The notes under the pieces are model-generated. The model ran no database searches and was not told the origin of the DNA. It saw nothing but the letters and a program-made list of their open reading frames with translations. Made by a program: the position numbers and the translations under genes. 64,000 nucleotides of DNA from a virus. The DNA is taken from positions 56,227 to 120,226 of the IMG/VR virus record IMGVR_UViG_3300043570_002257; one strand, 5' to 3'. Of this stretch, positions 1 to 64,000 are shown one piece after another. Each line of letters starts with the position of its first letter. The first letter of the stretch is position 1.

Positions 1-1
1 A

Positions 2-511
2 GTATGTAACAATGGTATGATACTAAACAACAATAAGTTTGGTGCGTACAAACGCGTGCATAAAGGTGCAGCTGACCTGTTAGCTGAAGGTAAAATTGCA
101 GACTTTATCAAAGATTCTGAAGTATACTGGGAAAACCTAGTAGAACATAAGGATAAAATGAAGGATGTACTATTGACAAGCACAACTCAACATGATTTAT
201 TAGGTGAATTGTTTTTTAAACGAGATATTTTAAATACCTTGCAGCTTAATCAAATACGTTCTGAGATGAAAAAACCAAGTTTTGATTATAAGGTTGACAA
301 TGATTCTGCTTGGGCACTGTATAATCACATTACATTGTCTCTAAAAGATTCACATCCAGCAACATGGATGGACGATCAAACTATAGTACATGAGGTTTTT
401 GCCAACATGTTAGGATTAGAAACTGAAGATGCATTGACTGCAGTTTGGAGTACTTTGCAAACAGTACAAGACGCACTGGTTGAAGAATTAGTAGAAATAC
501 CTATTTTTTAA
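2..511 (+). CDS. DUF932-like phage protein, 5'-truncated by the window edge
   Basis: The frame is open from base 2 (VCNNGMILNN...). The VCxNG motif and C-terminal 'SAWALYNHIT' are typical of the DUF932 family. Confidence 0.65.
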   Translation, partial: VCNNGMILNNNKFGAYKRVHKGAADLLAEGKIADFIKDSEVYWENLVEHKDKMKDVLLTSTTQHDLLGELFFKRDILNTLQLNQIRSEMKKPSFDYKVDNDSAWALYNHITLSLKDSHPATWMDDQTIVHEVFANMLGLETEDALTAVWSTLQTVQDALVEELVEIPIF

Positions 512-524
512 AAGTTACAGCAAT

Positions 525-553
525 AGCAGGGGCCTAAAAACCCCTGTTTTATT
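525..553 (+). terminator. Intrinsic terminator
   Basis: Stem agcagggg/cccctgtt followed by a T-rich tail just after the stop at 511. Confidence 0.7.
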
Positions 554-582
554 GTTCACAATAAACTATAAACCATAAACAC

Positions 583-747
583 ATGATTGACATTATTAAA
601 GAAGCCTATTTAAAAGTCAAAGACAAAGAAACTGGCGTAAACAAAGTATTACTTCTGAGAAGATATTTAAAAATTAAATATCACCTTCAGATTTCAAGAA
701 CAAGCTTAATTAGTAGACTTAAAACCTGGAAAAAAGAAAGAATATGA
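583..747 (+). CDS. Small basic hypothetical protein (54 aa, MIDIIKEAYLKVKDK...KTWKKERI), absent from the ORF track
   Basis: ATG at 583, TGA at 745-747. It overlaps the next start as ATGA (translational coupling) and has an A-rich leader. Confidence 0.7.
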   Translation: MIDIIKEAYLKVKDKETGVNKVLLLRRYLKIKYHLQISRTSLISRLKTWKKERI

Positions 748-1421
748 CAAGATTAATTGGCATCTCTGGCAAAATAGGATCTGGTAAAGACACTTTTGCA
801 GAAATTATTAGGTTGCTTGTTACAGCACCCTTTATGACAAATGAAACCATTGAACATTATTTGAAAAACCCTAATCCTTACATCACAAAAACAGAATGGG
901 CTGTCAAAAAGTTTGCTGGTAAACTTAAAGAAGTAGCTTCTTTGCTTACAGGTATCCCTGTATACAAATTTGAAGACCAAGACTTCAAGAAAACTAATTT
1001 ACCAGAAGAATGGAACAACTGGTATCCTAACCAGGATCGCTCTGAACCTATGACAGTAAGAGAACTATTGCAAAAGCTTGGTACTGAGGCCATGAGAAAT
1101 GGTCTTCATACAAATGCTTGGGTAAACGCCACATTTGCAAACTTTAAATCTTCATCAAGATGGTTAGTTACAGATGTACGTTTTCCAAATGAGGCTACTG
1201 CCATCATAGAAAAAGGTGGTATTTTAATACGCCTTGAAAGAAATTCTGACACAGGAGATCATCCTTCTGAAACAGCACTTGACAATTATGACTTTAACAT
1301 TGTCATTAAAAACACAGGAACATTATCTGAACTTATTGATAGTGCCAGGTTACTCTGTGGTGAATTAAATTTATTAAATAACAATGAGGATTATCCTCCT
1401 CACTTTGAAGGTTTTTTTTAA
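744..1421 (+). CDS. Deoxynucleoside monophosphate kinase (T4 gp1-like)
   Basis: P-loop GKIGSGKDT, FAxKLK, RELLQKLGTE, TDVRFPNE and HPSETALD motifs. Confidence 0.9.
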   Translation: MTRLIGISGKIGSGKDTFAEIIRLLVTAPFMTNETIEHYLKNPNPYITKTEWAVKKFAGKLKEVASLLTGIPVYKFEDQDFKKTNLPEEWNNWYPNQDRSEPMTVRELLQKLGTEAMRNGLHTNAWVNATFANFKSSSRWLVTDVRFPNEATAIIEKGGILIRLERNSDTGDHPSETALDNYDFNIVIKNTGTLSELIDSARLLCGELNLLNNNEDYPPHFEGFF

Positions 1422-1433
1422 AAATATAAAATT

Positions 1434-1763
1434 ATGATAAATGAAGATAAATTGTTCCTTGTTTTAGATGAAACAGGACACAATGTAGAATACACAATTG
1501 AAATGCCTTCTGAGGAAGATGCTTACTTTATGAGAAGGTCTAGATCAGAATGTTGGTCTGAATCTGCAAGAGGCGAACTTATCCTTACAGTTTTAGACTC
1601 TGGAGAAGGTTATAGAATCAAGTGGGAAACAAAGCCAAATAAGACCCTAGATTACGCTCAAACTGTTGAGTTGACCATTATGCTCAATTTCTTAAATAAC
1701 ATGTCCAGAATGCCTAATAGGTACTCTGTTGTGAATGCTGAGTTGATTGTTGATATTGTATAA
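1434..1763 (+). CDS. Hypothetical protein
   Basis: 109-aa ORF in operon context, followed by a terminator. Confidence 0.7.
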   Translation: MINEDKLFLVLDETGHNVEYTIEMPSEEDAYFMRRSRSECWSESARGELILTVLDSGEGYRIKWETKPNKTLDYAQTVELTIMLNFLNNMSRMPNRYSVVNAELIVDIV

Positions 1764-1770
1764 ATGAAAA

Positions 1771-1788
1771 TCCCCCTGAAAAGGGGGA
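1771..1788. terminator. Bidirectional intrinsic terminator between convergent genes
   Basis: tccccct-gaaa-aggggga hairpin with A-rich and T-rich flanks. Confidence 0.75.
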
Positions 1789-1843
1789 CTTTCTAACAGA
1801 AGAAGAAACCAACTAAACTATGAAGTATAGCTTTTTTTATATT

Positions 1844-2497
1844 TTATGATAAGCTTTTCAGCATCTCAATCATTTTAGGGTGTGGATAAATGTCTACTTT
1901 ATCCTTTCTCACAGAATTGTGAGTATAAACTCCTGGTTCACCAGCCAAAGCTCTTTTACTAATGTCCCAAATGTCTTCATTATAAGATAAGGGAATTTTG
2001 TAAGTTTCTTTCCATAAAAGTAATAATTCTTTTACACTGGCAATCTGAGCATCTGTGTAGTTGTGGTAGTATTTGAATCCTTTGTAAGGTTTTTCAAGTG
2101 TACAAACTTCACTAGCAGGTACTTCTCTATTGACATAGTTAAAGTATTTACCATCTTTTAAAGTCAACTGACCCCAGTTACAGATTTCAATACCAATTGA
2201 TATCTTATCTATGCTCTGATACTTAACGCCAGCTTTTGTAAATGTGTCTTGTTTTAATCCTAGGTGATAAGCCCAGTATTTAGACCTAAAACCTTGAACA
2301 ATTTCACCATCCCTAGCTCCTATTCCTTTACCAGAAATAGAAACACATGTTCCAATCTTTTCTGAATTAGCTGCCCATCCTGCAAACACTTGTTCAGCAT
2401 TTGCGTTACCTGCAGTGTGATGCAAATAGATTTGTTTTTTTGGGTGTTCTTCTTGAAAGTATTGACTTGTTGGAAATGCAACTTGTTTTATATTCAT
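1844..2497 (-). CDS. Endolysin, N-acetylmuramoyl-L-alanine amidase (Amidase_2)
   Basis: IYLHHTAG, SIGIEICNWG, YTDAQI and THNSVRKDKVD Zn-amidase motifs. Confidence 0.9.
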   Translation of the reverse strand: MNIKQVAFPTSQYFQEEHPKKQIYLHHTAGNANAEQVFAGWAANSEKIGTCVSISGKGIGARDGEIVQGFRSKYWAYHLGLKQDTFTKAGVKYQSIDKISIGIEICNWGQLTLKDGKYFNYVNREVPASEVCTLEKPYKGFKYYHNYTDAQIASVKELLLLWKETYKIPLSYNEDIWDISKRALAGEPGVYTHNSVRKDKVDIYPHPKMIEMLKSLS

Positions 2498-2523
2498 GAC
2501 ATTTAAATTTTAGCAAGACTAGA

Positions 2524-2802
2524 CTAGTCTAAGTCATATTCTCTATTTATATTTATTAATTGTTCTGCATACTTATCTCTCTGTACAATCAGATACTCAC
2601 ATCTTTCTATTAATCTTACTCTTTCTTCCTCTGTAAGTTTAAGAATAAGAGCTTCTTTTTGGTCTATCATTTTTTTATACTCTTCTAAATTCTGAGTATA
2701 AGTACTGTTTTGATACCACAAAATTGCAACCAAAAGAATAATTGTAAAAGATTGTTCTTTTAATTTACCAAAAAATGTATCAGACATAGATTTGTTTTCC
2801 AT
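2524..2802 (-). CDS. Single-TM coiled-coil membrane protein (lysis cassette)
   Basis: TM segment FTIILLVAILWY followed by a heptad-rich region; adjacent to the amidase. Confidence 0.6.
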   Translation of the reverse strand: MENKSMSDTFFGKLKEQSFTIILLVAILWYQNSTYTQNLEEYKKMIDQKEALILKLTEEERVRLIERCEYLIVQRDKYAEQLININREYDLD

Positions 2803-3059
2803 TAGATTTGATCCTCAGATGATTTGTCTTTATTAAATGTAAACTTATCTAAACTTGTAAGACCTAAACAGCCAAACGCTAACAAAGCTACACTCTCTAC
2901 TAATATAGATGAAGGTGCAACATCAACAGAAGAAAAGCTATTATGATACATTGTAACACAAAGTGTAATAGAACACATAATTCCTACAACACGCTTAGAA
3001 CTAACTGAACCTCTTTCGTCAGTTAGCATACACTTAAGATAACCTAGTAATTTTTTCAT
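2802..3059 (-). CDS. Putative holin (two TM segments)
   Basis: 85 aa with an SSKR motif, two hydrophobic helices and a charged C-terminus; lies in the lysis cassette. Confidence 0.6.
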   Translation of the reverse strand: MKKLLGYLKCMLTDERGSVSSKRVVGIMCSITLCVTMYHNSFSSVDVAPSSILVESVALLAFGCLGLTSLDKFTFNKDKSSEDQI

Positions 3060-3655
3060 TTTAGTTTGATTTTCCAGTATGAAGAAATGCCAATATAAGG
3101 TTGCAGATTTTGTGATATGCCAGTTTGCACACCAAAAATCTGATCCTTTTTGTTTTTGTATAATAAACCTACTTGAAGATTAGCTAACTCAAGACTTTTG
3201 TTTATAGAAATTCCACCTCCTATATACAACTGCCTGCGTTGTTCTTGTTTTACATAACCTGTAACTGTAGGTATTTTGTAATTACGCAAATATGATCTTG
3301 ACTTTAATAGATTGTATTGCACTGTATCAGTTACAATAACATAACCAAGATTGTCCAATTGTAATGAATCACGATAGATATTTCTAGCTCCATAATTATT
3401 TGCAAGTTTTAAGTATTGTGATTTAAGTTTGTTATAACTACTATCTGGTACAAAAACTGTATCTCCTGGTAAAGAAATTGTATCTTTTATAAATAAAGGA
3501 ACTTTCTTAACCTCTTTTTTGATAACCTTATTCCAAACAGTATCATATACAACATTATCTTTACCTGGAACAAATACTTTTTTTGTACATGATCTTTGTA
3601 AAAAAATGATTGCTACTAATACAGCAATTACAATTAAATATATACGTTGGTTCAT
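3056..3655 (-). CDS. Putative spanin-like lysis protein
   Basis: N-terminal TM followed by Cys (LQRSC), DTV/DTI-type repeats, and amphipathic beta-strand C-terminus ending YWKIKLK. Confidence 0.5.
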   Translation of the reverse strand: MNQRIYLIVIAVLVAIIFLQRSCTKKVFVPGKDNVVYDTVWNKVIKKEVKKVPLFIKDTISLPGDTVFVPDSSYNKLKSQYLKLANNYGARNIYRDSLQLDNLGYVIVTDTVQYNLLKSRSYLRNYKIPTVTGYVKQEQRRQLYIGGGISINKSLELANLQVGLLYKNKKDQIFGVQTGISQNLQPYIGISSYWKIKLK

Positions 3656-3671
3656 TTGGTTTGTTTTTAAA

Positions 3672-3998
3672 TTAGCGTTTCTTTTTAAGAGTTAAATCAT
3701 ATCTCTCATCCTTGACAATTGCAGGACTTTTTTCTTGATTATTTGAAGGCATTGTTGGTTCTGATGAACGTTGTGGAACAAGCACATATGTCTTTAACAA
3801 CTTGACGTCATCTTCAAGCTGCTCAATTTTAACTCTATCAGCACTTTGTTGCACAAGAAGCAACTTGACATCTGATCTCATTTCTGTTATGTCTCTCCAT
3901 AACAACATACCCACAAGACCAATTAGAACAGGACTAGCCCATTCTTTAAGAATGCTAATAACCTCTGCTCTAGGGTATTCTGTTTTATTTGTACTCAT
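3672..3998 (-). CDS. Single-TM coiled-coil membrane protein (holin/antiholin-like)
   Basis: TM segment WASPVLIGLVGMLLW plus coiled coil; first gene of the lysis cassette. Confidence 0.55.
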   Translation of the reverse strand: MSTNKTEYPRAEVISILKEWASPVLIGLVGMLLWRDITEMRSDVKLLLVQQSADRVKIEQLEDDVKLLKTYVLVPQRSSEPTMPSNNQEKSPAIVKDERYDLTLKKKR

Positions 3999-4044
3999 TT
4001 TTTGTAAGAATATAATTTTCTATAAGATAATTTATACCCCTACC

Positions 4045-4067
4045 TCTCTCTTATATAATATACAGAA
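4045..4067 (-). promoter_or_regulatory. Candidate phage late promoter motif (TTCTGTATATTATATAAGAGAG)
   Basis: A similar motif recurs upstream of other - strand units at about 10039-10060, 25385-25402 and 53535-53555. Confidence 0.45.
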
Positions 4068-4339
4068 TAATTTACAAATCACAAAAGAATCTCAAATTAA
4101 TATGTCAATTTTCAAATATTTTTACCATCTTTGTAGCTTATGAAAAATCAAAATAACATTAAAACTTAACACTCTTATTTTTGGTAAAGAAGGGTGATTT
4201 TTGTATCTTATCTAAGTGAAGTCAAAATATGATTTCATTAGACACAACCTGGGAAGTAATAACTTTGCCAGGTTTTTTTGCCAATATCAATTGGTATTCA
4301 GTAAACTAACATAATAATTAACAATAAATACAAACATCT

Positions 4340-5314
4340 ATGGGTATCTTTGACAAAAGAGTGGCTTTTAAGCCTTATGAGTATCCTGAAATTATCAAAT
4401 TCAGGGATGCCATAAAACACAGTCGTTGGGATGTGGAAGAGTTCAATTTTGACTCTGATGCATTTGACTTTAAACACAAACTAAGTCCTCATGAAAAGGA
4501 GGCAATCAAAAGAACACTTTTGGCAATTTCACAGATAGAAGTATCTGTTAAAACATTCTGGGCAAAACTTGGTGAGCATATTCCAAAACCAGAATTTAAC
4601 TCAGTAGGAATCACGTTTGCAGAAAATGAAGTTGTACACTCTGAAGCATATAGCAAGTTGCTAGAAGTTTTAGGATTAAACAATGAATTTGATATGCTAT
4701 TGCAAAATCCAGTTATTGGAGGACGCGTTGATTACTTGACAAAATATCTCAAGAACAGTGGAGAAAATGCTAAGCAGGTATATACTTTAAACCTTGCTTT
4801 ATTCTCTATGTTTATTGAGAACGTATCACTGTTTAGTCAGTTTGCAATTGTAAAATCTTTTATTGAAAAAAAGAACATGTTGAAAGAAGTAGACACTGTT
4901 ATTGAAGCTACAATGAAAGAAGAAATTATACACGCACAACTTGGCATGCATGTTATCAATCTTATTAAAAAAGAATATCCAGAATGGTTTGGAGAAGATT
5001 TTTATGACAAAATCTACAGGGCTTGTAAAAAAGCATTTGAAGCAGAAGTAAAAATCATTGACTGGATATTTGAAGAAGGTGAGATTGACAGCATTTCTAA
5101 AGAAGCTGTTATTGAATTTATTAAATCAAGATTTAATGATTCATTAATTGCTATTGGTGGTAAAGAACTTTTTGAAGTTAATCAAGAAAAACTTGCAGAA
5201 CTTTATTGGATGGTTGAGGCTATCTATGGTTATGTAAGAAATGACTTTTTTAATACACAAGGAACTAACTACACTAAATTTCAAAAATCTATAACAAGTA
5301 AAGACTTATTTTAA
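4340..5314 (+). CDS. nrdB: Ribonucleotide reductase beta subunit, class Id-like (Flavobacteriia type)
   Basis: Ferritin-like ligands QIEVSVK, ENEVVHSEAY, IENVSLFSQF and KEEIIH, with C-terminal DFF...YTK...DLF. Confidence 0.92.
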   Translation: MGIFDKRVAFKPYEYPEIIKFRDAIKHSRWDVEEFNFDSDAFDFKHKLSPHEKEAIKRTLLAISQIEVSVKTFWAKLGEHIPKPEFNSVGITFAENEVVHSEAYSKLLEVLGLNNEFDMLLQNPVIGGRVDYLTKYLKNSGENAKQVYTLNLALFSMFIENVSLFSQFAIVKSFIEKKNMLKEVDTVIEATMKEEIIHAQLGMHVINLIKKEYPEWFGEDFYDKIYRACKKAFEAEVKIIDWIFEEGEIDSISKEAVIEFIKSRFNDSLIAIGGKELFEVNQEKLAELYWMVEAIYGYVRNDFFNTQGTNYTKFQKSITSKDLF

Positions 5315-5315
5315 A

Positions 5316-6968
5316 ATGACAAAAATGGACTGGTACACACCCCTCAGTGAAGAATTCATGGGAAGAGGGTATTTTCACAACAATGAATCTATTGAAGATA
5401 GAATTAACTCTATTGCTAACTTAGTTGGTAATACATTTAAAGACGAAGAAGTAAAAGACAAAGTAAAAGATTACATTGAAAAAGGTTACTACGTTCTTCC
5501 ATCACCTGTATGGAGCAATGTAGGTACTGGTCGTGGTTCTGGTATCTCTTGTTTTAACACACATGTTAGTGACAGTATTGAGTCTATTGTAAGGGCTAAT
5601 GCTGAAGTTGGTATGCTGTGTAAAATAGGAGGAGGAACATCTGGTTACTTTGGTGAATTACGTCCAGCAGGTAGTGCTGTCTCAACAGGTGGTGAAACCT
5701 ATGGAGCTGTGCACTTTATGCAAATGTTTGACACAACAAAGAATGTAATTTCTCAAGGCAATGTTAGACGTGGTGAATTTGCTGCGTACTTAGACATTGA
5801 CCATGGTGATATTAAAGATTTCTTGAGAGTAAATGGTGAGGGCCACAACCTTCAACGTTTTCCTTTTGGTGTTTGTGTTTCTGACAAATGGCTTGAAGAG
5901 ATGAAAGCTGGCGATATGGAAAAGCGTGAACTTTGGGCCATGGTGATTGACAGCAGAAACAGAACAGGTTTTCCTTACATCTTTTACACTGATAATGTAA
6001 ACAATGGAACTGTTGATGTTTATAAAGATAGCAAGTCTGTTATAAATTCTTCTAACATGTGTACAGAGATATTACTTCCTTCTACAGAGGAAGAATCCTT
6101 TGTATGTGACTTAGTAGGTATGAACCTTGTAAAGTTTGATGAGTGGAAGGATACAGACGCTGTACGCATTGCTGTTTATATTGCAGATGCTGTTCTTACA
6201 GAGTTTATAAACAAGTACAGAGACATGCCTTTTATTAGTAGAGCTATACGCTTTGCAGAAAGACATAGAGCTATTGGCATTGGTGCATCTGGTTATCATT
6301 CTTACTTACAAAGTAAGATGATTCCTTTTGAGTCTATGCAATCTAAACTTGTAAATACACTCATGTTTAAAACAATTCAAGAGCAAGCATGGGCAGCAAG
6401 CCGTGACATGGCGTCACGCTATGGTAAACCTGCAGTTCTTGCTTCTGACAAATATGATAGACGTCATACTACTCTTACTGCAATAGCTCCAAACACATCT
6501 TCTTCTTTTATTATGGGACAGCAGTCTCAAAGTATAGAACCTTACACTAGTAACTACTATATTAAAAAGACTGCAAAGGTTAAGCATTCTGTAAAGAACC
6601 CTTATCTTAAAACTCTTTTAGAAGAAAAAAACCAGGATACTTTTGAAGTTTGGCAATCAATACTTCAGAATGCAGGTAGTGTTCAACACTTATCTTTCTT
6701 GTCAGAAGATGAGAAACTTGTTTTCAGAACCTTTATGGAAATTTCCCAGATGGAGATTATTATTCAAGCGTCTACACGTCAGAAGTATGTTGACCAAGGA
6801 CAGTCTTTGAATCTTATGGTTCATCCTCAAACGCCAACAAAAGATATTAATACTTTGTTATTGAAAGCCCATGAACTTGGCATCAAAACATTGTACTATC
6901 AATTGGGGCAAAACGCTGCTCAAGAATTTGCTAGAGATATTCTTTCTTGTGAATCTTGTGCAGGATAA
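5316..6968 (+). CDS. nrdA: Ribonucleotide reductase alpha subunit, short and lacking an ATP cone
   Basis: ISCF, SNMCTEI (thiyl Cys), FVCDL, APNTSSS, DQGQSLNL, KTLYY and C-terminal CESC. Confidence 0.95.
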   Translation: MTKMDWYTPLSEEFMGRGYFHNNESIEDRINSIANLVGNTFKDEEVKDKVKDYIEKGYYVLPSPVWSNVGTGRGSGISCFNTHVSDSIESIVRANAEVGMLCKIGGGTSGYFGELRPAGSAVSTGGETYGAVHFMQMFDTTKNVISQGNVRRGEFAAYLDIDHGDIKDFLRVNGEGHNLQRFPFGVCVSDKWLEEMKAGDMEKRELWAMVIDSRNRTGFPYIFYTDNVNNGTVDVYKDSKSVINSSNMCTEILLPSTEEESFVCDLVGMNLVKFDEWKDTDAVRIAVYIADAVLTEFINKYRDMPFISRAIRFAERHRAIGIGASGYHSYLQSKMIPFESMQSKLVNTLMFKTIQEQAWAASRDMASRYGKPAVLASDKYDRRHTTLTAIAPNTSSSFIMGQQSQSIEPYTSNYYIKKTAKVKHSVKNPYLKTLLEEKNQDTFEVWQSILQNAGSVQHLSFLSEDEKLVFRTFMEISQMEIIIQASTRQKYVDQGQSLNLMVHPQTPTKDINTLLLKAHELGIKTLYYQLGQNAAQEFARDILSCESCAG

Positions 6969-6977
6969 TTAACTTTG
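6946..6977 (+). promoter_or_regulatory. Bacteroidota sigma-A-like promoter
   Basis: -7 element TAACTTTG at 6970-6977, with (C)TTG 20 nt upstream; lies just before the ORF at 6996. Confidence 0.5.
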
Positions 6978-6995
6978 TAACGTAAAACCAACAAC

Positions 6996-7619
6996 ATGAA
7001 AGATCTATATGATTACTTAGTGAAGAACAAGGTAAGTCCTAATGGATTGTTTGTATTACATTGCACCTTTAACAATTACATGTATCCATCCTATGTAAAT
7101 TTCAAGACGGAACAATACCGTCTTGAAACTACAGGACATCTTGTAAAAGAAAGTACAGGTGTAAATGATATTTACAAAATAACCCTAACAGGAGAACACC
7201 TTTTAAAAGAGTGTGAACACATTCTAAACAAAGCAAAACGTGCTAAGAAAAATCCAATTGCTCTTGCTGAATGGGATGATAAGATTGCAGAATACAATCT
7301 ATTATTTCCAGCAGGTAAGAAGTCTGGTACAAGTTTAGCATTCCGTACAAATCCTAAAGAACTTGTTGCTGCATTTGTGTGGTTTTTTAAAGAATATCCT
7401 GAGTATACTTGGGAAGATGTCTTTACTGCAACTACCAGATATGTGGAACCATTTGAAGAATCTTCAGATTACACATACATGCAAACATCAAGATACTTTA
7501 TTAAAAAAGATGACAAGAGTAAAAATACAATTTCAACACTTGCAGGAATATGTTATAACATATCTCAAGGAAATGATGAAGATGTAAAAGAATCTGGTTA
7601 TCATTATTTTGGCCCTTAA
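6996..7619 (+). CDS. Hypothetical phage protein, possibly DNA-binding or replication related
   Basis: 207-aa ORF. A winged-helix-like N-half (YKITLTGEHLL) is inferred only. Confidence 0.65.
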   Translation: MKDLYDYLVKNKVSPNGLFVLHCTFNNYMYPSYVNFKTEQYRLETTGHLVKESTGVNDIYKITLTGEHLLKECEHILNKAKRAKKNPIALAEWDDKIAEYNLLFPAGKKSGTSLAFRTNPKELVAAFVWFFKEYPEYTWEDVFTATTRYVEPFEESSDYTYMQTSRYFIKKDDKSKNTISTLAGICYNISQGNDEDVKESGYHYFGP

Positions 7620-8025
7620 ACTTAACACATTGGTAAAAGCAATTAAAATCAACGCAAAGAGTAGATGCATTGAGATTGTGGATTTAGGTCCACAACTCAG
7701 TGACATTTATGAGTTACTTGAATGTAACATTATGACTGTTGCATATCCGCAGACAGTAGAACCTACATCAGATGTTATCTATGTAGATGATGAAGGTTTA
7801 TTTAAACCTCTTGACAAAATTCCTGGAGCATTCTTTATAGATATGTATCCAGCACAACCATTATTTGGACATGCTCTTATAGTAGGTACAGATGATGAAG
7901 GACGTAATGCTGATGTAAACATTACAGTTGAACAAGTTTCTGATATGATTCAATTTCTTGATGAAGAAGAAATAAAACTCTATCAAGAACATCTAACTCA
8001 ATCACCTCAAATATTTAATTTCTAA
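7609..8025 (+). CDS. DUF3846-like protein
   Basis: IYVDDEGL and LFGHALIVGTDDEG motifs. Confidence 0.65.
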   Translation: MALKLNTLVKAIKINAKSRCIEIVDLGPQLSDIYELLECNIMTVAYPQTVEPTSDVIYVDDEGLFKPLDKIPGAFFIDMYPAQPLFGHALIVGTDDEGRNADVNITVEQVSDMIQFLDEEEIKLYQEHLTQSPQIFNF

Positions 8026-8783
8026 TGAAAAACAAAGTAGAATTACTAGGATATTATGGAAATGATCTAGTTCATGCACAATCTGCATGGACTAGTACCT
8101 CCAGAGAATTATCAGAAGACAAGTTAGCAAGAGTAGGTACATTACTTGACATGCTTGCTATAGAAGGACATCACACTCCTTTTGAAAAATCAAGTTTACA
8201 TTTTCTTGTAACAGTAGATCAAGCAACACACATTCATTTATTAAAACATCGCATTGGTGTTTCTATTAATGGTGAGTCTGCTAGATATAAAGAGTTAAAA
8301 GAAGATAAGATGTATATTCCTGAAGACTGGAAAACTATAAACAGATTTCCAAAGATTGTCACTGAAGAAGACGATGAAAATGATGTAGAGTATGAAGAAA
8401 CTGCACTTTATAATGCAAACTTTGATGGTAATGCTCTTCAGATTCTTTTAGAAGACTGTGACAATAAAGGTCAAAACTGGAGTGATATACTTGAAATTTA
8501 TGCAGAACTTGGCAATGCATTATACCATGCAGCACTAAAAGATCTTACACCTGTACTGGGACGTAAACGTGCAAAAGAGTCAGCTAGATTCTTTAAAACA
8601 ATGAATAGTCAAATTACTATGGATGTAATGTTTAACTGGAGAAGCTTTGCACATTTCTTAAAACTTCGTAACTCTGAGCATGCTCAAAAAGAAGTTAGAG
8701 AATTAGCACAGCAAATGTTAGAATTAGTAGAAGAGATTCCTGGTAATCCTTTTCAGAAAAGCATTAAAGCTTTTGACTTGTAA
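8025..8783 (+). CDS. thyX: FAD-dependent thymidylate synthase
   Basis: HHTPFE, KHRx8SAR, KESARFF, NWRSFAHFLKLR and HAQKEVR motifs. Confidence 0.92.
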   Translation: MKNKVELLGYYGNDLVHAQSAWTSTSRELSEDKLARVGTLLDMLAIEGHHTPFEKSSLHFLVTVDQATHIHLLKHRIGVSINGESARYKELKEDKMYIPEDWKTINRFPKIVTEEDDENDVEYEETALYNANFDGNALQILLEDCDNKGQNWSDILEIYAELGNALYHAALKDLTPVLGRKRAKESARFFKTMNSQITMDVMFNWRSFAHFLKLRNSEHAQKEVRELAQQMLELVEEIPGNPFQKSIKAFDL

Positions 8784-8784
8784 T

Positions 8785-8820
8785 AAAAAAAGGGCCTTGC
8801 AAAACAGGGCCCTTTTCTTT
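8785..8820. terminator. Bidirectional terminator at the junction of the + and - strand blocks
   Basis: A-run, then agggcc...ggccct stem, then T-run. Confidence 0.8.
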
Positions 8821-8842
8821 AATACGTTAAATAAATTTACTG

Positions 8843-9280
8843 TTATAATCCAAGCAATTTAAAAAATGCTGGGAAGTTACCTTCAGTTTCTAATGAACTG
8901 AAATCTTCAATTTTGAATGCTGGTTGATCAAGTTCTTTTTCTTGAACAAACAACTCTTCAAGTTGTTCTCTAAACTTGATGTAGTCAGGATGTAACTGAA
9001 CCTTATCTGATTCACCGTTTTCACCTTTGATAGTTTCAATTTCTGGAATAGAAATTTGACCATCTTTTTCAACACCTAGTTCTTTAATAAGATCCATACG
9101 CATTTTTTCAAATGTTTCTTTCTCTTCACCTGTGACTTTAGCAATTTTAGTAAGTTGATACTTTGTTGCTAATGACATTTTTTGGGAAAGTAATCCCTTG
9201 AACTTTTCAGTTCCATTAAGTTCTGCATCCAATGTTAAGATCTCTGCTACATTGAATTTGATTTTAGTTGATTCTGCCAT
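8843..9280 (-). CDS. Hypothetical acidic helical protein, possibly a tail-associated chaperone
   Basis: 145-aa ORF with its own predicted promoter. Confidence 0.65.
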   Translation of the reverse strand: MAESTKIKFNVAEILTLDAELNGTEKFKGLLSQKMSLATKYQLTKIAKVTGEEKETFEKMRMDLIKELGVEKDGQISIPEIETIKGENGESDKVQLHPDYIKFREQLEELFVQEKELDQPAFKIEDFSSLETEGNFPAFFKLLGL

Positions 9281-9310
9281 AAATTGATTTTTTAATATTA
9301 AAAGTCTTCA

Positions 9311-9341
9311 CAAAGATAATCAAATATTTGATAATTACAAA
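9311..9341 (-). promoter_or_regulatory. Bacteroidota sigma-A consensus promoter
   Basis: On the - strand TTTG-N19-TATCTTTG, matching TTTG-N19-21-TAnnTTTG, about 30 nt upstream of the ATG at 9280. Confidence 0.7.
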
Positions 9342-9342
9342 C

Positions 9343-9492
9343 TTATCTTCCTTGTGCGTTATAAGGTTTTACATAATTTTTTGATTGTGAGCTGACAGAG
9401 TGCTTATTTTTTGAATGAACACCTGGTCTTCTTACTTTGGGCTTAACTTTGTGTACCGCAGAATTCACTGCACCACCTTTTTTAGCTGCCAT
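9343..9492 (-). CDS. Small highly basic protein (49 aa, MAAKKGGAVNSAVHKVKPKVRRPGVHSKNK...YNAQGR), absent from the ORF track
   Basis: ATG at 9492, 4 nt after the upstream stop; TAA at 9343-9345. Fills the intergenic gap. Confidence 0.7.
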   Translation of the reverse strand: MAAKKGGAVNSAVHKVKPKVRRPGVHSKNKHSVSSQSKNYVKPYNAQGR

Positions 9493-9495
9493 AAG

Positions 9496-10014
9496 TTAGC
9501 AATCTACAACTTTTCCTTTTCCAAAAGCAAGTTCTAATTTCTCTTTCAATTTTGCATAGGCAAATGTAAAGATATCAATTTCTGCTAAAGGAGACAAATC
9601 AGGTACTGTTGTTATCTTAACCTCTTGTACGTCTGTCATAACAGTTTGAATAACAGTTTTTGTAACTGTTTCCATAGTTGATTCAGCGCCATCTACTCCA
9701 GGCATAAGAACTTCTTCAGTAACTTCAACTTCTGTTGCAACTGGACGTTGTACAGTAATTGTTTCACTTACTTCTTTTGTCAATGAAACGTTAAATTGAT
9801 CTCCAATTTGAACATTCTTTGCAATACCATTTAACATATTTCCTGCAAAAGGAGCTCCAATAGATAAAGCAGTTGCTTCAGCTTCTGAGTTAAAGATTTG
9901 TAATGCAAAGTTTGCATTACCAGTTTTGCTGATGTTGTAATTTACAATACGAACATACGCTTGTTTGGTAATTCCTTGATCTGTACCAATTTCAGATGTA
10001 ATTTTTAGTGCCAT
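9496..10014 (-). CDS. Hypothetical tail-fibre-associated protein
   Basis: 172 aa; MALKIT...AYVRI and YAKLK motifs with a central low-complexity E/T/V stretch; downstream of the fibres. Confidence 0.65.
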   Translation of the reverse strand: MALKITSEIGTDQGITKQAYVRIVNYNISKTGNANFALQIFNSEAEATALSIGAPFAGNMLNGIAKNVQIGDQFNVSLTKEVSETITVQRPVATEVEVTEEVLMPGVDGAESTMETVTKTVIQTVMTDVQEVKITTVPDLSPLAEIDIFTFAYAKLKEKLELAFGKGKVVDC

Positions 10015-10038
10015 TTTTTTATGTTTTTTAGTTAATTT

Positions 10039-10060
10039 CTACATTAATAATATACAAAAA
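10039..10060 (-). promoter_or_regulatory. Candidate phage late promoter motif (TTTTTGTATATTATTAATGTAG)
   Basis: Recurrent motif upstream of the ORF starting at 10014. Confidence 0.5.
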
Positions 10061-10078
10061 CTCTGTCAAAGAACCAAA

Positions 10079-10333
10079 TTATTGAGGTTTTTCAAGAGAA
10101 AGTATTGCATTGTGATGAAAAATTAGTGAGTTTATAGGTACAATACCCGTACTTACAGACTTATTTGTACCAATTCTGAGTGTAAATTTACCATTTACTT
10201 TACTACAAAAAAAATAAACTGTGTCTAACACACTAATCATTGCTTCAATTTTTAGTTGTTCTGTGTGAAAAGTGTATGTATCACCCAATCTATATAGATG
10301 ATTTTCAATTGTGTATGAGTTTAAGTTTGTCAT
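10079..10333 (-). CDS. Hypothetical protein
   Basis: 84-aa ORF starting 13 nt after the upstream stop, on the same strand as the operon. Confidence 0.5.
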   Translation of the reverse strand: MTNLNSYTIENHLYRLGDTYTFHTEQLKIEAMISVLDTVYFFCSKVNGKFTLRIGTNKSVSTGIVPINSLIFHHNAILSLEKPQ

Positions 10334-10345
10334 ATATTATAGTTT

Positions 10346-11266
10346 TTATTGTGGTGGATTATTTCCATCACAAGGTTGTTGTTCATGATAAACGCCATAA
10401 TATGCATATTGTATATCACAACAGCCAATAGGTTCACCATATTTACCATTATTAGTGAATACAGGATTGCCATCACAATCAGTATAATTAATAGGTCCTG
10501 TACCATCTGAAAAAACATAATAACAAGTTGGACCACCACCACAGCCACAAGCTGTAGAATTTGCTTCAATTAACTGAGTATATGTGCCATAACAACCATC
10601 TGAATAAAATTGAAAATTGTCACACTGAATACAACCATCATATAAGTATGTTCCATAAGGATCAGAACAACAGCATCCACCACAATTAGTACTACATCCT
10701 TGACTTACATCATAAGTACCACCAGTTCCATTTGCATATCTGTAATACAAAGTACATCCTGTACAAAATTGTGACAAATATGTTCCATAAGCAGGATAAG
10801 CTCCTGTTGTTGTCATTGACACAGTATTAGAATACGCTGAGAATCCACCTGTAGAAGTACATGTTATACGTACTCTAATAAGATATGTTGTACTAGAATT
10901 TAAACCTGATATAAGAGAAGTAGAAGCACATGATCCTGTACTAGTAGTCCATGTACCACCTCCGTTAAAACTGTATTCTGTGTACATTGTTGTACAATTA
11001 GAAAGTGTAACATTAACACTTAAACTATTTGTACCAGCTGTACCTGCTGTTATAGTAGGTGCTACACAACATGTAAAAGAATGATTATAGTTTCTCCACT
11101 CACTGTAAGCAGCAGGATCAACTGAACTTGGAAAAGATCCACTACATGTTTTTATAGCAGAGTATTCACCATTTTCAGCTGTTTTAATAGATAATACTGA
11201 ACCAGATGCTCTACCCAGTTCAGTATTTATAGCTGATGCTCTAACTATATCTTCTCCTATTGCCAT
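10346..11266 (-). CDS. Cys-rich fibre-tip/adhesin-like protein with FN3 domain
   Basis: N-terminal 'SAINTELG', FN3 signature (GLNSSTTYLIRVR...YS), two Cys/Tyr-rich repeats; immediately follows the tail fibre. Confidence 0.65.
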   Translation of the reverse strand: MAIGEDIVRASAINTELGRASGSVLSIKTAENGEYSAIKTCSGSFPSSVDPAAYSEWRNYNHSFTCCVAPTITAGTAGTNSLSVNVTLSNCTTMYTEYSFNGGGTWTTSTGSCASTSLISGLNSSTTYLIRVRITCTSTGGFSAYSNTVSMTTTGAYPAYGTYLSQFCTGCTLYYRYANGTGGTYDVSQGCSTNCGGCCCSDPYGTYLYDGCIQCDNFQFYSDGCYGTYTQLIEANSTACGCGGGPTCYYVFSDGTGPINYTDCDGNPVFTNNGKYGEPIGCCDIQYAYYGVYHEQQPCDGNNPPQ

Positions 11267-11267
11267 A

Positions 11268-14200
11268 TTAGTTTAATTTAGCTTTAAGTTCATCAATTTC
11301 TTTTTGTTGTTCTTTTATTGCTTCTATCAGAACACCTACTATGTTACCATATTTTACACCATACTCATCAATGTCAGAAGCATAAGTAACAGCTTCTGGT
11401 AATACCTCATTCATTTCTTGAGCAATTACCCCCACCTGTCTAACCTTTTCTTCATCATCTATTCTGGTATAGAATACACCTCTCATTTCTTTTACTTTAG
11501 AAATTGCACTGTCAATTGTAACAATATCAGTTTTCTTTCTTACGTCAGAATATGCTACGATGTCACCTGTTGAATATATTGCACCAGTTACATACATACC
11601 ATATAGTATTGAAGTAGTTGTACCATTGATGCCCATACAAGAATTACCTAAATTATAATATAAATACCATTTAGTACTTGCTTGTCTATATATACCACCA
11701 TTACCAGCAGCATCATACATTATTCCATGTACACCACTATTATTATCGTATATACCACTGTAACCACCTTTAGTACCTTTTATTGCTAGTTGAGTATAGT
11801 TACTTATATCATTGGCTTGTAAGTGAGCACCATAATATGATGGCCAGTATAAACCAGTACTAGCATTAAATTGAATCCATGTATCTGCTTGATAATATGT
11901 ATTACCATTTTTACCTACAAATGTAGTATTAGCATATGTTCCTAATGTACCTGCATTAGTTGCATAAGCAACAGATTGACTTGCAATATTTCCACTAGAA
12001 ATTGCGTATACCCATGTTTCAAAAGTACCAGTACCTTTATAACTTCTAAACCATAATTGATTGTCATAATAACTCATAGCTATTTGAAAACCATGGTAGT
12101 TAGCTTGATTACTATGTCTTACGTTAATAGAGTTATACCAAGTAGCACTAGGCCAGTTAGTACCACCACCACCATTTTCATAAAATCCACTATTAACTTG
12201 TGAGTTAGCATTTGAATGAGTTGCAATTAAAGAAGGACTTGTCATCCAATCAGGTCTTGATGTTATGTTACCCCACGCAACTGAACCAGAACTGCCTCCA
12301 ATACTTAAACCAGATGCTGTTCCTGTTAATCCTGTTCCTGCTCCACTAAAAGATGCTGCTGTTACGTTTCCATCTGCTTGATTAATAGTAACCTTAACAC
12401 TATTGTCTCCCCAAAATTCAATGAGATTACTTAATTGGTTATGTTTAATACCCCACTTGTTTGTATCACTTCCTAATGAATCTGAAAATATCCAAGTATC
12501 TCCTGCAGCATCATCTGTACGACCTGCTCCTGATTGTAATAATCCATTTGCATAGGTGTTATCAATACCTCTAAGTTTAATACTCCAAATACCACTTGCT
12601 CCACTTCCTGTAAGAGAAGGTGCGTAAGCTGTATAGTTTGCACTATTAAGTAAAACTCTCCATGGATTAAATATAGCTTCATCACCATTTCTAGTTCTGA
12701 ATGCAAGACCAGTTCCTCCACCACCATAAGATGCATTAAATTGTAATCCATATCCACTAGCAGCAAAATGTGTTAAAGGGCCTGTATATGGTGCATTATT
12801 ACTATAAGTAAAGCCAGATTTATTTCCAGCAATAGTATTAGCATTATAACCTGGAGAATTTACCCACCCATCGTAATTAAATATTTCAAGTGGTTTACTA
12901 GTCACATTTGCCCATGCAACAGCATCTGCAGTGCCTGCAGTGCCTGCAGTAGTAGCATAATTTACAGATTGAGATCCAATATTTGCTGAGGTTATGACAG
13001 CACTTCCGTTTGCATACAATGTGCCACCAATAGCAGCATAAGTATTTCCAGAAGTATCTATTCTAAATCTTTCTGATCCCCATGTACCATCAGTTCCATT
13101 TGGAGCTAATCCCATGTTTTGAGTAACACGGAATTGGTCATCATAATAACAATAACCTATATTCCAACGTGTACTGCTATACCCACTACTAAACATAATA
13201 GATGGTCTGTCAGAACCAAGATTACTTGCAATATGAAATCTTGCAATAATTCCATAAGAGTGGTCTCCATTAGAAGCTTCAAAACTATAAGGAATATAAT
13301 TACCTCCTGCTGATTGTGTTGTTAACCATTTACCTGATTGACCATGAGCTACTGTATTAACAGTAGTTTTATGATATTCAGAACCATCAGTATGATATTC
13401 ATGACCTGCTCCATTAGCAGGAGCTTGAGCTATATAAGTATGACCATATACCCAGTTGTCATTACCTGCAGTTGTAATACCATTTGGAAAGAATGCAGAA
13501 TCATTAGTTCCCCACGCATTTCCAGGACTTACATATCCACCTTTTGCGTAGATAACATCGGTAAAAGGGTTTACATAAACTGCACTTGTTCCATAAACAT
13601 AGTTACCATCACCCCATAGCAACTGATAAGTTGAATTAGAATTATTATTATAGTTAATTGTTACTTGTGAAGCTGTACCAGCAACACTTGCACTTCCTGC
13701 AATATTTGCATAAGCCACACGTACACCTGCTGGAGTAGCTGGAGAAACTTTAAGTTCCCAATAACTACCACCATCATAGTTCATGTACATATAATATGGA
13801 GCAGTTCCACCATAAGTATATGGAGCATCAGAAGCATATAATCTAGTTGAGTTTAATGCATATGTTGCATTTCCTGTAATGTTTATAGCCCAAGTTCCAC
13901 TTACTCCTGTACCATCTGCAAATGCTAATTTCTTTGACCATGTGATAGCATCCACACTACCACCACCAACTGTTGCGTTAGCACTACTATAATCTAGAGC
14001 TAAGAAACCATGAGTATCAGCTCCTGCCCATGCAATCATAGTACCATAAGAATTCTGACCTGGTAATGCAGTTGGTGTAGTATTCCATCTTGCTGTTGAT
14101 ATTTGATAACCACTAGTAGAAGCACCAAATAATGTAGTTCTAAAGTTACTTGTTGTAAGAGCATCTATATTAGCAGAAGCTGCAAGTCTATCTCTTATTA

Positions 14201-17200
14201 ACCCAGTATTTGATGTTATACTTGATACTGATGCAGCATTACCAGCGTTAGAAGCGTATGCAGCACTGTTAGCAGTAACAGCATTACCTGTAATTGAAAT
14301 ACCCCATGTTCCAGAAGCACCAGTACCAGTTAATGTTGGTGCGTATGAATTGTAGTTACCAGCATGTAAAACTTGATTGCCTCCTTGTTGTAACGTACCA
14401 CTTGTTACGTTAACTGTTGAACCACTAATGCGTAAATTAGAATTAGATGCTTCTAAATTTAAAGTACCATAAACAGCTGTAGCTCTATTGTAAGCAATAA
14501 TATAAGCTTCACCACCTGATACTCCAATCTCAGCAGCTAAACCTTCTGCAGCATTTCCATTATACCATCCAGTAAAACGACCCATACCACTTGTAGATAT
14601 ATCTCCACTAAAACTTCTTTGTGATGTTGTAGCTGAATTACCAGTGATGCTAATACCCCAAGTGCCTGTTGCTCCTGATCCTGTTAATGAAGGAGAATAA
14701 GAAGTATAATTTACTGAATCTAAAACAGTTCTCCAAGCTTGCCATGTACCATTATTTTTACCTCTTACAGCAATTTGTCCTGTTCTATAATCACCAAATA
14801 TTTGATGTTGCCAAGGTGTACTATGTCTTTGAGAATATAATGCACCATCTGTTTGACCCAATAATGCTACGCCTGTATAACTTATACCATTACTATCAAT
14901 TGTGTCAGGTGCTGTTGCAGAATTGGATCCTGTATTTCTAAATCCCCAATCATCAATTGTATCAGCATTTCCTGCGTTTGTTGCATATGTTGCAGTAGCA
15001 GCGTTACCTGTTGTACTAATACCCCATGTACCACTATTATAAATATAAGGAGTTTCATTAGAATGTCTTAGTCTACCACCATATATATAAACAGTTCCAC
15101 CACCATTACCAAAATACATATCACCACCTGAATAATGATTAAAGTATATGTCATATCCAGTTGCACCTCTTGAATCTAAGTGTAAGTTACCATTAGAAGT
15201 TCTAATTCTAGCGTATGTTGTATCTGTTGACCAACCACCAAGATGCAACGCAGCAGCAGCATTGTATGTGCCAGCTCCATAAAGTATTAAGGCAGTAGCA
15301 TCACCATTTACAATTGTGTTTGTAACGTTTGTGTACACACCATTTGTAACTGTACCTGCGTTACCAGAAACACTTATACCCCATGTTCCACTTGCACCTG
15401 TTCCAGTAAGAGTGGGAGAGTAAGAGTTATAATTAGCAGCAGTTAAAGCAATACTATCATTTACATATAATACACCAGAACTATTAATATACATTTTTCT
15501 AGTCCATGCATCACTATCTGTTTGACCTGCATAATAAAAAGCCAAAGTACCATCATTATGAATAAGCCAGTTACAATCTTGATTTGTACTTCTTAATACA
15601 ATTGATGGATACTCTCCACGAATTGTAAATTTTTCTGGATTAGTTCCACCCCAGTTAGCATTGATTTGTAACTTACCTGTTATTGTACCACCTGAAAGTG
15701 GTAAAAAAGAAGTAGATGTATAAGCATTAGATCCAAGACCTAAAAAGGCTTGAACTTTAGCAGCTGTTGCAGAACGGTGATAATTATCTCCAAACTTTGC
15801 TATGATATGAGTTATTGCTCCTGTACTTACATCATCTGTTGTGTTTATGTAAGAATAAAATCCATAATATCCATAAATATGACCACTAGGATCTCTATAT
15901 ACTATTGTACTTCCTGTTGCAGGTACTGCTGGATTATTGTATCCTGAAATAGAACCTGTTGTAGCAGATGAACCTGTAACATTAATAGCCCATGTTCCTG
16001 AATTTGTAACAACTTGATCACCATGCCAATAAAGAATACCATCCATTCTCATTTCTAAGAACTTACCAAGAATACCACTAATGTGAAATGCTATACCTGT
16101 TGTAGTTTCATCATAAGATTCAGTCCAAAGAGCAGCAGTAGTATAGTTACCATTAGTCTGAGACTTTCTACTTTTTAGTGTTGAAGTAAATACTCCACTT
16201 GTTCCTATTAAAGCACCTGTAAGGGTTCCTCCTGCTAAAGGAAGTTTTGTAGGATCTGATGCTGTAACTGTAAATGATCTACTAGCTGATAAATCTTGTG
16301 TTACACCGTTTATTGTTAATGTTCTTGAAGGTGGAACATAAGCTGTTGAATCAACAGTTCCATCTGCTTTTAAGAATTGAGAAGATGTACCACCTGATTT
16401 AATTATTAAATTAGCTGTAAATGAACCTGCAATTTGCATGTCACCAGAAGTAGAGTTAAGTGCAGCAATAGGAGCAAAAGATTGTCTTCCCCATGTGAAT
16501 CCTCTACCTGTATCTTCATTATTCATTTGCATTTTGATAGAGTAGTCAGTAACTGGTCCATAGTAGTACAATGAAGATGCACCCATACTTATTTTATATG
16601 CGTCACTTCCACTCCAGAATCTAAATCCATAACCATTACCAGCAGTAGCATCATAAAAATTATTTACATTACTACCATTTGGTGCTGAACCTGCTGTAGT
16701 TGCATAGCTTACAGATTGTGAACCAATGTTACCAGAATGTATAAACTCACGCCAAGTAAACCAACCAGCTTCTGTTCTTCTTCTAAAAAATGCCGTATCT
16801 GAAGCATAATCAAAAGCTAATTGAGTTCTTCTACTATAACTATTACCAACATTAATTGTTCTAATGTTTGGAGAAGATAAAGGTGGTGTGCCACTTGGGA
16901 TAGGGTCAAATGTTACAAAACATTCTCCGTAATCTGAATCTATATTTCCAGTTAAAGTGGCTAATGTTTTTACAAATGAACTTGAATCATAACCATCTAA
17001 AGTATCTGCTTGACCAGCATAGCTTGAGTAATATGAATTACCTGTAATGCTAATACCCCACGTTCCTGACGCTCCTGTACCTGTTAAAGTTGGAGAATAA
17101 GAGTTGTAGTTAGCATCAGAAAGCATTGTAGCCCAACTTGCAGCTCCACTAATATTGGTAGATCTATATAATAATGGACCACCAATTAGTGAACCAAGTT

Positions 17201-17819
17201 GAAGATTATATCTACTATTAGCATCAGTAGAACTCCATGTAGGAAAAGAAATTAATCCAAAATCACCTGCAGGAACATTAACTCCATTAAAGAAAGTATA
17301 AGAACCTGCTCTCCATATACTATTAGCATTAGCTGTTCCAATGTAATTGTTAGCAAAATATTGAGCAGTACCACTAACATCAATCCCCCAAGTCCCACTT
17401 GCATTAGTACCTGTTAGGGTAGGTGCGTAATTATTATAATTTGCATCTGTTAATACCTCTGCCCAAGATGTCCATACTCCAGCATTAGTCCTACCCCTAA
17501 CAGCCATTCTTTTAGTAGGGTCAGTATCTAACCAAATTTGTGCACCATAAACAGAAGTAGTACCTGACCATGTCATACCTAAAATATGACCATCATTACC
17601 TCCAGGCCCTAATGCTAAAGTGTGTATAAATGAATGACCTGATGCAGGCATTGCACTGTCTGCAGCAACAACAGTTCCTCCATTTGGACTTAATAAAGAT
17701 GTAGCAGAACCTGTTGTAGATCCTGATGTATTGGCATAGTTAACTGACTGAGAAGCAATGTTTCCAGCATGTATGGCAGCATATCCACCTATTGTTGTAC
17801 CAAGTAATAAAATAGCCAT
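11268..17819 (-). CDS. Long tail fibre (2183 aa) with repeated knob modules and C-terminal peptidase S74 intramolecular chaperone
   Basis: G/S/T/N-rich with repeated linkers. C-terminus has SDVRKKTDI, GVIAQE, VKYGNIVGVLIEAIKEQQ and a coiled coil. Confidence 0.88.
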   Translation of the reverse strand: MAILLLGTTIGGYAAIHAGNIASQSVNYANTSGSTTGSATSLLSPNGGTVVAADSAMPASGHSFIHTLALGPGGNDGHILGMTWSGTTSVYGAQIWLDTDPTKRMAVRGRTNAGVWTSWAEVLTDANYNNYAPTLTGTNASGTWGIDVSGTAQYFANNYIGTANANSIWRAGSYTFFNGVNVPAGDFGLISFPTWSSTDANSRYNLQLGSLIGGPLLYRSTNISGAASWATMLSDANYNSYSPTLTGTGASGTWGISITGNSYYSSYAGQADTLDGYDSSSFVKTLATLTGNIDSDYGECFVTFDPIPSGTPPLSSPNIRTINVGNSYSRRTQLAFDYASDTAFFRRRTEAGWFTWREFIHSGNIGSQSVSYATTAGSAPNGSNVNNFYDATAGNGYGFRFWSGSDAYKISMGASSLYYYGPVTDYSIKMQMNNEDTGRGFTWGRQSFAPIAALNSTSGDMQIAGSFTANLIIKSGGTSSQFLKADGTVDSTAYVPPSRTLTINGVTQDLSASRSFTVTASDPTKLPLAGGTLTGALIGTSGVFTSTLKSRKSQTNGNYTTAALWTESYDETTTGIAFHISGILGKFLEMRMDGILYWHGDQVVTNSGTWAINVTGSSATTGSISGYNNPAVPATGSTIVYRDPSGHIYGYYGFYSYINTTDDVSTGAITHIIAKFGDNYHRSATAAKVQAFLGLGSNAYTSTSFLPLSGGTITGKLQINANWGGTNPEKFTIRGEYPSIVLRSTNQDCNWLIHNDGTLAFYYAGQTDSDAWTRKMYINSSGVLYVNDSIALTAANYNSYSPTLTGTGASGTWGISVSGNAGTVTNGVYTNVTNTIVNGDATALILYGAGTYNAAAALHLGGWSTDTTYARIRTSNGNLHLDSRGATGYDIYFNHYSGGDMYFGNGGGTVYIYGGRLRHSNETPYIYNSGTWGISTTGNAATATYATNAGNADTIDDWGFRNTGSNSATAPDTIDSNGISYTGVALLGQTDGALYSQRHSTPWQHQIFGDYRTGQIAVRGKNNGTWQAWRTVLDSVNYTSYSPSLTGSGATGTWGISITGNSATTSQRSFSGDISTSGMGRFTGWYNGNAAEGLAAEIGVSGGEAYIIAYNRATAVYGTLNLEASNSNLRISGSTVNVTSGTLQQGGNQVLHAGNYNSYAPTLTGTGASGTWGISITGNAVTANSAAYASNAGNAASVSSITSNTGLIRDRLAASANIDALTTSNFRTTLFGASTSGYQISTARWNTTPTALPGQNSYGTMIAWAGADTHGFLALDYSSANATVGGGSVDAITWSKKLAFADGTGVSGTWAINITGNATYALNSTRLYASDAPYTYGGTAPYYMYMNYDGGSYWELKVSPATPAGVRVAYANIAGSASVAGTASQVTINYNNNSNSTYQLLWGDGNYVYGTSAVYVNPFTDVIYAKGGYVSPGNAWGTNDSAFFPNGITTAGNDNWVYGHTYIAQAPANGAGHEYHTDGSEYHKTTVNTVAHGQSGKWLTTQSAGGNYIPYSFEASNGDHSYGIIARFHIASNLGSDRPSIMFSSGYSSTRWNIGYCYYDDQFRVTQNMGLAPNGTDGTWGSERFRIDTSGNTYAAIGGTLYANGSAVITSANIGSQSVNYATTAGTAGTADAVAWANVTSKPLEIFNYDGWVNSPGYNANTIAGNKSGFTYSNNAPYTGPLTHFAASGYGLQFNASYGGGGTGLAFRTRNGDEAIFNPWRVLLNSANYTAYAPSLTGSGASGIWSIKLRGIDNTYANGLLQSGAGRTDDAAGDTWIFSDSLGSDTNKWGIKHNQLSNLIEFWGDNSVKVTINQADGNVTAASFSGAGTGLTGTASGLSIGGSSGSVAWGNITSRPDWMTSPSLIATHSNANSQVNSGFYENGGGGTNWPSATWYNSINVRHSNQANYHGFQIAMSYYDNQLWFRSYKGTGTFETWVYAISSGNIASQSVAYATNAGTLGTYANTTFVGKNGNTYYQADTWIQFNASTGLYWPSYYGAHLQANDISNYTQLAIKGTKGGYSGIYDNNSGVHGIMYDAAGNGGIYRQASTKWYLYYNLGNSCMGINGTTTSILYGMYVTGAIYSTGDIVAYSDVRKKTDIVTIDSAISKVKEMRGVFYTRIDDEEKVRQVGVIAQEMNEVLPEAVTYASDIDEYGVKYGNIVGVLIEAIKEQQKEIDELKAKLN

Positions 17820-17820
17820 A

Positions 17821-20800
17821 TTATTTAGTTTCTAGTTTTTTAATTTTATCTGATAATTCTTTTACTGCACCTATAAGTACAGTTGTTAAACGTGAGTAGT
17901 TAACACCTATGGCTTCTCCATTCTCATCGTATTGTACAAACTCTGGATATGTTTCAGCAACCTCTTCTGCAATAAGTCCTAACTCTTTAATAGTAGAACC
18001 AATTTTATTGTAAGCTACTGGTCTCAAATCTAATACTTTTTCTAAATTTCCAGTAATTGTGTTTATGTTTTCTTTTAACTTAAGAGAAGATGATTCTGTA
18101 AGTGCTCCACCAATAGTTAGATTACCTAAATAATCTAATGTAAGTCTTTGTAAATGAGTTCCACCTGGTTGACGCACAGCAATTCCAAATACACCTTCAT
18201 AATTACTAGCACCTTTATATGCTCTTATTGATGCTCTATGATGATTTCCATCAGTATCAACAGTTGCAAATCCCATTTGTGCTCTTTGTCCACTTGTAGT
18301 TGATCTCAAAAGAAGAGCGTCAACAAAATCATCTAATAGAGGACTATGGTCAATTACTAGACCATAGTTATTACTAGTTGTAATTACATCACCAGCCTTA
18401 GAAACTTTACCTGCAATACTACTAGTTACTGTAGTTGCAAAGTTTGGATCATCTCCCAATGCTGCTGCTAATTCATTTAATGTATCTAAAGCACCAGGTG
18501 CAGCATCTATTAAGTTATTAATCTGAGTAGTCACATAAGCTGTAGTAGCATATCCTGCAGAAGCATGATTGCCCCAACCATATGCAGTATTCCATTGTGT
18601 AGAATTACCAGCTACTGTAGAAATTGTTCCAGTAATAGTAACATCACCTGAATTAGTTAATGAAAGTTTTCTAGTTCCATTCCACTGAATAACAAAGTCA
18701 GCTCCAGCAGCACCTCCTGAACGAGTCATACCAAGTCTCCAATGATCACTATACCATCCATATTCATGACCAGAAACTAAGTCATCTGTAGTATATGTAG
18801 ATGGTATATATACTGCAACTTCTCTTCCTTCACTACCTGTTATGGTAATTGGAACTGAAGTTGTAGCACCTCTTCCTGTAACTGATGCTAAAGTATCTGT
18901 GTATGTTGTTAAATATGCCTGAGATTGTACCCACGATTGAGTTGCAACTGCTGCACTGTTAAGTGTTAGAGTAGTAAAGTTTGTTTGTGATGTAGTTGCA
19001 GAATTACCAGTAATATGTGTAGCAAGAGCTTTATAAGGAACTGTTTGTATTAATGTACAATCAGATAAATCTGCGTCTGTCCAAGTCCATCCTGTGGTAT
19101 AAGAATCAGCAGAGTTAGAAGAGAATACACTTTCTACATACATTTTTGCCCAATATCCAGGATCAGGTAAATGAATAATTACAAAACCATCTGAACTTTT
19201 AGCAAGAGTAATTATAGGAGACCATGCACCATTAGAAATAGCATTTCTACTGTAGAACTCACTATTGTAATAATGCCAACCAATAGATAAAGAAACCATT
19301 TGAGAAGCTCCATATCTAAATCCTTTAATGTTTACAGTAAAATCTGAACCTCCATAATTCCAAGGAATATTTGTTTTTATCTTAAATTGAGTAGGAGTAA
19401 CTCCTGTATTCAAATCAAGAATACCCATTGAAAGTTTTTTTGCACCAACAGACGCAACACCTGTAACTCCTAACTTTTCACTTATATTAAATGAACCTGT
19501 AAGATCAGTTATATTTGTATTAATACGTAGTCTTTCAACAGATGCAGTTTTAAATATAATTGTGTTAGGATTAGTTGCTCCACCTCCTGCTACATTTATA
19601 GAAGAAACATATCCATTTGTTGATCCTGCAAAAACAGTTCCTGTAGATGCATCAGCTCCACTACCCAATATACTATTGTAAGGATAAACACCACCACTAA
19701 AAGAACTTGCTGTTACTGTACTTAAAAAAGTAGCAGAGTACCAAGGATAAGTTGCGTTACCTAAATTTTGTGCTGAATAAGTTCCTACGCCATTTGTTGA
19801 AATAATAACGCCTGCACCAAATCCAAAACCAATATCATTACCATTAGTAGCGTTATCATAAATACCACCACTTGTTAATATTGTTCTGTTGTTTGCTGTG
19901 AAAGATGTAGCGTTTACAGTTGAACTGAATGTCGCTGCACCTGTTGAAGCAATTCTTAATAATTCTGCACCATTATTGCCATTTCTAATTTGTAAAAACC
20001 CAACACCATTTTCAGATAGTTTACCTATTGAGTAATCTGTACCGGGGCTTGAGTTAAAAAATACACCACCAAATGAAACATTAGCCCCATCTGCATTAGT
20101 ATCTCTTATATTCATCAATGCACCACTATTAACAGGAGGAGTACCAATAGCATAAAACTGAGTATTTGATACAACTTGACCTGTAAACCTACCAGTTCCG
20201 TTTACATCTAACAAATATGAACCACTTGCAGTTGTACCCAAAAGTAATTGACCACTTGCAGTCAAAGTCATTCTTTGTGTAAATGTTACTGCATTACCCG
20301 CAGTTCCACTTGGAGCGTTTGACCACTGATGTTCGCCTAAATATTGAGAGTATCTTGTAGAAGCCAATCCTGTATTTTTATACAAAGGACTTCCTGCCCA
20401 ATTATAATAATAATTTAAACCAACTGATATTGAATTGTAAAGATTTGTTGCATTTTCAGTCCATATAATACCATTAGCACCTATTTCTAAAACACGAGAA
20501 TCAGAATAAGCGTTTAATGGTGTAACTCCTAAACCAATTGTGGTTGCGTTTTCTTGTAACAAAGAATTTCCTAAAGCACTTGCTCCTGTAAACTTTGGTA
20601 AGTAATTAGTAGTTCCCGTACCTGTAATAGGATTTGTTAAAGTTGATGTACTACCATCAGCCATTAAATATTGGGTAGATGTACCTCCACTTTTAATTAA
20701 TGATACTGCTGTAAATGTTCCACTTGATTCCCAATTTCCATACAATGAGCCACCATAAGAGCCACCATAATTAACTCTAACAGACCATCCACCTAAATTA

Positions 20801-23493
20801 TTTAATAACCCAAATCCATCTCCATCCCAATAAACATATCCTTTTGTTGTCCCTTCATATCCTTTTTTAAATAATAAAGCACCACCAGTAGCTGCTGCTG
20901 ATGATGTAACATTCCAATATGAAGCATTAGATGCGTAAAAGTTTGTATCGTAGAAATTACTTTTTAATCCTGTTGTTGCAGAAGTAAGTTCAAAATTACC
21001 ACCTGATGTGACAGTTGAACCAAATTCTGCTATACCTGAACCATATAAGTTAATAGCATTAACAGTACCCGCAGCATTACTAATCCTTATTGCAGGTAAA
21101 CTATTACTTCCATTTTGAATATATAAACCATAACCAGTAGCAGATGTGTTTTGAAGATAACCTACAAAATAACCTGCATTTGATTTAGTTGCATTAAATA
21201 CCTCTCCACTTTGTAATCCTGCATTTGAAAAACTTGTTGCGGTAACTGAAGATGAGAATGTAGCTGCACCTGATGGACCAATTGCCATACCATTTGAAGC
21301 AGTATTGCAACCAAAATAGGCAAATGTACCATAAGCATCTATAACAGCTGTTCCATTTGTGTTTTGTCCAATAGAAAAAGTTCCTATATTATATACTGTA
21401 CCAGTTCTTGTATGGTTTCCTGTTAAAGGAAGATATAAACCAGCATGATTACCCCAGCCAAAAGCTGTATCCCAATTTGCATTATTATATCCTGATACAG
21501 AAATTGTAAGTTCTTGAGGACTTGCACTACCATTAGCTGTAATACTAATACCACTTCCTGATACAAAATTAACTGTATCTAATCCTACAGCTGTAAGTTT
21601 TTGTACTCCATCAACTTTCCAATATTTGAATGTTGAATTCATTGCAACTTTTGCAATTCCTGCAGAAGGATTTGTTACATCAAAACCTGAATCTTCATCA
21701 AATTGTAAAATATTTATTCCACTATAACTTTCTGTTGCAGTTCCAGCAATATTTACTTGCTGTACAGAAATTGTTGGAGATGGAATTTGAGAAATTGCTG
21801 TAGTTACATATGTTTGAGTAGCATAAGTGTTTGAATCTATGCTACCATCTGCTTTTAAAAATTGTACTGAAGTTCCTCCTGCTTTAACAAAAGAGTTACC
21901 TGTAATATTGTATGCACGCAAATCTGCATATGCAAAAGATCCATGTGATGTATCTATAAAAGGTGATGCATCTGGTTCAGGTGTATATCCTTTAAAGAAT
22001 TTCCATGTGTTATCTGTTGCATCTCTAAATAAACCAGTGTGTGCGTATGTACCATCATTGTAACCACCTGCAAAACCAAGATCTGGATTTACTGATGTTT
22101 TTGCTCTAGCAGTTCCACCAGAAACATAAAGACCAACTACACCAAATGCAATTGTAAATGAGTTTGTAGATACTGCAGTAATAGTTTGATTTGTCAAGTT
22201 GTAAACACTTGGGTCTACACCTGAAATTGTAACAAGCATACCTGCAGTATAGTTATGTGATTCCAGTGTAGTATATACTACTGTGGATCCATTACCTACA
22301 ACGTTTGTAATTGTTGTTTGAATACCATTGTTCAGATAAATCATATTATCTGAAACTGATAAGTTTTGGGCGTTTACAATTGTGCTTGTACCACCAATTG
22401 TTAAGTTGCCTGCAATGTTAATGTCACCACCAACATATAAATTTTTTGTAATACCAACACCTCCATTAACAACAACTGCTCCACTTGAAACTGAAGTTGA
22501 TTGGGTGGTGTCAGAAAATGTTTTAATACCAGCAATACTTTCGTTGCCAGTTGTATGAACTACATTTGCATCATTTGCTGCAGTGTATCCTAAAAGAGTT
22601 GCAACTGATTTTGGTTTGTATAAACTTGTAGATGATTCATATGCTATTACATAATTGTTTTGAACGCCATTTTCTACATAATCATGTAGTTCTTTCATTT
22701 CAAAACCATTCTGTACTTTTACAAAGATCTCACCATTGTTTGTGTTTACTCTTGTAACAACACCAATAAATACTAAGTGTGCAGGAGCAGAAGGTTTGTT
22801 TAGTAAACCATAAATTAAATTTCCACCAGTACCTAACCAAACAGGATCACCAGCGTTTGCACCATTTGTATTTAAACCTGCAAGTAGACCTTCTGTCAAA
22901 ACTCTTGCCATACCGTTTGTAGAAACAGTAGACATCAAAAGACCTATTGTCTTAGAAGATGTAGATTCAGAAGCATTAGATGCTAAACCAACAATCATGT
23001 TAGTTCCATCTGCACCTGTTACATAAACAGCTTGGCCTTTATTTATTGCCACACCTGCTTTTACTTCATGACTTAAAGAATCAGAAGAAACAAAACTTGG
23101 AAATGTTTGATATGCACCAGTACCATCTATGTACTGAGAAACTGTTCCAGTAGGATTGTTGTATTTTGCATCAAGAGCTGCCTGTAAATCTGTTTGAGTA
23201 GAAAGTGTTCCAGTAATGGAACCCCATGTGATAGATGATACACTAATTGTACCATCAATACCCACAGATAATCCTGAACCTATCTTAACACCACCCAATA
23301 CAGATGCAGACGCAATACTTAATGTAATCGTTACATCACCAGTACCTGGATTTACACCAGTTGAAGATAATGTCAAGCCCGTTCCAGCAATGACTTTTGT
23401 AATCAAAGCTGAACCTGAAGTAGTAGTGTTTATATCACTTCTTATAATGTTCAGAGGTCTTATCTGAGACTTCCTAACTAGAGTTATTGACAT
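17821..23493 (-). CDS. Second long tail fibre (1890 aa) with C-terminal S74 chaperone
   Basis: DAAPGALDTLNELAAALGDDPNFATT fibre motif; SSLKLKENI, GLIAEEV, VNYSRLTTVLIGAVKEL. Confidence 0.88.
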   Translation of the reverse strand: MSITLVRKSQIRPLNIIRSDINTTTSGSALITKVIAGTGLTLSSTGVNPGTGDVTITLSIASASVLGGVKIGSGLSVGIDGTISVSSITWGSITGTLSTQTDLQAALDAKYNNPTGTVSQYIDGTGAYQTFPSFVSSDSLSHEVKAGVAINKGQAVYVTGADGTNMIVGLASNASESTSSKTIGLLMSTVSTNGMARVLTEGLLAGLNTNGANAGDPVWLGTGGNLIYGLLNKPSAPAHLVFIGVVTRVNTNNGEIFVKVQNGFEMKELHDYVENGVQNNYVIAYESSTSLYKPKSVATLLGYTAANDANVVHTTGNESIAGIKTFSDTTQSTSVSSGAVVVNGGVGITKNLYVGGDINIAGNLTIGGTSTIVNAQNLSVSDNMIYLNNGIQTTITNVVGNGSTVVYTTLESHNYTAGMLVTISGVDPSVYNLTNQTITAVSTNSFTIAFGVVGLYVSGGTARAKTSVNPDLGFAGGYNDGTYAHTGLFRDATDNTWKFFKGYTPEPDASPFIDTSHGSFAYADLRAYNITGNSFVKAGGTSVQFLKADGSIDSNTYATQTYVTTAISQIPSPTISVQQVNIAGTATESYSGINILQFDEDSGFDVTNPSAGIAKVAMNSTFKYWKVDGVQKLTAVGLDTVNFVSGSGISITANGSASPQELTISVSGYNNANWDTAFGWGNHAGLYLPLTGNHTRTGTVYNIGTFSIGQNTNGTAVIDAYGTFAYFGCNTASNGMAIGPSGAATFSSSVTATSFSNAGLQSGEVFNATKSNAGYFVGYLQNTSATGYGLYIQNGSNSLPAIRISNAAGTVNAINLYGSGIAEFGSTVTSGGNFELTSATTGLKSNFYDTNFYASNASYWNVTSSAAATGGALLFKKGYEGTTKGYVYWDGDGFGLLNNLGGWSVRVNYGGSYGGSLYGNWESSGTFTAVSLIKSGGTSTQYLMADGSTSTLTNPITGTGTTNYLPKFTGASALGNSLLQENATTIGLGVTPLNAYSDSRVLEIGANGIIWTENATNLYNSISVGLNYYYNWAGSPLYKNTGLASTRYSQYLGEHQWSNAPSGTAGNAVTFTQRMTLTASGQLLLGTTASGSYLLDVNGTGRFTGQVVSNTQFYAIGTPPVNSGALMNIRDTNADGANVSFGGVFFNSSPGTDYSIGKLSENGVGFLQIRNGNNGAELLRIASTGAATFSSTVNATSFTANNRTILTSGGIYDNATNGNDIGFGFGAGVIISTNGVGTYSAQNLGNATYPWYSATFLSTVTASSFSGGVYPYNSILGSGADASTGTVFAGSTNGYVSSINVAGGGATNPNTIIFKTASVERLRINTNITDLTGSFNISEKLGVTGVASVGAKKLSMGILDLNTGVTPTQFKIKTNIPWNYGGSDFTVNIKGFRYGASQMVSLSIGWHYYNSEFYSRNAISNGAWSPIITLAKSSDGFVIIHLPDPGYWAKMYVESVFSSNSADSYTTGWTWTDADLSDCTLIQTVPYKALATHITGNSATTSQTNFTTLTLNSAAVATQSWVQSQAYLTTYTDTLASVTGRGATTSVPITITGSEGREVAVYIPSTYTTDDLVSGHEYGWYSDHWRLGMTRSGGAAGADFVIQWNGTRKLSLTNSGDVTITGTISTVAGNSTQWNTAYGWGNHASAGYATTAYVTTQINNLIDAAPGALDTLNELAAALGDDPNFATTVTSSIAGKVSKAGDVITTSNNYGLVIDHSPLLDDFVDALLLRSTTSGQRAQMGFATVDTDGNHHRASIRAYKGASNYEGVFGIAVRQPGGTHLQRLTLDYLGNLTIGGALTESSSLKLKENINTITGNLEKVLDLRPVAYNKIGSTIKELGLIAEEVAETYPEFVQYDENGEAIGVNYSRLTTVLIGAVKELSDKIKKLETK

Positions 23494-23516
23494 ATCTTAA
23501 GTAATTATAATTTTTT

Positions 23517-24086
23517 TTATGGTATTGTTATTTTGTAATCAACAGTCAACAAATCATCAGTTGCAGGAGGTGTGAAAAATTGGATCATGTTTGGACCAAC
23601 TTCATCATAATCATATCCTGCACCAAGTGTTTGTCTAATACCATTAATGTACACTCTTGTGCTATCAGGCACGTATATACTTCTTAATTGAAAAGCTGAG
23701 TTGATACCATTTCTAGTACCAACAATATCATAATCATAATCAGTTATGTCTACAATTGAAGACGCGTCTGAATAGACATTACCATTTATATCAACTTTTA
23801 AAACACCAGCATCTAAAGAAGTAAAAGCAACAGAACCATTGACAGCTAATCCGCCAAGAGTTAAGCTTAATGTTGTGATGTTATCATTTGCAAGTACTTG
23901 GTCTATACCAATACTAGAAGACGCAGCACCAAGGTCAGAAAGCATTTCAATTGCTGTTCTGAATTTAACACCTTTGGTGGAAGGGTCATAAACTAAAAAT
24001 TTGTCAGCCACAATTCCCAAGTTAGGGAGATTGTGAACTGACAGCATTCCTCTTATTAATAAATCTGCTTCTACTCTACGACTCAT
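23517..24086 (-). CDS. Virion structural protein (fibre/decoration-associated)
   Basis: C-terminal beta-domain 'VYINGIRQ...DY...F..PP...D.L.VDY' typical of phage fibre proteins. Confidence 0.6.
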   Translation of the reverse strand: MSRRVEADLLIRGMLSVHNLPNLGIVADKFLVYDPSTKGVKFRTAIEMLSDLGAASSSIGIDQVLANDNITTLSLTLGGLAVNGSVAFTSLDAGVLKVDINGNVYSDASSIVDITDYDYDIVGTRNGINSAFQLRSIYVPDSTRVYINGIRQTLGAGYDYDEVGPNMIQFFTPPATDDLLTVDYKITIP

Positions 24087-24133
24087 GTAAATATTTTTTT
24101 GTGTCTAACACATTGTTTTGTTATATTATCTGA

Positions 24134-25312
24134 TTAGATAATAACAACCTTGAACTCATTCAACATTGGTGGAAGTGCAAATATTAATTGAACATCATTT
24201 GCTGTTGTAGCAATAACTTCACACTCAATTAATTCTGCTGGGAAATTTGCTTCAAAAACTTGAACATGCACATTATCCCCTTTTCCATGATTAATATTAA
24301 ATACAGTTGCAATACCATCACCAATAAGTGTAGAATACTTTAATGTTGTAGTATTTACAGCAGTAACGTGACCAAAGGTATCAACACTAATATTTTGTAT
24401 AACTTGGCTTAATACATTTGAAGTTGTAGCTGCAGTTGATGTATCTGTGTGAGCTACAGTAACTTGACCACCACTTACTGTTACAGTAATACCTGCACCA
24501 GCTACTACGTTAGGTGGATCATTTGTAGTTAAGATGTTATAGAATGTTGAACCATCAGTAGTTAATTGCCACTTGTCAGTAGTTTCATTCCAAATTAAAG
24601 AAACATTTGTTAATGTTCCACGTTCAACTTCAATACCAGCATTTTCTGTAGGAGCAGATCCTGTATAGTTACTGTTTAATGTGACAATATTATCAGCAAG
24701 AAGTACAGTTTCTGTGTTTACAGTTGTGGTAGTTCCGTTTACTACAAAGTTAGCATTGATAATAATTTCAGAACCATTGAACTGAATAGGCGAGTTCTTT
24801 AAGTTACCAGCTGCACCATCCCAAATAGGTAAAGTATTATCACTCAAGTTAGCTGCATTTTTAAATGCTACACTTGGAGTAGAACCTTCACCACCAGAGT
24901 TTGATACAGTAATACCAGTACCAGATGTAACACCTGCTACATAATCACCTGTAGTATCAGTACCAAGGGCAACACTATTTGCTGCAATTGTAACTGCTAC
25001 TGTTAATGCTCCAGAAACATATGCTGCTGTACCAGTAACATCACCTGAAAGATTAATGCTATTTAAACTTTTTTGTAACTTACCAAGAGATGTAATAACA
25101 GTGTCAGCACTAGTGATAGCTGCTGCTGTTCCTGCAACAGAGTAAGTTGTTAAGGTTCTGTCAAGTACTAAGTCTATGACTGTACCTGTGCTATCTTTCT
25201 TGGTTAACCAACCATTTAAGATGTAGGCTTTTACAAAACCTTCACTTGGATTACTAAATGTAGCACCATTGAGTTCAGGAAGCTGTAAAGGCACTAAGAA
25301 TTTTGATGCCAT
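24134..25312 (-). CDS. Virion structural/fibre protein
   Basis: VALGTDTTGDYV, DNIVTLN...AGIEVERG...WNETTDKW and VDTFGHVT fibre motifs. Confidence 0.7.
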   Translation of the reverse strand: MASKFLVPLQLPELNGATFSNPSEGFVKAYILNGWLTKKDSTGTVIDLVLDRTLTTYSVAGTAAAITSADTVITSLGKLQKSLNSINLSGDVTGTAAYVSGALTVAVTIAANSVALGTDTTGDYVAGVTSGTGITVSNSGGEGSTPSVAFKNAANLSDNTLPIWDGAAGNLKNSPIQFNGSEIIINANFVVNGTTTTVNTETVLLADNIVTLNSNYTGSAPTENAGIEVERGTLTNVSLIWNETTDKWQLTTDGSTFYNILTTNDPPNVVAGAGITVTVSGGQVTVAHTDTSTAATTSNVLSQVIQNISVDTFGHVTAVNTTTLKYSTLIGDGIATVFNINHGKGDNVHVQVFEANFPAELIECEVIATTANDVQLIFALPPMLNEFKVVII

Positions 25313-25384
25313 AATATTTTATGTTTATATGTTAATTGTTACAAATTTATATCAGAACAGGCATTTCTGAAGAAATGGCGTCCT

Positions 25385-25402
25385 CTACTATAATATAAGA
25401 AA
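25385..25402 (-). promoter_or_regulatory. Candidate phage late promoter motif (TTTCTTATATTATAGTAG)
   Basis: Recurrent motif upstream of the fibre gene block. Confidence 0.45.
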
Positions 25403-25444
25403 TAATCCAGAAATATCTATAAAATACTTGCATAATTTGAGAAT

Positions 25445-25469
25445 AACTAGTCACAATTTGTGACCAGTT
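25445..25469. repeat. Near-perfect inverted repeat AACT-A-GTCACA-ATT-TGTGAC-C-AGTT
   Basis: Seen directly, 7 nt downstream of the stop of the 1969-aa ORF. Confidence 0.7.
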
Positions 25470-25475
25470 GCTCAA

Positions 25476-28400
25476 TTACTGCTTACCTTTCATTTGATCT
25501 ATGATGTAATTAGGATTTATTGTGTTCCTTATATTTTTAATACCAGTCAAATCAATGATGTCTTTTCCTACTTTAGCATCTCCTTTTTCATATGCTCCAT
25601 ACTTACGTCCATAGAATGCATCTTTCCAAACTTCTTGGTAGAATTCACTATCATAAGCTGGATCAGGTTCTTCTCCACCATTGATTGTCATTGCAACTCC
25701 ATAGTTTAAAGCGTGAGATGCAAATTTTTTAACTGTTTGTAATTCTCTAAGGTATGTTGTTGCTGTGGTAAAGTTCTTAATATACTCATCTCCTCCAGCT
25801 CCTACAGGCCACATTGCTAAAGTTTCACCCTTAACACCCCATAAAAGTCTAATAGCATTACCCTCAAGCATACCTAATTCTTCATCCTCATCATCTTTTT
25901 TACGCACATACATCAGTGCCATTCTACCAAGAACTGCAAGAATTATCATTGCAATCATATCTCTTCTAGCCTGACCAACCTTTTTAGTTAAGAACTGACC
26001 CATTTTATTTTCAGTATTTTTACTCATTGCCGTACTACCAAGTAGCAAATGCTTAGCAACTTCTTTAGAGCCGAATGATTTATTAGCTAACATCAATGCT
26101 CTCCAATAACCCATTGCTGCCTCAGAACCTTCCCAGTTAGCACGTAAGTAACCAAATCTATTAAGTAGTTGAGGTACAAGATACTTTCTAAAGAAAAACA
26201 ACATTTTACCTGCAATATTTTCTTCTACTTTTGTTTGGTCAGCTTTTGCGTAGTTACCTTGAGCACGTCTCATTTCAGAATAGATTGTATTTTTTATTCT
26301 GTTTTCATCTTGCTGTGTGTACTCTACATCTTTTCTTCTTATAAGCATTCCATCTTTATCTTTGATATAGATTTCATGCACAGGAACATATACATCATTT
26401 CCTTGTTCATCTTTCTGATAAACTGGATTACCTTCAGCATCATGCTTTTCTATGACCTTAAACTTATGGTGATTCATAATAGCATACATTACTGTTACTG
26501 CAATTTCTGTATCTCCTTTATCTTGCATCATAAATCCAAGTTCTTGAACATTGGTTAATTTGCCAGCAATTCTACGTCCTTTAGAACCAGTTACTTCTGA
26601 CACATACTTAATGAAATCTTTCTGTGCAGGATTAAAGAAACGATACAACATAGTGTCTTTGTTTACATCACTTACTCTACCCCAATCTCCAAAGTATTGG
26701 TGTAAGAAACCATTGTAACCATACACCTTCTTTTTAGCCCACATGTAATCATCTCTACCATACTTATCACTATCCATACCACCCGCAGCAATAAATGCTT
26801 GTACGTTACCTGATACGTAGTTTTTAGTTTGATTGACAACATCAAAACCAATTCTGATTAAACTTGTGTATGCAAAAACAGCATTCATTCTTTTAGCAAG
26901 TGCTCTGCTTATTTGTTCTTTTGTTTCAGCTTGACCATATAAAAACTTTTTACGTTCAAACTGTAAGATTTCAATTACGTTGTTTAGTTGTGCTAAACGT
27001 TTTCTCATATCAATCTCAATATCTTTACCACTTGCTTCATCTTTTACAATCATTGGTTTATCTTGTGCAATCTTCTTTTGAAGTTGTTCAGCAAGTAATT
27101 CTAAATGCTCAATATACATATCTGCTTGAGGAGCAACCTCTTGCATTGCAATATTATAATGTGCTTCAGTAGCGTATTTTATTACAGCTCCAATTGCATC
27201 TTGAGTTTGTATATTCTCTGGTAATTGAGTTGTAAATCTATGTCTAATTTTAGAACCATGACTACCAAAGATATTCTCAACAGAATCAACAGCACCAACT
27301 CTTCTAACATTTCTATCCACAAACTTTTCAAACTCATCGCTTACAGCTTGTTTTAAACCTTTACCTTTTAAGTTTTCAATTGTAGATGCACTATATCCAG
27401 GAACCATGTAACCAATTTTAACTCCTTCAATTCTTGCTTGAAGATTAAAAAACATCTTCATAGTATCATTGTAAAAAGAAAAAAGTTCTTCATCTTTCAT
27501 CAACTCATTATACTTAGGATTAACATTAGCAGAATTCTGATAAGCAGGATCAACTACATAATGTCCATCACTATTCTTTTGAATTGCTTTTGGCATTGGC
27601 ATACCATCAGGTGATTTTAAAAAGTCTGGATTTTTAGATGTTTCTTTTAAACGTTTTATCTTATACTTAGGATGAGGCACAGTCTCCATGTATTCTTGTT
27701 CAACAGCAGGAGCTGGCATCTTCTCATAATTATAATTTTTAGGTTGTCTATTATTTCTAATATCATACCCAGTAAGAATGCTATCATATTTGTTATCATG
27801 ATGCATGTTATACCATTTTTCAAAATCAACTTCTTGTTGTCCAAATTGTCTTTCTTCAAAGATCAATGCTTCTTCAGCTTCTTCAACTGCTTTCTTATCA
27901 CCAGATGTTCTAGCAACTGCAAGTTTGTTTTCAGCTTCAATGATTGAATTCTTATGAGCATACAAAGATTTTACTTTAACTTCAAAGGCGTCATTGTAAG
28001 AGTCACTAAGTTTTAAAGCAACAATGCGTTTAATACTTTGTGTAATATCACTTGAACGTTTTTTCTCTTCTGGTGAAAGTCTTCCTGCAGTTTTACTTTT
28101 GCTTGTAATAATATCTTCAATTTTTGCATCAAGTAAACTTAACTCATCTATCTCTATCTGACTTAAATACTGTGGTTTAATTCTACCACCTATTTTGTAA
28201 GGATTTAAGATGTTTCTTCTTTGCTGCATTAAATCTGTAATCTCAGGATCTGAACCAAATAACTCAGCACGTGCTTCATATAAAGCAGCTAGTTCTTCAT
28301 ACCATTCACTCTTAGGTCTAGTAACAGTATTTCTTTTCTTCCACTTTTCCCATTCTTCTGGAAACTCAGTTTCATATTTAGTTCTAGCGTTAAACTCCAT

Positions 28401-31385
28401 TCTATCATAGTATGACTGATTTACATCAAACTCAAACAGGTTATTAAACTCTGCCATAAGTTCTGCATACTTTGGATTAGTTTCTTTTACACTAGCTCTA
28501 AGCTTTTGAATCTCAATTTCAATCTCTTGAAGTCTATCAAAGTCGTGTTCTTCTAGTAACACTTCATTACCTTTACCTACTTGATATGTAATTACTTCAA
28601 TCTCCAAATACATTTCTTGTATTTGATTTCTGATTTCAAGAGGTATGTTTAATTGAAGTTCATAAAACTTTTCATTATAAGGAAGATGACAGTTTTCCAT
28701 CATCCACTTTATATAATCATTTTGTTCTTTATTCTTTTTTGCAATAGCATCTAATAAAGATTGTTTGTTTACTGCTTCTTCTGGAGTTTTAACACTTGTG
28801 TTATATACAGTTTTAGCAGTTTCAATATCTTTATTTAACTGTTTTATGTTTGCACTAAACTGTTTATATGTGTTTTCATAATCTTCACTAAATGGTCTAA
28901 GCATAAATAACTCACTTATCTCTTCTACTTCACCATTTTCTTTTGTTATAGTTGACCTTTTACGTTCAGATAATTTTGCATTTATATCTTCAACAGACAT
29001 TCTTTGCAAAAGCTTATCACGTTTTTGGTCAAACTTTAATGCAGCTAAATCATTTTGTAAGTTTAATCTTGCAATTCCTTCAGCATTTTTAAGCATCATT
29101 GTAAATGCTGATATTTCAATTCCACTATTTGATGCTGAAGCAATAAACTTGTCCAACATTAAATTTTGCATCCAACTGTTTGTGTTAAAAGCATTTGGTG
29201 AACCTAAATATAAATCACTAGTTGAGTCAGTAATACCATTAATGTATCTTTCTAATGATTCACGATCACCACTAAGTCCTCCATCTATAATGCTTTGTTT
29301 TGTAAGTATCTGTCTTTCAAGCTTTTCAAGTTCATGCATAAGTTCAGGACTTCCAGGTCCCATTCTTTCTGCAAGTTTTTGTTTATAATCCTTGCTCATA
29401 AAGCTTAATAAAGAAGATTTAATAGTTTGACCTATACCTAATGCTTTACCATTCTTCAAAGCATCATACTCTTTTTGTAAAATTAAAAGTTGTGCTTGAG
29501 TCGCTTCTTTTAAATCTTTGTTTACTTCTTCAAATACTTTATCTCCAATTGATTGTAATACTTTTACAGAATTAAACATTGCTGCTTTACCAAAGTTAGA
29601 TTGGATTCTTTCTTTATCAGCTTCAATACCAGATATAACTTTCATGATATTGCTATCAACTGTTATGTTATTTTCAGGATTGCTTCTTGCTTCATCAGTA
29701 ATTTCTTTTATAATATCAAGTACAACTGATAAAGACTTTGATTTTTTATATGCTTCAGATATCTGAGTTCCTTCTTTTGTTGTTAATGAGTTTCTATCTA
29801 ATTTAAAATTTGCAATTGACTCATCTGACAACGCTGCTAACTTTTGAAAGTCTGCTGCTGTTGCTTCAATAGCAAGGGCTAAATTCTTAGAAAATCTCAA
29901 GTTCTCAGAAGATACATTTTGAATTGTATTTAAGATTGCTCTAAAATCTTGTAAACTTTTTGTTCTAGCTTCAAGCATTTCTTGCAATCTTGGATTCTGT
30001 TTTTCTTCAGGTGCATTTTTTAATTCCTGAATTCTTTTATAAGTTTCATTAATTTCATTTTCAATAGCATTCTTCAATACTTTCTTTAATGCTTCATCAT
30101 CTTCTTTTCTAGGTTCAAACTCAAGAGTCTTTGCCTTTTTTGCAATCTTTTCTTCTTCTTCATTTTCTGTGGTTGGTATTTCATTATCAACTACAGATCT
30201 TAATTGTTTTAGATTAGCAGCATTCATTGTATCAATGTTCTGCCATTTAGCATCATCTCCTGGTACAGGAACTACAGCAGCATAACTGTAGTAGTTTTCT
30301 TCTTCAAATACATGAATTGTAGAACCTAAGTATTTCTTGTTGTCATCTGTTTGATACATCAAAGCAACAATTGATTTGTCTTTTACATCAATGTCAGACT
30401 GCATAAGAATATTTTCATAAACTTTAAGTTGTAAAGTCCATGTATCATATGCTGTTCTACTTTGTTTACCAAATGATGGAGATGTACCTTCTTTGTTTGA
30501 TATTGCAAATGACTTATGTGCTAAGTCAAGAAAAGCTAAATCTGGATTTGCTTGTGGTACTCCACCTGGAGGTGTTTCCATTAAACTCTTAACCTTTTTT
30601 GTTTTAAAGTCAAATATGTTTACACGTCCTTGACTATCAATTAATAACAAATCTAAACGTCCAAGTATCTTAGAACCTGTACGTGTAGTACCCATTACTG
30701 TAATCTCAGGTAATATTTTAAATCCTCTATCATTATATACAGAAATGTTCATGGCTAATTGTTTTGCCATTTCAAACATGTCTTTCTCATTTAGATTTTC
30801 TATAAAGAAAGGATTCTTCTTAGTATAGTTGTCATAAGTTTCTTTAAAGAAATCCTCATCTAGAATATTATGAATAGCACTATCTAGTTCTAAAGACTTT
30901 AACTGTGCAACCTCTAATACCTCATGCATAAATGTTCCAAACAACTTAAATGCCTCATACTCATGAGGATCTATTTCAGCACCTGTAAAATCTGCAGAAC
31001 CAATAAAGTTAGAAACACTGATAGTCTTAATAATAGGCATACCAGATTTTGCTAACTCAATATTCTTTCTAAGAAACTCTTGGTATGAATCATTCATTCC
31101 AATTAGTTTATCATAGGTAACTCTTTGTTTTGGATTAGCATCTAGTTTTTGCTTTTCCAAAGATGTTCTTTGCTGTATAGCTCTCTGTAATTTGAACTCA
31201 TCAGAAGATCTAGATACCTGCTCATCTTTTTCTTGAATCTTAAGCTTACTTAATATAGCTTCAGCTTGTTCAATTGAGGGCGTATTGTTACCATTTAATG
31301 TATAAGCTGTCATAGCCTGACCTTCACCTAGTTTTGCAACCAGTTCTTTCCACTCAGGACTATTTGGATTTGGACATGTATTCAT
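25476..31385 (-). CDS. Giant (1969 aa) virion cargo protein with N-terminal PD-(D/E)XK nuclease-like domain
   Basis: GTFMHEVLE, GRLDLLLID..., IFDFKT and LQLKVYENIL; long helical body; C-terminal hydrophobic segment; lies directly after the RNAP gene. Confidence 0.7.
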   Translation of the reverse strand: MNTCPNPNSPEWKELVAKLGEGQAMTAYTLNGNNTPSIEQAEAILSKLKIQEKDEQVSRSSDEFKLQRAIQQRTSLEKQKLDANPKQRVTYDKLIGMNDSYQEFLRKNIELAKSGMPIIKTISVSNFIGSADFTGAEIDPHEYEAFKLFGTFMHEVLEVAQLKSLELDSAIHNILDEDFFKETYDNYTKKNPFFIENLNEKDMFEMAKQLAMNISVYNDRGFKILPEITVMGTTRTGSKILGRLDLLLIDSQGRVNIFDFKTKKVKSLMETPPGGVPQANPDLAFLDLAHKSFAISNKEGTSPSFGKQSRTAYDTWTLQLKVYENILMQSDIDVKDKSIVALMYQTDDNKKYLGSTIHVFEEENYYSYAAVVPVPGDDAKWQNIDTMNAANLKQLRSVVDNEIPTTENEEEEKIAKKAKTLEFEPRKEDDEALKKVLKNAIENEINETYKRIQELKNAPEEKQNPRLQEMLEARTKSLQDFRAILNTIQNVSSENLRFSKNLALAIEATAADFQKLAALSDESIANFKLDRNSLTTKEGTQISEAYKKSKSLSVVLDIIKEITDEARSNPENNITVDSNIMKVISGIEADKERIQSNFGKAAMFNSVKVLQSIGDKVFEEVNKDLKEATQAQLLILQKEYDALKNGKALGIGQTIKSSLLSFMSKDYKQKLAERMGPGSPELMHELEKLERQILTKQSIIDGGLSGDRESLERYINGITDSTSDLYLGSPNAFNTNSWMQNLMLDKFIASASNSGIEISAFTMMLKNAEGIARLNLQNDLAALKFDQKRDKLLQRMSVEDINAKLSERKRSTITKENGEVEEISELFMLRPFSEDYENTYKQFSANIKQLNKDIETAKTVYNTSVKTPEEAVNKQSLLDAIAKKNKEQNDYIKWMMENCHLPYNEKFYELQLNIPLEIRNQIQEMYLEIEVITYQVGKGNEVLLEEHDFDRLQEIEIEIQKLRASVKETNPKYAELMAEFNNLFEFDVNQSYYDRMEFNARTKYETEFPEEWEKWKKRNTVTRPKSEWYEELAALYEARAELFGSDPEITDLMQQRRNILNPYKIGGRIKPQYLSQIEIDELSLLDAKIEDIITSKSKTAGRLSPEEKKRSSDITQSIKRIVALKLSDSYNDAFEVKVKSLYAHKNSIIEAENKLAVARTSGDKKAVEEAEEALIFEERQFGQQEVDFEKWYNMHHDNKYDSILTGYDIRNNRQPKNYNYEKMPAPAVEQEYMETVPHPKYKIKRLKETSKNPDFLKSPDGMPMPKAIQKNSDGHYVVDPAYQNSANVNPKYNELMKDEELFSFYNDTMKMFFNLQARIEGVKIGYMVPGYSASTIENLKGKGLKQAVSDEFEKFVDRNVRRVGAVDSVENIFGSHGSKIRHRFTTQLPENIQTQDAIGAVIKYATEAHYNIAMQEVAPQADMYIEHLELLAEQLQKKIAQDKPMIVKDEASGKDIEIDMRKRLAQLNNVIEILQFERKKFLYGQAETKEQISRALAKRMNAVFAYTSLIRIGFDVVNQTKNYVSGNVQAFIAAGGMDSDKYGRDDYMWAKKKVYGYNGFLHQYFGDWGRVSDVNKDTMLYRFFNPAQKDFIKYVSEVTGSKGRRIAGKLTNVQELGFMMQDKGDTEIAVTVMYAIMNHHKFKVIEKHDAEGNPVYQKDEQGNDVYVPVHEIYIKDKDGMLIRRKDVEYTQQDENRIKNTIYSEMRRAQGNYAKADQTKVEENIAGKMLFFFRKYLVPQLLNRFGYLRANWEGSEAAMGYWRALMLANKSFGSKEVAKHLLLGSTAMSKNTENKMGQFLTKKVGQARRDMIAMIILAVLGRMALMYVRKKDDEDEELGMLEGNAIRLLWGVKGETLAMWPVGAGGDEYIKNFTTATTYLRELQTVKKFASHALNYGVAMTINGGEEPDPAYDSEFYQEVWKDAFYGRKYGAYEKGDAKVGKDIIDLTGIKNIRNTINPNYIIDQMKGKQ

Positions 31386-31386
31386 A

Positions 31387-34300
31387 TTATAAGCACTTAA
31401 TTTTTTCTAAAATTTGTTCATTTGACATTACTGCTCTTAGATTAACAATTACACCTTGCGCAGCAGTTTTGAATTCTTCAATTGACATGCGTTTACTGCT
31501 TTCATTATAAAGAGCATTTACAACACTATCTGTAAGTTCTAAATTCTCCATATCTATTTCTAACTGAGATTTAGATACAGTTTGTTTTACTGTAGATTCT
31601 GGTAGCATTGCTACTGTTTCTTCAGACTTTTTAATTTCTGGTGCAATATACTCTAATTTTTTCTTACCTGAAACATAATCCATATAAGTTTTAGCTGCCT
31701 CTTTTGTAAAGCCAATTGAACTTAAACTGCCTGTTGTCAACTGATCTGGGATCAATGTATATTTTGCAGTATACCCTTGGTTTACATATTCACCTTTACC
31801 AACTATAGAGTTAATAACGCTTTTGCCAAAACTGTTATTTTCAATTTCACTGTCAACACCGTTTAACAAATACTTTTTAAAACCAACAGAGATTATTAAT
31901 GGGAAATTGTATTTGTTTGTAAACTTATCAAATGTGATAGATACCTTTTTACCAATCTCATCCATTGTTTCTTTTGTTGCTTCCTTTATGTCTTTTGGAA
32001 CATCCATGTTAAATATAATTTCTTCAACAGGTTTTTGATTTTCCTCAGATAATAATCTAAAAGTTTTAGCATTTTTAAGTTCTTGACCTGAGAATCTATT
32101 CAACACATTGTTTAAGATATTTCTTCTTGACGTTTCACTTTGTTCAGCATCAAAATTAAATGACTTCATTATGTTAGACATAAGACTTGAAGAAAACCCT
32201 GTTGCAATTTTAATATTTGAATTACCAACTTCTTTTGTTGCAGCATAAGCCATCTGTAAAAACAATTGATCAAAGAACTCATAAACATCTTTGTCAGTAG
32301 CTTCTTTACCAATAAGATCTTTTATAACGTCAATAAGTTTATTTTTATCTCCTTTTGTTTCTTCAAGTTTAGAAATAAAACTATCAATGTAGTTTGATAA
32401 AGGAATCATCATTCCTGGATCTAAATATTGTAAGAAAGAACCAGCTTTATATTGAAGACCTGTCTTTGCTAATTCATGATAAAATAGTTTTTTAGTAAAC
32501 ATGTTTTCATTTCTCAATAAGAAACTAGCATCATCAGAAATTTCATCAGATAAGTTTCCAGAGATTTTAGACTTGTTTATCATCTTAATACTTCTTTCAT
32601 TAACATATCCACCTGATGTTAAGAACGCTTTGTTTTCAGAAATATCTGGTCTTAAAAGTTGCAAGAACTTATTATTAGAATACTTCTTTTGAAATTCTTC
32701 TAATTGTTCAGGAAGTGTATTTGTAAACCAGTACTCAGGTGTAAACGTATCAACTAAATTCTTATCATCTTGTTCAATAAGAGCATCCATGCTTGTTCCT
32801 GTTTTTCTACTACCAGGCATGTTTTTCTGATATTGTTTTAATGCAACATAACTTGTAATAACTTTTGCAATGTTTGCTTTATCAACAAATACAGAATCAA
32901 ATGCTTTCTTAATTGGAGCAAAGAACTGAGTTCTTTCTAAAAATAACTTTGAAGCTTGTTCATTTAAATCTTCTAGTGCTTCAAATAATTCTGGCCAAAC
33001 TTGATTTTCATCAAATATTTTTTCTACAGATTCTGGTGTAAAAATACTTTCTTCACCACGTAGTGTTTTTATATTTTCAAAAAGTCTATCAAAGTTTGTA
33101 AAAGATGGATTTAGTTTTTTAAACAAATCAATCATTGAACCTGCTTTTCTTATACTATAAGTTTGGTTAGCTTGATCCTTATACAATTGTAATAAGATAA
33201 TCTTTTGTTCAGCATCAGTAAATTGTATTCTATTTGTTGTCTCTTCTAGATCAGTTGCTTTATCTGTAATATCAATCATAGCTGATACTTCAAAACCAAT
33301 TTCATCAGCACGTAATGTGTTCTCTAAAATAGATTTTGTATTCAACTTACCAGCTTTAAAATCTACTACTAACTTTTCTTTGTTAAGAATGATCTTATAA
33401 GGATTTGAAGATGGATCAATTAAACCAGCTTTAATTAAGTTTGATAATGCATCTTTGTTTGATGTAGCTATATCTTTAATTTGATTACCAATCTCTTTAC
33501 CAAGATATGTGTAACTTGTTGATAATGATTCTGTTATTGCATATTTACCTGCTTGTACTTCTTGTACAGCTTTTCTAATTTCTGGTATGAAGTTAAATGC
33601 AATTGCAAATTCAGGAGATAAACCTACACCTATCATTGCTAGAGTAATTCCAGTATTTACTTCATTCATCTGCAATACAGCAGGAATTGGTTTTTTTGCA
33701 CCATCTGCAAACATACCAAGTATGTTACCAACCACAGCAATTACACGTTCATTATCAGCATTTATTGTACCAAATTTGTTTAAATAAACTTGCTCAAGAT
33801 CTGCATTTTTAAAAGACCATATAACATTCTCAGACTTAAGTCCAAGTCCATATTGAGAAGCAAGAGCTACAAATTTGTTTGTATTAGCTGCAATACCAAT
33901 ACCATCTTTAAACATTGATGTATCAACCTTTGATGCAATAACAGCATCTGGTGTATACATATTATACATTGTAGAATACTCATCTAAGTTAAGACCAAAA
34001 TTATCAACAATTTGCTCAAATCTTTCTATTGAAGAACGTTCATTAACATAAAGATATTTATATACAACTTCATTAGACATGATGTCTAGTTTAGATTGCA
34101 AGTTTAAATTTTGAAATATTGGACGTACAGACAATGCATAGTTAGGATTTGCTTCAAATGCTTGTGCGCTTGCTGGCAATCCCATTTTACTAAACACATT
34201 TAGTATTGCAGTAGCTTTTAAGCCACCATCTATAAAACGATTTGCTCTACTTACTTGTCTGCCATACTCATTTTTTTGACCACGTTTTTCTACTAACTCT

Positions 34301-37300
34301 TCATTATATTCACCAACTTCTTTTCCTAGTGCACGTCTATCATCTAATGCACTTCTATCTGAAGGATTGATTTCATTTCTTTTAATTGCATCAACAAATT
34401 CTTCTCTTGCTTCATCTCTTATGTCCATTAATTCTTTAATGTCACTTTTGTTGCTTTCATAAGATTCTTTAAGCTCAGAAAAATTCATTGCACCATTAAA
34501 ATCAGACTCATCAAATCCAGAATGATAAAGAACATCTAAAACATTCTCACTAACATCATAAGAAGTTTCATTTAATAACTTTTTGATTTCCTTTTTAATC
34601 AAAGGTCTCATGTCTTGATCCTTACTCATGTACTGAACAAATTCAGCAAACTTGTTTAGATTAGTATTTTGACCACCTTCATATTCACCATATAATTTTG
34701 GATTACCTGATAAATCAAAATAGTGTGCAAATGTTTGGCTATATAAAGCATCAACGTCAAAGTCAGAACCTGCAAGTAAATGTACAAGATGAGGAAGTAT
34801 AATACCATTTAAGTTTGAACTATCCATAAAGTCCACTACTTTAATAGCAACCATTGAACGTTTATCTTCTGTAGGAATACGCACACCAAACATCTTTAAA
34901 AGATTTTTCATATAGAATGCTTCATGCTCTTTACTTTTAAATAAAGGTTTAGGCATAATTGCTTCTATAAAATAAGTCTTAACTCCTGTCTTTTTGTCTA
35001 TCTCTATACTAACTCCTAAAGGTCTTTCTTTTAATAAACCATATCCTTCAGGATTATTTTTATAATTTTCAGTAGAAACAACTTCATTATTTTCATCTGC
35101 AAGAACATTCATTCCCCAAGATGAAATATGTATACTTTTAGTTCCAGAACCTTTTTCATCTGTAACATGTTTAGAATACTGTGAAAAGAAATAGTACTCT
35201 AGCATATTACGTATACCTGGCAAGTTTGCACTATGAACAGGTTTACCAGAAGCATCAAGATCAAATAGTTTTAATGTTGCTGTATTAGCACCTTGTTCTT
35301 CTAAACTTGCACTTATAAGTTCAAAGATTTTACCAACTTGGAAATCTCCATCTTTACGTAATATTGTTTTTAATGTTGCAAGATTAGATTGACCAATTTT
35401 TTTAAGACTTGATTGATACTCTACAAGTGTTTCTGTAATCTTATTTAAAGCCTTCTCTTCGCTTGCAGACATCTTAATGCCCTTAGCTTTGATTAATTCA
35501 TTTAAGTTGATTACATCAGCTGCTATGAGCATTTTACTTTGTACAGAAAACTTAGCTTTATCTTTAACACCAGAGGTTTCTACTTGTAAAAACTTGTACT
35601 TGTTATCTATATCCATAGATGATAAAGCAAGATTCAAATAACCATCAGTCTCATTGATCTTTTCAGCTGCAGAAAAATAGTCTAAAGGTAATCGTGTAGC
35701 ATTTTTAGATGCTGTTGTATCCATTAATTGATCAATCTGATGATACTCCATAGAATTCAAAAGATCATGTAACACCTTACGATGTGGTAATGGTCTAAAG
35801 TATTCATGAATATCTTCAACAGTTTTCTTTATAACAGTATCTAGAGATTCAATTTGATTGATTTCTTTTGCCTTTACCAACTCTTGTCTTTCAGCACGCA
35901 ATGAATACAAGTTCATGTATAAACCATGTAAAGTATCTTGAGCTTGTGTCAAAGATTGATTACTTTTAGGAACAATTATACTTACATCAAGTCTATCAAT
36001 AAGATTTTCTGATTGTTTATGATAACTATTTCTTGAAGCTGTAATTGTTTTCTTAGGATTGTTTACAACCTTACCTGCTTCCATCATGCGTATTTCTGTT
36101 TCAGAAAGCGTGCGATAATGTTTAGCTATAAGAGAATATAAAATATCAGAACTTAGTCTACCCATTGAATCATGCATATCAATTTGATGCATTAAAGTAG
36201 TAATACTCTGACCATCAAATATATCACGCATGGTTTTTTTAGATCCAAACTCTGATAACAATTGTTCTTTTATTTCAGATGATTTTATTGTAGTGTCATT
36301 TATAATAGCTTGTTTAGAATAATATGGTCCATATTCTGGATGATTATCACTTATAAATCCTTTGATAGTATTTAAATATGCTACTCTATGATATCCTTCT
36401 TTCATTGTGCTACCTGCAGCAAGTAACTTTTTGTTACGCTTAAAGTAGTCAGTTGAATCTTTGATATTCATTGCAATATCACCATCAATTATTTCATTAA
36501 AATATAAAGCATTCATCCAGTTGTTAAAAAAGAAATCAGTAGCTAATCCTTCTAGATTTGCATTTTGAATTTTATCTTTTGAAGCACTGTATGTTTCTTC
36601 AGTAGGTTGATAAGCATTGCTTAGTAATGTTTCAGGTACATTGTTTACAACAATTTTTGTAGGTATAAATGCTGAATCATAGTATGTGATAGGTGCTTTA
36701 GGTTCTCCTGTTCTAGCATCTATCTCTAGTTTACCAGATGAATAATGTCTAACAATGGTTTTTTTAGTAAGAACTTTTAAATCAACTAAATTTTTAAGAT
36801 GCTTGTCTAATTGCGTTTGAGCATAGTTATTTAAAGAATTTAACAATGCTTCTTTTATAGCAGGGTCAAGTTCATTATATGTAACACCTTGCTTTGCAAA
36901 ATCAGCTAATCCATTTTTATCAACGTTAGATTCTATTTCAGGATTTTCTGTAAAGAAGTCTGCAAGTTTATTAAACTTATAAGCTCTTAAGTCTTTTAAT
37001 TCAGTATTAACTTTAGATTTATCTTCATTATCCAGAACACCATTATAGTTATTAAGAATTGGTGCTTGTTTACCTGAATCAAAATCTTTTTTATTTTGTT
37101 CAGATCTAGCCCATTCTTTTGCAATACGTTTGTATTCTTGTTTTATAACATCTTCAAATGTATCTACAATCTTAAGTCTTTTGTCAGAGTTTAATACTTT
37201 ACCTTTTGCATTTGCAAATGGTTTGTATAATCCAGTAACTAAATAGTTAGTTTGTGATGCTTCTAATTGGGAGAATGAACGTTGGTATGTTTGTATATTT

Positions 37301-40300
37301 GTAACAACATCTGAAACATTACCTTCAGAATCTGCTTCCTTTTTAAAACTAGAATGTGTAGTTCTTTTTATAAAAGCCAAATACTGTGTAATATATAATG
37401 ATTTTTTATCTATATTTTTAAAACTTTTACCATCTTTGATTTTAGTACCAACTGTTTGTGATACTCCACCAAATAAAGCAACATTAAGATTGTCTAATAA
37501 AAGTTTTGTTTCTCTTGCTCTAGGTGTATCTTTATTGTTAAGCAAATCAGTTAACGCAGCATTATCAAAAAAGAAGTCTTTTAAGAAATCTTTATAAAAA
37601 GGATCATCTTCTAATGTAGCAAGTAATCCTTTACTGCGTATTGATTGAAACAATAAAGTTACAGGAGTATTGCTTACATATCTGTAAATAGGTTTACCTT
37701 CTGCATTACGCACTGTTGGTAATATATTACTTAAATCATACTTTACAATATACTCAGATGCTTTTTTAATAATAGTATTAAAGCGATTTATAGATTTATC
37801 TTTACTGTTATTATTATCAAGTTCAACTGCAAAATCATTTGTAGAAATTCCTTGAACAATCTTGTCAAAAATATCATTGACACTAAAGAAGAAATCTCTT
37901 TCTAAATATTTCTTTTCAGATACAAATCTTGAATGAGCATCATAGTGTGATTTTGCTTTTCCTGTTACATTTAGATCTACTTTATTGTCAGTCTGGTCAA
38001 TTGCCATAATTGACATTCTTATTAATGACTTAGGAAACTTAAGACCAACATTATTGAATGCTTCATACAGTTCATTTGTTAATCTTTCAAGTTGTGTATT
38101 TTGTGTTGATACCTCTGTTAAAATAAAAGGACTAGTCATCTTTTTTGATAACTTAACTAATTCTTTTACTTGACTAAGATACTCTTTATTGTTTTTGTTT
38201 TCTTTGTATGTTTTTATAATTGAAGTAAGAAAGTCTTTTTTCTTATTATCAACATCTTGTTTAAACACTTGGTCAATAATTGTAAACCCAGTTGTACTAA
38301 GGTTTGTCTCATTGCTTTGAGGATCAATTTCTTCTACAACAGTTTTAGGTTTAATCATTACATAGTCAACTGCTGTTTTATGTAAAACATCAACAACCAT
38401 GTTATATAACTGTTTGTTTTTTGTTGGTACTCCATCACTCTCCATACCTGTCTCACGACTTAACTTGTTATATATAGCAAGTATGTCATTGCCCATTACA
38501 TAAAATCCATCTTCAATTTGCCCTTCACCTGTTATTTTAATATGTTCTATAATGTTTGAAGGTTCAATGTCTGCAGAAGTTTGTAATAAAGAACTAAATA
38601 TCTGTTCACCAGGAATCATTCTTGGAACTTTAATTCCTAATTGTGGATGTACTTGGTCATATCTTACAATAGTTAAATACTTTCTTATCATTCTTGGTAA
38701 TGACTCTGCATTTATTTCATTAAATGAAGAATCATAATCAACAGATTCAGAAGTCTCAGAATCTAGTTCTGCATCATCATCTGAAATAACATTTTCATTT
38801 GCTCCAGACATTTCTTTTTGCATGACATCATTGTCAGCAGATTTTTCATTACTATCTAGAATTGAGTTAATGCTATCAACTTTTTCTTTAACTAGATCTC
38901 TAAGCATTTCATAAGATACTTTTCCAAGACTATTGTCTTTTGGCTCTTCACCAGGTACAATAATCATATTCTTTGAACTTACTCTTCCATCATAAGCAGG
39001 ATTTCCAGTTGTGTTTATGTCAAACAACTTTTCACCATTAACCCTAGCACCCAACATGAATCTGTAGTTTGTATACAAAGGACCCATGGTAGAAAGAATT
39101 CTATCTTTAAGTCCAGGATCTGACGCAATCATTTTTGCGTTATCTGGCAATGCTAATAAAACATCAAGATTGTATTCATAGTCTAATACATATTTTGCAA
39201 TACGGTCAAACTTTGTTGTAAAACTTTCTTTTTGACCATCTTCTAACATGTATCCTGCAAGCATATTAACAAGTTGATCTTGGTCTGCTCTACTAAGTGT
39301 GCTTGTAGATTCACCCACCATACCTGTGCTTGTTGTAGATACTTGTCTAATACCATCAATTAACTTATATGCAAACTGACCTTCAAACATTCCTGAAGAT
39401 ATAACTTCATTTTTGTATTGGCCTGTTTTTATCTTGCCATAAACATTATCAATGTATGAGCTATTCTTTGAGAACATTTCCAAAAGCTTTTTCAATAGTG
39501 CCATTAACTGACCTATAATTCCTTTTGGTTTAGTGTTATTAAGCATGTAATTCTGAAACCCATCAGCAAGAATTTCTTCTGCTTTAAGTCGTTTCAATAC
39601 ATCTAATGTAAATGAATAGTTACGTTGACGTGCAAATTCCTTAAGAGCAGCTTCAGTAAATTGAGAAGCATTCTTTTTAACACCTGTTACAGCATCAATA
39701 AGATTATTTCTTTCTTCAGCATTAAGTAAATGTCTAAACACACCATGAAAAGCTTCATGATAAACTACACCTTTACCTTTAAGAGCATCATTTAAGTAGA
39801 TAACTTTATCTTTAAATGCACCTAAAACTGTACCATTAAATTGCATTAAAGAAATAAGTTCTTCTAGTGCTACATTATCAATTCCAAATTGTGGTAAATT
39901 TTGTCTCAACCATTCAACAGAACTAAGTCTTTCTTCATCTGTTTCAACAGTAACATTTGCATCTTCAGTTAAAGAAAATACTTCAATGTCTGGTAAATCT
40001 GATGACTCAATTTGTGTTACCTTTACATCTTCTTTTTCATGAATTTTTTCAGCAACTGTGATAGGAGCTAAAACTTGTTCTTGAACTATTGCAGGTGCAA
40101 TAGCTTTTGGTACAATTGTAAATCTTTTATAATCAGCTTCAACAATTTTCATGTTGAATGTATTTTTGTAGTATTTATCAGAGTTTTTAGTAAGTGAACT
40201 TTTAATTCTTGGTATCAACAATCCATCAGATGTAGTGTCAGCAACAATCCACTCAGGTCTAAATACACCATTTGTGGTAAAGTCTCTTTTTAAGTTATCC

Positions 40301-42735
40301 ATAAATCCAGGAAACATTGTTGTTCTGCTTTCTAACTTATCAACAACACTTGTAATTAACATTTCAGCAAAAGTTTCTTGAGATTGTTCAATTGCTTTTG
40401 CAAGTTTTTTAATCACAGGTAACGCAGTTTCATTTTGACTTAATGTCTCTACTGCGTCATAGAATGTTTCTAAGTCTTTTGGATTACTTAAATCTAAATT
40501 CTTTAATGCAGGATATGCTTCCTTAACTTCTTTTGTAAGTTGACCATTACCTTTAAATGAATCTGCTAACGTATGAATTTTCTTTTCATCAATTGGAAAA
40601 TTAAATTGTTGCTTGTTTTGAGAATCATTAATAAATTTATAGTCATTTGATGCTTCATTACCTGTTGCTCTTATTTCAACTTGCAATGTTCCTTTGTTTA
40701 CATCTTTATTTGATAGTGCAAGATTAACATAAAAAGGTGCTTGTTTTTGATTTTGCCCTTGGTATGTTTTATTGTTATTTTTTACTTTAAATGTGTAATT
40801 GTTTTTACCATATTCATTTGTAGTAAGCAATGCTCTATTATTAAGAAGAGTATTAGATAGGTCAATTACAAATTTGGCAAATTCTACTTTACTTTCCATT
40901 TGAGAAGTAAGTGGATTGATTGTCATGTAATTAATTTTACCTGCATCTTTAAATGTAAGTATAATGTTGTTTTGATTACCATGTTCTGGTTTTACAACAC
41001 TTCCTAACACTTTATCTTCAAAGACACCTATTACTTGTTCTGCGTAAGATTGTTGAGTATGTTGTTTACCCTCAGCATCAAGTATTCTTTGGTTACTATT
41101 AAGTACTGATCTTAATACATATGTATCACCAACTTTGTTATAAATAAAAGGAATGTCAATTGTTTCTGTTTTAGTAACCTCAGTTCCATTAATAACTGTT
41201 ACAACTTGTAACGTTTTAACTAATGCTGGATTTGTTACAATAGCATCTTTAAGTCTTCTGCTTGTTCTAATGTTTGATCTTTTACCTGATGCGTCATATG
41301 AGTCAAAAAACTCACTTGTAACATCAACAGATGTAGCACCAGCTTCATACTGATTAGTTAATTGTTCTGACAGTTTTGTTTTAAAAGCATTGTACAAATT
41401 GCTTGATTCTGCAATCTTTGCAATATCACTATCACTTAATGATTCATTTCCCTGTTTTGTATTTTTAACAGCTAATGCTTTTATAAGATCTTGATGTTCT
41501 GGTTTAGAAAAATCAACTCTTTCAGTGCTGTTATCGCTATTTACAAATACAAAGTTATCACTACTATATAAGTAGAATTTTTCACCAGTACCAATTATTT
41601 CTCCTACAAGAACAAATTGTTGTTCACTAGACTTAGGTCTAGATACTGTCATTACTTTCTTATTAGGTGAAGATTTTAATGCTGCTGTTTGTGTTGCATT
41701 TTCAAATGTTTCATGTTGTCTTTTTTCTAATCCAGCATATTTTACATTTTCACCAGCCACTTCTTGAATACGTTGTACTCTTCTATCAGCAACATTACTT
41801 AATTTTACAGCATGGATTTTTATACCAGCTTGTGTATTCTTCATGTTTGATAACTTCTTTTCAAGTTCAAACTGATCAGCTGAATCAACAGCTTTTATAG
41901 AAAAACTTGAAAGCAATGTGTGTTGTTGAAATACTTGTTCACCTGCATTACTCTTTGAGTTATCTGCAACACGTGCATCTTTTGCAGAAAGTATTTCTGT
42001 TAATGGAATGATTGTTAATGTTCCATCATCATTTATACGTTTAAATTGTTCATCTTCTCTTAAAGCTTCTACCATTTGACCATTAGTCAATGTTACCAAA
42101 ACATTGTTTAAGTCAGCAAGAGCTGCAATTTCAGACAATGAAACAAATGAAGATGTCATTCTTAAAGAATCTAAAGAATGAAGCACCTGTTTAATAAGAA
42201 AATCTTTGTGAACTTGATCAGTAGTATGATCGTTTATTGTATCTGTTATTACTTTTTGAAAATCATCAATCAAACTTTCTCTTTCATCATTTGTAGGAAA
42301 AGAAGTTATACTAAAGTAATTGTTTATTGCAGTCAAAATTCCTTCTTGAGAAATCAAATCTAGACGAGTTATGTTCTTTTTAGTTGAAAGAGCATCAATA
42401 GCTTTGTTGATTGATTCTACCTTTAACTTAGAAGGTTTCTTTAACCCAAACATTACACTCACTTCTGAGACATAATTAGAAACATCATCCATAAATGACA
42501 CAGCACCCATAACATTTTCAGCGTTACCAGCATTGTAAAATTTACTATCAATTCCTGACAATCCCTTATAGATGTATGCCATGTTATGTACAGACAACAT
42601 CTTTTGTTCAGGTGTAAGTGAACTGTTCAATATAAACTTTGCAGCATTGTCAAAGTTATTATATACTGAAGGATCTAACTTTATTAAATTAAGTACAACT
42701 GAGTTGTACTTGTCAGTTTGTATTTGACACGCCAT
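31387..42735 (-). CDS. Virion-packaged single-polypeptide RNA polymerase (crAss/phi14:2 gp66-like) fused to a zincin domain, 3782 aa
   Basis: Catalytic GSDFDVD at 34750-34770 preceded by RIPTEDKRSM; HEAFH at 39745-39759 with downstream EEILAD. Confidence 0.85.
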   Translation of the reverse strand: MACQIQTDKYNSVVLNLIKLDPSVYNNFDNAAKFILNSSLTPEQKMLSVHNMAYIYKGLSGIDSKFYNAGNAENVMGAVSFMDDVSNYVSEVSVMFGLKKPSKLKVESINKAIDALSTKKNITRLDLISQEGILTAINNYFSITSFPTNDERESLIDDFQKVITDTINDHTTDQVHKDFLIKQVLHSLDSLRMTSSFVSLSEIAALADLNNVLVTLTNGQMVEALREDEQFKRINDDGTLTIIPLTEILSAKDARVADNSKSNAGEQVFQQHTLLSSFSIKAVDSADQFELEKKLSNMKNTQAGIKIHAVKLSNVADRRVQRIQEVAGENVKYAGLEKRQHETFENATQTAALKSSPNKKVMTVSRPKSSEQQFVLVGEIIGTGEKFYLYSSDNFVFVNSDNSTERVDFSKPEHQDLIKALAVKNTKQGNESLSDSDIAKIAESSNLYNAFKTKLSEQLTNQYEAGATSVDVTSEFFDSYDASGKRSNIRTSRRLKDAIVTNPALVKTLQVVTVINGTEVTKTETIDIPFIYNKVGDTYVLRSVLNSNQRILDAEGKQHTQQSYAEQVIGVFEDKVLGSVVKPEHGNQNNIILTFKDAGKINYMTINPLTSQMESKVEFAKFVIDLSNTLLNNRALLTTNEYGKNNYTFKVKNNNKTYQGQNQKQAPFYVNLALSNKDVNKGTLQVEIRATGNEASNDYKFINDSQNKQQFNFPIDEKKIHTLADSFKGNGQLTKEVKEAYPALKNLDLSNPKDLETFYDAVETLSQNETALPVIKKLAKAIEQSQETFAEMLITSVVDKLESRTTMFPGFMDNLKRDFTTNGVFRPEWIVADTTSDGLLIPRIKSSLTKNSDKYYKNTFNMKIVEADYKRFTIVPKAIAPAIVQEQVLAPITVAEKIHEKEDVKVTQIESSDLPDIEVFSLTEDANVTVETDEERLSSVEWLRQNLPQFGIDNVALEELISLMQFNGTVLGAFKDKVIYLNDALKGKGVVYHEAFHGVFRHLLNAEERNNLIDAVTGVKKNASQFTEAALKEFARQRNYSFTLDVLKRLKAEEILADGFQNYMLNNTKPKGIIGQLMALLKKLLEMFSKNSSYIDNVYGKIKTGQYKNEVISSGMFEGQFAYKLIDGIRQVSTTSTGMVGESTSTLSRADQDQLVNMLAGYMLEDGQKESFTTKFDRIAKYVLDYEYNLDVLLALPDNAKMIASDPGLKDRILSTMGPLYTNYRFMLGARVNGEKLFDINTTGNPAYDGRVSSKNMIIVPGEEPKDNSLGKVSYEMLRDLVKEKVDSINSILDSNEKSADNDVMQKEMSGANENVISDDDAELDSETSESVDYDSSFNEINAESLPRMIRKYLTIVRYDQVHPQLGIKVPRMIPGEQIFSSLLQTSADIEPSNIIEHIKITGEGQIEDGFYVMGNDILAIYNKLSRETGMESDGVPTKNKQLYNMVVDVLHKTAVDYVMIKPKTVVEEIDPQSNETNLSTTGFTIIDQVFKQDVDNKKKDFLTSIIKTYKENKNNKEYLSQVKELVKLSKKMTSPFILTEVSTQNTQLERLTNELYEAFNNVGLKFPKSLIRMSIMAIDQTDNKVDLNVTGKAKSHYDAHSRFVSEKKYLERDFFFSVNDIFDKIVQGISTNDFAVELDNNNSKDKSINRFNTIIKKASEYIVKYDLSNILPTVRNAEGKPIYRYVSNTPVTLLFQSIRSKGLLATLEDDPFYKDFLKDFFFDNAALTDLLNNKDTPRARETKLLLDNLNVALFGGVSQTVGTKIKDGKSFKNIDKKSLYITQYLAFIKRTTHSSFKKEADSEGNVSDVVTNIQTYQRSFSQLEASQTNYLVTGLYKPFANAKGKVLNSDKRLKIVDTFEDVIKQEYKRIAKEWARSEQNKKDFDSGKQAPILNNYNGVLDNEDKSKVNTELKDLRAYKFNKLADFFTENPEIESNVDKNGLADFAKQGVTYNELDPAIKEALLNSLNNYAQTQLDKHLKNLVDLKVLTKKTIVRHYSSGKLEIDARTGEPKAPITYYDSAFIPTKIVVNNVPETLLSNAYQPTEETYSASKDKIQNANLEGLATDFFFNNWMNALYFNEIIDGDIAMNIKDSTDYFKRNKKLLAAGSTMKEGYHRVAYLNTIKGFISDNHPEYGPYYSKQAIINDTTIKSSEIKEQLLSEFGSKKTMRDIFDGQSITTLMHQIDMHDSMGRLSSDILYSLIAKHYRTLSETEIRMMEAGKVVNNPKKTITASRNSYHKQSENLIDRLDVSIIVPKSNQSLTQAQDTLHGLYMNLYSLRAERQELVKAKEINQIESLDTVIKKTVEDIHEYFRPLPHRKVLHDLLNSMEYHQIDQLMDTTASKNATRLPLDYFSAAEKINETDGYLNLALSSMDIDNKYKFLQVETSGVKDKAKFSVQSKMLIAADVINLNELIKAKGIKMSASEEKALNKITETLVEYQSSLKKIGQSNLATLKTILRKDGDFQVGKIFELISASLEEQGANTATLKLFDLDASGKPVHSANLPGIRNMLEYYFFSQYSKHVTDEKGSGTKSIHISSWGMNVLADENNEVVSTENYKNNPEGYGLLKERPLGVSIEIDKKTGVKTYFIEAIMPKPLFKSKEHEAFYMKNLLKMFGVRIPTEDKRSMVAIKVVDFMDSSNLNGIILPHLVHLLAGSDFDVDALYSQTFAHYFDLSGNPKLYGEYEGGQNTNLNKFAEFVQYMSKDQDMRPLIKKEIKKLLNETSYDVSENVLDVLYHSGFDESDFNGAMNFSELKESYESNKSDIKELMDIRDEAREEFVDAIKRNEINPSDRSALDDRRALGKEVGEYNEELVEKRGQKNEYGRQVSRANRFIDGGLKATAILNVFSKMGLPASAQAFEANPNYALSVRPIFQNLNLQSKLDIMSNEVVYKYLYVNERSSIERFEQIVDNFGLNLDEYSTMYNMYTPDAVIASKVDTSMFKDGIGIAANTNKFVALASQYGLGLKSENVIWSFKNADLEQVYLNKFGTINADNERVIAVVGNILGMFADGAKKPIPAVLQMNEVNTGITLAMIGVGLSPEFAIAFNFIPEIRKAVQEVQAGKYAITESLSTSYTYLGKEIGNQIKDIATSNKDALSNLIKAGLIDPSSNPYKIILNKEKLVVDFKAGKLNTKSILENTLRADEIGFEVSAMIDITDKATDLEETTNRIQFTDAEQKIILLQLYKDQANQTYSIRKAGSMIDLFKKLNPSFTNFDRLFENIKTLRGEESIFTPESVEKIFDENQVWPELFEALEDLNEQASKLFLERTQFFAPIKKAFDSVFVDKANIAKVITSYVALKQYQKNMPGSRKTGTSMDALIEQDDKNLVDTFTPEYWFTNTLPEQLEEFQKKYSNNKFLQLLRPDISENKAFLTSGGYVNERSIKMINKSKISGNLSDEISDDASFLLRNENMFTKKLFYHELAKTGLQYKAGSFLQYLDPGMMIPLSNYIDSFISKLEETKGDKNKLIDVIKDLIGKEATDKDVYEFFDQLFLQMAYAATKEVGNSNIKIATGFSSSLMSNIMKSFNFDAEQSETSRRNILNNVLNRFSGQELKNAKTFRLLSEENQKPVEEIIFNMDVPKDIKEATKETMDEIGKKVSITFDKFTNKYNFPLIISVGFKKYLLNGVDSEIENNSFGKSVINSIVGKGEYVNQGYTAKYTLIPDQLTTGSLSSIGFTKEAAKTYMDYVSGKKKLEYIAPEIKKSEETVAMLPESTVKQTVSKSQLEIDMENLELTDSVVNALYNESSKRMSIEEFKTAAQGVIVNLRAVMSNEQILEKIKCL

Positions 42736-42763
42736 ACTTTTATATTCTTTGATTTTACCAAGA

Positions 42764-45700
42764 TTAAGAGAAACAGTCAGTTATCTTCCTCAATTCATTT
42801 AAAATTGATTCTTCTGTAACAATTCCTCCCTCTACAAATTTACTACTTTTTTCTGATATTTGCTGCATTTCAGGGTTGCTAATTACACTAGGACGCTTTA
42901 CCAAAACTGGTAAATTAAACCTTGCTGTCATAGCAGCACCTGCTGAACCATGTCTTACAATTGGTTCAGTTACACCCATTTGCTTTAAATACTTTTCAAT
43001 TACTTCTTTTGCTTTATTAAAGTCTTGTTGATTTCTTATAGGTAAGTTATCAAATTCCTCTTTTTCCTTTTCAGTAACTGTTATTCCAAGTTCATTAACT
43101 AATGCTGAACCATTTATGGATACAGTAGTTGTAACAATTTCATTGTTTTGATCTCTAAGTAGCTCATAACCATTCTTTAATTGGTTTACAAACCATCTAA
43201 GTCCATCTGTAGACACACTAATGTCTTCTGAATACTCATGATAAACAGGCATCATTGATTGTAAACCAATTGCCATTTCTTTTATTTTAGCTTTATTGTT
43301 ACCTAAAGAATTTAATTTTGAAGTAAACCTTTCAGTAGGTTTATCATTCTCATAGACTCTCATGTACCCTAGATACTCATTTTCATTTTGAGCTGCAAAA
43401 TATATGTCAATTGTTTCTGTATCAATATTTTTGTATCCTACATAAACAACACCATTTTTTTCAATTATGATGTCTCTCATGTAAGCACCTTCTAACTTGC
43501 CAAAAGCTTTACCATTTTCTTCTGGTGGTGTTAAAGGAAACATGTCATCAGCAAACTCGCTAACTGTTTGATTTTTAACAACTTCAGGTTTTAATGATTG
43601 TTGAATTTGATTATGTAATGTTTGTAAACCTTCAAGAGTTAAACTTGCAGAAGTTGAAGGTGTTTCTGTTGTATCAAATAGTGGTAATTGTAAAGCACTA
43701 CTTGGTTCAATGATAACTGGTTTTTGAGCAACTGCTTCTAAAGGCTTTCCTAAGACAATAGATTTGCTAAGTCTAGTTAAAAACTTTTTACCTTCTGGTA
43801 TTTTATTGAACTCTTCTAAAGTTTTAATCTCAGTATTGTTTCTTCTATTATATCTATCTAATGCCTTCTCACCACGCTCACTCATCATTTTTATCTTATC
43901 AGATGCGTCTTCAACATTATCCAACATAGGAGCAATGTATTCTTTTGCAAATTCAAGATTTGTTTTAGTAGCATTTAAACTTGCAGATAACTCTTCAGCT
44001 TTTTCTTGAGACTCAATTTTGTCATCTGTTACAGTATTGTTATTTTTATCAACAACATCAAATCCTGATTCTGAATTACCAGTTACACTAAACTCATCTG
44101 TAGAAGGAAGATTAGTTTGAGAATACATCTGTTGTAACTCTTCTTCTGTCATTGGTGTTTCTTCAACAGGAGTTTCAATAATAGGTACAACTGGTGTAAA
44201 TGTATCTTCTTCAGTATCTACAGGAATAACTTCCTCAGCTTGATCTCCTGCGTTAATTGGTGCATTTCCCAAACCTTCTGTTCCAGGACCAACTGGTGTT
44301 TCTACAACAGGTTCTTCAGTCATTGGAGTTTCAATTTCAACTTCAGTTTCTTCTTTAACTCCTGTTGTTTTTTCAACAACTCTTTTAACTTCTTCTTTTA
44401 TAAAAGCTTGAATTTCAGTTATAAGTTTTTGACCATATTCTTTATTTTCAACACCAGCATCCTTATTAGAAATAAGTGTTAAAAGATTTGTATAGGATTC
44501 ATAGTTCAACAAGGAAGTAGCAAATTCTTCAACTGCTACTTGAATTTGTTCTTCACTAAAAATCATAGCATATTCATTCTGAGCTGATAATAATCTTTGT
44601 TCAAGACTTTTTTCACCCATCATCATTGATACATTAAGAAACAATGATAATTGTTGTTTGAACTTACCATCTAGCATTCTTGCTACAGTTCTTTTATAAT
44701 TTTCTGGATTTAATAATTGATCAACTGATCTCATGTAGTCAGCTGTATCTTTATCTAATCTCATGTAATCATACACTTTTCCAAAAGAATCTCTTAATGT
44801 TTGTTCAGAAATTTCAACATCAGAACCAGCTTGTTGATTTCTTATATTCATTAAGTTCCTAAAAGTATCTAAAACTTCAGGATGATCTATGCTATATAAA
44901 TCTTGTTCTTCTTCTGACAATACATATTCACCATTCTCATTTACTGTTTCAATTTTACCTCTATATTTTTCTCCAACAAATACAGTTGTTTCATCTTCAG
45001 TGATTACTTCACCTTCTTCATCTACTTGTACTATATCTTTTCTAGTAGCCCAAAAAGTTTTCCATTTTTCAACATTTTGAATTTCTTTTTCTTTTAGCTC
45101 AATTTGTTTTTCAAGTTCCTTTTTAGTTGCTGCATCAATATCTTCTGATTTTAAATTGTTTTGTAAATTAGCCAATTCAGAAGCCATAAAATCTAAATCA
45201 ACATTAAGAACCTTTTCATTTGTCAAAGTTCTAATTGCATAGTCAGCAGAATTACTCATACCTGGCATTGCAAGAATATCACTTGCAACTTGTTTTGCAC
45301 GATTAGCTGACATCTCACCTTTAACTGCATTTAATGCAATAATCTGAATTGCTTCATCTTGTACTCTACGCGTGTAACCTTCTATAAATCTTCCTCTAGA
45401 ATTATCTGAAAACGCAAAAGGGTTTGCTAAATTATTCTTAACATGAGATGTAACGTTATCTATTGTGTCAGAATACTTTTTAATATCTTTTGCAACAGCT
45501 TCAGAAAACTCTTGAGCTGTAGCATACTTAGTATCTTCTAATTTATAACCAAATGACTTTTCAAAATCTTCATTTGTCATTTCAACACCCATTCCCTTTA
45601 CAGCATTGTAAAGCATGTCAATTGAATTTGTACGTTTGGCACTTGCAACTGCACTTAGTAAGGCATTGTCTTTACCATTTTCAAATTCATATCTTGAACC

Positions 45701-47689
45701 TTTGGCAGCACCTTGAGCAGTTTGTTGAGCTGCATCTACTTGTGCATTAAAGTTAAAAACCTTTTGTTCAAACTTACCTTCATAAGATTGTTTAAAAAGA
45801 TCATTCATTCTTTTTAAATCTTCATCAAGTTGCTTTTCTGCTTTCTTTAAAGGATTTGCAGCCTCATCAGCTTTATATTGATTATTTATGACAGCTCTAT
45901 TTGCTGCGTCTAAAGAACGCGATGCAACAGCTGTTGGTAGTCTTATGATAGAACCTGTCAAGGCTCCCATCAAAAATGTTTTTAAACCTTGTTTTGTGAA
46001 CTGATCTTCAGCTCCTTTACCAAACGCTTCAGATAAAGAATACTTTGTACCATTCATTTGGCCAGCATAATAATCTCTCCAACCTGCAGCTGTTGTTTCT
46101 TGTAAGTTTTCTTGTAAACCTTCTACAATTTCAAACGCTAATGCGTCTTTTGCAAATGCTTTACCAAATTGATAAAGAGCTTGTTTTTTTCCAAAGTCTT
46201 TTGCAACTTGACCTAAGACACCATAAGTACCAGTTAATCCTTTTTTGTAAAGTTTAGCAGCAGCTGCTTTTCCTTCTACTCTAAGAATTTGTTCTGCCAT
46301 ATCATCAGCAATCATACTTGCAGGAATAAACTTATTAAATAAAGTTCCAAACTGCAATTTGTTTGTTGCTAATAAAATAGCCATGTTAGTATTAAAGTTG
46401 GAAGAACTTGCTTGCATTGAAAGACTTCTCATTTTTTCAAAGTCTTGTGCACTTGGAACTTCTCCATTATTATCAATTTTATACTGCTGAACCATTTTAT
46501 CAAGAGTATCACCATAAGATGTTACTGCTTCAAAACTAGCTTCAGTAGCTGCCATGTTCATCTCTTGACCAACACGTCTTAATCCTTGTAAACTTAATCC
46601 TAGTACTTGACCTGCGCTTGCACCACCTTTTGTGGCAGCTGCAACTCTTTCACCATATCTAATACCAGTTCCAAGTAATGGCGTACCCTTTAAAAGGTTT
46701 TCACCAAATTCAGAAAAAGATTTAGACTTTAATGTTTTAAGCCAACTATAATTAAATGCTTCAAAAGTTTGAGCCATTGTTGATCTTAATGGAGCAGCAC
46801 CAGCTGATGCTATTTTGCCTGCCTCATCTATCTTATTTAATACTCTAAGTTCATCTACACTTTTTGCTCCTAGTTTACCAAAACCTTCTAGAACATCTTT
46901 ACCAAAAACTCTAGCACCACCTAAAAATCCTTCTTTTGCAGTTTGTCGTGCTGCAACACGTGCTGCTTGACCTGCAGCAGTAAGAGCAAATGTTTCAGCT
47001 CCTGCTCCACCAGTCAATGCTGTAATAGCAATGTCAGCAGCAATTTCAATACCAAGTCCTGCAAAAGTTCCTAATGCAAAACCAGCATTACCAACAAACT
47101 CAGACATTGTTCTTTTAGAAAAAATACTATCTTCATTCTCAGGTTGTTCAAACACAAAGTTTTTCTTCATGTCTATCTGATCCTTATAATATGTTTCCAT
47201 CATTGTTTCCTCATCTGGTCTCATTTTATCCCAGTCCATAGAAAACAATGCATCAGCCATACGTCCATAACCTTTCCAATAATCTTTGAAAGTATTACCA
47301 AACTTATAGCCAAATGAGTCAAAACCTTTATCTAATGCAGAACCCCATGTTTCTTTATCAGCAAATTTTTGATAGTTTGTTGGATCAAATGCATTAAAAT
47401 ATCTACCCTCAAATCCTTTCTGATACATGTATTTATCAGTTAAAGAATCAGGAGCAAACCCCATAGAACTTGGTCCTACAGGTGCAAATGCTTTTTGTGT
47501 TAATGATTGTTGAGGTACTGAAAATATATCTCTTGCACTATTTGCAGTTAATGAATTAAACATTAAACTGAAACTATCATCTTTAGCGTTTTTAGATGGA
47601 TCAACAGGTGCAGATTCCAATGGAGATATTCTATCATCCACAGGTGGTAATGCTTCTTGACTAAAATCAAATGTTATATTCTCTGCCAT
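42764..47689 (-). CDS. Large virion cargo/ejection protein (1641 aa)
   Basis: Ala/Gly-rich hydrophobic N-terminal region, EGLQENLQE motif, E/P-rich linker; position upstream of the RNAP gene. Confidence 0.65.
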   Translation of the reverse strand: MAENITFDFSQEALPPVDDRISPLESAPVDPSKNAKDDSFSLMFNSLTANSARDIFSVPQQSLTQKAFAPVGPSSMGFAPDSLTDKYMYQKGFEGRYFNAFDPTNYQKFADKETWGSALDKGFDSFGYKFGNTFKDYWKGYGRMADALFSMDWDKMRPDEETMMETYYKDQIDMKKNFVFEQPENEDSIFSKRTMSEFVGNAGFALGTFAGLGIEIAADIAITALTGGAGAETFALTAAGQAARVAARQTAKEGFLGGARVFGKDVLEGFGKLGAKSVDELRVLNKIDEAGKIASAGAAPLRSTMAQTFEAFNYSWLKTLKSKSFSEFGENLLKGTPLLGTGIRYGERVAAATKGGASAGQVLGLSLQGLRRVGQEMNMAATEASFEAVTSYGDTLDKMVQQYKIDNNGEVPSAQDFEKMRSLSMQASSSNFNTNMAILLATNKLQFGTLFNKFIPASMIADDMAEQILRVEGKAAAAKLYKKGLTGTYGVLGQVAKDFGKKQALYQFGKAFAKDALAFEIVEGLQENLQETTAAGWRDYYAGQMNGTKYSLSEAFGKGAEDQFTKQGLKTFLMGALTGSIIRLPTAVASRSLDAANRAVINNQYKADEAANPLKKAEKQLDEDLKRMNDLFKQSYEGKFEQKVFNFNAQVDAAQQTAQGAAKGSRYEFENGKDNALLSAVASAKRTNSIDMLYNAVKGMGVEMTNEDFEKSFGYKLEDTKYATAQEFSEAVAKDIKKYSDTIDNVTSHVKNNLANPFAFSDNSRGRFIEGYTRRVQDEAIQIIALNAVKGEMSANRAKQVASDILAMPGMSNSADYAIRTLTNEKVLNVDLDFMASELANLQNNLKSEDIDAATKKELEKQIELKEKEIQNVEKWKTFWATRKDIVQVDEEGEVITEDETTVFVGEKYRGKIETVNENGEYVLSEEEQDLYSIDHPEVLDTFRNLMNIRNQQAGSDVEISEQTLRDSFGKVYDYMRLDKDTADYMRSVDQLLNPENYKRTVARMLDGKFKQQLSLFLNVSMMMGEKSLEQRLLSAQNEYAMIFSEEQIQVAVEEFATSLLNYESYTNLLTLISNKDAGVENKEYGQKLITEIQAFIKEEVKRVVEKTTGVKEETEVEIETPMTEEPVVETPVGPGTEGLGNAPINAGDQAEEVIPVDTEEDTFTPVVPIIETPVEETPMTEEELQQMYSQTNLPSTDEFSVTGNSESGFDVVDKNNNTVTDDKIESQEKAEELSASLNATKTNLEFAKEYIAPMLDNVEDASDKIKMMSERGEKALDRYNRRNNTEIKTLEEFNKIPEGKKFLTRLSKSIVLGKPLEAVAQKPVIIEPSSALQLPLFDTTETPSTSASLTLEGLQTLHNQIQQSLKPEVVKNQTVSEFADDMFPLTPPEENGKAFGKLEGAYMRDIIIEKNGVVYVGYKNIDTETIDIYFAAQNENEYLGYMRVYENDKPTERFTSKLNSLGNNKAKIKEMAIGLQSMMPVYHEYSEDISVSTDGLRWFVNQLKNGYELLRDQNNEIVTTTVSINGSALVNELGITVTEKEKEEFDNLPIRNQQDFNKAKEVIEKYLKQMGVTEPIVRHGSAGAAMTARFNLPVLVKRPSVISNPEMQQISEKSSKFVEGGIVTEESILNELRKITDCFS

Positions 47690-47710
47690 TATGATGGTTT
47701 CTTAATTTTA

Positions 47711-50314
47711 TTATTTGTTTTCGTGACTTACTCTAGATATGATATAGCGATCAAATATTGATTCTATATAAGTATTAGCTTTTATCAAGCTTTCTACATC
47801 ATTTAAAGTATAAGGAACCATTTCACTTTTTGTTTCTGTCTTTTGAGTGTGAGGATTATAAATTTGCACATTAAAAAGAAGATTAGGATTACCTTTTGCA
47901 TCTTGTGTACCAACAATATTATAGTCAAAACCAAATTGATTATGATACTCATTTCCAGATACTCTAGCATTTGGATTTGTCATAAAATCATCAAGAACTC
48001 CTAGTGACTGAGATGTCACTGTATTTCTTTGAGTATATGCGTTAAATCTTTTTAAAGCTGGATTACTTTGAATTGATTCATATGGTAAAGTAAATGTTAA
48101 TGTACCTGCACCTTTTATACCTAATTTTTTACTTATCTCAGTTTTCTGAGAAAGGTTAAGTTGTACTTGTGCATTTTTTCCATCATAGAATACATTGGCT
48201 TGATCACCAAATAACTCAGATAGATCTGATGCATTAAGATTCTTTAACAACCCCATATCTATTGCTGTACCATCAGATGCTTTAATTGCTGAAACTGAAT
48301 ATGGATCTTTTACTAATACCTCAACCTCAGCAGCACCTAACTTACTAAAGTTATAACGTTGACCTACAGGTGTTAATCTAGATGAATATTCTGAAGTTAC
48401 TAATCCTTGCAATCTTGTTTTAGCTGCTTCAGTTACACCAGAAAAATCTATATCATATCCTCCTGTTGCAAGCATACCTCTGATTTTTGCACCTCTGTAC
48501 ATTTCTTTTACATTACCATTTTCATCAACTACTTCTTGAGAAAGTCTCAACATGTTTTGATTTAAATTTTTACGTTCAGATTCTAATACTTTAAAATTAT
48601 CACTTGCAGAAACAAAAGATTTAACAAATTTTTGAGCATCAGAAGTTTTATGCATTTTAGAATACTGACCAAGTTTTGCAGTAGCAGCATTATATGTTGC
48701 ACCAGCTAACATGTCTAACGTTAAAGATGCTTGGTTTTTATCATAGTTCTGTAAATCAACTCCTACTTGTTTTCCATAAGATTTAACTACATTCCATTCT
48801 TGAGCAGATAAGTTACCTTTAGCTTTCATTTTAGAAACAGCAGCTTTAAACTCACTATACTTATTAGCATCTTCGTTTAATACAAGAAGTGCTAAACCAT
48901 TCTCACCATTAAATGTGTTCAAATAAAGTTTTTCTTTATTCTTACTCATTGCTTCAGAAATCAAATCAGCACCATATTGTTTTTCTCCAATACCTGGACC
49001 TAAAGCTTCTTCTGATGGAATATATCCTTTTCCTTTTAATGCAAGAATTTTTAAATCATTACTCATTGCAGTCTTTTCTTTATCCCAAATAAGTTTTTCT
49101 CTGTCCATAGAAAGTCTTGCTCCTGCAATTTTCTCTTGTGAAGCAACTCTAAACTTTGTAGCCCATGTTGTATCTGGTTTATATTCAAGTGATTGTTTTG
49201 CTGTTGCAAATGTGCTACCAAATACTTTTGCAGTATTGTCTCTTGCTTCAGATGAAAATAATGAATATAAATTTGATGCAACATACTGTGGTCCTTCTTG
49301 TTGCATTTTTGCAACCTCAGACTTAGCACCATCAAGATTTTCTTTATATGTGTCACGTTTTTTAAGCAACTCCATATAATTATCTTTAACATTTGCTAAT
49401 GTTGGTGGAAAACCATTTGGATATTTTTTTTCATAAAGATCAATTTCATCATCAAGTTTTTTAAGTTCTTTGTCAGCTGTAATACCTTCAGTTGATACTT
49501 TAGCATTTATAACTGGAAACATCTTTTGAGAAATCTTTTGAACTGCTTCATCTCTTGATATGCCAGTTGTTGACATTTCATTTCTAATTGCAGATTCAGC
49601 AGACACTCTACCCATAACTTGAAACTGTCTATCAAACTTATTGCCCATTGTAGCTTTTGCCCAATCTTCATAAATAATAGATGTAGTAGGACCATTTATT
49701 TTTTTCATAATATAACCACGTCCATCAGGACCTGATTGTGTAATTTCTAGACCTGCTGCTTTTGCTTCTTTTCTTAAGTATTCCATTGTGTCTTCAAATG
49801 GAACAAACTCACGTGGTTGTATTTTTTGTACAGAACCATCTCCTCTTTTAGCATTTCGCAAATCATCTTCTGCAAATGCTATATCCATTTTACTATATTC
49901 ATTGTACATACCACGCATTTTAGGATCAGTACTATTTCTATACTGTTCCATTTTTTGCTTTTGTGATTGATGAAACTTTGTTACTGCCATGTCATACGCC
50001 ATATCTTGATCCTGAGAAATAGGATCAATTAAACTTTGCGCACGCATTATATTAGTAGGATTAGAAAGATCAACATTAGAAACACTTTTTAATGCTCCTT
50101 GTAGCTTTTTAAAAGCCTCTTGTCTAAAAGTTTCATTGCCAGAATTTGTCAATGCACTATTTAAAACAGAGTTGTAAAGGTTTTTGACCATGCTAAAACC
50201 ACGATCATATTCAGCCTGTCTTGTACCATATACCTGAGTCAGAAACTGGTAGTCAGGTTTGTATAGTTGCATTGGACCAAGTTGATCAGTAAGTCCTTTT
50301 ATAAATGTTGCCAT
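47711..50314 (-). CDS. Virion cargo protein (867 aa)
   Basis: Helical protein with N-terminal 'YKPDYQFL...RQAEYD'; lies in the cargo block. Confidence 0.6.
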   Translation of the reverse strand: MATFIKGLTDQLGPMQLYKPDYQFLTQVYGTRQAEYDRGFSMVKNLYNSVLNSALTNSGNETFRQEAFKKLQGALKSVSNVDLSNPTNIMRAQSLIDPISQDQDMAYDMAVTKFHQSQKQKMEQYRNSTDPKMRGMYNEYSKMDIAFAEDDLRNAKRGDGSVQKIQPREFVPFEDTMEYLRKEAKAAGLEITQSGPDGRGYIMKKINGPTTSIIYEDWAKATMGNKFDRQFQVMGRVSAESAIRNEMSTTGISRDEAVQKISQKMFPVINAKVSTEGITADKELKKLDDEIDLYEKKYPNGFPPTLANVKDNYMELLKKRDTYKENLDGAKSEVAKMQQEGPQYVASNLYSLFSSEARDNTAKVFGSTFATAKQSLEYKPDTTWATKFRVASQEKIAGARLSMDREKLIWDKEKTAMSNDLKILALKGKGYIPSEEALGPGIGEKQYGADLISEAMSKNKEKLYLNTFNGENGLALLVLNEDANKYSEFKAAVSKMKAKGNLSAQEWNVVKSYGKQVGVDLQNYDKNQASLTLDMLAGATYNAATAKLGQYSKMHKTSDAQKFVKSFVSASDNFKVLESERKNLNQNMLRLSQEVVDENGNVKEMYRGAKIRGMLATGGYDIDFSGVTEAAKTRLQGLVTSEYSSRLTPVGQRYNFSKLGAAEVEVLVKDPYSVSAIKASDGTAIDMGLLKNLNASDLSELFGDQANVFYDGKNAQVQLNLSQKTEISKKLGIKGAGTLTFTLPYESIQSNPALKRFNAYTQRNTVTSQSLGVLDDFMTNPNARVSGNEYHNQFGFDYNIVGTQDAKGNPNLLFNVQIYNPHTQKTETKSEMVPYTLNDVESLIKANTYIESIFDRYIISRVSHENK

Positions 50315-50342
50315 GTGTTATTTCTACTTTACTTTTAATTAA

Positions 50343-53300
50343 TTATTGACCATCATCCCAAGGTGTTGGATTGTATGCAGCAGGCATTGTCATACCACTC
50401 ATATATGCTTGCTGAAAATTATTCCTCATTGAATTTGATTGCCTAGAAGGTTGTAATACCATGTTAGATTGTTTATCAGCATGTAATCTTGCACTCTTAT
50501 CACCCATTATTGGAAGAGCTTGATCATATGCTTGTTTCCAAGCACTTAACGCTGCTTGTGAATTTCCAGCCATATTGTATCCTGCGTTAGTACCACTTCT
50601 TGCACTACTTCCATATGGATTTTGATAAACATCAGGAGCCATTGCAGTTCCTTCATCTCCAAATATTTGTCTTCCTTCACCAGAAAATTCTACATCACCC
50701 ATAATAGGATCAATATATACTTGTGGAAATAAAACATTTTCCATTTGTTTTTTTCTAAACCAGTTAGATGTACCATTGTTAAATGCTGCAATCTCTCTCC
50801 ATTTCTTTTGTTGTAAAGAGTTATCATATTGTTGATTCAATGTTGCCATATCCTCAACATACTTTTGACGTGCATTTTCATTACCAAGTATTTCTTGATT
50901 CTGAACTTGAGCATTTGTATTGTATGCTTGATTAACAATTCCAATGTTTGCAGATTCTGTTGTATCTAATACGTTTGCAGCATTAGCAAAACCTTCACCA
51001 GATGCACCTAAAGTTGTAGCTAATCCTACATTACCATCAGCAGTATTTTGTACTTGACTTTGGTATCTTGCCATTTGCTCTTGATTAGCAGCAAGCTTTC
51101 TTGTAGGATCTAATAAATCATAACCTGGTGTAACTAAGTCAATTTTACCTTGTGTAGGTTCATAACGATTAACTTGATCTGTTGCAGTTCCAACATAGTT
51201 TACAATATCTTGTAACCACCATGGTCCATCTTTCTTAGGTTGTTTTTCAGAAGGTGTTTCTGGAACATTTGTAGTTGGTGTTTCTGGTGTATCTTTTACT
51301 GGCTCAGTAGGTTTTTCTGTATTATCAAAAAATCTAGGTACAGAGTATGTAACTTGACCAAATTTAGAATCTCTAAAGTAAGGGTTAGTTTCTTTGTTAG
51401 AACCAAGTGGTGCAAAGTATGGTACTCCAAATTGTTTCATTGATTTCTCATTGATTGTATCTTGGAACCAACCAGCTGCTTTATCACCTGTTTCTCTACC
51501 TGATTTTAAATCTTTTTTAAGTTGTTCAAATCCACCTGTATATTCTTTATTAATCCAGTCACCATGTCTATCTTGAAAGTCAGCCCATTCTTCTGGAGAC
51601 AAATCACCACTAGTTCTAGCAGCAGCATTTCCTGAAGAAAGATAAATACCAGTACCTTTTACATTTGGTTGATTAGCAAATGTACCAAAGTTTGTATTTG
51701 TGTATTTAACATTCTGAGCTTTAGATATAATCTGATTAATGTTTTGAGAACCATATTGTTCATTCTGAACATCTGTTCTTGTGCCTTGTGCTACAATTGC
51801 ACCATTAGCATCTTTTACATACTTTTGGTTTCCTTTATAGTATGCTTTTAAAACAGTACCATTTTCTAATGTAATGTTTCCAGCAAAAACTTCTTGATTA
51901 GGATCAACACGTTTAGTACTAGCAGCCTGTGCATCTTGTTGTGTTGCAACAGTAGTATTTAATGTACCATTATTAACTTGAGCTCCTACTTGATATGAAT
52001 CATATACTGAACCACCTGAAGCAAAATAATTTAATGCGTCTTGAGCTGTTTTAGGCTTACCAGTAGGCTTTGGTTGTTGAGTTGGCACATTCTGTCTTGG
52101 AGCATTTTGAGTAGCTTGTTGAGTCTCAACAGGAGTTTGTTTAACAATTGTCTGTTGAGGTGCTGCTACTGGCGCTGGATTACCAAATGTACCAACATTT
52201 GTAGAATTTGGAGTTTGTTGTGTTTTTCCTGTATAATCAAATGTATTTGTTGCAACTGCATTGCTTATAACAAGTGGATCTAATACAAAGTTTCCTCCTA
52301 CTGGTTTACCAGTATTATCAATTTTTTGAACTTTAACACTTGGAGCATTATATGCACCACCACCACCTGAAGGAATTCCTGTTGTAGGACTTACACCTGA
52401 AGAAACATTGTAACCTCTAAATGCTGCATTTGCATCTACAACTTTATACTGTTGACCTTTAGCATAAAAAGTATCACCAGGTTTAAATGATTGACCTGCT
52501 ATTTTTGAAATTGTATTTTTAGAATAATAATCTGGAGAATTTTGTGGAGTTGTTCCAACATAATATCTTTTATATTTATCACCAGCTATTCCTGTTTCAG
52601 CATATTTACCTTCTGCTGATTTATTTAAAATTTCACCAAGTTTTTCTGAGTTAACATCATAAGTTCTACCAGAACCATCATCAGCTTTAAATGAAACTTT
52701 ATCACCTGTTCCCCAACCCCAGTTATCTTCATGTTTAACATATCTAAAAGGAACACCATTTAAATAGATAACAGTATTAGGTGTATATTTTATAGGACCA
52801 CCATCTGGATATTTTCTTTTCATAGAACCACCATACATCATTCCTTCTTCTTGTCCTTCCATGACTTCTTCTTGAACACTTTCACCTTGTTCCATTCCTG
52901 GAACTTGTGCACCTTGTAATCCTGACATAACAGATTCTGCAATTGCAGGAATTCCATCAGGAAATCCTTTCATAGATTCTTGTACTAATGCAAGCATACC
53001 CAATTTTTGAGTATTCTTTTTTAGCATCTCAGCAGAAGAACGTTTTTGAATAGCATCAGTGTCTTCACTTTTTAAGTCTTGAACAAACTGATTGATTTGA
53101 TATTTCTTTGCAATTTCTGCAGGAGTATAACCACCTTTCTTTTCTTTTAAACCAAAGATAGATTCAAGGATTTCTTTATCCTTAATCTTTAACTTCTTTG
53201 TATCAGAAAATATAAATGAACCTTCAGGAATATTTACAGGCATACCACCTTTAGAGTGGCGTTTACCTACAAAAGTAAATTGTTCTAAGAAACCGTCTTT

Positions 53301-53492
53301 GTTGATATCACCAACTACTGTTTCACCACCTTCTACTTCAATGTTAGCTTCCTCTTCAGAAGTTGCACTCATAGTATTTTTAACATTACTTGTGCCTTTA
53401 CCGCTATCAGTAAAACTAACATTTCTGCCAACTAGACTATAGTCTTGCTGATCTCCAGGTTTTGGTGCTTTTTTAATTCTAATCTTTTGCAT
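50343..53492 (-). CDS. Modular virion cargo protein (1049 aa) with GG-motif junctions
   Basis: N-terminal ANIEVEGGET/HSKGG/IFSD domain; MMYGG, YPDGG and FASGG junctions; Q/N-rich C-terminus. Confidence 0.7.
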   Translation of the reverse strand: MQKIRIKKAPKPGDQQDYSLVGRNVSFTDSGKGTSNVKNTMSATSEEEANIEVEGGETVVGDINKDGFLEQFTFVGKRHSKGGMPVNIPEGSFIFSDTKKLKIKDKEILESIFGLKEKKGGYTPAEIAKKYQINQFVQDLKSEDTDAIQKRSSAEMLKKNTQKLGMLALVQESMKGFPDGIPAIAESVMSGLQGAQVPGMEQGESVQEEVMEGQEEGMMYGGSMKRKYPDGGPIKYTPNTVIYLNGVPFRYVKHEDNWGWGTGDKVSFKADDGSGRTYDVNSEKLGEILNKSAEGKYAETGIAGDKYKRYYVGTTPQNSPDYYSKNTISKIAGQSFKPGDTFYAKGQQYKVVDANAAFRGYNVSSGVSPTTGIPSGGGGAYNAPSVKVQKIDNTGKPVGGNFVLDPLVISNAVATNTFDYTGKTQQTPNSTNVGTFGNPAPVAAPQQTIVKQTPVETQQATQNAPRQNVPTQQPKPTGKPKTAQDALNYFASGGSVYDSYQVGAQVNNGTLNTTVATQQDAQAASTKRVDPNQEVFAGNITLENGTVLKAYYKGNQKYVKDANGAIVAQGTRTDVQNEQYGSQNINQIISKAQNVKYTNTNFGTFANQPNVKGTGIYLSSGNAAARTSGDLSPEEWADFQDRHGDWINKEYTGGFEQLKKDLKSGRETGDKAAGWFQDTINEKSMKQFGVPYFAPLGSNKETNPYFRDSKFGQVTYSVPRFFDNTEKPTEPVKDTPETPTTNVPETPSEKQPKKDGPWWLQDIVNYVGTATDQVNRYEPTQGKIDLVTPGYDLLDPTRKLAANQEQMARYQSQVQNTADGNVGLATTLGASGEGFANAANVLDTTESANIGIVNQAYNTNAQVQNQEILGNENARQKYVEDMATLNQQYDNSLQQKKWREIAAFNNGTSNWFRKKQMENVLFPQVYIDPIMGDVEFSGEGRQIFGDEGTAMAPDVYQNPYGSSARSGTNAGYNMAGNSQAALSAWKQAYDQALPIMGDKSARLHADKQSNMVLQPSRQSNSMRNNFQQAYMSGMTMPAAYNPTPWDDGQ

Positions 53493-53534
53493 AATAAACT
53501 TATGAAGTTTAAACTTTATTATATTGTAAACCTC

Positions 53535-53558
53535 CTACATTTAGAATTTACAAATTTA
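53535..53558 (-). promoter_or_regulatory. Candidate promoter (TAAATTTG overlapping TTTGTAAATTCTAAATGTAG)
   Basis: Contains both a TAnnTTTG element and a variant of the recurrent late motif. Confidence 0.4.
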
Positions 53559-53598
53559 ATTTGATTTTTCCAATTTTAGAAGGGTTTTTCTATATTTT

Positions 53599-56500
53599 TT
53601 AGTCAAGATATTCTATCTCTCCACCCATTGCAAGAATGCGTTTTATCTCATCTTCATCAGCATAAAACTCACCACCTTCATTGTATTGTCTTGTTGCTGG
53701 AATAAAAGGAATTAATCCTCCATATCTAGCTGATGACATTTTAGTACCAAAGTCTTGTATTGGAGTATTTGCAACAAGTGCAAAGTTTGATGCTGGACCA
53801 GCGTTTAATGTGTAGTTACCAAATGGATTGATTGCGTTCTGAGGATTGTATCTGTTCATTGTATTGCCAGTTTCTCTTAAACGTTGCTCATATTCTTTTT
53901 GATAATCAGCAGCACCAAGTACTTCATTTGCCATACCTAATCCTGCAAGAGCATTGTTTGCAACCATCATACCAACTCTATCACCTTTAACAGTTTGAGT
54001 AGATTGTTTCGCAATAGCAGATACATCACCAGGTTGTGCAGCACCACCAGGAGTTTGAGCTACTTCAGTACCTCCAACACTTGTTGCAACAGCAGGTTGA
54101 AATGATGAAAGGTATTGTTGATAATCATTCATATCTCTACCTTCTTCACCCATAAGACCTCTGTTATTTTCAGCCATCCATTCATCAAATGTTAAAGGTG
54201 TTTGACCTCCAACTTGATATTCTTTCATTGAACCACCATATCTTGCTATGTTATCAATAGACTTTCCAAGAGGAACATTACTATCAAAATAACCAGGACC
54301 TATTGGACCTGAAGGAAGCATTTCATTCTTTCTTCTCATCTCATCTATAGGTGCTTCTTGGTACATGCTAGGTTGTGAATATTTTTTCATGAAGCTATTT
54401 GGTTCTTCTTTTCTTTTATTTGTAACATCTTGCATTGTTCCAGATTCTTTTGTACCAGGATTTACAATATATTCTGTTGTTTTAGGATCAGCAAATAATT
54501 TTTCATAACCTAATATTGCACCAGATAAACCTGCAGTAGCTCCAGCAATACCTTTAATCTTACCAAGTAATCCTTTGTTAGGTAAAGCCCATACCATTGA
54601 TCTAGGATCTCCTAATACGTTTGCCTTGGCAAGTCCTCTGTTCCATGCATTGTTTTCCAATGCACCTATTGTATTTGATTCAGTCTTAGTTGTTCTTTGA
54701 TCTCCAACTCTGTAGTTTTCATAATCATACATTGAATTTCTATTAGTGTTAGATGCATCTGGAAAAATAATATCTCCTGGTAACATACCTTTAGCATTCA
54801 ATGGTTCCCCACCTTCTGCCCATGTGCCAAATCTTTTATGCCAATATAATGGTGAGAATGGATCTTTTGCTTTTGCAGAATCTCTTCCACCCATTCTATC
54901 CCAGAATCTATCTTGGCGTTTCTCAGAACCATGTTGACTAAAGTCTTTCATGCCTTTCCATCCACCATGTACAACTTTGTACTTATCATCTTTCTTTGCA
55001 AGTACCATCCATTTCTTGCCAGGTCTTGTAGATTGTTTTTTAACACCTACTTTTGTGAAACCCATGTTCTTATAACGATCAGGCACTGTGCCACCAGAAG
55101 CCATCTCATACATTTGTCCTCCAAGTTCCTTAGCAAAGTTCTTAGCAAAGTTAGCTTTTTTTACCATAGCTGGAGAATATTCTTCCTTATTTGATAAAAT
55201 ATGTGTTGCAGCTCCTTGTACACTCATTCCCATTCTTGTTGCTTGAGCTTTAAATGTACCTTTTTTCTTAGGATTAATTTTAATACCTCCATATTTCATT
55301 TCAGCATCATCATCTAGAATACTCATCATATCATCAAAGTCATCTTCAACTTCTCCATCAACAGTTTCTAAATCATTATCTTCAATGTCATCTGATTCTA
55401 AATCAGCATCTTCCTCTTCTATATCAGATTCTTCAACATCATTTTTTGCAGACTCAATAAAAGAAGATGCTTCTTCTTGTGAGATACCTCCTGCAATCAT
55501 CATGTCCATGATCTCTTCTTCACTTGTTCCATTTTCAAGCATCATTGAGATTTCACCCAATGCATCATTTATATCAGGACCTGCCTGTTGCTGAGGTTGC
55601 ATATTTTGTTGTTGCATTTCTCCACCTTCTTGTTTAGCTTTAATACGTTTCATATTATCTATTTGTAATTGCTTATTCATTAATGCATTATTAATAAGCT
55701 TAAGGCGTTGTTCATCTGTAAGTCCTGGTATAGAACCTATCTGTGCACCAATCTTATTATTATAAAAATCCATTTCTCTACCTTCAGGATTATTGTGATA
55801 CATTTCATACAAAGCACCTAATGCTCTTGATCCATATTCTCTTATTTTTTGTTCTGAACCAGGTAAAATTTCATTCATAAATGATGGTACAGGAAGATTA
55901 GAGGCAACACTTGCTGCAGAACTTACATGTCTTACAGCGTCTAATGGTCCTTCATTATCTTCACCAAATCCAAATCCTTTTGCTTCAGCCATATCAGCTG
56001 CTTTATTTACAAAAGGTGCATACAATAATTTGTCACCAAACTGTCTAACATTTTTATTAATTCTTCTTGCGTACTCTGTCATTAAATCTGCTTCACCTGT
56101 TGAACCTCCTGTTTGATAATTTTGAGCCATACTTTCATCATAAGGATTACTAATGTTTTCTCTTTTTATATTATCAACCTTTCTACTATATATACCAGAA
56201 ACTCCTTTTTTAATCATTGAGTGTGCTTCAACATTATCTATAATAGACTCTGTGCCATCAGGATTTCTCATAACATACACTTTATTATCAGGAGTGTATT
56301 GATTACTATCAACTGACATAGGTTTTAAAGAAGCATTATCATTTGCATCAATATTTGAAATACCTCTTGATGGAATTGTATCCATGTTTGATCTTTCAAG
56401 ATAATAAGGTTGTTCAGGTTTTTTAAAATTATAAACCCATTCTGATGAACCACCTGCATTAGGAGAATATGTACCTACTTGTCTAGTATAATCTATCATA

Positions 56501-57174
56501 GGTGATGTCCTAGTGCCAAGACGTTCATTTATATAACTAACATAGTCACCTCTTAACTTTCTATACTTATCTTTATTATCCTTACCTTCAACTAACGCAA
56601 TGTTATATTTTACATCTTTTTCATAATTATCATCACCATAAACTTCTTTCTCTTTTTCTAATCCACTTGGCAAACTATTATGAAAATTCATAAGTTTATT
56701 TTTCAAGTTAGTACCTGTATTAAAAGCACTTAAACTATCACTATAATTTTTAAGTCTTGGATCATTACGGTCAGTTACAGGAATAGAAACTCTTCCTCCT
56801 TTTTGTGCTTTAGCATTAATCTTACGTTCTTGCTCTAACATTTCTTTTGTAGGTTTTTTACCAGAACCTTTATTATCTCTAATGTTATCCCACAATCCTC
56901 TCTTAGAATAAGAACCATCTGCACGTTTAATCATCTCACCACCTTTTTCCATTGGTGTTTCAACAACATAGTCACCACCAAATAGATATTCTCCACCTGG
57001 CATCATCATTTGTGAGTTACCTAAATTATCAACTCCTCTCACAGGAAAGTCTACACCTTTCATTGTAATCCTATTTGAAGGAATTACATTAACAGGATTA
57101 TTAACATCAGGGCTATTGTTTTTATAACCCTGTGTGCTAATAAATTTCATCAATATTTTGTTAGCATCTTTCAT
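53599..57174 (-). CDS. Modular polyprotein-like cargo protein (1191 aa) with about 12 x-x-x-G-G junction motifs
   Basis: MEKGG, AQKGG, YQTGG, KQEGG, MKYGG, KELGG, MASGG, WAEGG, ARYGG (twice), YQVGG and YNEGG separate compositionally distinct segments. Confidence 0.75.
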   Translation of the reverse strand: MKDANKILMKFISTQGYKNNSPDVNNPVNVIPSNRITMKGVDFPVRGVDNLGNSQMMMPGGEYLFGGDYVVETPMEKGGEMIKRADGSYSKRGLWDNIRDNKGSGKKPTKEMLEQERKINAKAQKGGRVSIPVTDRNDPRLKNYSDSLSAFNTGTNLKNKLMNFHNSLPSGLEKEKEVYGDDNYEKDVKYNIALVEGKDNKDKYRKLRGDYVSYINERLGTRTSPMIDYTRQVGTYSPNAGGSSEWVYNFKKPEQPYYLERSNMDTIPSRGISNIDANDNASLKPMSVDSNQYTPDNKVYVMRNPDGTESIIDNVEAHSMIKKGVSGIYSRKVDNIKRENISNPYDESMAQNYQTGGSTGEADLMTEYARRINKNVRQFGDKLLYAPFVNKAADMAEAKGFGFGEDNEGPLDAVRHVSSAASVASNLPVPSFMNEILPGSEQKIREYGSRALGALYEMYHNNPEGREMDFYNNKIGAQIGSIPGLTDEQRLKLINNALMNKQLQIDNMKRIKAKQEGGEMQQQNMQPQQQAGPDINDALGEISMMLENGTSEEEIMDMMIAGGISQEEASSFIESAKNDVEESDIEEEDADLESDDIEDNDLETVDGEVEDDFDDMMSILDDDAEMKYGGIKINPKKKGTFKAQATRMGMSVQGAATHILSNKEEYSPAMVKKANFAKNFAKELGGQMYEMASGGTVPDRYKNMGFTKVGVKKQSTRPGKKWMVLAKKDDKYKVVHGGWKGMKDFSQHGSEKRQDRFWDRMGGRDSAKAKDPFSPLYWHKRFGTWAEGGEPLNAKGMLPGDIIFPDASNTNRNSMYDYENYRVGDQRTTKTESNTIGALENNAWNRGLAKANVLGDPRSMVWALPNKGLLGKIKGIAGATAGLSGAILGYEKLFADPKTTEYIVNPGTKESGTMQDVTNKRKEEPNSFMKKYSQPSMYQEAPIDEMRRKNEMLPSGPIGPGYFDSNVPLGKSIDNIARYGGSMKEYQVGGQTPLTFDEWMAENNRGLMGEEGRDMNDYQQYLSSFQPAVATSVGGTEVAQTPGGAAQPGDVSAIAKQSTQTVKGDRVGMMVANNALAGLGMANEVLGAADYQKEYEQRLRETGNTMNRYNPQNAINPFGNYTLNAGPASNFALVANTPIQDFGTKMSSARYGGLIPFIPATRQYNEGGEFYADEDEIKRILAMGGEIEYLD

Positions 57175-60100
57175 TATCTTGAACTATTAAGATGTTTTGA
57201 GTTTGTTAGTTTTAATATCATTTTTTTGTCACCACTTACATTCTTGCGTAAGATTACTTTGTTTCCATAATGTCTAAACTTTTTATGTTCAGTTGGTGTT
57301 TTAAAGTAATTTACATAATCTGGATTTATTGTTCTTTCATAACCAGAACATTTTGTAATCCACATTGGTATATCATTTCCTGTAAACTCACCTCTATCCT
57401 TTGTAACATCCCAAAACTGATTAAATCTAAACTTGTTTTCTTCTTTAGAAAAAAGTATGTTAATACCATTTGCTGTTGCTTGTGGGTAATTAACCAACTC
57501 TAATGGATTGTTCTTGCCTTTAAGTTTAAGTTTTAATAAACCAGACATTTGTTCTGAGTTATGTATAATTGCTCTGTCAAAGTTTTCATCAAGAATATGA
57601 TTAAAATCTTTACCATCATTAAAGAACTTATATACGTCTAGTGTATACTCTATGCTTCTAAGTGTTGTTACACTGTTAGGAGTTGTCACAGGATACTCTA
57701 CTTCCCATGGATAATCTACACCATAGTAATTAGCAAAACTATCCCAGCGATCATTGTGTTTCCAAAAACCATTACCTTTAATTGTAAAGAAGTGTTCATG
57801 TGAAGGCATCAATAAACTAGGTTTCCAATCATGGAAACTTATCCATAACTTTTGTTTTGGATCATAACTTATTGTCCAACCACATGGTGTAAAACACTTA
57901 GGGTCATCATATTCACATGGACATTTAATTAATTCAGGTTGAACTACAATAATCTCTAATTCACAAATGTTTGTGAGATCATCTTTAGTACTTATTAATT
58001 GATAAGTAGTATTTATTACAGGTGATACAGTTATTGAATCTGTTGCGTTTACAGTAATATTATTTGGCATAAGCACAACAGAATCTGGTCCACCATCAAC
58101 AGACCATGTTAATGTTATTGATTCACCTAAATTTATTGTGTATGGTGAAGATTCAAATGTACAACTCAGATCTACTACTGGGCATGGTACATTTAAAATT
58201 GTATCAGATATGATAGTATTTACAATACCAGAAAGAGATGTACTTTTTGTACCTCCTGTAGTATCTGCATAAATATTATGTACTATATTTATTGCAAATG
58301 GAATAATTGGTAGGTCATTACTAACACCTACACCTGTAGCAATTGGAAATATTTTTATTCCAGCTGCTGCAGCATTGTCTGCAATTACTTGAACTCTTGC
58401 AAGATCTACACCAGGATCAAACACATCATCTGTGCCAGAAGGTCTAGCATCTGTAACCATTATGATTACTTTAATTGCTTCTGGTCTAAAAGTTCCTGCA
58501 TCACCATCAATTGCCATTTGTATACCAACATCTGTTGGTTCTGGTTCCATCTCACCATTTCCTATAGTAACAGCTTGCAATGCAGCATTAAATGATGTAA
58601 TGTTATTTAAAGACATTGTATGTCTTACAACATTAAGTACAATGTTTGATTGATCTACTGTTATTAAACCAAACCTATAATTATTGTTAGATTTTATTGC
58701 AGCATCAGCAGCAATATTTACAATACTTTGTTTAATATTTGTCAATACACCACCCATGCTTCCTGTAATATCAATTACAAAAACTAAATCTAATGGCGCT
58801 ATACAAGGTGTAACTGGTTCCTCTGCCATCAACATAATTGGAGCTGGCGTAGAAAATTCAGGTATAGTGCCTTGTAATGTAGCAGGTCCAGTTTCACCAC
58901 AACTATAAAAAGGAGAAACTAAAATTTGGTAATGTGCTTCGTTATTTAATGTTTCTGTAAAAGGAAAAGAACCTCTTACATAATTTATTACAGAAGGAAA
59001 AGTATAGGTATTTGTAGGATAGTTTACTGCAGTACCAAGCATCAAAATAGGATAAGTCCACGCTAAAGAACCATCAAGATCTAAAACTCCTTTTCTTATT
59101 TGAATACCATATTGTTGTGGATTTTCTTGATTACTTGCTAATGTAGGATGTTCCCAGTTTATTGTCAATGTTCCATCAGGATTAAGTCCTGTGGTTGATA
59201 TTGTAGTAACTGGTACAGGTACACACTCAGTAGGATCTCCTCCACCACCTGTGGTTCCACATGGATAGTAAGGTACACCTGAAGGATCATCAAAATGTAA
59301 ATCTGATCTTAAAGGAATATAATCTTTCTTTGTAAAGTATACTAACTCATACTGAGGATCATAAATTGCTTGTACTCCAATACCTGCTACAGGATTATCA
59401 TACAATGGATAATCTGGATATTGACGTAATAATTCAGAAGGTAAGTTTTCAGCAAACCAGAACTTTAAACCATTTCTAGATATCTCATTAAGACTACCTG
59501 CGTAATGCATAATCTTACCTGATTTCTGAGAAGCATAAAATAAACCATGTGGTGTATTTACTGCAGATCTTGAAGAAATACAAGCACCATATTCTAAAGC
59601 ATCATCTGCATTAGTAATACTTTGCATATTTTGTTGGAATAATCCACCATCACCAATGGTAATTTTTACACCACCTTTAGTTTGTAACTGATCAACCCCA
59701 ACAAATTGTGTAGGTTCATCATTCTCAAATAAGATAATAGCACCAGTACCATTTAAAGATTTTATTGTACTGATTTTTCCTCCAAAATCTTTATAGTTAA
59801 GAGGTAAGAAGTTTCTCCAGTTGTCTCGTTTAAGACCTGACTGCTGTTGGAGAGAGTACACTCCACGTTTAGGGTAGTACTCAAAACATGTGCTATAGAT
59901 AGCTGGGTCATAGTCCCTAGGTAAAATTTGTCCCCAGGTTGCAAAGTTGTTGAATAATTTTGATGTGCTGAGTGATAAGTCATATTTGTTATAAATTGGT
60001 TTAGTTATTAAATCTGATCTAAACATTGTAGCCTCATCATTAAATGAGTTACCATATACATCATAGAACTTTTGAAAATCTTCTTCACCATAATCTCTAA

Positions 60101-63100
60101 ATGCCATATTAAGTTCAGACTCAGTATAGAAATCTCTAATACCATTATGGAATAAATATGCAAAACAGTTTCGTAATGTCAAATAAGGTTCAGTACCAGG
60201 TCTGTCTAATCTATGAAAATCACTAGGTGTTGTAAAATCTAACTGTGGTATAATAGGAATGTTCAATATTTTTTTAAATGATAAATCTACATCAAAATCA
60301 GTTGCATCAAATTTATCATAGTCAATCCAATACCTTGGTACAGGTCCATTTACATAATTTCTATAATTATACTCAGTAGTATTTGGCATATCAAACATCC
60401 ATGTATTAAAAAACATGTATGGATTTTTTTCAGTATATCTATTAATATAGATGTCACCACCAAATATTGTTGATGTTGAATAAGTAGTTGTTAACTGAGG
60501 TTCTGTTGAGTATATACAAGAATCTGTTGGCAGTTGAACTATTGACGTTAATTGACCGTATTGATTTTCAAAATCTACTTTTAATGCACCATAGTAAGCT
60601 ACAGTATTTGTTATTACAGAATCTTTAGTAGGATTTGAACGATCAATTCCTCCATCTCTAACTCTATGCTTTGTGTTATCTATTATAGATACAACATTTG
60701 GTAAATCAGATGTTAACTTAACAGCAACATATTTATTTCTATTAAGATTATTAATTCTATATGTTGCATCTAAATCATGAATTCCTGAACCAATATATTT
60801 AGTTCCTGAATCTGCAACTTTTCTTCTAAAAGCATTAGGTAATCCAGAAGGTACATCAGAATTTGATACATTAGAGTATGAGTCATAAAATCCATGACTA
60901 TTATACTGAAGCATGTATTGTCTTTCCTTACCAAGTTTTCTTAAAATATCTAAAGTTTGATCTATGCCTTGCCCTAAATAGTATACAGCTGTTGTTGCCA
61001 TTACTAGAAGTCCTGCAACTGCAGCTGTAGAACCTATAATATTTGAATATGCTCCTGCTATTAAATCAGGTACTATGGTTGCTGGTCCTGTATCTCTTGA
61101 AGAAGTAGTACCTTTTTCATAACCAGCTCCAAATGGTGCAGCCCAAAAAGTGTCGTGTCCTGTTGTGGTAGTTTTACCAACAGCAGAAACTACTGCAATA
61201 CCCAATCCTACAATACCTGCTAATATAAAAGCAGCATCTGATAAGATTACATGTTTTGGATGTTTATGAGGATATTCATATTTACCTGTTACTTTACCTC
61301 TTTCTTCTGTATAAATTTTAATATAGTTAGAACCAACATAAGGTTTAACAAAGTTTGTTTCTACACCATGAAAAGAAAAATAATTTTTTTTATGAGTATC
61401 AAGTTTAGATCCTGATTCAACTCCAGATTGAGTTCCTCTACCTTCATCAAGTATAGAATAGTCATTACTTAAAAAGTTATCAGGTCTAATGTCATTATAA
61501 GGATAGTTTTGAAACAATCCTTTTCTTTGAGTATTTCCTTGAATGTCAAACTCAAACATGTTGTTAAATAATCCTTTAGCAACAATAGTTCTATTTCCTT
61601 CTCTTGATCCTCTTAATATTTCATATCCTACAACATCTTTTATTGGAGTAAGTGTTTCATCTACTGGATGTTGAACATTAGAAAATTCTACACCTAAATT
61701 ATAAATATACTCTCCACCTTGACTGTGAATATGAATAGTTTCATTAGAAGGCATCTTGTGATGTCTAATTGGTTTACCACATAATGTTCCCCAAACATCT
61801 GGTTTATCATCAGGATATCTTTCTGTTGATTCCCAATACGCCATATCACCTTTAGCAATGATAGCACCACCATCTTTGGTAGTACCAGATGCTACATATT
61901 TTGTTGCAGTATCATACACCTGCCATACTTCAGTTTCTGAAGGATTAATAACGTCAGATGTTGATACAGGATTTGTATCTATTCCTGTAGATATTCTACC
62001 AGGAATATGAAAAGATGCACTTCTAGCACCAGTCTTATATACCCATCTAATAAAAAATGCATATACTTCATCACGCATATAACCTGTAACATTACCTCCA
62101 TTGTGATAATAGTCTGAAGGAAATTGTGCAGCAACCCACTGCACTTTTATATCATTTGCTTGTTTTTGATAATTAAAGTATGGTTGTGTAGTTACTCCTG
62201 TTCTGATAAGATAGTTATTAACAGAGTGCATTTTCTCACTCTTTTCATATACTATTGACTTCAAAGGTATTAATGCAAGTTCAACAGTTTCTAAACTTTG
62301 ATTATATAAATCAAGATGTACTGATGTTTGTCTAGTTGAATAGTAACCTATTTTTTTTGCTATTGTTTGTTGATTAATAACTGCAATAACAACAAGTTCA
62401 TACTCATCATAATCCTTATCTAAGTTGCTTACAATAATATCTAAAGAACCACCTATTCCAGTGTGGTCCCATAATGCTTGTGGTTGACTTGGTATTGAAT
62501 AGTCTGTAAGTCTTATTCCATTTTCTGAATAAGCTACTACAGCCATATAACTACCATTATTCAATTGACCAGATCCTTGTGCTTTTTTTACATCCACACA
62601 TGGTTGAGTTACAAGAGGATGTAATCTTAATGCATCACAATCTAAATCAGTTGTATATTCTGGAATAAAACAATCAGGATCTTGAGACAAGTTATTACCT
62701 GTTGTCTTGTAAGGAATTCTATCTAAGTTTAAAGTTCTATCAGGATTTAAATTATCTTGAAAGAATGTAGAAAAAGTGCAGTCATAATTTTCTTTTGTAA
62801 CTGCAGTAATCAAATTAGTTTTTTTAAAACCAAGACATGGATCATTTATAACTACTGTATATGAACAATCTCTTTCATCAAAAATACCAATCTCAGAAGA
62901 AACATTATTTGTAGAAAATATAACCCATGAAGTTTTAGATTTATGAGATATTCCAATTACATCATAAGTTGCGTTTACACAAAACTTATTAGAGGGTTCG
63001 TTACCAATAGAACCAGTCTCACCATAGTGAGCATTGTTTATGGCATTAACAGCATTAGTCCAAAGACCTTCTGATATGTAAATATCAGTATAGTCTTTAA

Positions 63101-63161
63101 CCATACCTTTATTAAAGGCATTAGTTTTGGCAGCACTTGTATTTGTAAAATTCTCGCTCAT
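57174..63161 (-). CDS. Tail stabilisation/muzzle protein (crAss-like, P22 gp10-related) with inserted FN3-vWA-Ig module
   Basis: N-terminal FNKGMVKD, MRDEVYAF, IRHHKMP, GGDIYI, YFTKKDY, WTISY and WISFHDW motifs; MIDAS-like DITGSM at about 58755-58775. Confidence 0.75.
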   Translation of the reverse strand: MSENFTNTSAAKTNAFNKGMVKDYTDIYISEGLWTNAVNAINNAHYGETGSIGNEPSNKFCVNATYDVIGISHKSKTSWVIFSTNNVSSEIGIFDERDCSYTVVINDPCLGFKKTNLITAVTKENYDCTFSTFFQDNLNPDRTLNLDRIPYKTTGNNLSQDPDCFIPEYTTDLDCDALRLHPLVTQPCVDVKKAQGSGQLNNGSYMAVVAYSENGIRLTDYSIPSQPQALWDHTGIGGSLDIIVSNLDKDYDEYELVVIAVINQQTIAKKIGYYSTRQTSVHLDLYNQSLETVELALIPLKSIVYEKSEKMHSVNNYLIRTGVTTQPYFNYQKQANDIKVQWVAAQFPSDYYHNGGNVTGYMRDEVYAFFIRWVYKTGARSASFHIPGRISTGIDTNPVSTSDVINPSETEVWQVYDTATKYVASGTTKDGGAIIAKGDMAYWESTERYPDDKPDVWGTLCGKPIRHHKMPSNETIHIHSQGGEYIYNLGVEFSNVQHPVDETLTPIKDVVGYEILRGSREGNRTIVAKGLFNNMFEFDIQGNTQRKGLFQNYPYNDIRPDNFLSNDYSILDEGRGTQSGVESGSKLDTHKKNYFSFHGVETNFVKPYVGSNYIKIYTEERGKVTGKYEYPHKHPKHVILSDAAFILAGIVGLGIAVVSAVGKTTTTGHDTFWAAPFGAGYEKGTTSSRDTGPATIVPDLIAGAYSNIIGSTAAVAGLLVMATTAVYYLGQGIDQTLDILRKLGKERQYMLQYNSHGFYDSYSNVSNSDVPSGLPNAFRRKVADSGTKYIGSGIHDLDATYRINNLNRNKYVAVKLTSDLPNVVSIIDNTKHRVRDGGIDRSNPTKDSVITNTVAYYGALKVDFENQYGQLTSIVQLPTDSCIYSTEPQLTTTYSTSTIFGGDIYINRYTEKNPYMFFNTWMFDMPNTTEYNYRNYVNGPVPRYWIDYDKFDATDFDVDLSFKKILNIPIIPQLDFTTPSDFHRLDRPGTEPYLTLRNCFAYLFHNGIRDFYTESELNMAFRDYGEEDFQKFYDVYGNSFNDEATMFRSDLITKPIYNKYDLSLSTSKLFNNFATWGQILPRDYDPAIYSTCFEYYPKRGVYSLQQQSGLKRDNWRNFLPLNYKDFGGKISTIKSLNGTGAIILFENDEPTQFVGVDQLQTKGGVKITIGDGGLFQQNMQSITNADDALEYGACISSRSAVNTPHGLFYASQKSGKIMHYAGSLNEISRNGLKFWFAENLPSELLRQYPDYPLYDNPVAGIGVQAIYDPQYELVYFTKKDYIPLRSDLHFDDPSGVPYYPCGTTGGGGDPTECVPVPVTTISTTGLNPDGTLTINWEHPTLASNQENPQQYGIQIRKGVLDLDGSLAWTYPILMLGTAVNYPTNTYTFPSVINYVRGSFPFTETLNNEAHYQILVSPFYSCGETGPATLQGTIPEFSTPAPIMLMAEEPVTPCIAPLDLVFVIDITGSMGGVLTNIKQSIVNIAADAAIKSNNNYRFGLITVDQSNIVLNVVRHTMSLNNITSFNAALQAVTIGNGEMEPEPTDVGIQMAIDGDAGTFRPEAIKVIIMVTDARPSGTDDVFDPGVDLARVQVIADNAAAAGIKIFPIATGVGVSNDLPIIPFAINIVHNIYADTTGGTKSTSLSGIVNTIISDTILNVPCPVVDLSCTFESSPYTINLGESITLTWSVDGGPDSVVLMPNNITVNATDSITVSPVINTTYQLISTKDDLTNICELEIIVVQPELIKCPCEYDDPKCFTPCGWTISYDPKQKLWISFHDWKPSLLMPSHEHFFTIKGNGFWKHNDRWDSFANYYGVDYPWEVEYPVTTPNSVTTLRSIEYTLDVYKFFNDGKDFNHILDENFDRAIIHNSEQMSGLLKLKLKGKNNPLELVNYPQATANGINILFSKEENKFRFNQFWDVTKDRGEFTGNDIPMWITKCSGYERTINPDYVNYFKTPTEHKKFRHYGNKVILRKNVSGDKKMILKLTNSKHLNSSR

Positions 63162-63532
63162 TACTCTTTGATGTTGTAATTTTTCTGACGTAATACTTTA
63201 TATATTGTTTCTGTCAAATGACCAACTAACCATGCTGTTGATTCCTCATCTGTTATATTTATATCTGTTAAAATTCTAACAGCTAAATGATATACTTCAT
63301 GAGAAATTAAATTTATAGTAAGTTTGTCTGATTCATAAACAATATAATATTCTAATCCTTTTTCACCTGGCATATCAAAAACACATCCTTGACTATCTGT
63401 AACGTCAACAATAGATTTTGTTTTTTTGTCAAGATAGTCTTGCATGTCTTGCATTTTCTCTACAACACGTAAGTTTATTACAGTGTCATAGATAGCAAGG
63501 TTTATTTTTTTTTTAAATATTTTAGCAGTCAT
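63161..63532 (-). CDS. Small zincin-like metallopeptidase
   Basis: HEVYH plus downstream EESTAW (HExxH...E). Confidence 0.6.
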   Translation of the reverse strand: MTAKIFKKKINLAIYDTVINLRVVEKMQDMQDYLDKKTKSIVDVTDSQGCVFDMPGEKGLEYYIVYESDKLTINLISHEVYHLAVRILTDINITDEESTAWLVGHLTETIYKVLRQKNYNIKE

Positions 63533-63999
63533 TAGATTCTACTCTTAAACATGTTATAGTAATTGTGATACTGTGCTTTTCTGTTCATCTCCCATGTTTG
63601 TTTTAACTCTCTAAAGTCAGGTGTGTTTACAAAAGATAAAGCGTTGTTTCTTGATGATCTAAGTTTTTGTTCTACTAATTGTAAATAATTAAGTACATTT
63701 TCACCAGACATATACAAGTTCTCATATATTCTTTGTTTCAAAGCATACTCATAATATTCATTTACCAATGGATGTTCCATTACCAAAAGATTTCCTTTAT
63801 CATCTTCCATCAAACTTTGGTAGTTGATATAAACAACACCCTCATCAAAGTTTGTTACTAAGAACCCATTTTTTATATAAGCTACATTAGGATCATGACT
63901 GTTTAAATTAAAACAATCAGCTGATACTGATTTACTTTTTTCAATTCTTAAAGGTATTAAATTAGAATGCTCATATCTTCTACCATTTAAATTATATGC
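63532..63999 (-). CDS. Tail ring/tubular protein (crAss-like), 5'-truncated by the window edge
   Basis: The frame stays open to the window end (AYNLNGRRY...IKNGFLVTNFDEGVVYINYQSLMEDDKGNLLV), so the ORF-track start at 63813 is internal. The motif resembles crAss-like ring proteins. Confidence 0.6.
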   Translation of the reverse strand, partial: AYNLNGRRYEHSNLIPLRIEKSKSVSADCFNLNSHDPNVAYIKNGFLVTNFDEGVVYINYQSLMEDDKGNLLVMEHPLVNEYYEYALKQRIYENLYMSGENVLNYLQLVEQKLRSSRNNALSFVNTPDFRELKQTWEMNRKAQYHNYYNMFKSRI

Positions 64000-64000
64000 T

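Follow-up and report, generated by a model that had tools for sequence, protein, structure and literature searches.

Gly-Gly motifs at the cassette borders of a candidate cargo protein from a crAss-like phage

The cargo protein of a crassvirus amounts to megadaltons, and we know of no account of its stowage or of its passage out of the particle. The case examined here is a 120-kb crAss-like phage genome, with positions given for one window of it (64,000 nucleotides, positions 56,227 to 120,226 of IMG/VR record IMGVR_UViG_3300043570_002257). Here an open frame at 53599..57174 on the minus strand encodes P0001, a candidate cargo or ejection protein of 1191 aa, built from cassettes and punctuated by pairs of glycines. 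The initial annotation took P0001 for a precursor that is packaged as one chain and then cut after its Gly-Gly (GG) pairs. We ask whether these pairs are indeed cutting sites, or whether they play another role in the protein.

Gly-Gly pairs and the units between them

Glycine makes up 10% of P0001, as would suit a reading of its GG pairs as a chance product of a Gly-rich protein. P0001 holds 21 such pairs, compared with 11.8 expected from its Gly content; when the sequence was shuffled 10,000 times, at least as many arose at a rate of 0.0044. The motif [MYWF]-x-x-G-G occurs 10 times, compared with 1.57 ± 1.24 in shuffled sequences, and 10 or more copies arose in 0 of 5000 shuffles. Across the protein family, 2425 GG pairs are observed versus 1235 expected. 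The chance reading, to which we assign virtually no probability, is thus already refuted by the shuffle controls, and an enrichment over background Gly, which the initial annotation had named as a check on its claim, is present. The density of the motif is 8.4 per 1000 aa in P0001 versus 0.71 in the genome's remaining 105 ORFs (26 copies in 36,427 aa), a difference of about 12 times, and the motif is almost limited to the P0001 gene and its neighbour.

Twelve of the pairs had been placed by the initial annotation, with GG codons at window positions 56938, 56794, 56104, 55621, 55285, 55117, 55090, 54808, 54232, 54205, 53716 and 53671 (minus strand). All twelve positions are exact; they correspond to residues 78, 126, 356, 517, 629, 685, 694, 788, 980, 989, 1152 and 1167. 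The three doubled sites that it described are real as well (685/694, 980/989 and 1152/1167), doubled sites in P0001 carrying 7-residue spacers, and so are the switches in composition at the pairs, the net charges of successive pieces being 0, +6, 0, -1, -37, +8, +13, +2 and -5. Some GGs are not junctions: those at 737 and 762 lie within the DUF5754 domain, and those at 60 and 66 within a confidently folded beta domain. Conservation is weak at 241, 1034 and 1043.

The protein begins with a beta-rich N unit (residues 1-79, 56938..57174; all units are on the minus strand), modelled with pLDDT up to 91 and ending in MEKGG. This is mostly the first unit among relatives. In Leptolyngbya phage Lbo-JY46, which represents a type of phage with few of the motifs, its HMM picks out the gene that follows the one at the muzzle position (E 5e-17). 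The B unit that follows is basic, 48 aa long and of net charge +6 (residues 80-127, 56794..56937). It has no Pfam entry; with the stretch 60-135, in which it lies, as the query, 2948 short metagenomic proteins were matched, some of them stand-alone ORFs (49-124 aa). Next come a variable, rare cassette common to few relatives, which ends in YQTGG and is modelled with low confidence (residues 128-357, 56104..56793), and a helical cassette ending in KQEGG, whose match to DUF6973 is weak (residues 358-518, 55621..56103; 23.7 bits, under the cut-off of 27). A Gln- and acid-rich unit of net charge -37 ends in MKYGG (residues 519-630, 55285..55620), and the basic, helical K unit ends in KELGG (residues 631-686, 55117..55284). 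The 9-residue spacer QMYEMASGG (687-695, 55090..55116), between doubled GG sites, separates the K unit from a DUF5754 unit of net charge +13, which ends in GTW-AE-GG (residues 696-789, 54808..55089). The DUF5754 unit is 65-92% identical in the top 150 among 344 cluster representatives, and it may stand anywhere in the proteins that carry it, which are 108-2662 aa long. The C-terminal T region (residues 790-1191, 53599..54807) consists of Gly/Ala-rich hydrophobic helices; it holds further GGs at 980, 989, 1034, 1043, 1152, 1167 and 1184, and closes with the conserved tail ILAMGGEIEYLD.

The AF2 model of the whole protein has a mean pLDDT of 49. The junction GGs lie in stretches with pLDDT <50 that separate confident islands, and predicted helices precede the GGs at 685 and 1184. 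Compared with the PDB by Foldseek, the model matched nothing at E <= 0.001, and a wide comparison with VIA returned generic helical matches only (Z <8).

Cassettes and their borders among relatives

Among 120 related proteins we find 101 architectures, with cassettes gained, lost and at times reordered. Of the 14,887 internal BLAST breakpoints in these relatives, 47% fall within 5 aa of a GG, compared with 18% of random positions. Junction GGs are retained in 43/44 to 52/52 aligned homologs, and their flanks are variable. In 172 of 177 contexts a B unit is preceded by a GG at most 7 aa away, and in 149 of 150 internal cases one lies downstream; for DUF5754 units the corresponding figures are 123 of 129 upstream and 119 of 119 internal cases downstream. 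C-terminal copies of DUF5754 finish exactly at GTW in nine cases out of ten, and the two N-terminal copies begin with M-[SA]-IP where fused copies show GG-x-IP. Natural N- and C-termini of units lie 0-4 residues from a would-be cut after GG. Comparison with relatives thus confirms GG as the mark of unit borders. The initial annotation's picture of a modular protein with GG between its modules is therefore borne out by the breakpoints, the conserved junction pairs and the natural ends, and, in line with a check that it had proposed, related phages carry the modules as separate ORFs and also combined or ordered differently.

The order of the end units is fixed: in all 90 proteins that combine T with DUF5754, T comes last, and N stands ahead of DUF5754 in 65 of 66. 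Some stand-alone ORFs keep the motif ahead of their first unit. Moreover, the units are split over at least two genes in 40 of 76 related loci, so that continuity of the chain from N to T is not required. The Pfam domains found in 76 diverse relatives are SLT, Peptidase_M15_3, YkuD, SET, DUF5872, DUF3597, DUF732 and DUF6321, and one relative that shares the B unit (P0168) carries a crAss_CARG1 domain (E 1e-9). When the whole of P0001 and the B unit were searched by tblastn against 50,697 deposited phages no match was obtained, and we found no cultured phage of this clade.

Gene position and the link to ΦcrAss001 gp45

The gene upstream of P0001 (57174..63161, minus strand) encodes a protein of 1995 aa with a VWA domain, assigned by PHROG as a virion structural protein, and its stop overlaps the start of the P0001 frame. 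Its best BLAST match to a ΦcrAss001-type muzzle has E 0.056, and we use the word muzzle for its position only. Downstream lies a conserved neighbour, P0241 (50343..53492, minus strand; 1049 aa), which bears the same junction motif, including a doubled MMYGG-SMKRKYP-DGG. A CARG1-like start of this neighbour was considered and dropped, its BLAST match being insignificant (E 0.6). The order of muzzle-position gene, P0001-type gene and 1049-aa gene holds in 45 of the 45 related loci that have all three, and cr111_1 and ΦcrAss001 have a matching layout. Synteny thus upholds the cargo position that the initial annotation had assigned to this gene. Judged from gene position only, P0001 is probably a cargo protein inside the phage particle. 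Between the portal and capsid genes lies a gene of 417 aa, for which ESM Atlas gave weak scaffold and Prp leads only, under 0.85. Sequence searches of the PDB with this 417-aa protein, the A1 profile and the 1049-aa protein returned nothing significant, and the A1 profile matched no PDB chain.

Like P0001, cargo protein 1 of ΦcrAss001 (gp45; PDB 7QOG and others; Pfam crAss_CARG1) is encoded directly after a muzzle-type gene and before further cargo and RNA-polymerase genes; the accessible text of the structure paper describes it as virion cargo (PMC10172136). In a set of 113 proteins, the K-unit HMM matches residues 376-421 of gp45 (E 3.4e-8) and residues 210-261 of cr111_1 C1 (E 4.8e-6), the next, unrelated match standing at 0.45. 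The K unit aligned with gp45 by hhalign at 40% identity over 55 columns (E 3.7e-4, probability 36.5%), and with cr111_1 C1 by BLAST at E 0.006. In gp45, too, this homologous unit is bounded by GGs (373/374 and 427/428), and GG is enriched (21 versus 13.3 expected, p 0.015). The sequence homology to gp45 nonetheless appears to be confined to one cassette: the two proteins have no overall similarity, the portal-binding crAss_CARG1 domain (PF25725) has no match in P0001 even at E <= 10, cassettes B, DUF5754 and Q are absent from gp45, and the motifs of P0001 are many more and better defined.

According to the accessible text on the virion model, residues 425-552 of gp45 are ordered as one segment, and a second ordered density comprises residues 214-245 (PMC10172136). 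The latter begins 4 residues after GG 209/210, and both ordered starts, taken from that text, lie within -2..+5 of a GG (chance 0.18 each, 0.03 for both). GG is thus found in gp45 at ordered-segment starts as well as at cassette borders. Since the density over 425-552 is ordered, the gp45 chain is continuous across GG 427/428, which closes the K-homologous cassette; this continuity concerns one junction in a distant phage and comes from the text of the paper rather than from coordinates.

Joint, docking site or cutting site

A GG-directed cut calls to mind several known systems. Adenovirus core precursors and ASFV polyproteins undergo GG-X processing by clan CE proteases (adenain, pS273R, Ulp1), whose site pattern has a hydrophobic residue at P4 before G-G, and C39 peptidases cut double-glycine leaders, which are single, N-terminal and 15-30 aa long. 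P0001 resembles these substrates in having a hydrophobic residue ahead of Gly-Gly, but that residue is at P5 or P3 rather than P4: over 1563 GG contexts, the hydrophobic preference lies three places before the first G (P5), and P4 is E/Q/K/A/R. Unlike a leader, the motif is internal and repeated, and no C5, C48 or C39 domain was found in the genome. Junction motifs also mark polymorphic toxins (VENN, DPXGL), where, as in P0001, a short conserved motif stands where exchangeable cassettes join; these toxins have one junction each, before the C-terminal toxin domain, whereas P0001 has about 12 along one chain and no immunity genes.

A search for an enzyme covered the genome, which is 95% complete. 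No protease family turned up when about 100 ORFs were scanned against Pfam (every large virion ORF and 21 + 73 others), and six-frame HMM searches for C48, C5, C39 and S77 gave no candidate. Neither Pfam scans of 76 relatives nor those of 27 extra genes in related loci gave a processing protease, and no built-in processing peptidase was found in P0001 or the 76 diverse relatives, Peptidase_M15_3 being a cell-wall enzyme. The conserved His/Asp of DUF5754 prompted the idea that it is itself a Gly-Gly (LAS/M23-like) metallopeptidase. This was rejected: H736 is not invariant, the domain model (pLDDT 73) has no solved-fold match (best Z 2.2), and in BFVD the model matches uncharacterised viral proteins only.

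We now weigh what the GG motifs may do. Under the cleavage proposed by the initial annotation, an unrecognised phage or host enzyme would split a packaged precursor behind all of its junction GGs or only a part of them, whether within the particle or once the chain has been ejected into the host, yielding small basic, acidic and enzymatic pieces. The motif does act as a conserved linear motif within low-confidence linkers, the natural unit termini fall close to the would-be cut, and the stand-alone units, the split genes, the doubled sites with short spacers and the near-restriction of the motif to P0001 and its neighbour all suit such processing. There is precedent as well: the accessible text on SPN3US describes packaged ejection proteins cut at multiple motif sites, and notes homologs in φKZ and T4 as cleaved (PMC10052503). 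Together with the processed polyvalent proteins proposed elsewhere (PMC5512222), this makes too strong the initial annotation's remark that it knew of no such description for tailed phages. Our searches of the literature found no Gly-Gly rule described for crassvirus cargo. In SPN3US gp245 (AXE motif) several copies of a short motif stand in a packaged ejection protein (PMC10052503), as in P0001, but the motifs of prohead-protease systems end in Glu and a protease gene is present, whereas here the motif is Gly-Gly, with no S77-type or other protease found. Glu directly follows GG in 22% of the 1563 contexts; G-G-E is compatible with small-x-Glu, which is absent from most sites. Cleavage is also opposed by the gp45 chain, modelled as continuous over the homologous junction, by the accessible text of PMC10172136, in which 'cleav', 'protease' and 'proteol' do not occur, by the invariant GGs inside the folded DUF5754 unit, and by the N-first, T-last order, which suits an intact chain. 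With no protease found, gp45 continuous and T always last, we regard GG-directed cleavage as not supported, and rather unlikely.

Alternatively, the chain may stay uncut and use aromatic-x-x-GG or A-Y/F-GG as low-affinity contacts that govern the stowage and release of cargo, docking at repeated particle sites (portal wing, tail rings, muzzle) or on a host factor. Conservation at the level of a linear motif agrees with this, as does the published description of gp45, both of whose ordered, partner-bound segments start at such motifs, residues 425-428 (AFGG) being ordered at the portal (PMC10172136, accessible text). On the other hand, the motif also stands ahead of units in small stand-alone proteins of unassigned location, and at least 12 copies per chain outnumber the known binding sites. 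Docking seems distinctly improbable. The coincidence of cassette borders with GG might instead reflect joining at GG-coding microhomology, the motif having no function in the protein. Yet the GG codons vary freely (GGT 24, GGA 16, GGC 1 and GGG 1, with all four GGT/GGA pair combinations present), and thus there is no conserved DNA word. The preferred aromatic residue upstream, and a motif that hardly varies among diverged homologs, point to selection acting on the protein. We give this reading very little weight; a Shine-Dalgarno remnant or DNA recombination word, with GG as GGAGG, is ruled out by the same variation.

We prefer, with moderate confidence, to view P0001 as an uncut, cassette-built ejection protein in which the GG motifs would serve as hinge or boundary elements; the motif resembles a flexible joint more than a cutting site. 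In this divergent 120-kb crAss-like phage the candidate cargo protein is encoded after the gene at the muzzle position and is related to gp45 via one cassette. It consists of units of 45-230 aa: a usual N-terminal unit, exchangeable basic, acidic or unknown cassettes, and an always-C-terminal unit. Before every internal unit start there is a short motif, hydrophobic/aromatic-x-x-Gly-Gly or Ala/Lys-Tyr/Phe-Gly-Gly, whose Gly pair may terminate the preceding helix or linker, with the border held by the aromatic residue. Folding, unfolding and refolding could then proceed unit by unit, both while the chain is stowed along tail and head and when it later passes out through the tail. A joint this generic would let cassettes enter, leave or change place with no effect on the adjoining units. 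The fixed order of the end units fits an intact chain. Some observations speak against a hinge. Near-invariant Gly pairs with a preference for an aromatic residue or Met three places upstream are more than a passive hinge requires, and conservation of that kind usually marks a linear motif that is recognised. The doubling of the motif with 7-residue spacers, its retention before the first unit of some stand-alone ORFs, and the spread of units over two or more genes in so many loci count against it too.

Under the preferred reading of an uncut chain, the protein is a variation on already known cargo and polyvalent proteins. As described in the accessible text of Iyer et al. 2017 (PMC5512222), polyvalent proteins also combine many domains per polypeptide, in combinations that vary among relatives, and include cell-wall enzymes (SLT, Peptidase_M15_3, YkuD) and SET as cassettes, as do the relatives of P0001. 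They are virion-associated, as P0001 probably is; they frequently, though not obligatorily, have a built-in peptidase, of which none was found in P0001, and the cassettes of P0001 are mostly tiny and of unassigned function. That text yielded no junction motif ('glycine' has 0 occurrences).

A generic Gly-Gly joint that delimits each cassette would supply a reading rule for otherwise unannotated cargo proteins, and would tie environmental crAss-like phages to the structurally solved gp45 of ΦcrAss001. It points to exact residues for mutation, or for existing mass-spectrometry data, and concerns units such as B, which is found in metagenomic proteins (the 2948 matched by residues 60-135) and in none of the deposited phages. 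If the joints were cut, they would represent a new processing system: crAss-like phages would have a cargo polyprotein system specific for Gly-Gly, comparable to the core processing of adenovirus and ASFV, and a combinatorial precursor would give rise to variable small peptides and enzymes, including the ultra-conserved basic units B and DUF5754. If they are uncut, the joints would define the segmentation of a long ejection protein for its passage through the tail.

Gly-Gly pairs and cassette borders

The reading frame at 53599-57174 (minus strand), which encodes the putative cargo protein P0001, is open over 1191 aa, and its translation places each of the twelve Gly-Gly (GG) positions of the initial annotation exactly to the base. 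The protein contains 21 GG pairs, compared with the 11.8 predicted from its 10% glycine content, and 10,000 shuffles gave as many at a rate of 0.0044. Of the motif [M/Y/W/F]-x-x-G-G it has 10 copies, as opposed to an average of 1.57 in shuffles, and none of 5000 shuffles contained 10 or more; per 1000 aa, P0001 holds 8.4 copies and the remaining 105 ORFs of the genome 0.71. Since the codons of the GG pairs vary freely, it is the protein, rather than a DNA word, that is under selection. The switches of composition described earlier at these sites are also recovered: the net charge of the successive pieces cut at GG (0, +6, 0, -1, -37, +8, +13, +2 and -5) jumps there, for example from -1 to -37 to +8. 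The piece of charge -37, a Gln- and acid-rich unit of 112 aa (residues 519-630; 55285-55620, minus strand), may mimic DNA or serve as counter-ion to the basic units.

A word-indexed search yields 436 relatives of P0001; because these were sampled via similarity to conserved units, counts describe that sample. Similarity is patchy, breaking at P0001 residues 79/80, 126/127, 515-517, 629, 685-695 and 789/790, and the breaks coincide with GG sites of P0001. Among 120 proteins there are 14,887 internal breakpoints; 47% of them, versus 18% of random positions, are no more than 5 aa away from a GG, and the median distance is 5.5 aa versus 19.5 aa. The family contains 2425 GG pairs where 1235 are expected. 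In a logo of 1563 contexts, M, Y, K, W or F is preferred three places before the first glycine and E, Q, K, A or R two places before, and Glu follows the GG in 22%. The invariant columns of a 52-sequence alignment are mostly junction glycine pairs, kept in 43/44 to 52/52 sequences, with variable flanks.

When 240 proteins are cut at GG and the pieces clustered, we obtain 326 piece families, and 101 distinct architectures among 120 proteins. Relatives differ mainly by insertion or loss of a cassette. The shuffled order envisaged in the initial annotation is seen in a minority, with the B unit (residues 80-127) after the DUF5754 unit (696-789) in 8/63 and the K unit (631-686) after it in 8/81. 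The T unit (790-1191) is last in 90/90, and the N unit (1-79) precedes DUF5754 in 65/66.

Units with natural termini

Residues 60-135, which include the 48-aa basic B unit, retrieve 2948 short proteins from metagenomes, with identities reaching about 90%. Some of these are entire stand-alone ORFs, 49-124 aa long, on contigs as large as 120 kb. The B unit itself (56794-56937, minus strand; core RADGSYSKRGLWDNIR...KKPT) is absent from Pfam families and has no match among 50,697 deposited phage records. A GG lies within 7 aa upstream of it in 172/177 distinct contexts, and a GG follows in 149 of the 150 internal cases.

The DUF5754 unit (54808-55089, minus strand) has 344 representatives in 1.84 billion clusters, located anywhere within proteins 108-2662 aa long. 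In the best 150 of the 344 it is 65-92% identical, across proteins otherwise less than 50% alike, and this conservation of sequence suggests that it may have a fixed partner. Among 129 new representatives, 123 carry a GG within 10 aa upstream, and all 119 internal copies carry one within 14 aa downstream. Of ten C-terminal copies, nine have GTW as their very last residues, two residues ahead of the x-x-G-G seen in fused forms; two N-terminal copies begin with M-[SA]-IP in place of the fused GG-x-IP. Modelled alone, the unit reaches a pLDDT of 73; the model finds no relative among solved structures (best Z 2.2) and resembles uncharacterised proteins in BFVD from giant viruses and phages, including Vibrio phage ICP1.

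When the N unit is internal, KKKYGG precedes it (5 cases, 4 with a nearly identical flank). In 40/76 loci the units are spread over at least two adjacent genes, and the second genes begin at a unit border, e.g. MANKPNNP... versus the fused GG-NVPTNP....

Genomic setting

The window forms the right part of one viral contig of 120,226 bp, with a completeness rated at 95%. The contig carries genes for a major capsid protein of crassvirus type (PF23898), tail ring protein 2 (PF25702), a portal and a large terminase; the identity of the terminase to known Crassvirales is only about 25%. Among deposited sequences, the terminase and the 1995-aa gene upstream of P0001 (57174-63161, minus strand) have their best matches in Leptolyngbya phage Lbo-JY46 and Cellulophaga phages. 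The initial annotation placed P0001 right after the muzzle gene. The position holds, since the upstream gene, a P0001-type gene and a 1049-aa gene occur in this order in 45/45 related IMG/VR loci with all three. BLAST finds no significant match to the ΦcrAss001-type protein of cr111_1, and we regard the upstream gene as a putative muzzle by position.

The 1049-aa neighbour (50343-53492, minus strand) carries the junction motif as well, with a doubled site among its copies, and matches a 484-aa protein of Lbo-JY46 (E 0.001). Its VEGGE...VGKRHSKGGM stretch loosely recalls the region of the portal-binding domain crAss_CARG1 in gp45, cargo protein 1 of ΦcrAss001, and in P0168, a relative of P0001; by BLAST the resemblance is not significant.

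ORFs of 3782 aa (31387-42735, minus strand; no Pfam or PHROG match) and 1969 aa (25476-31385, minus strand; sole match a PD-(D/E)XK nuclease) occupy the crassvirus location of RNA-polymerase-associated cargo genes. Two very large tail-fibre genes (11268-17819, 2183 aa; 17821-23493, 1890 aa; both minus strand) end in a Peptidase_S74 intramolecular chaperone domain. Elsewhere in the genome, outside the window, a 586-aa protein of the structural block (L001:3451-5211, minus strand) carries five thrombospondin type-1/spondin repeats (E 2e-56), an unusual phage domain, and 11 GG pairs versus 3.4 expected. Also outside the window, two adjacent ORFs of exactly 163 aa (L002:6741-7232 and L002:7435-7926, plus strand), with identical glycine statistics and no family match, are probably a tandem duplicate.

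Cleaved precursor or continuous chain

The closest relative of P0001 is cargo protein 1 of crassviruses. Pfam detects only DUF5754 and a sub-threshold DUF6973 in P0001 and does not detect crAss_CARG1, which is present in P0168, a sharer of the B unit. An HMM of 78 K units matches gp45 at 376-421 with E 3.4e-8 and C1, the cr111_1 homolog, with E 4.8e-6, whereas the best match after these two is unrelated and reaches E 0.45; hhalign gives 40% identity over 55 columns (E 3.7e-4, probability 36.5%). gp45 has 21 GG pairs versus 13.3 expected (p 0.015), and GG 373/374 and GG 427/428 bound its K-like segment. According to the text, rather than the coordinates, of PMC10172136, gp45 has two ordered segments: 214-245, which lies in the tail barrel, and 425-552, which lies on the portal. 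The former segment starts four residues after GG 209/210 and the latter two residues before GG 427/428, through which it continues; both starts fall within -2 to +5 of a GG (chance 0.18 each, 0.03 for both). Provided that the range 425-552 holds, gp45 has no break at the junction that corresponds by homology to KELGG (685) of P0001. PMC10172136 contains none of the strings 'cleav', 'protease' and 'proteol'.

The GG-directed cleavage originally proposed is thereby disfavoured, and no protease family is found in the genome: family scans detect no peptidase in any ORF, and six-frame searches for C48, C5, C39 and S77 return no candidates. In 76 diverse relatives and 27 extra genes of related loci the only peptidase is a cell-wall Peptidase_M15_3 cassette, and the 417-aa gene between portal and capsid genes is scaffold-like at best. 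Motif-directed processing is described for the SPN3US ejection proteins, whose homologs in φKZ and T4 are cleaved too (PMC10052503), but those motifs have a terminal Glu, unlike the Gly-Gly of P0001, and a protease gene accompanies them. Proteolysis nevertheless keeps a minor share of our belief, because the motif has the conservation of a recognised peptide and coincides with natural unit termini, because some stand-alone ORFs retain it, and because variants with split genes show that the chain need not be continuous.

An AF2 model of full-length P0001 is poor (mean pLDDT 49) and matches no solved fold. Junction GGs lie in stretches below 50 pLDDT between confident islands (20-75, 420-500, 535-580, 640-685, 815-930 and 1057-1100), and GGs directly follow predicted helices at 685 and 1184. 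The continuity of gp45, the fixed position of the end units, the failure to find a protease and the several GGs at helix ends lead us to give about an even chance to a threaded cargo chain that stays uncut, with the GG as its hinge or boundary element. A docking role for the motifs we consider improbable, and their origin as a by-product of recombination highly improbable.

The closest concept is the polyvalent protein (PMC5512222); literature searches on crassvirus cargo did not turn up any account of a Gly-Gly rule for junctions. In the cultured cyanophage Lbo-JY46 (L081:13566-17077) the N unit and the C-terminal tail motif lie on two separate genes with few GG motifs; by eye, the C-terminal stretch of the N-unit gene resembles a putative lytic transglycosylase. 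This arrangement indicates that the end units predate the GG-cassette expansion. The modular architecture with its GG punctuation is real and ancient.
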